Positions 1-32,000 of a DNA stretch of 32,000 nucleotides are shown here, one piece after another; position 1 is the first letter of the stretch; each line of letters starts with the position of its first letter. The position numbers and the translations under genes are program-made. The notes below the pieces were generated by a model that saw only the letters and a list, made by a program, of their open reading frames with translations, was not told the DNA's origin and made no database searches. The DNA is from Mycobacterium paraterrae. GTDB taxonomy: Bacteria > Actinomycetota > Actinomycetes > Mycobacteriales > Mycobacteriaceae. The stretch is taken from assembly GCF_022430545.2 (NCBI RefSeq), contig NZ_CP092488.2:1778784-1810783 (forward strand), in the 5' to 3' direction.

Positions 1-79
1 CTCGGCGCGACACCGGCGGCGCGTCCGCCGCGCAAGTCACGCGGCACCCGGACGGCGCGCGACGGCGCCCGCACGGCAA

Positions 80-2587
80 GTGAATAACGAAGGGCAGCAA
101 GACCACTCAGCCGCTGACGCCCCGAAAGGGTCAGGGGCCAATGGCGGGTCGAGGCAGCCGCGACGGGCCCCCGCCCGACCATCGGTGCCCGCCGACGACA
201 GGCTCACCACCATCCTTCCCCCGGTGCAGGACGAGGCTCCGAATCGGTTCCGGGATCCGATCGACGCGGTCAAGGCCGCGCTGGACGGCCGGGCCCAGCA
301 GCGCGCCACGGCCGACCCGCGCGACCCGCTGGCGCTGGCCTCGTCGGCGTTGAACGCCAAGTCGCCGCCGCGCAAGCCGCCCGCCGGTGGTGGCCCGCCG
401 CCGCCCGCCGGACCGCCGAAGGGCCCGCGGCGCGGGAAGCCACCGCTGCCCGACTGGGCTCAACGCCTGGACTGGGACTGGCTGGAGCACGTCAACTGGA
501 CGTGGGTCAAGCGCGGGCTGCTCGTCAGCGCCGTGGTGATCCTGCTGTTGCCGATCGTCACGTTCGCGATGGCCTACTTCATCGTCGACATTCCCAGGCC
601 CGGAGACATCCGCACCAATCAGGTCTCGACGATCCTGGCCAGCGACGGCTCCGAGCTGGCCAAAATCGTTCCGCCCGAAGGCAACCGGGTCGACGTCAAC
701 CTCGACCAGGTGCCGGTGCACGTCCGGCAGGCGGTGATCGCGGCCGAGGACCGAAACTTCTACTCCAATCCGGGCTTCTCGTTCACCGGTTTCGCACGGG
801 CGTTCAAGAACAACATCTTCGGCGGCGACACCCAGGGTGGGTCGACGATCACCCAGCAGTACGTCAAGAACGCCTTGGTCGGAGCTCAGCGCGCCGGGGT
901 CGGTGGTCTGATCCGAAAAGCCAAGGAACTCGTCATCGCCACCAAGATGTCGGGGGAGTGGTCGAAAGACGATGTGCTGCAGGCCTACCTGAACATCATT
1001 TACTTCGGCCGCGGCGCCTACGGGATCTCAGCGGCGTCGAAGGCCTACTTCAACAAACCCGTCGAACAGCTCACCGTCGCCGATGGCGCGCTGCTGGCCG
1101 CGCTGATCCAACGGCCCTCGACATTGGACCCCGCGGTCAACCTCGACGGCGCCAAAGAGCGGTGGAACTGGGTGCTCGACGGCATGGTCGATGACAAAGC
1201 GCTGACGGCGAAAGACCGCGCGGCCCAGCAGTTCCCGCCGACCGTGCCGCCCGAGCTGGCTCGCGAGCAGAACCAGACCACCGGACCCAACGGGCTGATC
1301 GAGCGTCAGGTAACCAAAGAGCTGATGGAGCTCTTCAATATCGACGAGCAGACGCTCAACACCCAGGGACTGCAGGTGACGACCACAATCGATCCGACGG
1401 CGCAGAAGGCCGCGGAGGACGCGGTGGCCAAGTACCTCGCCGGGCAGAACGCCGACATGCGCACGGCGGTCGTCTCGATCGATCCGCACGACGGCGCGGT
1501 CAAGGCGTATTACGGCGGCGCCGACGCCAACGGGTTCGACTTCGCCCAGGCCGGATTGCAGACTGGGTCGTCGTTCAAGGTGTTCGCTTTGGTCGCCGCG
1601 CTCGAACAGGGCATCGGCCTGGGCTACCAGGTCGACAGCTCGCCGCTGACCGTCAACGGCATCAAGATCACCAACGTCGAGGGTGAAGGCTGCGGGGTCT
1701 GCAACATCGCCGAGGCGCTGAAGCGGTCGCTGAACACGTCCTACTACCGGTTGATGCTGAAGCTGAAGAACGGGCCGGAGGACGTGGCTCAGGCCGCTCA
1801 TCAGGCCGGTGTCGCCGACAGCTTCCCGGGTGTCTCGCACACGCTGTCCGAGGACGGCAAGGGCGGCCCACCCAACAATGGGATCGTGTTGGGTCAGTAC
1901 CAGACTCGGCCGTTCGATATGGCCTCGGCGTACGCGACGCTGGCCGACTCCGGCATCTACCACCGCCCGCATTTCGTGCAGAAGGTGGTCAACAACGAGG
2001 GCAAGGTGCTGTTCGACGCCGCCACCTCCAACAACTCCGGTGAGCAGCGGATCCCCAAGGACGTCGCCGACAACGTCACCGCGGCGATGCAGCCGATCGC
2101 GTCGTATTCGCGCGGTCACGCTTTGGCCGGTGGACGACCGTCGGCCTCCAAGACCGGAACCACTCAGCTCGGCGACACCGACGCCGACAAGGACGCCTGG
2201 ATGGTCGGCTACACCCCGTCGCTGTCGACCGCGGTATGGGTCGGCACCGTGAAAGGTGACGTGCCGCTGGTCACCAAGGGGGGCGCGGCGGTCTACGGCT
2301 CCGGCCTGCCCTCCGACATCTGGAAGGCGACGATGGACGGTGCGCTGAAGGGCACCAACAACGAGTCGTTTCCCAAACCCACCGAGATCGGCGGATCCGC
2401 CGGCGTTCCCGCCGCGCCACCGCCACCACAACCGCCACAGATGACGGTCATCCAGCCCACAATGGAGATCGCGCCCGGCATCACGATTCCGATCGGTCCT
2501 CCGACGACCGTCCCGGTGGCACCCGTGCCGGTGGGCCCAGCCCCGGCGCCGGGAGGCCCTGAGCCGGGACCGCCGCCCCCGCCGTGA
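80..2587 (+). CDS. ponA1: Class A bifunctional penicillin-binding protein (transglycosylase/transpeptidase), PonA1-like
   Basis: 835-aa ORF with an Arg/Pro-rich cytoplasmic N-terminus and one TM helix (LLVSAVVILLLPIVTFAMAYFIV). GT51 motifs EDRNFYSNPGF, GGSTITQQYVKN and RKAKE. Transpeptidase boxes SSFK, SLNTS and KTGTT. Pro-rich C-terminal tail. Position upstream of rpsF-ssb-rpsR-rplI-dnaB as for Rv0050. The GTG at 80 is the longest start and the true start is uncertain. Confidence 0.9.
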   Translation: MNNEGQQDHSAADAPKGSGANGGSRQPRRAPARPSVPADDRLTTILPPVQDEAPNRFRDPIDAVKAALDGRAQQRATADPRDPLALASSALNAKSPPRKPPAGGGPPPPAGPPKGPRRGKPPLPDWAQRLDWDWLEHVNWTWVKRGLLVSAVVILLLPIVTFAMAYFIVDIPRPGDIRTNQVSTILASDGSELAKIVPPEGNRVDVNLDQVPVHVRQAVIAAEDRNFYSNPGFSFTGFARAFKNNIFGGDTQGGSTITQQYVKNALVGAQRAGVGGLIRKAKELVIATKMSGEWSKDDVLQAYLNIIYFGRGAYGISAASKAYFNKPVEQLTVADGALLAALIQRPSTLDPAVNLDGAKERWNWVLDGMVDDKALTAKDRAAQQFPPTVPPELAREQNQTTGPNGLIERQVTKELMELFNIDEQTLNTQGLQVTTTIDPTAQKAAEDAVAKYLAGQNADMRTAVVSIDPHDGAVKAYYGGADANGFDFAQAGLQTGSSFKVFALVAALEQGIGLGYQVDSSPLTVNGIKITNVEGEGCGVCNIAEALKRSLNTSYYRLMLKLKNGPEDVAQAAHQAGVADSFPGVSHTLSEDGKGGPPNNGIVLGQYQTRPFDMASAYATLADSGIYHRPHFVQKVVNNEGKVLFDAATSNNSGEQRIPKDVADNVTAAMQPIASYSRGHALAGGRPSASKTGTTQLGDTDADKDAWMVGYTPSLSTAVWVGTVKGDVPLVTKGGAAVYGSGLPSDIWKATMDGALKGTNNESFPKPTEIGGSAGVPAAPPPPQPPQMTVIQPTMEIAPGITIPIGPPTTVPVAPVPVGPAPAPGGPEPGPPPPP

Positions 2588-4200
2588 CGGATCGCGCCGA
2601 CATCTCACCGCGGCCCCTGGCCGACGACTTGCGCTCCGCCGATGACCGGGATTGCCCCAGCCGCAACGATTTTCTGGGCGCCGCGCTGTCGGGCGTCGTG
2701 GGCGGTCCGGTGGGACGGCACGCGATCATCGGGCGAACGGCGTTCATGACGCCGCTGCGGGTGATGTTCCTGATCGCGTTGGTGTTCCTGGCGCTGGGTT
2801 GGTCGACCAAGGCGCCCTGCCTGCAGACCGTCGGCACCGGGCCTGGCGACCAGCGCGTCGCCAACTGGCAGAACCAGCGGGCCTACTACGAGCTCTGCTA
2901 TTCCGACACCGTGCCGCTGTATGGCGCAGAATTGTTGAGCCAGGGTCTTTTTCCGTACAAGTCGAGTTGGATCGAGAAGGACGGCAGCGGCAAGCCGCAG
3001 ACCCGCTATGACGGCAAACCCGCGGTGCGTTACATGGAATATCCGGTGCTCACCGGGGTCTACCAATATGTGTCGATGTCGTTGGCCAAGACTTACACGG
3101 CGCTGAGCAGAATGATCCCGCTGCCGGTCATCGCCGAGGTGGTGGTGTTCTTCGACGTGGCCGCGCTCGGGTTGGCGTTGGCTTGGCTGGGAACCTTGTG
3201 GGCCACCGCTGGCCTGGCCGGGCGGCGGGTGTGGGACGCGGCGCTGGTCGGGGCGTCCCCACTGGTGATCTTTCAGATCTTCACCAATTTCGACGCGCTG
3301 GCAACGGCGTTGGCGCTCGGCGGGCTTCTGGCGTGGGCGCGGCGACGGCCGGTGCTGGCCGGTGTGCTGATCGGTCTGGGCGGCGCGGCCAAGCTGTACC
3401 CGCTGTTGCTGCTCGGACCGTTGCTGGTGCTGGGCATCCGTGTCGGACGGTTGCGTGAGGTGGCCCGCACCGCGGCCGCGGCGGTGGTGATGTGGCTGCT
3501 GGTGAATCTGCCGGTGCTCGTGCTGTTTCCGCGTGGGTGGTCGGAGTTCTTCCGGCTCAATGCTCGTCGCGGTGAAGACATGGATTCGCTGTACAACGTG
3601 GTCAAGTCGTTGTCCGGGTGGCGAGGATTCGACACCGATTTGGGTTTCTGGCAGCCGCCGACGAACCTGAACCGCGTTGTGCTGGCCCTGTTCGTATTGT
3701 GTTGTCTTGCAATTGCTTACGTCGCGCTGACGGCGCCGCGCCGGCCCCGGTTAGCTCAGCTGGCCTTCTTGGTGGTGGCGGCCTTCCTGCTGACCAACAA
3801 GGTGTGGAGCCCGCAATTCTCGTTGTGGCTGGTGCCGCTGGCAGTGCTGGCGCTGCCGCATCGGCGAATCCTGCTGGCGTGGATGACGATCGATGCGCTG
3901 GTCTGGGTGCCGCGGATGTACTACCTCTACAGCGTGCCCGATCGCGGGCTGCCGGAGCAGTGGTTCACCACGACGGTGCTGCTGCGTGACATCGCGGTGG
4001 TGATTCTGTGTGCGCTGGTGGTCCGCCAGATCTACCGGCCCGCCGATGACCTGGTCCGCTGGGACGGGCGCATCGACGATCCGGCCGGCGGCGTGTTCGA
4101 CCGCGCCCCCGACGCGCCACCGGCGTGGCTGCCGGAGTGGTTGCGACCCCTCGGCCTGCAGCGGGTCGAGCGCGCACCTGCGGCATCGACTGTGCACTGA
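2584..4200 (+). CDS. Polytopic integral membrane protein, Rv0051-like (possibly a GT-C/DUF2029-type glycosyltransferase)
   Basis: 538-aa ORF with many hydrophobic helices, for example VMFLIALVFLALGW, VVVFFDVAALGLALAWLG and LLLLGPLLVLGI. Its GTG start overlaps the ponA1 stop (GTGA at 2584-2587), suggesting translational coupling. Syntenic with Rv0051. Family assignment is from memory and is not verified. Confidence 0.75.
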   Translation: MTDRADISPRPLADDLRSADDRDCPSRNDFLGAALSGVVGGPVGRHAIIGRTAFMTPLRVMFLIALVFLALGWSTKAPCLQTVGTGPGDQRVANWQNQRAYYELCYSDTVPLYGAELLSQGLFPYKSSWIEKDGSGKPQTRYDGKPAVRYMEYPVLTGVYQYVSMSLAKTYTALSRMIPLPVIAEVVVFFDVAALGLALAWLGTLWATAGLAGRRVWDAALVGASPLVIFQIFTNFDALATALALGGLLAWARRRPVLAGVLIGLGGAAKLYPLLLLGPLLVLGIRVGRLREVARTAAAAVVMWLLVNLPVLVLFPRGWSEFFRLNARRGEDMDSLYNVVKSLSGWRGFDTDLGFWQPPTNLNRVVLALFVLCCLAIAYVALTAPRRPRLAQLAFLVVAAFLLTNKVWSPQFSLWLVPLAVLALPHRRILLAWMTIDALVWVPRMYYLYSVPDRGLPEQWFTTTVLLRDIAVVILCALVVRQIYRPADDLVRWDGRIDDPAGGVFDRAPDAPPAWLPEWLRPLGLQRVERAPAASTVH

Positions 4201-4365
4201 CGGCGCCGACCCGCCGAAACCGCTGGCGCAGTCAGTCGCTGAGCAGCGATTTCGCAAGCTCGCCGACTGTCCGGTAACCTACGACGGTTGCCGACGCAGG
4301 CGACCCTCCTGCCACGGAGAAATGAGCCGTGGCCGCAAACGACCATAGGAGGTGATGAGGTTCCC

Positions 4366-4656
4366 ATGCGTCCATACGAAATCATGGTCATCCTCGACCC
4401 CACTCTCGACGAGCGCACTGTTGCTCCGTCGCTGGAGACCTTCCTCAACGTTGTCCGCAAGGACGGCGGTTCGGTGGACAAGGTCGACATCTGGGGTCGG
4501 CGCCGGCTGGCGTACGAGATCGCCAAGCATGCGGAAGGCATTTATGCGGTCATCGATGTAAAGGCCGCCCCCGCGACGGTGTCCGAGCTCGACCGTCAGC
4601 TCAGCCTGAACGAGTCGGTGCTCCGCACCAAGGTGATGCGCACCGACAAGCACTAG
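4366..4656 (+). CDS. rpsF: 30S ribosomal protein S6
   Basis: [12 protein letters not shown]... is a typical S6 N-terminus. AGGAGGTGA RBS at 4348-4356 lies upstream of the ATG at 4366. The ORF-track start at 4288 is an upstream extension. Confidence 0.93.
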
Positions 4657-4764
4657 ACCTGTTGGCGATTGGCCGCAGCACGTCCGAGCCGTTGCGTAGG
4701 CTCAGCGTGACTTGAGCGGATTCGCCGATTCGGAGCTTGACCCATATGGACCTAGGAGGTCTCA

Positions 4765-5283
4765 GTGGCTGGTGACACTGTCATCACGGTTATCGGAAAC
4801 CTGACTGCCGATCCCGAACTGCGTTTCACGCCGTCGGGCGCGGCCGTCGCGAACTTCACGGTGGCGTCGACCCCGCGGACGTTCGACCGTCAGACCAACG
4901 AGTGGAAGGACGGCGAAGCGCTGTTCCTCCGCTGCAACATCTGGCGTGAGGCTGCCGAGAACGTGGCTGAGAGCCTCACCCGCGGCTCGCGCGTAATCGT
5001 GAGCGGACGGCTCAAGCAGCGTTCGTTCGAGACCCGCGAGGGCGAGAAGCGGACCGTCGTCGAGCTCGAGGTCGACGAGATCGGCCCGTCATTGCGTTAC
5101 GCGACTGCCAAGGTGAACAAGGCCAGCCGCAGCGGCGGCGGTGGTGGCGGCTTCGGCGGCGGCGGAGGATCGCGCGCCCAGTCATCCCAGGGCGGCGGAA
5201 GTAGCGCCGGCGGCGACGACCCGTGGGGCAGCGCCCCGGCATCGGGCTCGTTCGGCGGCGGCGACGACGAGCCTCCCTTCTAA
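4765..5283 (+). CDS. ssb: Single-stranded DNA-binding protein
   Basis: OB-fold N-terminus ([29 protein letters not shown]), Gly-rich linker and acidic tip DDEPPF. AGGAGG RBS before the GTG at 4765. Confidence 0.95.
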
Positions 5284-5319
5284 CAAACTTGCACTAACGA
5301 CAGAACGAAAGAGAAAGAC

Positions 5320-5574
5320 ATGGCGAAGTCCACCAAGCGGCGCCCGGCACCGGAGAAGCCGGTCAAGACCCGCAAGTGCGTGTTCTGCTCCAAAAAGGGC
5401 CAGGACATCGACTACAAAGACACCCAGTTGCTGCGTACCTACATCAGTGAGCGCGGCAAGATCCGCGCCCGGCGGGTGACCGGCAACTGCGTCCAGCATC
5501 AGCGCGACGTCGCGCTCGCGGTCAAGAACGCCCGCGAGGTTGCGTTGCTGCCCTTCACCTCGTCGACGCGTTAA
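5320..5574 (+). CDS. rpsR: 30S ribosomal protein S18
   Basis: 84 aa. [43 protein letters not shown] is the canonical S18 core. Confidence 0.93.
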
Positions 5575-5604
5575 TCGCGGTACGCAGAAACGGAATCAGC
5601 AGAC

Positions 5605-6063
5605 ATGAAGCTCATTTTGACTGCCGACGTGGACCACCTCGGTTCCACCGGCGAGACCGTCGAGGTCAAAGACGGCTATGGCCGCAACTACCTACTGCCG
5701 CGCGGCCTGGCGATCGTCGCCTCGCGCGGGGCGCAGAAGCAGGCCGACGACATTCGTCGCGCCCGTGACACCAAGCAGGTCCGCGACCTCGAGCACGCTA
5801 ACGAGATCAAGGCGGCCGTCGAGGGACTGGGCCCGGTGTCGCTCGCGGTGAGGACCGCGGGCGACTCGGGCAAGCTGTTCGGCTCGGTCACGACGGGTGC
5901 CGTCGTGACGGCCATCCGCAAGGCCGGTGGACCCAACCTCGACAAGCGCGTGGTGCGTTTGCCCAAGAGCCACATCAAGGCAGTCGGCACCCATCCGATT
6001 ACATTGCACGTGCACCCCGAGGTGGACGTGAAGGTCGAGCTCGACGTCGTCGCCGAGGCCTGA
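5605..6063 (+). CDS. rplI: 50S ribosomal protein L9
   Basis: 152 aa. [36 protein letters not shown] is the canonical L9 N-terminal domain. Confidence 0.93.
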
Positions 6064-6078
6064 GCGTCTCAAACCCGT

Positions 6079-6118
6079 AAACCCCGGTGGCGGCCGAAAC
6101 GGCAGCCCCGGGGTTTTT
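6079..6118 (+). terminator. Intrinsic terminator downstream of rplI
   Basis: AAACCCCGG (6079-6087) pairs with CCGGGGTTT (6108-6116). There is additional inner pairing (GCCG-AAA-CGGC), and the stem runs into TTTTT at 6114-6118, 16 nt after the rplI stop. Confidence 0.7.
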
Positions 6119-6143
6119 CACGTCCGCATAGCGAACTCCTAGG

Positions 6144-6158
6144 CGCCAGCAACCTTTA
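6144..6158 (+). repeat. 15-nt exact direct repeat, copy 1 (CGCCAGCAACCTTTA)
   Basis: Identical 15-mer recurs at 6408-6422, 264 bp downstream, inside the rplI-dnaB intergenic leader. Confidence 0.8.
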
Positions 6159-6407
6159 GCGAACGTTACCGTCCGTTAACGGTGGTAATCATTGGGCGCA
6201 ACACAACACGCCCGAAACGGCAACCCCGCCCGACACGCCGTAGATATTCCTATGCACACGAAATATGCAGGTGTGTGGTCCGCTTATCTGCAGTGATGTA
6301 GCAACGACGCATATTGCTCCACAGGTTCTCCACACCCCCTCAACACGGGCGCGGACGGATATGCACACACCATGCACAGGGTTATGAACAACCGCGTTTG
6401 TCGTCGC

Positions 6408-6422
6408 CGCCAGCAACCTTTA
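6408..6422 (+). repeat. 15-nt exact direct repeat, copy 2 (CGCCAGCAACCTTTA)
   Basis: Exact match to 6144-6158. Confidence 0.8.
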
Positions 6423-6670
6423 ACGTCGACCCGTCGTGAGGTGATGCTGGCGTTCGAAGACCGGCTCGACGGCTCGCGGTGGGTGTCCCGCCGTCCGCGA
6501 GTTGAGTCGGTTACGAGGGCGAAGGCCGTTGATCCGCTTGGGGTGGGGACCCCCCTTCGTGGGGTGAATCAAGCGGTTCGGCTGAGTCGAGCGATGTCGG
6601 TGGTGTGGCTTAACGTCATGCCGCCGGTGTCGAATGCGCGTTCGAACGTCGTGGAGGAGGCGGGAGTTTA

Positions 6671-9295
6671 GTGGCTGTCGTAGATGACCTGGGTCGACCG
6701 GATACCGAAGCACCGAGCGAGGACTACGGCCGTCAGCCGCCGCAAGATCTGGCGGCCGAGCAGTCGGTGTTGGGCGGCATGCTGCTCAGCAAGGACGCCA
6801 TCGCCGATGTGCTCGAGCGGCTGCGGCCCAGCGACTTCTACCGCCCGGCCCACCAGAACGTCTACGACGCCATCCTGGATCTCTACGGCCGCGGAGAGCC
6901 GGCCGACGCGGTGACGGTCGCGGCCGAGTTGGACCGCCGCGGGCTGTTGCGCCGGATCGGCGGGGCGCCATATCTGCATACCTTGATCTCGACGGTGCCG
7001 ACCGCCGCGAACGCCGGCTACTACGCCGGAATCGTCGCGGAGAAGGCGCTGCTGCGCCGGCTGGTCGAGGCCGGGACGCGAGTGGTGCAGTACGGCTACG
7101 CCGGGGCCGAGGGTGCCGATGTCGCCGAGGTCGTCGACCGCGCGCAGGCCGAGATGTACGAGGTCACCGAACGGCGGATGTCGGAGGACTTCGTTCCGCT
7201 GGAAGACCTGTTGCAACCGACGATGGACGAGATCGATGCGATCGCTTCCAACGGCGGGATTGCGCGCGGTGTGCCAACGGGTTTCACCGAGCTCGACGAG
7301 TTGACGAATGGTCTGCACGCCGGTCAGATGATCATCGTCGCGGCTCGACCGGGTGTGGGGAAGGCGCTGGCGTTGGATACGCCGCTGCCGACGCCCGACG
7401 GTTGGACCACGATGGGCGAGGTTGTCGTCGGTGATGAGCTGATCGGCGCCGACGGGCAGCCGACGCGGGTGGTCGCCGCGACGGAGGTCATGTTGGGCCG
7501 GCCCTGCTACGAGGTGGAGTTCTCCGATGGCACCGTGATCGTCGCCGATGCCGAGCATCAGTGGTTGACGGACACCCGAGCGTCTCGCAAATCGGCTCAG
7601 GCTGCGGCGGCGGGTTACAACCGCTACAAGAACCAGAGGACCTTCGCGGCGGTGCGGACGACGGCAGAAATCGCGACCACCGTGCGGTGTGACACCGCAG
7701 ACAGACGACTGAACCATAGTGTTGCCAACGCGTCCGCTATCGATCTGCCGGATCGCGAATTGCTGATTGCGCCATACACATTCGGGGCGTGGCTCGGCGA
7801 CGGGACTAGCGCTGCTGCGCAGATCACCTCGGCGGATCCTGAGATCATCATGCGGATCGAAGCCGAGGGCTATGTCGCAGTGCCATCGGCGTCCGCGCGC
7901 TATCGTTACCAACTGCGCTTAGCACCAGGCGGCGAAATTCCCCACCGTCACTGCGTGGTATGCGGAAGCGAGTTCGTTCCGCAAACGAGCCAGGTGCGAA
8001 CCTGTGGACGGTCGTGCGGCGGTCGTGCCCGGTTCATTTCCGCTGCAGTGCCAAAGCCAACCTGCGTTCGTTGCGGATGCCCGTCGACCGGCATGCGGCT
8101 GTGCCAGCAGTGCCACAGCTCAGTCGGCACGCTGCAGGCGCGTCTGCGAACCATCGGAGTGCTTGGCGAAAAGCACATTCCGGTCGACTACCTGCGTGGC
8201 TCGGTCGTGCAGCGGCGAGCATTGCTCGCAGGCCTGCTCGATACCGATGGGACTGTGACCGCCCGCGGCAGTGTGCAGTTCTCGGTGACCAGTTACCGAC
8301 TGGCCACCGATGTCGCCGAGCTAGTAGTCAGCCTTGGTTACCGGTGCCAAACTTCGACAAAGCGCGTGGCAGGCCGCCAGGAATCATCCAGCACCGCATA
8401 CACGCTGACCTTTGCCACGGACGATGAGGTATTCGGGCTGCAGCGGAAGGCGTTGTTGCACAAGGAACGTCGTCGAGCTGTTAACACTGCGCGTTCGGCT
8501 GCGCGATACATCGTCGATGTGCGTCGGATCGATAGCGTGCCGGTGCGGTGCGTCGAAGTGGCCAACACCGACCACATGTACTTGGCGAGCCAAGCCATGG
8601 TGCCAACGCACAACTCGACGCTGGGTCTAGATTTCATGCGGTCGTGCTCGATCAAGCACCGGATGGCCAGCGTCATCTTCTCCCTGGAAATGAGCAAGTC
8701 CGAGATCGTCATGCGGCTGCTGTCGGCCGAAGCGAAGATCAAGCTCGGTGACATGCGCTCGGGCCGGATGAGTGACGACGACTGGACGCGACTGGCCCGG
8801 CGGATGAGCGAAATCAGCGAGGCGCCACTGTATATCGACGATTCGCCCAACCTGACGATGATGGAGATCCGCGCCAAGGCACGTCGTCTCAAGCAGAAGG
8901 CCGACTTGCGCCTGGTCGTCGTCGACTACCTACAGCTGATGACCTCCGGCAAGAAAGTCGAGTCGCGTCAGATCGAAGTCTCAGAGTTCTCCAGGCATCT
9001 CAAGCTTTTGGCTAAAGAGCTCGAGGTTCCCGTGATCGCGATCAGCCAGCTGAATCGTGGTCCCGAGCAGCGCACCGACAAAAAGCCGATGCTGTCGGAC
9101 CTTCGCGAGAGCGGGAGTTTGGAGCAGGATGCGGACATGGTCATCCTGCTGAACCGGCCCGACGCATTCGAGCGGGATGACCCACGCGGTGGCGAGGCGG
9201 ATCTCATTGTGGCCAAACACCGCAACGGCCCGACCAAGACGGTCACCGTCGCGCATCAGCTGCACCTATCGCGCTTCGCGAATATGGCGCGGTAG
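6671..9295 (+). CDS. dnaB: Replicative DNA helicase DnaB, intein-containing precursor
   Basis: 874-aa ORF. N-terminal domain PPQDLAAEQSVLGGMLLSKDAIADV. Walker A ARPGVGK/STLGLDF is split by a 417-aa insert. Walker B LVVVDYLQLM. ISQLNRGPEQR and LRESGSLEQDADMV motifs are intact. GGAGGAGG RBS before the GTG at 6671. Confidence 0.95.
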   Translation: MAVVDDLGRPDTEAPSEDYGRQPPQDLAAEQSVLGGMLLSKDAIADVLERLRPSDFYRPAHQNVYDAILDLYGRGEPADAVTVAAELDRRGLLRRIGGAPYLHTLISTVPTAANAGYYAGIVAEKALLRRLVEAGTRVVQYGYAGAEGADVAEVVDRAQAEMYEVTERRMSEDFVPLEDLLQPTMDEIDAIASNGGIARGVPTGFTELDELTNGLHAGQMIIVAARPGVGKALALDTPLPTPDGWTTMGEVVVGDELIGADGQPTRVVAATEVMLGRPCYEVEFSDGTVIVADAEHQWLTDTRASRKSAQAAAAGYNRYKNQRTFAAVRTTAEIATTVRCDTADRRLNHSVANASAIDLPDRELLIAPYTFGAWLGDGTSAAAQITSADPEIIMRIEAEGYVAVPSASARYRYQLRLAPGGEIPHRHCVVCGSEFVPQTSQVRTCGRSCGGRARFISAAVPKPTCVRCGCPSTGMRLCQQCHSSVGTLQARLRTIGVLGEKHIPVDYLRGSVVQRRALLAGLLDTDGTVTARGSVQFSVTSYRLATDVAELVVSLGYRCQTSTKRVAGRQESSSTAYTLTFATDDEVFGLQRKALLHKERRRAVNTARSAARYIVDVRRIDSVPVRCVEVANTDHMYLASQAMVPTHNSTLGLDFMRSCSIKHRMASVIFSLEMSKSEIVMRLLSAEAKIKLGDMRSGRMSDDDWTRLARRMSEISEAPLYIDDSPNLTMMEIRAKARRLKQKADLRLVVVDYLQLMTSGKKVESRQIEVSEFSRHLKLLAKELEVPVIAISQLNRGPEQRTDKKPMLSDLRESGSLEQDADMVILLNRPDAFERDDPRGGEADLIVAKHRNGPTKTVTVAHQLHLSRFANMAR
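7364..8614 (+). mobile_element. Intein (417 aa, residues 232-648 of the DnaB precursor) with a LAGLIDADG homing-endonuclease domain and a class-3-like signature
   Basis: Boundaries are GVGK|ALALDTPL and AMVPTHN|STLGLDF. First residue is Ala. Block B is DAEHQW, block F is PVRCVEVANTDHMYLA, and the end is T-H-N with +1 Ser. LAGLIDADG motifs are FGAWLGDGTS and LLAGLLDTDGTV. Excision restores GVGKST. Confidence 0.88.
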
Positions 9296-9312
9296 GTGTA
9301 GGTTCTCAAATA

Positions 9313-9359
9313 AAGTGGCCACTTCTCATTCAATTGGCCACGCCGTGGCCAATTGGCCA
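9313..9359. repeat. Cluster of TGGCCA-centred palindromes just 3' of dnaB
   Basis: AAGTGGCCACTT (9313-9324, perfect 12-nt palindrome). TGGCCACG-C-CGTGGCCA (9335-9351, 8-bp arms). GGCCAATTGGCC (9347-9358, perfect 12-nt palindrome). Four TGGCCA hexamers lie within 44 bp. Confidence 0.75.
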
Positions 9360-10375
9360 ATTTGGTGAGACGAGTAGCGCCGAAGACCCGTTAGATCCAC
9401 AACCAGAGGGGCTCGTGTTTGCGCTTTCACCAGTGACGGCGCTCGAGGGAGCTGCGGCGTCAAGCCCCTTTCGCAGGGAACGAGCAGTTCTGCAAACTGA
9501 GCGGTATAAGGTCACGAACTCGAAAAATGAGGTGACCTTTGTGTTAACGCGTTGGGGGACAGGCGTTTTAGTGGTGAGACCTTGGTAGCTTGTCGTAGAA
9601 GAATGGTGTTGGGGCAGGCCACTGTCCGGAAAAAGGGGCGCGATCGACATCGACGGCAAGGGTTCAACCATTAATGCCACCCAGCAGATCAACCTCTTGG
9701 AAGGCGCGCCACGGTGGCGTTTCACGGCGAGGTGCGTGCGTGATGTTTACCTGGACGACGGGTGCCGGTGTGTTTGTGCAGCGAGGTCTGTGGATCGCGG
9801 CTCAGCAGCAGATCAAGGGCCGAGACACAGTCGGCGATCACGGCGTCGACGGGCTCGCCATGTTTGGTCCGAGGGCTGGCCGACCACAGCAGAGCGCGGT
9901 CTTAGACGTATGCGATCCAGGCGTGTACGTCCGGCAGCGCAGACGGGGAGCTCGAGTGCCTCGATGAGCATGTCCGCGATCAGCTAGCGCAGGGTGTCCG
10001 AAGGCGATTCAGTCTCACCGAGTTCAGCGGACTGACCGAAGAACGCCACTGCCGGGCCCACATCCGGCCGTACCGCTAAAACCCTTCAGCCGCAGCCACA
10101 CTCGACACCGCCACGCAGACCGCGAGCCACACCGGCATCCAGGAGGCCGGCGGTCGTAGCGACAGCTCAATTCCCGGGGCTAGTGCGGGCGCGCCGGCAT
10201 GGCAGCGCCCGCGGCGTTGTGCCACACCGGGCGGTGAACGCCGCCCTAAACGTGCTCCAACGACGCAAAACCCGACCCGATCGCGATGTCACTGATCGAC
10301 ATCTGCCGCACGCCAGATTGTGAAGGCGACCGTGCGCCGCCTCAATTCGCTGCGCAGCTCGGAAAGCAAAAGCAC

Positions 10376-11065
10376 CTAGTCGATCTGGGAGCGGCCGCGC
10401 GGCGTCCGACCAGCTATCCCCATCGCCGCGATCTCGCGGCTGTGGCGCTTAGCGAGCTCGAGGGCGTCGCCCTTGGCCTTTTCCAGACCGCCAGCGGGAT
10501 CCGGAGTCAAGATGGTCGGCTGGTACCGGATGTCATCGACGTCGGTGACGCCGGCTTCACGTAGCCAGTCGTGCAAGTACGTGCCGTGGTGGTCAATGCC
10601 GAAGGTGTCGGCGACACCGGGCGCGAACACACCGGAGGTGAGGACCAGCGTTGCATGCTTGCCCGTGACCAGGCCGGTGTAACCCTGCTGCGGGTTCAGA
10701 GTCCAGGTCACGCCCGGCTGGTGGACGATGTCGATGTAATGCTTGAGGCGGTAGGGGATCCCGCTGTTCCACATCGGCACCGCGAACAGATAACGGTCTG
10801 CCGACAAGAACCTCCCCGCGATCGCCGTGACTTCGTCCCAGGCGGCGCGCTGCACGGCGGTGAACTCCTGGCGCGCGATGACCGCCATCTTGGCCGCCAC
10901 CTTTGCTTGGTCGAACGGCGGAAGCTCCTCGTGCCAGAGATCGAAAGCGTCGACTTCGAGGCCGGGAATGGCGGCTTGCAGCTCGGCCAGATAGGTCTCG
11001 CTGATGTGCCGCGACGACGAATCAGCCTCGCGGGGGGAGGCTTCGATGTAGAGAAGTTTCATCAT
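10376..11065 (-). CDS. azoR: FMN-dependent NADH-azoreductase (flavodoxin-like fold)
   Basis: MMKLLYIEASPR..., with PMWNSGIPYRLKHYID and LVLTSG segments typical of AzoR/ACP phosphodiesterase-type flavoproteins. AAGGAG RBS (complement of 11068-11073) precedes the ATG ATG at 11065/11062. The ORF-track start at 11098 is an upstream extension. Confidence 0.85.
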   Translation of the reverse strand: MMKLLYIEASPREADSSSRHISETYLAELQAAIPGLEVDAFDLWHEELPPFDQAKVAAKMAVIARQEFTAVQRAAWDEVTAIAGRFLSADRYLFAVPMWNSGIPYRLKHYIDIVHQPGVTWTLNPQQGYTGLVTGKHATLVLTSGVFAPGVADTFGIDHHGTYLHDWLREAGVTDVDDIRYQPTILTPDPAGGLEKAKGDALELAKRHSREIAAMGIAGRTPRGRSQID

Positions 11066-11171
11066 GCTCCTTGCTGTGCCACGGTCGCCCACGGGCAAAC
11101 ACGTTGTCGTTCAATGGATATAGCTCGGTAAGAAATGCGCGCACGAATCGCTGCATCGTGTGGCCGTCACT

Positions 11172-11187
11172 ATCAGCGCGCGCTGAT
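11172..11187. promoter_or_regulatory. Perfect 16-bp palindrome ATCAGCGCGCGCTGAT upstream of azoR (candidate operator)
   Basis: The sequence is self-complementary over all 16 nt. It lies about 107-122 bp upstream of the azoR start in otherwise lower-GC intergenic DNA. Confidence 0.4.
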
Positions 11188-11487
11188 GTAGGTGCGAAAC
11201 AGATTGTGCAACTGCCGGTTTAGCAATACAGTGGTCGCCCATACGTGCGACGATAATGGAGCCTGCGCATCTGCCGATATCAAAATACTTGCCAGTGTGC
11301 GGCTGCTTGGCGCAGATCAGTTAGATCAGTACGGCTGCATGCTGCTGACCGCGAATCGGCACACGATGCGTTGCGCGATGGCCGCGTCGTACAGTCGCTC
11401 AGTTCGGCGAGATCCTCACCGGCAGAAGCTAAGTCCTTCGTCACAATCCGATGCCTCCCGCCCCTGAGCGCGGACGGGCGAAAACGG

Positions 11488-12078
11488 CTAGCGGCCGGTG
11501 GCGGTGGTCATCCTCTGCCTTCCCTGCTGCTGGCGTTGACGAAGCGACCGCATCGCGGCACGCGACGAACAGGTCGACGAGCAGTACCGTTGCCGGCCGC
11601 TTTTGGTATGGTCAATGAAACCTTTTTCGCACGGTTCGCACGTGCACACCTTCAACCTGTTCCAGGTACCGCGCCCGACCGCCAGTTGCCCAGCAGCCAG
11701 TACCGCTCCCAACGCACCGGCTACCCCCCGGCCATGCCCGGTAACCTCTGAGTCGTGCGCTGCCAGCGTGACCTTCACTGGATACAGCTCACCAGCATGT
11801 GCCAAAGAGTGCTCGGCTTCCTCAAGTTCCGACTCGCTGAGGCCGGCGTGCTCTGAATGCGCCTTCATCACAGTCACCAGCGCCGCCCGCAGCTCGCGCG
11901 CGGCGGCGGCCCCTGACTCGCTGACGGGCTCGTCGCCGAGCAGGCCTCGCTCGCGTGCCCACGCCGAGAAGTCATCTGCGGTGCCGAACTGTTCACAGAG
12001 CCCCAGCGGTTCGTACGATCGTGTGTTGACAAATTCCAGTACGCCCTCGGCCGGGTCATCGCCAGCCTGTGATGCCAT
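11488..12078 (-). CDS. CGNR zinc-finger / ABATE-domain putative regulator
   Basis: 196 aa. The C-terminus CTCEPCEKGFIDHTKSGRQRYCSSTCSSRAAMRSLRQR fits the CGNR zinc-finger layout (C-x4-C ... F-x-D ... R-x-x-C-x3-C-x-x-R). The eponymous CGNR reads CSSR here. Confidence 0.75.
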   Translation of the reverse strand: MASQAGDDPAEGVLEFVNTRSYEPLGLCEQFGTADDFSAWARERGLLGDEPVSESGAAAARELRAALVTVMKAHSEHAGLSESELEEAEHSLAHAGELYPVKVTLAAHDSEVTGHGRGVAGALGAVLAAGQLAVGRGTWNRLKVCTCEPCEKGFIDHTKSGRQRYCSSTCSSRAAMRSLRQRQQQGRQRMTTATGR

Positions 12079-12525
12079 CCGTCAATGTTACTTCCATTAT
12101 CAGATAATCAGTCACTCTAAGTAGCGTGAGCTGGCAAAATTGCGCTGACGTGCTGCCAGAAGGTGTATGCGAGCAATGCGGCAACCGCTGCTGCTTGGCC
12201 GACTTCGCTAATCGTTGTCTGAGGGTAAACGTCGGACACGTCTGTCGGATCGGGAAATCACGTTGCAACGCACTGCCTGTCGCTTGGCCGCCGAAGTTTC
12301 TGACAGCGCGGGCCGCAACGCCGCCGATAGCGTTGACGTTAAGTGTGGACACATGACGCCTTGAGCGACGCCCAACCCGGCGTGCGCAAGCGGTCCAGCG
12401 TATGTCCGGTCTTAGCGTGGCTCAGTTTCACGGGAAGGAGGTCTCAGGTGGCCCATCTCTTCCGGACGTGGCGCCGCGGAGTGACCAGTGCCCCATGCCC
12501 TCCGACGAATCAGGAAGGATCCACC

Positions 12526-13002
12526 ATGAGCGAATCTGATGGCACCCCAGTGCAAATCGCTGCCTTCACCCGGAGGGCCTCGCAAGATGCATCGCTACTT
12601 AAAACCCTCAATGACGGCGTTTCCGAGCAGCTGCGTGCCAACGACGGTGTCGTTGTGGACGGCCCGATGGCCGGTGTCCCGCTGTTGTTGCTGCACACTG
12701 TGGGCGCGAGGTCTGGTGCATTCCGGGTGAACCCGTTGGTGCAGCTGGATTATCAAGGTCGCTGGTTCGTCGTCGGATCCTTCGGCGGACTCGACAAAGA
12801 CCCGGCATGGGTGCACAACCTGCGGGCCAACCCCCACGCGCGGGTCGAGATCGGCGCCACAGTGCACACCGTGACAGCACGAGAACTCTCCATGCCTGAA
12901 CGCGATGAGATCTGGGATGCGCTGGTCGTCATGAATCCCACCTTCGCCGAATACGAAAAGACTATGACCCGGGTCATGCCGGTGTTTGAATTACGTCGCT
13001 AG
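12526..13002 (+). CDS. Deazaflavin (F420)-dependent nitroreductase-family oxidoreductase (Ddn-like, PF04075-type)
   Basis: 158 aa from the ATG at 12526, with an AGGAAGGA RBS at 12512-12519. PLLLLHTVGARSG, DPAWVHNLRANPHARVEI and MPVFELRR match the family pattern. The upstream part of the ORF-track call (from 12343) lacks coding character. Confidence 0.85.
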   Translation: MSESDGTPVQIAAFTRRASQDASLLKTLNDGVSEQLRANDGVVVDGPMAGVPLLLLHTVGARSGAFRVNPLVQLDYQGRWFVVGSFGGLDKDPAWVHNLRANPHARVEIGATVHTVTARELSMPERDEIWDALVVMNPTFAEYEKTMTRVMPVFELRR

Positions 13003-13591
13003 TCGCACTTTGTTGGCGCTCGGCAGACGCCCGCCGACCACCTCGGGGAAAAGATGAATCCCGAACTCGCGAAGGCCCTGCGTCGAACGCGCGCCATCGT
13101 GAGTTCGTCCCAAAGGCGTCGTCGGTGTGTTAAGACCGTGGAACGCGCCTCTACTCCATCATCCTGCTCCTGGCGGCGTCGGCGCAGTTGGGTAACGGGG
13201 CCATCATCAAGCCCTCCGACCTTAGCCCAAAGACGCTGGGAGTTACTTTTGTTGAGCGGACAGCTCCACCCGCTACCGTCCCCACCGCAAGAAGCGACGA
13301 ACTGTTGCGGCAGAAGCGCTTTCGCGAACCTGAGGTTGATGGTAGGTGCGTGCCACGCGGCACACCGGGCGGCACGGTGACGTAACGAGCTCCGCGTAAC
13401 GTCTGCCGAGCGCAAAAAAGGCCACGTGCAACTACGCAGATCGACGGTGGCGCGTACATGTGTACCGGTTCGGATCGGTACTACGAGCCGCCGATCGTTC
13501 CCCGCTACTGATTCCGAAGCGCGTGTGGGTTGCCCGATAACCTCGGCTGATACCGCGCAAGAATGGACGTGATTGCGGTGCCCACCATCCC

Positions 13592-14299
13592 TTAGCCGTT
13601 GAGAATGGCGGCGTACCGGGAAGGCTCGGAAGTCAAAGTGTTCTTGATGGCGCGGCTGACCTCGTCGACCAGCACCTCACTCAGGTCAGCCTCCAGCCCG
13701 TTGATCGCGGCGGTGACCACTTGCTCGGGGTCGACTTTGTCGAGCGGAAAATTCGCGCCTAGTGACGTGTTCACCGGCCCGGAATGCAGTCCGACTACCA
13801 AAGTGCCTTGACTCTCAAGTTCAAGGCGCAGCGCATCGGTGAGACTCCACGCCGCAGCTTTGGCGGCGCTGTAGCCGGCCATATTCGGGAAGGAAAACCA
13901 GGACACCGCAGAGAGCGCGTTGACGATCGCGCCACCTCCATTGCGCCGAAGGATCGAGGCGAACGCTTCGGCGAGATTGATCGGGCCAAACACGTTAACT
14001 TCGAACTCGTCGCGGATTTTTGACAGGTCGCCGCCTACGAGCGGTTGAGCAAACAACACCCCTGCGTTGTTGATGATGATCTGCACGTCGCGGGCTTGCT
14101 CGGCAGCCGCGGCCACCTGGGCCTGGTCGGTCACGTCCAAAGCGAGCGGGATCACGTTATCCGATGCGGGGAGCGCATTCGTACCCCGGTCTCCGGCATA
14201 GACCTTAACTGCTCCACGCTCGCGCAGTTGTCGGACCCATTCTGCGCCGATACCTCGGTTGGCCCCAGTTACCAGCGCCACTGATCCCTCAATTTTCAT
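13592..14299 (-). CDS. Short-chain dehydrogenase/reductase (SDR), paralog 1
   Basis: 235 aa from MKIEGSVALVTGANRGIGAE (TGxxxGIG Rossmann motif). NNAG motif and catalytic YSAAK (YxxxK). The longer ORF-track start at 14401 is unlikely. Confidence 0.9.
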   Translation of the reverse strand: MKIEGSVALVTGANRGIGAEWVRQLRERGAVKVYAGDRGTNALPASDNVIPLALDVTDQAQVAAAAEQARDVQIIINNAGVLFAQPLVGGDLSKIRDEFEVNVFGPINLAEAFASILRRNGGGAIVNALSAVSWFSFPNMAGYSAAKAAAWSLTDALRLELESQGTLVVGLHSGPVNTSLGANFPLDKVDPEQVVTAAINGLEADLSEVLVDEVSRAIKNTLTSEPSRYAAILNG

Positions 14300-14977
14300 A
14301 GAAAATTCTTCCCTGTAGCAGTTGTTGTGACGAGGCCCTCCGGCATCGCCTACGCCGTTTGCAACGCTGGCCGTCTCACCGTGCCAACCGAGCGCGCCCA
14401 TCTTCAGTCCGTTACAACGTGTTTGACGTTAGGCGAGCCCGAATAGCCAGCGCTATCAAATTTTTAAGTGCTGCAGATCTCATCACCTCCTGTTACGTGA
14501 CGTGTGCGAGCCGCGTTCGCAAACTCCGATCCGTTGTTTTGTCTCAGAGCCCGTCGCTCGCCAAATCAGCACGGCCGCCGCAGTTCAAAGGCGTGCGCGC
14601 GGGCCAGTTCGGCGGACGACTCGCGGCTGGGGTTGGCGCTGCCCTTCCAGGGTGGAGTTGCGCGGTGGTGCGCAGACAATCAGTCGACCGCTGCTGGGTT
14701 CGTCGATGACGCTGCATCGTGGCCAGATCGAGCAGCGACGCAGGGCGCCACAAGGCACTCTCCGATCGGGTAGGTCGCGCCGGTGAGGTCCATTGAAACA
14801 CTGTATGTGCAAACAACTCTCATCAACAGCGGATCAGATACCGCTATGACCCAACGAGACGACTGGCAAAGATTGTGATAGCAGCAGTCCCCAGAAACTC
14901 GCTAACCTAGCGTGACAGTCGTGCCGTTCAGTCGTGGCGCAATCGAGACGCCGTCAAATCACTAGAGAGGAAACGCA

Positions 14978-15289
14978 TTGGGGGCCTTCGTTGTCTTCAC
15001 CACAGGCAAGGCGGTAGGCGACAACGAAGTCGAGAACTACCTGCACCGTATGAAGCCCAGCTTCGAGCCATACGAAGTCATCGTCCGTGCCCCCCGCCCA
15101 CCATCTGGCAACAGCGGTCCTCACCAGCCACGAATGGTGGTCGTCGAATTTCCCACCCTCAAAGAGGCTGCTGACTGGTACGCCGGCGAGTCTTTCCATA
15201 GCATTCGCGATCCTCAATTTCGAGGAGTCATCTACAGCCAGAGTGCATTTGAATCCATCGACGGCGTTGACGGATTCGTCTACTCGTGA
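14978..15289 (+). CDS. DUF1330 domain protein (copy 1)
   Basis: 103 aa with a TTG start preceded by GAGAGGA. RMVVVEFPTLKEAADWYAGESF resembles the DUF1330 core (..EFPS.e.A..WY.SpeY). Confidence 0.65.
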   Translation: MGAFVVFTTGKAVGDNEVENYLHRMKPSFEPYEVIVRAPRPPSGNSGPHQPRMVVVEFPTLKEAADWYAGESFHSIRDPQFRGVIYSQSAFESIDGVDGFVYS

Positions 15290-15353
15290 CGGCGAAATAA
15301 GTGCCCGTCCTTCACGAATCAGCGACGGACAAAACGACAACGGAGAGGCGACA

Positions 15354-15641
15354 TTGAGCGCGTACGCAATCTTCATCCGACAGCAAACGCATGATCCCGC
15401 GTCGCTGGCCCACTACGCCGACGCAGTCGCCACTCTTCTAGAAGACCACCCAGTCAAAGTGCTTGCGTTATACGGCAAGTGCAACGTGCTCGAAGGCGAC
15501 CTTGTCGAGGGTGCGGTGATCCTCGAATTCCCCACCCTCGAAGCCGCGAAAGCCTGGTACGGCAGCGCCGCCTACGCGCAGATACTCCCTCTTCGCCTCG
15601 ACGGCGCGACGTACTCTAGCTTCATCGTAGAAGGTATCTAG
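15354..15641 (+). CDS. DUF1330 domain protein (copy 2)
   Basis: 95 aa from the TTG at 15354, with a GGAGAGG RBS at 15342-15348. AYAIFIRQ..., GAVILEFPTLEAAKAWYGSAAYAQILPLR and the FIVEGI end are a classic DUF1330 pattern. The ORF-track start at 15087 overlaps copy 1 and is rejected. Confidence 0.75.
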   Translation: MSAYAIFIRQQTHDPASLAHYADAVATLLEDHPVKVLALYGKCNVLEGDLVEGAVILEFPTLEAAKAWYGSAAYAQILPLRLDGATYSSFIVEGI

Positions 15642-16033
15642 GGCAGATTTCCCTTATCCGGCAACGGCCTACGCGCGTAAGGGCGCCCATCAGTTCTGCA
15701 CAGCCGCGATGGTCATCGCCACCTAATGGCCGCTAATCAGATTGACGAACCAGGGCCAAGTTGGTGCCCGCGCAGTGGTGCCCGCCGCGGGATCATCGGC
15801 GTGAACGACGATCATGCGGCGGAATCGGCAAGCAGACAGGGCGGCCAAGCACCGATCGCGGGCGATGAGAGTTTCGCCGGCTGACCAAGTGCGGCGCACA
15901 GCGAACTCGTACTGGAGTGAATTTGCCGGGTCGCAGGATGATTCACGATGCGGCCGGCGTTGTTGACCGATGCATGTCAACAACCGGCGGATCTCTGACC
16001 GACTCGCCGCAGCAAAGAAGGAATTGCGATGCG

Positions 16034-16294
16034 ATGACGATCGAAGGGCGTTCGACTGCAGAAGAGACTGACATTGGCGAACCGAGTTGTGCGGTGTTGC
16101 TAGCAGGACTTTGGCGACTGGTCGATGGCGAGTTCGACACGGCGACATGCACACGGCCACATCACCATCTGGTCCGATGCTCGGAATGCCGCGCTCAACG
16201 TAGCCTGGCAGTGCGCTTTAAAGCGTTGATCGCCAGTCGATGTCGCCCAGAGCCGCGACCGCCGAACCTGCCGCCGCTCAGTTTGCCGCGATAG
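16034..16294 (+). CDS. ZAS-family anti-sigma factor, RshA/RsrA-like (mycothiol-system anti-sigma-R type)
   Basis: 86 aa from the ATG at 16034. CAVLLAGLWRLVDGEFDTATCTRPHHHLVRCSECRAQRSLAVRFKALIASRC aligns by eye with M. tuberculosis RshA (CAEVIAEVWTLLDGEC...RRHLEACPGCLRHYGLEERIKALIGTKC). This includes the H-x3-C-x2-C zinc motif and the upstream Cys. Confidence 0.7.
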   Translation: MTIEGRSTAEETDIGEPSCAVLLAGLWRLVDGEFDTATCTRPHHHLVRCSECRAQRSLAVRFKALIASRCRPEPRPPNLPPLSLPR

Positions 16295-16554
16295 ACCATG
16301 ATCGGATCGGTGATGCCTGATTCTCAACGGTATTCGGCTCCATCGACAGCTCGGCGCGTCCAGCCAGACGTTTCGCGTAATGCGATCGAAAGCGTCGTCC
16401 TGGGCGACATGGGTGAGGAACCGACCGGCTTGATTTTTTGGTAGCGCCTGCGGCTGTTGGCTTCTTAGCATGCGAGAGGCGTGCTTGCGGTGCGCCGTCG
16501 GGTAAGTTCTCGCGGTCGGTTTGACGCCACTGCGGGTTGTCTGGTGGAGGATGG

Positions 16555-17004
16555 ATGGTTCGTCGTGTCGTAGCGGTGATCTCGTTAATCGTCAGTATTG
16601 CAGCGGTATTCGCTGTTCCGGCCTGGGGCGATTCGACTGAGGACTTCCCGATTCCGCGTCGGATGATCGTGACGTCGTGTGACGCCGAGCAGTATCTGGC
16701 TGGCGCCCGTGATACAAGCCCGGTGTATTTTGATCGTTACATGGTTGATAAGAGCCACCGTCCTGTCGATGTACAGCAGGCCGCGATCGACCGGATCCAC
16801 TGGTTTTTCTCTCTCGATCCCGCGGGTAGGCGCCAGTATTCCGAGGACACCGCCACCAACATCTATTACGAGCAGGTGGCGACACGATGGGGCAATTGGG
16901 CCAAGATCTTTTTCAACAACAAAGGCGTCGTCGCGAAGGCCACCGAGGTGTGCATGAACTACCCGCGCGGGGACATGTCGGTGTGGAATTGGCTAAGTCA
17001 GTAG
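16555..17004 (+). CDS. Secreted protein of unknown function (Sec signal peptide, two Cys)
   Basis: [25 protein letters not shown]|DSTEDF is a signal peptide with an AxA-like cleavage site. The mature part has Cys in VTSCDAEQY and EVCMNYP. GGAGGA lies just upstream of the ATG at 16555, and the TTG at 16537 is an alternative start. Confidence 0.7.
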
Positions 17005-17011
17005 TTCACCA

Positions 17012-17437
17012 ATGAGCGAAAAGATCGAACTCCCCTTGCCCGGCCTGCCCGGCCTCCTGCAGATGCAAATGCGCCGCGCCGGGTCTGATGCGTCGGTTGA
17101 GATCCAGGGCTCGATGGTGGTGCGTGACGAACACTTAGCGCCGTCGGGGTATCTGCACGGGGGAACGGTTGTCGCCCTTGCGGACACAGCGTGCGGTTAC
17201 GGTTGCCTTGGTTCGCTTCCCGTTGGTAGGACTGGTTTCGTCACGATCGAACTCAAGGCAAATTTCTTGGGTACCGCGCGGGTCGGGGACACTGTGGAAG
17301 TCCACGCCTCCGCCGTGCATCGTGGCGGGAGCACACAGATCTGGGACGCGAATGTCTCCCGTCGGCGGCCCGGGCGAGACATGGCGGCCGCCATCGCAAT
17401 TTTTCGGTGCACCCAGTTGCTCCTGGAGCCTCGTTAA
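17012..17437 (+). CDS. PaaI-family hotdog-fold thioesterase
   Basis: 141 aa. SGYLHGGTVVALADTACGYG, then ELKANFLGTARVGD and GGSTQIWDANV, match the PaaI/YbdB thioesterase pattern. Confidence 0.85.
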   Translation: MSEKIELPLPGLPGLLQMQMRRAGSDASVEIQGSMVVRDEHLAPSGYLHGGTVVALADTACGYGCLGSLPVGRTGFVTIELKANFLGTARVGDTVEVHASAVHRGGSTQIWDANVSRRRPGRDMAAAIAIFRCTQLLLEPR

Positions 17438-17713
17438 GGTAGCGCAACTCGGAATCCGGGTGGGTAAGTCGATTTCGATATCGTGGTTAAGCGCCCTCAC
17501 AGCGTGGTGCGGTCTGGATGACGCCGCAAGGGCGGCCGAGGATGGCTCGGTATCGCATTTCACGGTGCACCGACGGGTTTGGGGCGGGGGCTTGATCTGG
17601 AAACACAAGACTGGCCCGCGCCGCGTGCGTGTTGATCGGCTTCATGCGGAGGGCGTAGCGGCGTCGGCGACCTGGCGGACCGTGACGTCGCGGCTTGGGC
17701 GAGGTGTAGGAGC

Positions 17714-18595
17714 TCAAGGTAGTGCCGCGCGGTTGAAGTGCCAGGTGTGCGGCGGGCGCCTTACCAGGGGGTGAGGCGGTGTGGGCGGCTGGAACGCGGC
17801 GACGTCGCCAGTGGCGATGACGACGACGCGCCCCGTGTCGTTGTGATAAACCCGCACCTCAGCGTGAGGGTCGGCGGCGTCTAGGTGGTCGAGCAGTTCG
17901 GTCTGTGTCCACTGGCGAAGTTCATCAATGGCGTTGTCTGCGACGGCTTCCCACATCATCGTGTCCGGTGAGTGAGAGCCGTCGTGGTCGGCAGGCGCAG
18001 AGGTAGAGCGGTGCTTATTGCTACGGGGGTCGTGCGGTAGTCCGGTCCAGCGTTTGTCGTAAATGACGTTCAACCCGAGTTGGTCGATGGCGCGCACCGT
18101 GATGTGGTGGATCATGTCGTCCAAGCTGTCGGGGTGATGATAGAACGCGGGCATCGGTGGGCAGATGGAAACGCCGAGCCGGGCAAGTTCGAGCATGTTG
18201 TCCAGATGGATTGCGTTGAGCGGTGTTTCGCGTGGCAGCAGTACCAGGTTGCGGCGTTCCTTGAGGATCACGTCGGCGGCGCGAGTGATGAGGTTGTCGG
18301 CCAGACCATGTCGTATCGCCGCGAGGGTACGCATTGAGCAGGGAGCGACGATCATTGCCTCGACGCGAAACGATCCTGACGACACCGCGGCACCCTGGTC
18401 GCCCTCGCTATAGGTCACGTCGGCCAGTGACTGTACATACTTGGCGCTGTAGCCGGTTTCGGCGTTGATATTCATCCGTGCCCACCGCGACATGATCAAA
18501 TGTGTTTCAACGTCGGGGATTTCTCCGAGCCTTTCGAGCAGCCGTATCCCGAAGATCGCTCCGGTAGCACCGGTGATCGCGACTATTACGCGCAC
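17714..18595 (-). CDS. ubiX: UbiX-family flavin prenyltransferase (prFMN synthase) with a ~108-aa C-terminal extension
   Basis: N-terminal ~185 aa are canonical UbiX/Pad1: MRVIVAITGATGAIFGIRLLE, MIVAPCSMRTLAAI, VLLPRETPL. Residues 186-293 continue in frame with good third-position GC and no UbiX similarity. GTG start preceded by GTGAGG. Confidence 0.88.
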   Translation of the reverse strand: MRVIVAITGATGAIFGIRLLERLGEIPDVETHLIMSRWARMNINAETGYSAKYVQSLADVTYSEGDQGAAVSSGSFRVEAMIVAPCSMRTLAAIRHGLADNLITRAADVILKERRNLVLLPRETPLNAIHLDNMLELARLGVSICPPMPAFYHHPDSLDDMIHHITVRAIDQLGLNVIYDKRWTGLPHDPRSNKHRSTSAPADHDGSHSPDTMMWEAVADNAIDELRQWTQTELLDHLDAADPHAEVRVYHNDTGRVVVIATGDVAAFQPPTPPHPLVRRPPHTWHFNRAALP

Positions 18596-18749
18596 GACAA
18601 CCTCACGGTTTCATCGAGCGGGAGGATATGGCGGCGCGGAGCTATGGCCGTGTAGTCATGCTGTGTCGCAGTATTGCGGTGTAGGGCCGGGCTCGGTGAC
18701 GGGCCCGGCCCGGCCGGGGCTTGTGAGGCTTGAGGGTGCCCGGTGCGCG

Positions 18750-20300
18750 TCACGATGGGGCGGGGTATCCGTAGGTGGTCCACTTGCCGAGGACCTTGTG
18801 GCGCAGTTCAGCGGGAAAGTTATGCCAGAAGTCAGCTTTGACAGGCCGGTCCTGTTCGGTCCATTCGTCACGGTGTAATCCGACCAGGATGGCCTTGGCG
18901 GCGCTCATAGATCGTTTTTCGGTGCTCGTGAGGTACACGATGAGCGGTACGGCGACCTGATCGTGGATGAAGATGGTGTCGTCGACTGGATGGACGCGGG
19001 TGGATAGCGCCCACAAAACGTCGCCATCGTCGGTAGGGTCAACGTCGTCTTCGACCACGAGGATCCGAGGCGCGACCATTCCGGGCTTGGTTCCCATCAC
19101 GTGAAGGCCGAGCTTGTGGGCGAATTCGTGACGCGAGGTGATTCCCGATAGTTCGCGCCAGTTGATTGGCACGGTGATCACCAGGAGGTGGTTGGCGCCT
19201 TGGAATGGCAGATACACACCGGTGACGGGAAAGTCGTGCTTGCGCAAGTCGGCCAACATGACTGCGGAATTGCTGATGCCCCAGACGGTGTGGTCTTCCT
19301 CAGCGGGGTAGCCCGCGGCGACGACGGGCAGAATCGCGTTGTCGCGATGGCTGATTGCGGTGACGTGGTAGACCGGTTTGGCGGAGCGGCCCGCCGGGAG
19401 GAGGTAACCGGGGTACTCCGACATCGGACCTTCTAGGGCGGTCTCTTCGATGCTTACCCAGCCCTCGATGACGATCTCTGAGGAGGCGGGCACGTGCAGG
19501 TCGTTGGTGTGGGCCTTGACGACGTCGATCGGCTTTTTGAGGTAGGCACCTATTGCGCCGGCCTCGGAGATATGGTCAGGAAGTGGCGCGCCGGCGAAAT
19601 ACGGTACGACCGGCTCTTGGCCCAGTGATAAGGCGAACGGCATATTTTCGCCGCGCTCTTTCCAGACTCCGAAGATCTGCCCGAGATGTTGCATGGGTTG
19701 GAACAGCCCAACCATGGTGTTTTTGTCGCGCAACGCGATTCGGGAGATCGACCAGTTGGTCCATTCTCCGTCGGGATGTGGGGCGACGATGGTGCCGAAG
19801 GTGTTGATGAAGCGGTCACCGTCGCCGCAGTGGATTAGTGGGGTGGGCAGCGCGAACAGATCGATGTCGTCACCGGTCACGATGTTGGCTTGGAATGGGG
19901 CGTTGTCGACTATGCGCGGTGCGATGGGTGGGGCGTCGACCACGCGGGAAAGAGCTTCGACGATGTCAGTGCCGGTCGCGGTCACGGGCAGACCTAGCGC
20001 AATAGCGGCGCGGATAAGGGCGCGTCCGGGCAGTGCGCTGACCCCGCCGGGGGCGCCGAGTACCCGAAATCCTGGTTGAGAGTCGTTGATGCGGTTGAAC
20101 AGTGGCGCTGGAGCCCCGGTTTCGAGGACGTGGCGGATGATTGCGCCGATCTCAAGGTTCCAGTCGACAGGTTCGTCGATTTCGACCAGGTCGCCGTGCT
20201 CGCGCAGTGCGGTGATGAACTCACGCAGGTCTTTGAGGTGCTGAGGTGTGAAGCCCGGATCGGTATACCGGCTCGGGGCTGGTGAACCCACGTGTGTCAC
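18750..20300 (-). CDS. UbiD-family prFMN-dependent (de)carboxylase, Fdc1-like
   Basis: 516 aa with a GTG start 4 nt after GGAAGGA. LPTPLIHCGDGDRFINTFGTIVAPHPDGEWTNWSISRIAL, TNDLHVPASSEIVIEGWVSIEETALEGPMSEYPGY and FPAELRHKVLGKWTTYGY align by eye with A. niger Fdc1. The Arg (SISR) and the E-x4-E pair (EGPMSE), corresponding to the Fdc1 R173/E277/E282 catalytic set, are conserved. Confidence 0.9.
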   Translation of the reverse strand: MTHVGSPAPSRYTDPGFTPQHLKDLREFITALREHGDLVEIDEPVDWNLEIGAIIRHVLETGAPAPLFNRINDSQPGFRVLGAPGGVSALPGRALIRAAIALGLPVTATGTDIVEALSRVVDAPPIAPRIVDNAPFQANIVTGDDIDLFALPTPLIHCGDGDRFINTFGTIVAPHPDGEWTNWSISRIALRDKNTMVGLFQPMQHLGQIFGVWKERGENMPFALSLGQEPVVPYFAGAPLPDHISEAGAIGAYLKKPIDVVKAHTNDLHVPASSEIVIEGWVSIEETALEGPMSEYPGYLLPAGRSAKPVYHVTAISHRDNAILPVVAAGYPAEEDHTVWGISNSAVMLADLRKHDFPVTGVYLPFQGANHLLVITVPINWRELSGITSRHEFAHKLGLHVMGTKPGMVAPRILVVEDDVDPTDDGDVLWALSTRVHPVDDTIFIHDQVAVPLIVYLTSTEKRSMSAAKAILVGLHRDEWTEQDRPVKADFWHNFPAELRHKVLGKWTTYGYPAPS

Positions 20301-20362
20301 AGATCCTTCCTTTCTCTGTAGTTGATCATCGGCGCGCGGCGAGCAATGAAGGGTTCAGTTCG

Positions 20363-20415
20363 TCGCGAGTGCACGGGTACATCGCGAAATCGCGAGTGCT
20401 GAAGATCTCGAGTGT
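20363..20415. promoter_or_regulatory. Three direct copies of TC(G/T)CGAGTG(C/T) in the UbiD / MDR divergent intergenic region
   Basis: TCGCGAGTGC at 20363-20372 and 20390-20399, and TCTCGAGTGT at 20406-20415. An extra TCGCGA lies at 20382-20387. The array sits between the UbiD start (20300, minus strand) and the MDR start (20635, plus strand). Confidence 0.4.
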
Positions 20416-20634
20416 TCATAACAGGGCTTGTTTCCGCGGACGGCATATCCAGCGAATGCTATTCGGGGTGAATCGGTGGCGCTGTCAAGATTTTCGGCAT
20501 GCGCTGCGAAAGATGGGCGATGAAGATTGTGATAGCGCAGCGTGGGGGGGCTGGGTAGTGATGCAGGGTGTGCCGCGCGCATCAAACCGATGAGTGACGG
20601 CGTGCACAGAATCGATGTGAGGGAGGACGCGGTT

Positions 20635-21627
20635 GTGAAAGCGTGGTTGTGGGACGGGGGAGCGGGACTGGACCACTTGCATGTGCAGCAGACGGCCGAT
20701 CCTGTTCCCCAACCCGGCGAGGTTGTGCTCGAAGTGCACTACGCAGCGCTCAATCCCGCCGATCGGATGCTCGCCGAACGTCGTTACCCCTATCCGGTCG
20801 ATCCGCCGCTGCCGCACGTGCTGGGCCGCGATGGCGTTGGCACCGTCATTGCCGTCGGTGACGGCGTGACTGATGTGTCGGTGGGCGAGCGGCGCGTCAT
20901 TCTGCGTGGCGACACCGGCGTCAATCGGTGGGGCACGTTCGCCGAACAGGTGGCGCTGTCAGCGAGCACCCTTGTCGAGATTCCCGAGGGCTGGACTGAA
21001 GAACAAGCGGCGGGAGCGACGTTGGTGTATCTGTCGGCTTATCACGCCCTGACCATGTGGGAGCCGCTCAAGGAGCACTCGGTCGTGCTGGTCACTGGTG
21101 CCTCTGGCGGGGTGGGCTTGGCCGCCGTGCAGTTAGCCGTCGCGATGGGCCATACGGTGGTGGCGCTGACCCGCAGCGAGGACAAACAGCGCCGACTCCG
21201 CGAGGTGGGCGCTGCTTATGCGTTTAATCCCAATGACCCGCAGTGGGTTTCCCTTGCCGAAGACGCGCTAGGCGGACGCGGGGTCGATTTGGCGGTTGAG
21301 ACGATCGGCGGCCCGCTGTTCCCCCAAGTCATCGAAACCATGGGCGAGCTGGGTCGGCTCAGCCTAGTCGGCGAACTCGGCGGCCCAGTGCCCAATTTCT
21401 ACACCGGGACGTTGTTTTCGCGACGTCTCAGGATCGGCGCCATGGCACTAGCCGGCTACACCTCCGAACAACATCACACGGCCTGGCGCGAACTGCTGGC
21501 AGTGCTGGCGGCCTCGTCGGCCCGCCCCCTCATCGATCGAGTATTTCCGTTCGACCAACTCGTGGATGCCTTCGCACGCCTCGCCGAAGGCCCGTTGGGC
21601 AAGGTGGTCGTCAATATCAAGGCTTGA
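20635..21627 (+). CDS. Medium-chain dehydrogenase/reductase (quinone oxidoreductase / zinc-type ADH-like)
   Basis: VKAWLWDG..., GEVVLEVHYAALNPADR, VLGRDGVGTVIAVG and the cofactor loop VLVTGASGGVGLAAVQLA. The GTG at 20635 is preceded by GGGAGGA, and the ATG at 20590 is an alternative start. Confidence 0.85.
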   Translation: MKAWLWDGGAGLDHLHVQQTADPVPQPGEVVLEVHYAALNPADRMLAERRYPYPVDPPLPHVLGRDGVGTVIAVGDGVTDVSVGERRVILRGDTGVNRWGTFAEQVALSASTLVEIPEGWTEEQAAGATLVYLSAYHALTMWEPLKEHSVVLVTGASGGVGLAAVQLAVAMGHTVVALTRSEDKQRRLREVGAAYAFNPNDPQWVSLAEDALGGRGVDLAVETIGGPLFPQVIETMGELGRLSLVGELGGPVPNFYTGTLFSRRLRIGAMALAGYTSEQHHTAWRELLAVLAASSARPLIDRVFPFDQLVDAFARLAEGPLGKVVVNIKA

Positions 21628-22022
21628 CCATGCCGTGATACGTGAAAGGTGACGGCGCCGATTGACGCCACGGCATGAAAGCAGTTGTCGGCGTTGATGG
21701 TTGGTGATCCAAGATCGTCAGGATTTTCGCTGACGGTGACCGGGTTCTGTGCAGGGAGTATTCAGCCCGCCATGGCTGAGCCATACAGCCACGGCACCGA
21801 TCGACATCGCCCTGGTCGACGGCGCGAGCGGTCGTAGCCAAGATAGATGTCGATGCTAATTCCATGACTGCCAGTGATTTTCAGGTACTGCGATTGCCAC
21901 GCTGTCGCGGGTATCGATGAGATTGGAGCTGATGCGATCGAGAGGTGTGGGCATGTTTCGCCGATGCAATTCAGAGTCCGCGATCACCGCGGCGCTTTTG
22001 ACGCGGTGAGAGGGTTCGGTGG

Positions 22023-25000
22023 TCACACCAACCCCAGCACCGACAAATCGGCGACGTACTTGCTGATCAGCGTCCGGTCAAGGTGCGGGATGTCGTGAAC
22101 GTCGCCGACTCCGGCGCTGCGCACGGCATCGCGGAACACTGCAGTCGGAGCTGACGCGCCTCGCACTGGATGCTGTGGGCTGCGGAACGCGTCGAGCAGA
22201 GCCAGCACCGAGCGTCGCCGCTGATGTGCGGGAAGGCCGCGCAGCGCACCTTCGAAGCGTCGCACCCACTCGGCGTAGTCCTCGATGCGGGTGATCGCGG
22301 CGCCGCCGGCGATCAGCCAGTCCACGATCGCGTCCAATGAGATGTCATCGTCGTGTGGATTCATCACATCGAAGGACGTAAATCCCGCGCGCTGGTCGGC
22401 GCCGATCGTCGCGATCGCCTCGGCGACGAAACGAACGGGAAGCCCGTCGTAGTGCGCACGAGGCCGCATTCCGGAACCGTCACCGAGGTAGAAGCTGCCC
22501 GGGGCAAGGCCAGTCACCAGCACACTGAGCAGCAAGCGGGTGAACATGTCGGTCTCGTTGAGCTGTCCAGGGTAACGGTCGTGCCCCAAAATCATGTCGG
22601 CGCGAAAGACGTTGACCGGCAGTCCGCACAGGTCGTGCGCTTCTCGCAGCAGCACTTCGCCGGCCCATTTGCTGGTGGCGTAGCCGTTGGCGTAGCTGTC
22701 GTCGAGGAGGCGGTGTGGGCTGACCTGCCGGATGTCGCCGTCCTCGACGAAATCCGCTACGCCCAGTGTCATTGCCACTGTAGACAAATACGTCACAGGC
22801 TTGATGCGCTCAGTGATCGCGAGCCGGATGATCTCCGCGGTGCCAACGACATTGGGTCCGAACAACTGTCCGTAGGGCAGCACATGATTGACCAGGGCGG
22901 CGGGATGGACGACCATGTCGACGTCGCGAGCAAGCCGCCGCCAGGTCGGTTCGTCGAGCCCGAGATTGGGCTCGTTGATATCGCCGGGGATGACTTCGAG
23001 ATGGTGAGCGGCCAGCCTGCGAAAATCGGCCAGGGCTGCTCCGTCGCCGACGGCGAACGCGTCCTCAAGGCGGCGGGTTGCGGCGGCAGCGTCACGGCCG
23101 CGCACCAGTGCGATCAATCGGCCGCCGTTGTCTGACAGCCGTTTTAGCCATTCCAGGGCCAGGAATCTGCCGAGCCAGCCGTTGGCTCCGGTCAGTAGCA
23201 CGGTGGTGATCGTGTCCGCCGGGCTCGCGGCGTGGGGCGCTGCCCGCAATGTGTCTGCGTCGATGAAGCGTGCCAGGACCAGATCGTTGGCGGCGACTGA
23301 GGTGGCGTGGGGGCCGTGCACTTGTGCGGCGGTCGGGCGGGCACCGTCGGAGGCGCGTTCACCGTCGATGTATGTGGCCAGAGCTGTGAGGTCGCTCGAT
23401 GGCCCGATGATGACGCCCACCGGCACCTCGACGCCGAAGATTTCTTCGAGGAGCTTGGAGAAGCTCAGCGCCGACAACGAGTCGCCGCCGAGGTCGATGA
23501 AATGTGCGTCGCGGTCGGGTTGATCGTCCGGCAGCCCTAGCAGCGTTTGCGCCGCTTGAATGACGGTATCGAGTGCCGGTCCGGTGCCGCCGGCGCGGCG
23601 CAACGCCGAAAGGCCCTCAGAGCGCGCCGCGTCCAGTTCAGCGTACACATGCTCGAGTTGTTGCCCGTAGCGTTCTTTCAGTTTGGGGCGCAACAACTTT
23701 CCCACACCAGACAGTAGGCCGTTGCCAGGTGTGAAGGGCTCGTCGTCGATGAGGAAATCGGCGGGCACCTCGTAGGACTGCAATTGGTGGATCCGCGCGA
23801 CTTCTCGCAGCGATTCGCGCACGGCGGTCTTCAGCGCGAAGCGGTCTTGATACTTTGATCGCGCCTCATCGGTGGGTATCACCACCGCCAGCAGTGTTGA
23901 GCGAGCGCTGTTGCCGTAGAGGAAGATTTGACCTACCAGCGGTGCGCTGGCGAAAACTGTCTCCAGGTTCGCGACCGCGACGAATTCGCCCTGGGCAAGT
24001 TTGATGACGTTGTTGCGCCGGTCGACGTAGCGGACCTGGTTGGGCGCGATCTCGGCGACCACGTCACCGGTTCGGTAGTAGCCTTCGGCGTCGAACGCGT
24101 CGGCAGTGACATCGGGGCGCTTGAAGTATCCCGGCATGGCCGTCGCCGATTTGATCAGGAGCTCACCGCGCGGGTGCGGTCGATCGGTGGTGAAGTATCC
24201 CAGCTCGGAGACGTCGGTCAGCCGGTAGTCAAGTACCGGCGGGCGTGCGATGACACCGTCGCGTGATACCACGCCGATCTCGGTCAGGCCGTAGGCGTCG
24301 ATGACCGGTGCGTCGAGGGTAGCGCGTATGAACTCACGCATCTGGGATGACAGCGGCGCGGTCGTCACCATGCCTAGCAGCACCCGGCCCCCTAGCACCT
24401 GTTCACGCAACTCGGCCTTCGCGACAAGGTCGGCGACCGCAGCATCTTCGCCGGCGGACACGAGTTGGTCTACCCGCGTCTGGTGGCGCTGGTGCAGCAT
24501 GTCGACAACCCTGGGGACTAGCAGGATATGCGTCGGCCGCACTAGTCGCCAGTCATCGAACAGCGTCGACAAGTCGCTTCGTGCAACGAAATAACTGATA
24601 CCACCTGCTTGCAAGGCAACTGACAGAGCCGAGCGTCCGGCCATGTGATTCAGGGGCGCGAAGTTCACGTTGACGACAGGCAGCGTTGAGTCGATGACCA
24701 GGTTGGCTGTCCACAACGCGGTGACCATCCGTTCAGTCCACATGGCGCCTTTCGGCAGCCCGGTACTGCCAGATGTGTACAGGATCATGGCCAGCCTGCT
24801 GTCGTCGTCATCCATGTACGGTGCCGGTGCAGCGCGGCCGCGGCCGCGCAGGATGACGGTGCCGAGATCGTCGACGGTGACATCGTGTTCGGCCAGACGG
24901 GTGCGGGCAGCCTCTACGGAGGCACGGTGCCAGCGGACCCGGGTGTCGTAGTCGAAGGCCACAAGCCGCCGCACTGACGGCGTGTTCAGCGCGGCCTCGA

Positions 25001-25508
25001 TCCCGATGTCGAGATAGTCCATGCTTACCGTTAGCACTGCGGGCTGCGCTTCTTCGAGCAGCGGTACCAGCCGCGACGCCGCAAGGTTGTGCTGCAAAGG
25101 AACCGAGACGAGACCGAGATAGTTGTTGGTCAGATCGATGGTGAGGTAATCGGCGCTGGCGAAGCCGATCATAGCGACGAGATCGCCTGGGGTGAGCGGA
25201 TTTTCGTCAGAACTCCAAGCGGCGGCAATGTCTTTGACGTTCGACCACACCTGGGCATAGCTCACTGTGTCGAAGTGCGGCTGCAACTCGACCTCGCCTT
25301 CGGCGTTGAGCGTGGCAGCGCGCTGACCCAGCGCTGGCCGATCGGCGTAGCCGGTCATCATGATCTCGAGGACCTCAGCCAACCGCAAGCCCGGGCGGCG
25401 GAATGCCTCCACAACGGCCGGGTCAGGTTTGGCGGTCTGCAATTGGGAGATTTCGGTGACTTCCGGTACCGCTGCGCGGGTGCGGGCGTCAATCGCCTCT
25501 GAGCTCAT
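22023..25508 (-). CDS. car: Carboxylic acid reductase (adenylation - carrier protein - thioester reductase; FadD9/CAR-like)
   Basis: 1161 aa. AMP-binding motifs ILYTSGSTGLPKGAM and YRTGD. Phosphopantetheine site LGGDSLSALSF (Ser677, codon 23478-23480). C-terminal NAD(P)-binding reductase domain LLTGANGWLGRFL with YANGYATSKWAGE. GAAGGAAGGGA RBS. Confidence 0.93.
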   Translation of the reverse strand: MSSEAIDARTRAAVPEVTEISQLQTAKPDPAVVEAFRRPGLRLAEVLEIMMTGYADRPALGQRAATLNAEGEVELQPHFDTVSYAQVWSNVKDIAAAWSSDENPLTPGDLVAMIGFASADYLTIDLTNNYLGLVSVPLQHNLAASRLVPLLEEAQPAVLTVSMDYLDIGIEAALNTPSVRRLVAFDYDTRVRWHRASVEAARTRLAEHDVTVDDLGTVILRGRGRAAPAPYMDDDDSRLAMILYTSGSTGLPKGAMWTERMVTALWTANLVIDSTLPVVNVNFAPLNHMAGRSALSVALQAGGISYFVARSDLSTLFDDWRLVRPTHILLVPRVVDMLHQRHQTRVDQLVSAGEDAAVADLVAKAELREQVLGGRVLLGMVTTAPLSSQMREFIRATLDAPVIDAYGLTEIGVVSRDGVIARPPVLDYRLTDVSELGYFTTDRPHPRGELLIKSATAMPGYFKRPDVTADAFDAEGYYRTGDVVAEIAPNQVRYVDRRNNVIKLAQGEFVAVANLETVFASAPLVGQIFLYGNSARSTLLAVVIPTDEARSKYQDRFALKTAVRESLREVARIHQLQSYEVPADFLIDDEPFTPGNGLLSGVGKLLRPKLKERYGQQLEHVYAELDAARSEGLSALRRAGGTGPALDTVIQAAQTLLGLPDDQPDRDAHFIDLGGDSLSALSFSKLLEEIFGVEVPVGVIIGPSSDLTALATYIDGERASDGARPTAAQVHGPHATSVAANDLVLARFIDADTLRAAPHAASPADTITTVLLTGANGWLGRFLALEWLKRLSDNGGRLIALVRGRDAAAATRRLEDAFAVGDGAALADFRRLAAHHLEVIPGDINEPNLGLDEPTWRRLARDVDMVVHPAALVNHVLPYGQLFGPNVVGTAEIIRLAITERIKPVTYLSTVAMTLGVADFVEDGDIRQVSPHRLLDDSYANGYATSKWAGEVLLREAHDLCGLPVNVFRADMILGHDRYPGQLNETDMFTRLLLSVLVTGLAPGSFYLGDGSGMRPRAHYDGLPVRFVAEAIATIGADQRAGFTSFDVMNPHDDDISLDAIVDWLIAGGAAITRIEDYAEWVRRFEGALRGLPAHQRRRSVLALLDAFRSPQHPVRGASAPTAVFRDAVRSAGVGDVHDIPHLDRTLISKYVADLSVLGLV

Positions 25509-26363
25509 GGGATGTCCCTTCCTTCGACATCGGTGTGCAACGCGATGTGTTGCCGCCGGCTTCCCTCATCGAGCCTTCAGGGCTTATCTGCTGTGCGTTC
25601 GAATCCACCTCGCAGCGGGCGCAGGGCGGGCCTAAAATGTCTGCACGACAACGTATTTGAGGCAACGAACGCGCGTTGTATTCAGCGAGTGAAGTGGCAT
25701 TAATACGACGAATCGTGGCAGAAATCGGCGCCTCTGCCGGTCTGGACCGGCGACCAGTCGTCAACGCCTGACGACGCCACCGCTCAACCAGCCAAGGTCA
25801 CCCGACTCGCAGATGTTGCATACAACTCTCACGTTGCCTCGACGCTCGTTACCGTGCGGCCCTCCTCCTGCACCACCCTGCAGCGACGCAATGATCTCGC
25901 CCGAAAGGAGGTATCGCAAAAGATGTTGACAGCGCCAACCGGCGATCCTGCGTTGGGTCCGCACCGCGATTTGACCAGTGGGGCAACCGAACACCCGTGA
26001 AGAGCTCCGCGATGGCTTTGGGGGATTGCACGAGATGCGCGTCACTGCCAACGATCTCATCGAGGTCGTGCTGGCCTTAACACCAAGGCGGCGGGGCACC
26101 TTACGCCCTGTGGGCCGATTCGGCTGGGGGCCGTCGAGCTTGACGGCGTTCGCATGACACCGGTACTCACCTGGCTCGCCGCCGGCCGGGTCCTTCCAGG
26201 CGATCAGCTATACCGGATTCGCCTTGCCGCACCTACTTTCTGTGGCGCACAGTCACTTCCGGCTGGTCGCCGGTCAACGGCCTGACCGCCGTCACTGTCG
26301 CCGCAATCGCTTGTGCGGTGTGGCTGGCAGGCACCACGCGAGCCAGCCAGCGCGATGAAGGAA

Positions 26364-26397
26364 GGTCCCGCCCCGGAGACGTTGCCGGGGCGGGACC
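26364..26397. terminator. Perfect 13-bp GC-rich hairpin (candidate terminator 3' of SDR paralog 2)
   Basis: GGTCCCGCCCCGG (26364-26376) pairs with CCGGGGCGGGACC (26385-26397) around an 8-nt loop. It lies 26 nt beyond the SDR2 stop. There is no clear U-tract, as is common in mycobacteria. Confidence 0.55.
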
Positions 26398-26422
26398 TTA
26401 GGGGAGTTGATCGACGAGCTGC

Positions 26423-27130
26423 TCAGCCGCCCAGGATCGCTGTGTAACGCGACGGGTCTGAAGTGAGCGTGCTTTTAACCACGCCACTGATATCGTCGGC
26501 GAGCACCTCGGTGTGGCCGGCCTGCAGTCCGTCCAGCGCGGCTTTAACGACCTGCTGCGGCTCGACGTTGTCGATCGGGAACTGACTGCCCATCGTGGTG
26601 TTGACCGCGCCGGAGTGCAGTCCGACCACAAGGGTGTTCTGGCCGGCGAGCTCGAGGCGCAGCGCGTCGGTGAGGTTCCATGCCGCCGCCTTGCTGGCGC
26701 TGTAGCCCGCCATGCCCGGGAACGAGAACCACGACACCGCCGACAGAGCGTTGACAAGGGCGCCGCCACCGTTCGCCTTGAGCACGGGCGCGAACGCCTG
26801 CGCCACCGAGACGAGCCCAAACACGTTGGTCTCGAATTCCTGGTGAACCTCGTCGAGGTCAGCGGTGAGCAACGGTTGGCTCGTGGCGATCGCGGCGTTG
26901 TTGATCACGATCTGGACGTCGTGCGCCTGCCGAGCGGCTGCGGCCACCTGAGCCTTATCGGTTACGTCGAGGGCGATCGGCACCACACCCTCGGCTTGGG
27001 AAACTGTTTCGGGATTACGGGCGGCGGCGTAGATCTTCGCGGCGCCACGCTCACGAAGTTGACGAACCCATTCGGCGCCGATACCGCGATTGGCGCCAGT
27101 GACCAGAACTACCGAACCCTTGATGTCCAT
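26423..27130 (-). CDS. Short-chain dehydrogenase/reductase (SDR), paralog 2
   Basis: 235 aa from MDIKGSVVLVTGANRGIGAEWVRQLRERGA. YSASK catalytic motif. Same length as the SDR at 13592-14299 and about two-thirds identical to it by eye. The ORF-track start at 27511 is an unlikely extension. Confidence 0.9.
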   Translation of the reverse strand: MDIKGSVVLVTGANRGIGAEWVRQLRERGAAKIYAAARNPETVSQAEGVVPIALDVTDKAQVAAAARQAHDVQIVINNAAIATSQPLLTADLDEVHQEFETNVFGLVSVAQAFAPVLKANGGGALVNALSAVSWFSFPGMAGYSASKAAAWNLTDALRLELAGQNTLVVGLHSGAVNTTMGSQFPIDNVEPQQVVKAALDGLQAGHTEVLADDISGVVKSTLTSDPSRYTAILGG

Positions 27131-27809
27131 AGAAGTGCCCTTTCTTGTTTTCACCGACCCGACGTGTCCGCCGGTCACCCGTGCCCAACTGTCCGCTAGT
27201 TGCGTTCTATTCCGCTTTCGGACATAACATCTGCTGGGACCTACTGGCTTCGTGCGACATATCGCGCGTTTTGCAAATAACGTGACGTGATGAGTGCATT
27301 GATCGTGGGGGCGGGAAGTCACCTCTGCGTTCGACACTGCCCCGGGACTCGTCAACACTCGATCAGGTCCCAAAGGTGGGTTAGCTGAAAGCACTGCAGC
27401 GATGCGGCCGAACTCTTCCGGCCGGCACGAAATTTCCTCGGCTGCACTGGAGTTCGAGGACCCAGAGGTGGACTGGACCACGCAGTGTGGCGGCCTCGCT
27501 TGCAGCTTCAATGACCAACGCGATGGTGCGCGCTCCCGCGGCGCGATTCCTCTCGATCACCCCGGCCAGACCGGGGGACTGTCGTGGCTGAGAGCCCGTC
27601 TGTCGGTGCAGTGGGAATGAAACGTCGCCGACTAGCGCACGAGCCATCGATCTGCGATCTCTGACGATTGCATCGGTGGGCGGCCGCATAAAAGCCAAAT
27701 CATTTGATAGCCAGCCGAACAACACCCGCGCTACCGTCGCCAGCATCGGCGAGAGCACCCACTACCCGTGCGACGTCGCAGTGGCGGCTCTTTTGGCGGG
27801 AGGACGACC

Positions 27810-28736
27810 GTGCCCGAATACGCTGCGAGACTGCTCCTGCGCACAGACACCGTGTCAGCGTGGGATGTGGTGTGCCCTGGGTTGACTCGGGATCGCGCCG
27901 AGGAGGAGTCCGCGCCGGGTGCCCGGTTCGTCTTTCCGTACCGCGGTGTCTATGTTCATGCAGTCGGCCTCAGCGAGTACGTCGCCGACGCCAATCACGT
28001 AGTGATCGTCAATGCCGACGAGCCGTATCAGGTCAGTCATCCTGTTGATGGTGGAGATGCCACGCTCACTATCGGCATCGACCCTGTCGCGTTACACGAA
28101 CTCGCTCCACCGCAATATCTCAGTGCGCCGGGTCGTCTCGCATCGAATTGCCGCGTTCTGCGCATCGATGCGCACACCCAGATCACCGCGGCACAATTGC
28201 GTCAACGTCTCGTGCGGTGCACGATCAACCCAGCCGCCGCCGAGACGGTCGCCCTCGATCTGATCCGGCACACGCTAAGTGCCAACGGATCTCACACGGC
28301 CCGCAACCGAGACGGCCGCCCGCAACGAATGGTTGACCGTGTCAAGCTTCTATTGTCCGCTGACCCTTCGCGCAAGTGGGCCCTTGAGGAAATCGCTCAA
28401 TACATCGGCGTGACACCGGTCTATCTCACCGACGCCTTCAGACGGGTTGAGGGTATCCCGTTCTACCGCTACCACATTCGGCTCCGATTGGTCCACTCGC
28501 TCGCGGTGCTCGCCGACTACGACACCGTCGAATCGCTCGCCCACAGGTTCGGTTTCCATAGCCACAGTCACTTCAGCTCAGCGTTCAAACAAGCGTTTCA
28601 GCAAACCCCGTCGGAGTTTAAACGCTCAATCAGTCCCGGCGGTAGTGCAGGTCTCGCCCATCGCGAAATACGCGCCGTCGACGACGCGAGGGTCTACGTG
28701 TCTCGGGCGCTGCGGGCCAGCAAGCCGTTTTCCTAG
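27810..28736 (+). CDS. AraC-family transcriptional regulator
   Basis: C-terminal double HTH: WALEEIAQYIGVTPVYLTDAFRRVEGIPFYRYHIRLRLVHSL...LAHRFGFHSHSHFSSAFKQAFQQTPSEFK. The GTG at 27810 lies 5 nt after GGGAGGA. Confidence 0.85.
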   Translation: MPEYAARLLLRTDTVSAWDVVCPGLTRDRAEEESAPGARFVFPYRGVYVHAVGLSEYVADANHVVIVNADEPYQVSHPVDGGDATLTIGIDPVALHELAPPQYLSAPGRLASNCRVLRIDAHTQITAAQLRQRLVRCTINPAAAETVALDLIRHTLSANGSHTARNRDGRPQRMVDRVKLLLSADPSRKWALEEIAQYIGVTPVYLTDAFRRVEGIPFYRYHIRLRLVHSLAVLADYDTVESLAHRFGFHSHSHFSSAFKQAFQQTPSEFKRSISPGGSAGLAHREIRAVDDARVYVSRALRASKPFS

Positions 28737-29005
28737 GCGATGCCGATACCGGCGAGACCGATGACCAACGTGTCAGACAACGATGAATAACCCTGTTTAC
28801 CAACCTCGATGCACCAAGCCGCAGTTAGTTCAGCGACGCGTTCACACATGTTCAGACGACGCCGCATCCGCGTCGCTCCTGCGTTGCTCGTGTCGTACAC
28901 AAAGACCAAAGATTTCGACAGTGCTTCGGCGTCTCTATCCTGTAGCGTCGCCAAAGAAATTCTCGAAACATCCGGCTACGCTGCATCATCCGAAAGGTTT
29001 GCCGA

Positions 29006-29704
29006 ATGCTCACCTTCTCCCACCGCAATCCCGAGATGCAGCTCGAGCACGGCCGCACCGCCCTCGTCCTCGCCGACATCCAAAACGAGTTTCTCGCAGA
29101 GAGCGGGTCGTACTATCCGCTGATCGAAGACACCCTCAAACAGCACAGCGTCATCGAGCATCTCGAGCAACTGCTGCAGTGCGCACAAGACAACGATTAC
29201 ACCGTCATCCATTCCCCGCACTACTACTTTCCGACCGACGGCCAGTGGGTGGCCCCGGCGGGCGCCATCGCGGATTACCTCATCGGTGTCCCTGGGGGTT
29301 TCGTGTTGCGGACAGATCCCGTTGACCTCGACGGGCTGCCCGGTTCCGGGGCCGACTATTTCGAACCCTTCAAGAAGTATCTGATGAACGGCAAGACCGC
29401 GAATACCTCACCACACAAAGGCTTTTCGACGTGGCACAACGACGTGATCAAGCAGCTGCGGATGCGACGCATCGAGAAGGTGATTATGGCGGGTCCGGTC
29501 GGCAACCTTTGCCTGGAAAGCCACATGCGCGACATCATCGAGCACGGCTTCGAGGTCGCCATGGTGCGGGATGCGGTCGCGGGCGGGCGCAACGACGAAG
29601 GTGACGCCTACACCGCCGCGATGGTCAACTACCGCTTCATGGCCAACGCGCTATGGACCACCAACGAAACTTTGACCCGGATGACCGCAGCAGCGCAGGC
29701 CTGA
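29006..29704 (+). CDS. Isochorismatase-family cysteine hydrolase
   Basis: 232 aa. TALVLADIQNEF (Asp of the triad) and VIMAGPVGNLCLESHMRD (nucleophile Cys context) fit the isochorismatase-like hydrolase fold. Confidence 0.8.
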   Translation: MLTFSHRNPEMQLEHGRTALVLADIQNEFLAESGSYYPLIEDTLKQHSVIEHLEQLLQCAQDNDYTVIHSPHYYFPTDGQWVAPAGAIADYLIGVPGGFVLRTDPVDLDGLPGSGADYFEPFKKYLMNGKTANTSPHKGFSTWHNDVIKQLRMRRIEKVIMAGPVGNLCLESHMRDIIEHGFEVAMVRDAVAGGRNDEGDAYTAAMVNYRFMANALWTTNETLTRMTAAAQA

Positions 29705-29712
29705 GGTGTGAC

Positions 29713-30696
29713 ATGAAAGCCATCCAGCTCAACAGGCACGGCGATCCAACCGACGGGGTCAGCCTCGTCGACATCCCCGATCTCGGACCGCCAGGCCCCG
29801 ACGAGATCATCATCGATGTCGAAGCGTCGCCGATCCAGCCGACGGACCTATTGATGATCGCCGGAACATACGGCTATCAGCCGCCAACCCCGCACATCCT
29901 CGGAGTCGAAGGGGTAGGCCGGGTGTCAGCGGTAGGTAGCAATGTCACGCATGTGACCGAGGGCGACCGGACACTCATCCCGCCTTTCACCCCAGCTTGG
30001 TCGCAACAGGTCAAGACCAGCGCGCCGTGGCTCCGGCCGCTGCCCGACGGCGACGTCAACCAACTGTCGATGCTCGGCATGAACCCCCTCACCGCCTACG
30101 TGATGCTGACCGAATTCGGCCATCTCCAGCCGGGAGACTGGCTGCTGCAAAACGGCGCCAACTCCTCGGTCGGTCGAGCGGTGATCCCCATCGCCAAGGC
30201 GATGGGCATCCGCACCATCAATGTGGTCCGGAGGCCCGAACTGATCGACGAGCTGCTCGCCCTCGGCGCAGATGTCGTGCTGATCGACGGCCCGGACCTG
30301 CCGCAGCGCGTAACGGCCGCGACCGAAAACGCCGACATCATGCTCGCTTTCGACTGCGTCGGCGACACCACCACCGAAGAGCTGCTGAAGTCGCTGGCGC
30401 TGCACGGCAACGTCGTGGTCTACAGCGCGATGAGCGGAAAACCGTTCGCGTTGTCGGGCCCACGGTTGCTGTTTTTGGGGCAATCGGTTCATGGCTATTG
30501 GGTGTTCAACTGGCTCAACGACGCCGGGAACTGTGACAAGCTCACCGACATTTACGCCTACCTGGCCCCGCTCGTCGTCTCGGGAGCCATCTCATCGCCG
30601 GTTGCCGACACATTCGGTTTCGACCAGTTCGCCGAGGCCGCAACCGCCGCAGCGCGATTCCACGGAAAAGCCATCCTCACTCCGGATCCGCGCTGA
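29713..30696 (+). CDS. MDR-family NAD(P)H-dependent reductase, trans-2-enoyl-thioester reductase (ETR/MECR)-like
   Basis: 327 aa from the ATG at 29713, 8 nt after the upstream stop. IQPTDLLMIAGTYG, ILGVEGVGRVSAVG and NGANSSVGRAVIPIAKAMGIRTINVVRR resemble the ETR1/MECR subgroup. Confidence 0.8.
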   Translation: MKAIQLNRHGDPTDGVSLVDIPDLGPPGPDEIIIDVEASPIQPTDLLMIAGTYGYQPPTPHILGVEGVGRVSAVGSNVTHVTEGDRTLIPPFTPAWSQQVKTSAPWLRPLPDGDVNQLSMLGMNPLTAYVMLTEFGHLQPGDWLLQNGANSSVGRAVIPIAKAMGIRTINVVRRPELIDELLALGADVVLIDGPDLPQRVTAATENADIMLAFDCVGDTTTEELLKSLALHGNVVVYSAMSGKPFALSGPRLLFLGQSVHGYWVFNWLNDAGNCDKLTDIYAYLAPLVVSGAISSPVADTFGFDQFAEAATAAARFHGKAILTPDPR

Positions 30697-30780
30697 GGGC
30701 GACGGTGCCAACATCACGATTTCAGATGCGCCCTAGCGCTCGGCGATCCGCATCGATCGTTGACAGCGGCCGGTGAGCAG

Positions 30781-31416
30781 ATGACAACGACCCCCGATGT
30801 ATTGCAGTCCGGGGCCGCGTCTGCGGCCCTCGAGCTCGCCCGCACCACAGAGTCCGCGCCGGTGTTCAACCACAGTGTGCGCAGCTTCCTATTCGCCGAA
30901 CTGCTGGCCGACAACGACGGCTTGCAGGCGAGCTCCGATTACGATCGTGAGGCCGTGTTTTTCGGATGCGTGCTGCACGACCTGGGCGCTGGATCGAACG
31001 CCGCGGGAAGAACCCGCTTCGAAGTCGAGGGCGCCGATTTGGCCGCAGATTTTCTGACCAACCACGGCTATGGCGCCGACACCGTGGACAGTGTGTGGGA
31101 AGCCATCGCCTTGCACACCTCCGGCGGGATCGCCGAACGGCGTGGACCGGTCTGCTATCTGGTCCGGGGCGGTATCGGCATGGACTTCGGCCGCAACGTC
31201 GACCTTGTCGACGATGCCACCGCTGCCGCGATTCACACGCGCTATCCCCGACTGCACATGGAGCGGGCCCTAGTCGATGCCGTGGTAGCCCACGCGATGA
31301 AAAGCCCTGAGGCCGCGCCCCTGTTCTCCATGCCGGCGGTGCTGCTGAGCGATCGGCGAAGCGGTGAACTCACCTCGCTGGAGCGCGCAGCGCACACCAG
31401 CCGCTGGGGGGCCTAA
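30781..31416 (+). CDS. HD-domain metal-dependent phosphohydrolase-superfamily protein
   Basis: NHSVRSFLFAELLA and FFGCVLHDLGA supply the H...HD signature. The ATG at 30781 is preferred over the TTG at 30760. Confidence 0.7.
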   Translation: MTTTPDVLQSGAASAALELARTTESAPVFNHSVRSFLFAELLADNDGLQASSDYDREAVFFGCVLHDLGAGSNAAGRTRFEVEGADLAADFLTNHGYGADTVDSVWEAIALHTSGGIAERRGPVCYLVRGGIGMDFGRNVDLVDDATAAAIHTRYPRLHMERALVDAVVAHAMKSPEAAPLFSMPAVLLSDRRSGELTSLERAAHTSRWGA

Positions 31417-31579
31417 GCCTCAAGTCGAACGCTACCGGGGGGCGATAGTTGAGCAACCGACTCCCGGTGAAGATGGTGTTGCCCGGGCACAGGCGGGCCG
31501 CCTCAGCGTCAACGTTGGGCCGTTGTCGATGCGTCCATCTGGCGAGCCCTACGCTCACCCCGGTGTCAATGCTGAGCCG

Positions 31580-32000
31580 TCAGAACAGCTTCGCGGCCTC
31601 CAGCTCAAGGGCTTTCATCGTGTTGATGAAGGGGATCGGGCCGTAGCTGATGCGTCGTACGCCGATCTCGGCCAGCCGTTCATTGGGCGGCACACCGTCC
31701 ATCACCATCACGTTGACCGGCAGTGAGACACCTTCGCAGATCCGGGCGATCAAATGCTCTTCTTGTAGACCCGGGATGAAAAAGCTGGACGCCCCGGCAT
31801 CGGCGTAGGCCTTCGCCCGCTCTACCGCCGCGCCGACGGTGGCCTCGGGATCGTTGCCGCGACCTAAGAACAGGTCGGTCCGCGCATTGATGAACAGCGG
31901 GACTCCCGTCTTGTCGGCCGCCGCGCGAATCGCGGCGATGCGCTGCGCCTGCCGATCGAGCGGGTAAAGGTCGGGCCCGTTGACGATCTGATCTTCGAAA
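31580..32000 (-). CDS. Isocitrate lyase / PEP mutase superfamily protein (3' part only; 5' end lies beyond the window)
   Basis: Manual reverse translation gives FEDQIVNGPDLYPLDRQAQRIAAIRAAADKTGVPLFINARTDLFLGRG...AYADAGASSFFIPGL...VNVMVMDG...RISYGPIPFINTMKALELEAAKLF*. The EDQ and INARTD motifs are typical of the superfamily. It is absent from the ORF track because no start codon lies in the window. Confidence 0.75.
   Translation of the reverse strand, partial: FEDQIVNGPDLYPLDRQAQRIAAIRAAADKTGVPLFINARTDLFLGRGNDPEATVGAAVERAKAYADAGASSFFIPGLQEEHLIARICEGVSLPVNVMVMDGVPPNERLAEIGVRRISYGPIPFINTMKALELEAAKLF

Follow-up and report, generated by a model that had tools for sequence, protein, structure and literature searches.

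A 32,000-nucleotide stretch of the Mycobacterium paraterrae genome, referred to here as the window, encodes side by side a prFMN-dependent (de)carboxylase of the UbiD family, the flavin prenyltransferase UbiX, a zinc-less MDR and a carboxylic acid reductase (CAR). Comparison with other genomes shows that UbiD, UbiX and the MDR are one conserved unit. That the window holds a rare mycobacterial acid-processing cluster, in which this UbiD core and the CAR work on the same acid pool, is a proposition whose chances we put at about even. The original prediction, made from the DNA alone, had placed these four genes and a thioesterase at defined positions. Open reading frames are found exactly there, and the observation of a five-gene locus is confirmed; its interpretation is supported in part. 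The prediction had also noted that no phosphopantetheinyl transferase adjoins these genes, and none is present among the window genes and ORFs that were checked.

The UbiD enzyme

UbiD (18750-20300, minus strand; 516 amino acids) contains all three UbiD Pfam domains, scores 288.7 against TIGR00148 (cut-off 244.85) and is 100% identical to an M. paraterrae protein at NCBI. Its R187, E290 and E295 align with R173, E277 and E282 of Fdc1 and are invariant across the clade, which bears out the prediction that the Fdc1-type Arg/Glu/Glu set is retained; N182, H205 and E246 are the predicted metal ligands. The nearest solved relative is HudA (PA0254) of Pseudomonas aeruginosa, a prFMN-dependent pyrrole-2-carboxylate decarboxylase (PDB 4ip2, 7abn), which is 42% identical and scores 408 bits (491 with the clade profile); the two have the three-domain UbiD fold and the Arg/Glu/Glu set in common. 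TtnD follows at 403-477 bits and fungal Fdc1 at 350-425 bits (A. niger Fdc1 about 350). Some 120 uncharacterised proteins (47-75% identity) are nearer to the window UbiD than HudA is. The enzyme is a member of the HudA/TtnD/Fdc1 superclade, with the catalytic residues kept.

The pocket is lined by Y296, D336, W340, V451 and L453. HudA Y279 and W322 are conserved as Y296 and W340, and the HudA N318 position is polar here too (D336 in the subclade of the window, N in its sister subclade), while the window enzyme has V451 and L453 where HudA has F432 and M434. The N318D variant of HudA still fully decarboxylates pyrrole-2-carboxylate (PMC7976604). Fungal Fdc1 and Streptomyces TtnD, acrylic-acid decarboxylases that act by 1,3-dipolar cycloaddition, belong to the same superclade and have the catalytic R/E/E in common with it, but the residues of Fdc1 that correspond to Y296, D336 and W340 are M283, T323 and I327, and TtnD carries T and N at positions 336 and 451. 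Since these pocket residues differ and the pocket is nearer to that of HudA, the label 'Fdc1-like' fits the mechanism residues only. In those near relatives whose contexts were examined, the neighbouring genes are also unlike anything noted for HudA: UbiX carries an additional domain, the MDR is of the QOR type, and a tautomerase or thioesterase and a CAR occur.

A role as ubiquinone or menaquinone decarboxylase was considered and rejected: the score against the UbiD equivalog model is 160 (cut-off 788) and against the futalosine-pathway decarboxylase model 186 (cut-off 496). A function in ubiquinone biosynthesis had already been judged unlikely in the prediction, and rightly so.

UbiX and its C-terminal domain

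UbiX (17714-18595, minus strand; 293 amino acids) scores 250 against TIGR00421 (cut-off 108.9) and 147 bits against PF02441. The flavin prenyltransferase core (17960..18595) ends at about residue 203-212; the remainder is an extra conserved domain of about 80 residues (17717..17959) with the motif MWE..A..L..W..Y.S.D.RVV.IA..P.PP..L.RPPHQW.F. Five fused UbiX homologues keep this domain, and it is absent from two of the loci described below (L124 and L125). A search of 1.84 billion representative proteins yielded 31 matches, mostly stand-alone proteins of 80-150 amino acids. A stand-alone homologue (P0124) sits between ubiX and a VdcC-like ubiD in another locus. The AlphaFold2 model has a pLDDT of 95.4, and its best Foldseek TM-scores, 0.55-0.65, are to LsrG, PA3566 and ABM proteins, all with E > 0.03; Pfam ABM matches are sub-threshold. 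The model thus looks like a ferredoxin-like or ABM-like alpha+beta fold.

The known prFMN accessory proteins, PhdC (an HpaC-like maturase), LpdD (a prFMNH2 chaperone), YclD and VdcD/BsdD/EcdD, are small, have their genes alongside ubiX and ubiD, and raise UbiD activation (PMC13040415). The present domain has a comparable tie to ubiX, in its case through fusion and gene order. The putative role of the ABM-like domain is probably to assist the maturation or hand-over of prFMN. Unlike PhdC and LpdD, it is fused to UbiX and has a different, ferredoxin/ABM-like fold (beta-alpha-beta-beta...beta), and PDB sequence and fold searches gave no PhdC or LpdD match to it.

The MDR

The MDR gene (20635-21627, plus strand; 330 amino acids) diverges from UbiD, and its start is backed by homologue alignments. 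It had been predicted to encode an ADH-like enzyme that would take an aldehyde to the alcohol, a candidate function that we reject. The protein has no cysteines and carries 'GRD' where zinc ADHs carry 'GHE'; in the PDB it falls nearest to VAT-1, QORs, 2-haloacrylate reductase and enoyl reductases. These features together show that it is not of the ADH type, and in sister loci its gene is co-operonic with UbiD. By sequence it is best assigned to the zinc-less QOR/ene-reductase branch; its score against TIGR02824 is 166, under the cut-off of 296.8.

The unit in other genomes

The unit is confined to a rare clade, eight protein clusters at an identity of at least 58%. Wherever the contig reaches far enough, UbiX comes after UbiD in all close homologous loci. 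The usual arrangement is a GlxA-type regulator next to UbiD-UbiX-tautomerase-MDR with short gaps (L039, L042, L043, L124 with five similar contigs, and L125), and the MDRs of these loci (L039, L042, L043, L124 and L125) are 65-71% identical to that of the window. Variations occur: the loci of the closest UbiD relatives (L040 and L041) have other genes upstream of UbiD, an MFS transporter comes after the MDR in L042, and L126 has no MDR. Elsewhere, aldehyde dehydrogenases adjoin other UbiDs (L129 and L136).

The carboxylic acid reductase and its link to the unit

The CAR (22023-25508, minus strand) is, as predicted, an A-T-R enzyme of 1161 amino acids. It scores 1648.7 against the CAR equivalog model NF041592 (cut-off 1300) and 1228-1323 bits against PDB 5msc, 5msp and 5mso (1322 bits for the Nocardia CAR 5msc), and contains the GGDS677 phosphopantetheine site, the GANGWLG Rossmann motif and YxxxK. 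Like the N. iowensis (5msc) and M. marinum (5mso) enzymes and FadD9, it is full-length with all key motifs, and it is 60-67% identical to the nearest CARs among species-representative genomes.

In its surroundings the window CAR is unlike all 35 CAR-homologue loci examined (34 at 48-67% identity, and L135): none of them has UbiD, UbiX or the MDR within 10 kb. From the other side, a CAR is present in just one of the 91 UbiD-homologue loci surveyed, on contig L124. The other 90 lack one. That one locus shows that adjacency is conserved in a related genome, so that one refutation named in the prediction, conservation in no related genome, fails. L124 and the window come one each from the two UbiD subclades, between which identity is 60-65%, and between the two loci UbiD is 61%, the MDR 71% and the R domain of the CAR 70% identical. 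The order in L124 is MDR-> <-NmrA<-Ahr-like ADH<-CAR, the genes being separated by 19-23 bp. Window and L124 have the convergent MDR/CAR junction in common, although the orientation of UbiD-UbiX to the MDR is reversed between the two loci. In this CAR subclade flanks are shared only at CAR identities of at least 83%; at 80% or less no flanking genes are in common, with the exception of UbiD, UbiX and the MDR in the window and L124.

It is this recurrence in a second, divergent locus, in this one respect, that appears to lift the clustering of UbiD, UbiX, MDR and CAR above chance. Two lineages that are only distantly related have the unit beside a CAR, and the pairing may thus be functional; we regard the link as plausible, and would back it and its opposite equally. 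Other observations count against it, among them the variant loci L040, L041, L042 and L126 described above. At no locus is the CAR part of the UbiD operon: in both loci the two are convergent units, and in the window the CAR forms a separate transcription unit that converges on the MDR 395 bp from its stop codon. Two occurrences only are known, and the window and L124 arrangements may descend from a single ancestral one. The CARs follow host phylogeny and not the module, and six CARs with no module inside 10 kb match the R domain of the L124 CAR at 81-85% identity, against 70% for the CAR of the window. These points, with the survey counts, are what one would expect if the adjacency were coincidental or merely inherited, the UbiD-UbiX-MDR unit being self-contained and the CAR a FadD9-type housekeeping enzyme with no connection to it, in the variable region downstream of dnaB, where the window holds a mixture of unrelated redox genes. 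We consider that reading possible, if somewhat improbable: it has to contend with the same four genes standing together in L124 at 61-71% identity where no other flank has survived, with the compactness of the L124 cluster and with the retention of the MDR/CAR junction through a rearrangement of UbiD-UbiX.

Proposed role

The conserved core is a prFMN decarboxylase system. In it UbiX is predicted to prenylate FMN to prFMNH2, and the HudA/Fdc-type UbiD, with the matured cofactor, to decarboxylate an acid, heteroaromatic or alpha,beta-unsaturated, that probably bears a hydrogen-bond donor read by Asp336. The zinc-less MDR would reduce an activated C=C bond or a quinone in the pathway. If this core and the CAR do draw on one acid pool, the CAR would act as a second enzyme on the same acids, reducing them to aldehydes with ATP and NADPH, and the MDR, acting with it, could saturate enal or enone products. 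The cluster would then offer decarboxylative and reductive routes for one acid class, serving catabolism or detoxification. Nocardia iowensis cells are said (Li and Rosazza, 2000) to do both with vanillate, decarboxylating it to guaiacol and also reducing it, by way of CAR, to vanillyl alcohol. The predicted progression from acid to aldehyde to alcohol finds indirect support in L124, where an Ahr-like zinc ADH within 23 bp after the CAR would take the aldehyde to the alcohol; in the window the MDR does not supply that last step.

Decarboxylation is the more likely direction for the cluster. The prediction had also entertained a native CO2-fixing C-H functionalisation, in which UbiD carboxylates an arene or alkene, the irreversible CAR pulls the equilibrium and a reductase delivers the alcohol. 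UbiD enzymes are reversible, in L124 the CAR and the Ahr-like aldehyde reductase face the UbiD operon, and engineered cascades that join HudA or AnInD to CAR for C-H carboxylation to aldehydes do work, and employ the same two enzyme classes on the same kind of acids (PMC8988006, PMC7976604). Those are artificial pairings, however; the literature examined on such cascades describes UbiD and CAR paired by engineering only, and no natural locus that co-encodes them. The sequence carries no indication of direction, the companions in sister loci look catabolic (tautomerase, MFS transporter, GlxA/AraC regulators, FAH-family, amidohydrolase) and the window MDR is no aldehyde reductase. The engineered cascades also use bicarbonate far above physiological levels, which counts against CO2 fixation, and we think it very unlikely.

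Equally improbable is that the cluster represents part of a specialised-metabolite pathway of the TtnD/SmdK/BagN kind, in which UbiD would put in a terminal alkene or vinyl group and an aldehyde handle would come from CAR: TtnD is almost as near to UbiD as HudA is, and the best NCBIfam models are those of bagremycin/ferroverdin biosynthesis (BagN/FevL for UbiD, 443 bits; BagM/FevK for UbiX, 297 bits), but these scores are far under the cut-offs of 1000 and 420, neither the window nor the sister loci have PKS, NRPS or tailoring genes, and, although Y296 and W340 fit HudA and TtnD alike, D336, which is N in the sister subclade, is akin to N318 of HudA where TtnD has Thr.

Flanking genes and non-coding regions

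The thioesterase (17012-17437, plus strand) carries a hotdog domain of the 4HBT type (PF03061, 62 bits; TIGR00369, 54.7, cut-off 36.6). Its naming as PaaI does not survive: the PaaI equivalog score is 39.6 (cut-off 118.9), and the protein is a generic hotdog enzyme. The gene begins 8 bp after one for a DUF5078 protein, with which it is co-directional, and lies on the strand opposite to UbiX. A thioesterase 40-47% identical to it comes after UbiX in L040; its membership in the module is doubtful.

The prediction had seen no dedicated regulator next to these genes; a regulator is nevertheless present nearby, an AraC-family gene (27810-28736, plus strand; HTH_18/HTH_AraC domains). It lies 2.3 kb from the CAR and is divergent from an SDR oxidoreductase gene (26423-27130, minus strand), so that the CAR stands between it and the module. 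Over 173 amino acids it is 54% identical to an AraC fragment that immediately precedes Ddn-UbiD-UbiX-TE in L040, its only match among the compared loci. With a homologue of that module-adjacent regulator beyond it, the CAR has module-associated genes on both sides, which speaks for its link to the unit. The SDR shares the strand of the CAR and lies upstream of it; no homologue of the SDR adjoins UbiD or CAR in other loci, and its membership is without comparative support.

Between SDR and CAR lies a non-coding gap of 914 bp (25509..26422) with no convincing ORF, Rfam family or pseudogene remnant. The region between the divergent UbiD and MDR genes (20301..20634) presumably holds promoters. It contains the 12-mer TGGCGCTGTCAA (20477-20488), a second copy of which stands upstream of the CAR, in the 914-bp gap (25926-25937, minus strand); this sharing is marginal, being reached in 26 of 500 simulations (p about 0.05 before multiple testing).

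The UbiD-UbiX-MDR unit

All five ORFs of the cluster lie exactly where the original prediction placed them, and domain searches bear out their classes. The UbiD (18750-20300, -), which is 100% identical to the NCBI M. paraterrae protein entry, carries UbiD_N, UbiD and UbiD_C domains (PF20695, PF01977 and PF20696, all above cut-off) and belongs to the family by TIGR00148 (288.7 against a cut-off of 244.85). The Fdc1-type Arg/Glu/Glu set already recognized in the sequence is confirmed by alignment: R187, E290 and E295 fall opposite Arg173, Glu277 and Glu282 of Fdc1, and the metal ligands N182, H205 and E246 also align with Fdc1 residues. Beyond family level, the specific models of UbiD type, judged by NCBIfam equivalog or exception cut-offs, all fail: BagN/FevL (443 against 1000), VdcC (226 against 650), phenylphosphate carboxylase (234 against 565), the ubiquinone-synthesis UbiD (160 against 788) and the futalosine-pathway decarboxylase (186 against 496). 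The protein thus falls into a subfamily, so far uncharacterised, within the superclade of acrylic/heteroaromatic-acid decarboxylases, and the earlier argument against a role in ubiquinone synthesis, which had been made from the mycobacterial use of menaquinone, holds.

The best match among solved structures is HudA/PA0254 (408 bits, or 491 with a profile of the clade; 42% identity), followed by TtnD (403 and 477 bits) and fungal Fdc1 (~350 and 405-425 bits). Y279 and W322 of HudA are kept as Y296 and W340, where Fdc1 has M283 and I327. In contrast, F432 and M434 of HudA are replaced by V451 and L453, and the substrate-reading N318 is Asp in the window protein (D336) and Asn in the sister subclade. 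The N318D variant of HudA still fully decarboxylates pyrrole-2-carboxylate (PMC7976604). As far as aligned residues can tell, the pocket is closer to that of HudA than to that of Fdc1.

At 58% identity or more to this UbiD, only eight entries are found among 5.8 billion protein clusters. They form two subclades with 60-65% identity between them. One has D336 (the window UbiD and the homologous proteins P0002-P0004, 70-82% identical among themselves), the other N336 (P0005-P0008, 77-85%). The catalytic set and metal ligands are invariant across all eight. Most of the homologue loci share one arrangement: in L039, L042, L043, L124 (with five similar contigs) and L125, a GlxA-type AraC regulator diverges from closely packed genes for UbiD, UbiX, a tautomerase and an MDR, the last 65-71% identical to the window's. 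Locus L126 has UbiD-UbiX-tautomerase and then a class II aldolase where the MDR would be expected; L040, with a UbiD 74% identical to the window's, reads AraC-F420H2 quinone reductase-UbiD-UbiX-hotdog thioesterase. The tautomerase that follows UbiX in the sister loci belongs to Tautomerase_3 (12502-12915 in L039, 4338-4751 in L042, 3032-3436 in L126, ~11370-11765 in L124) and starts with the canonical Pro1 (fMet-PIYQCWS). The window holds neither the gene nor a remnant of it, and its four intergenic gaps are free of pseudogene traces of tautomerase, ADH, NmrA or a regulator. These contexts of close homologues argue that UbiD, UbiX and a quinone-oxidoreductase (QOR)-type MDR form a genuine functional unit, one that is real, rare and uncharacterised. 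This defines a very rare subfamily of UbiD that keeps one reductase as its partner, a tractable mycobacterial target for substrate discovery.

The MDR itself (20635-21627, +; homologues align from position 20635, which is the best start) is not the ADH-type enzyme that had been proposed to take an aldehyde on to the alcohol. The zinc ligands (Cys, His, Cys) are absent from a protein with no cysteines at all, GRD stands in place of the GHE of zinc ADHs, and the Ahr and AdhP models are far from satisfied (61 against 470 and 47 against 344). Among solved structures the MDR comes closest to VAT-1, zeta-crystallin-type quinone oxidoreductases, enoyl reductases (60-112 bits for these three) and 2-haloacrylate reductase. 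Quinone oxidoreductase/PIG3 is the nearest branch, with the MDR standing outside it (TIGR02824, 166 against 296.8).

The carboxylic acid reductase and its link to the unit

The CAR (22023-25508, -) is securely identified: 1161 residues, 1648.7 against a cut-off of 1300 for the equivalog NF041592, 1228-1323 bits to the CAR structures from Nocardia, Segniliparus and M. marinum, and an A-T-R architecture of AMP-binding, PP-binding and NAD_binding_4 domains with the carrier serine (GGDS677), a Rossmann motif (GANGWLG774) and YxxxK near residue 946. No cognate PPTase turned up in those genes and ORFs of the window that were checked, in line with the original remark that none lies next to the cluster.

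Whether UbiD and CAR belong together was surveyed from both sides. From the CAR side, with one genome taken per species, 34 homologues of 48-67% identity were collected from Mycobacterium, Mycolicibacterium, Rhodococcus and MAGs; none of them lies within 10 kb of UbiD, UbiX, MDR, thioesterase or another gene of the window. From the UbiD side, 91 homologue loci were collected, 36 of them flanked on one side by 3.5 kb or more, and a single one, L124, has a CAR. The proposed adjacency recurs in that locus and is missing from the other 90, from all 34 CAR loci and from L135, a contig of 2.2 Mb with a CAR that shares 84-85% identity with that of L124. L124 is, however, a member of the rare clade itself, from the subclade other than the window's, and within the clade only it and the window have sequence reaching more than ~1.5 kb past the 3' end of the MDR, so that both informative cases are CAR-positive. 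The association is recurrent but thinly sampled.

In L124 the CAR is followed by an Ahr-like zinc ADH and an NmrA-like gene, with gaps of 19-23 bp, all downstream of the unit's operon and convergent with it. The contig end cuts the CAR; over the R domain (aa 774-1161) it shares 69.8% identity with the window's. The convergent junction of MDR and CAR is kept in both loci even though UbiD-UbiX is flipped between them with respect to the MDR. A baseline for such persistence comes from the CAR subclade: flanking genes are shared only among loci with CAR identities of 83% or more (L003, L006 and L004), and CARs at or below 80% have no common flanks, with the sole exception of UbiD, UbiX and MDR in the window and L124. 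The adjacency must then have either outlived the reshuffling or arisen twice, and both options point to selection. With two lineages only, this is suggestive rather than proven. Transfer of the CAR together with the unit was considered and rejected. The R domain of the L124 CAR is 81-85% identical to those of six CARs without the unit and 70% to that of the window, which is itself 70-74% identical to the same group; the CARs track host phylogeny and have not been carried with the unit as a mobile block.

For the CAR and the unit to be functionally linked is, in our estimate, an even proposition. That the two are neighbours by coincidence has a smaller, though substantial, share of probability: the CAR-side survey and the placing of CAR and UbiD in separate transcription units are what such an accident would look like, and the retained junction is what it would have to explain away.

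Several observations lie to one side of this question. In L135 (6958-11023) a frameshift divides the CAR into pieces of 802 and 340 aa, and the gene just before it encodes a hotdog thioesterase with no sequence relationship to that of the window; this thioesterase-CAR combination is a separate pairing. Its CAR adjoins the ftsH-fol region, and some 18 more distant CARs (56-64% identity) adjoin ftsH-folE. Aldehyde dehydrogenases are found next to UbiDs of other clades, at 3087-4406 in L129 (a locus with a VdcC-like UbiD) and at 6819-8306 in L136 (a Streptomyces plasmid, UbiD 44% identical), which shows a wider link of UbiD enzymes with the acid/aldehyde node. The search of plasmids gave only three distant UbiD matches (31-44% identity), the Streptomyces one neighboured by the aldehyde dehydrogenase and not by a CAR.

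Possible function

A scheme can be put together from the enzyme classes. UbiX would supply prFMN to the UbiD, which would decarboxylate a heteroaromatic or alpha,beta-unsaturated acid bearing a hydrogen-bond donor; the zinc-less MDR would reduce an activated C=C bond or a quinone, the chemistry typical of its branch, and in the sister loci the preceding tautomerase would generate the keto or enone form. The CAR would convert the same acid to the aldehyde, which in L124 the adjacent Ahr-like enzyme may reduce. The original interpretation is thus supported in part: of its two readings, it is the second, with decarboxylation and reduction as two fates for one class of acid, that matches this scheme. 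Nocardia iowensis can both remove CO2 from vanillate and reduce it. The sister loci, with their regulators, an MFS transporter and FAH and amidohydrolase neighbours, look catabolic, and a biosynthetic role for the cluster is very improbable.

The first reading would make the locus the natural counterpart of an engineered cascade, with the UbiD carboxylating a (hetero)arene or alkene with CO2, the CAR trapping the acid irreversibly as the aldehyde and, in L124, the Ahr-like ADH taking this to the alcohol. It would, if true, constitute a biological route of C-H carboxylation and reduction, but nothing in the results favours net carboxylation. In full-text literature searches the UbiD+CAR pairing was found solely as engineered cascades, and we hold it most unlikely that nature uses it in this direction here. 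Both UbiD/UbiX decarboxylases and CARs are in demand as biocatalysts, and chemists have paired them artificially to turn C-H bonds and CO2 into aldehydes; a natural, recurrent UbiD/CAR locus would indicate acids to which evolution has adapted the two enzymes alike, and would also yield a matched pair.

A C-terminal extension of UbiX

The UbiX (17714-18595, -) is a clear family member (TIGR00421, 250.2 against 108.9; NF004685, 250.3 against 188; aa 1-185), whose core spans only aa 1-203 of 293. The remainder includes a ferredoxin/ABM-like domain of ~80 aa (17717-17959, -), conserved in five fused homologues and present in L040, L039, L042/L043 and L126; it is cleanly absent from L124 and L125. 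The extension has no Pfam family. It finds 31 matches in 1.84 billion representative proteins, mostly stand-alone proteins of 80-150 aa, and Pfam ABM (PF03992) gives sub-threshold matches in three of 29 members of the domain family (best 19.6 against 23.1 bits). An AlphaFold2 model (pLDDT 95.4) shows beta-alpha-beta-beta...beta, the second helix of the ferredoxin-like fold being missing, and its best fold matches are LsrG, PA3566 and ABM proteins (TM 0.55-0.65, with weak E values above 0.03).

The closest stand-alone homologue, P0124, sits in L129 between ubiX and the VdcC-like ubiD, which is only 26% identical to the window's, and this speaks for a role related to the cofactor rather than to the substrate; a more distant one, P0130, adjoins an aldo-keto reductase. 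The domain might, tentatively, be a new factor for maturation or hand-over of prFMN, a proposal about which we are more doubtful than confident. It is distinct from PhdC, LpdD and YclD, which are known helpers of prFMN (PMC13040415), and full-text literature searches gave nothing connecting prFMN with ABM proteins. Activation of prFMN enzymes is a practical bottleneck in heterologous expression of UbiD, for which the domain could be another helper.

Neighbouring genes and genomic setting

The thioesterase (17012-17437, +) is a 4HBT hotdog protein for which only the generic TIGR00369 passes. Its earlier assignment to PaaI does not stand (TIGR02286 equivalog, 39.6 against 118.9), and the MenI models fail as well (50 against 185 and 33 against 226). 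It is convergent with UbiX, and a DUF5078 gene (+) ends 8 bp before its start; the thioesterase of L040 is 40-47% identical to it. A regulator, said at first to be lacking, is present 2.3 kb beyond the CAR in the form of an AraC-family gene (27810-28736, +) 54% identical to the AraC fragment beside the UbiD operon of L040. Thioesterase and AraC thus have one supporting occurrence each among the homologue contexts. The AraC gene is the first of three consecutive genes (27810-30696, +), apparently an operon, the other two encoding an isochorismatase-like hydrolase (29006-29704) and another MDR of QOR type (29713-30696).

The 12-mer TGGCGCTGTCAA occurs in identical form upstream of both MDR (20477-20488, +) and CAR (25926-25937, -) in the same relative orientation, with similarity reaching ~18 nt. 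Its alignment score was attained in 26 of 500 simulations (p ~0.05, marginal) and no other locus has the element; a shared operator is a weak lead. The promoter and terminator scan gave nothing above shuffled expectation, and Rfam, run over the entire window with gathering thresholds, had no matches. The 914-bp gap upstream of the CAR (25509-26422), unusually long for a mycobacterial intergenic region, contains no convincing ORF, Rfam match or pseudogene trace.

The conserved ponA-GT87-ssb-rplI-dnaB core takes up the left third of the window, and this places the cluster in a variable region downstream of dnaB; its G+C content (0.61-0.64 at 17-21 kb) is not distinct from that of the rest. ponA, GT87, ssb and rplI correspond to Rv0050-Rv0058, a region conserved in mycobacteria, and dnaB (6671-9295, +) carries an intein, seen as a LAGLIDADG_3 match between the DnaB domains. 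From dnaB to the cluster (10376-16471) run redox genes and genes of unknown function (Flavodoxin_2/FMN reductase, ABATE/zf-CGNR, SDR, two DUF1330); an F420H2-dependent quinone reductase at 12526-13002 shares 36% identity with that next to the L040 UbiD.
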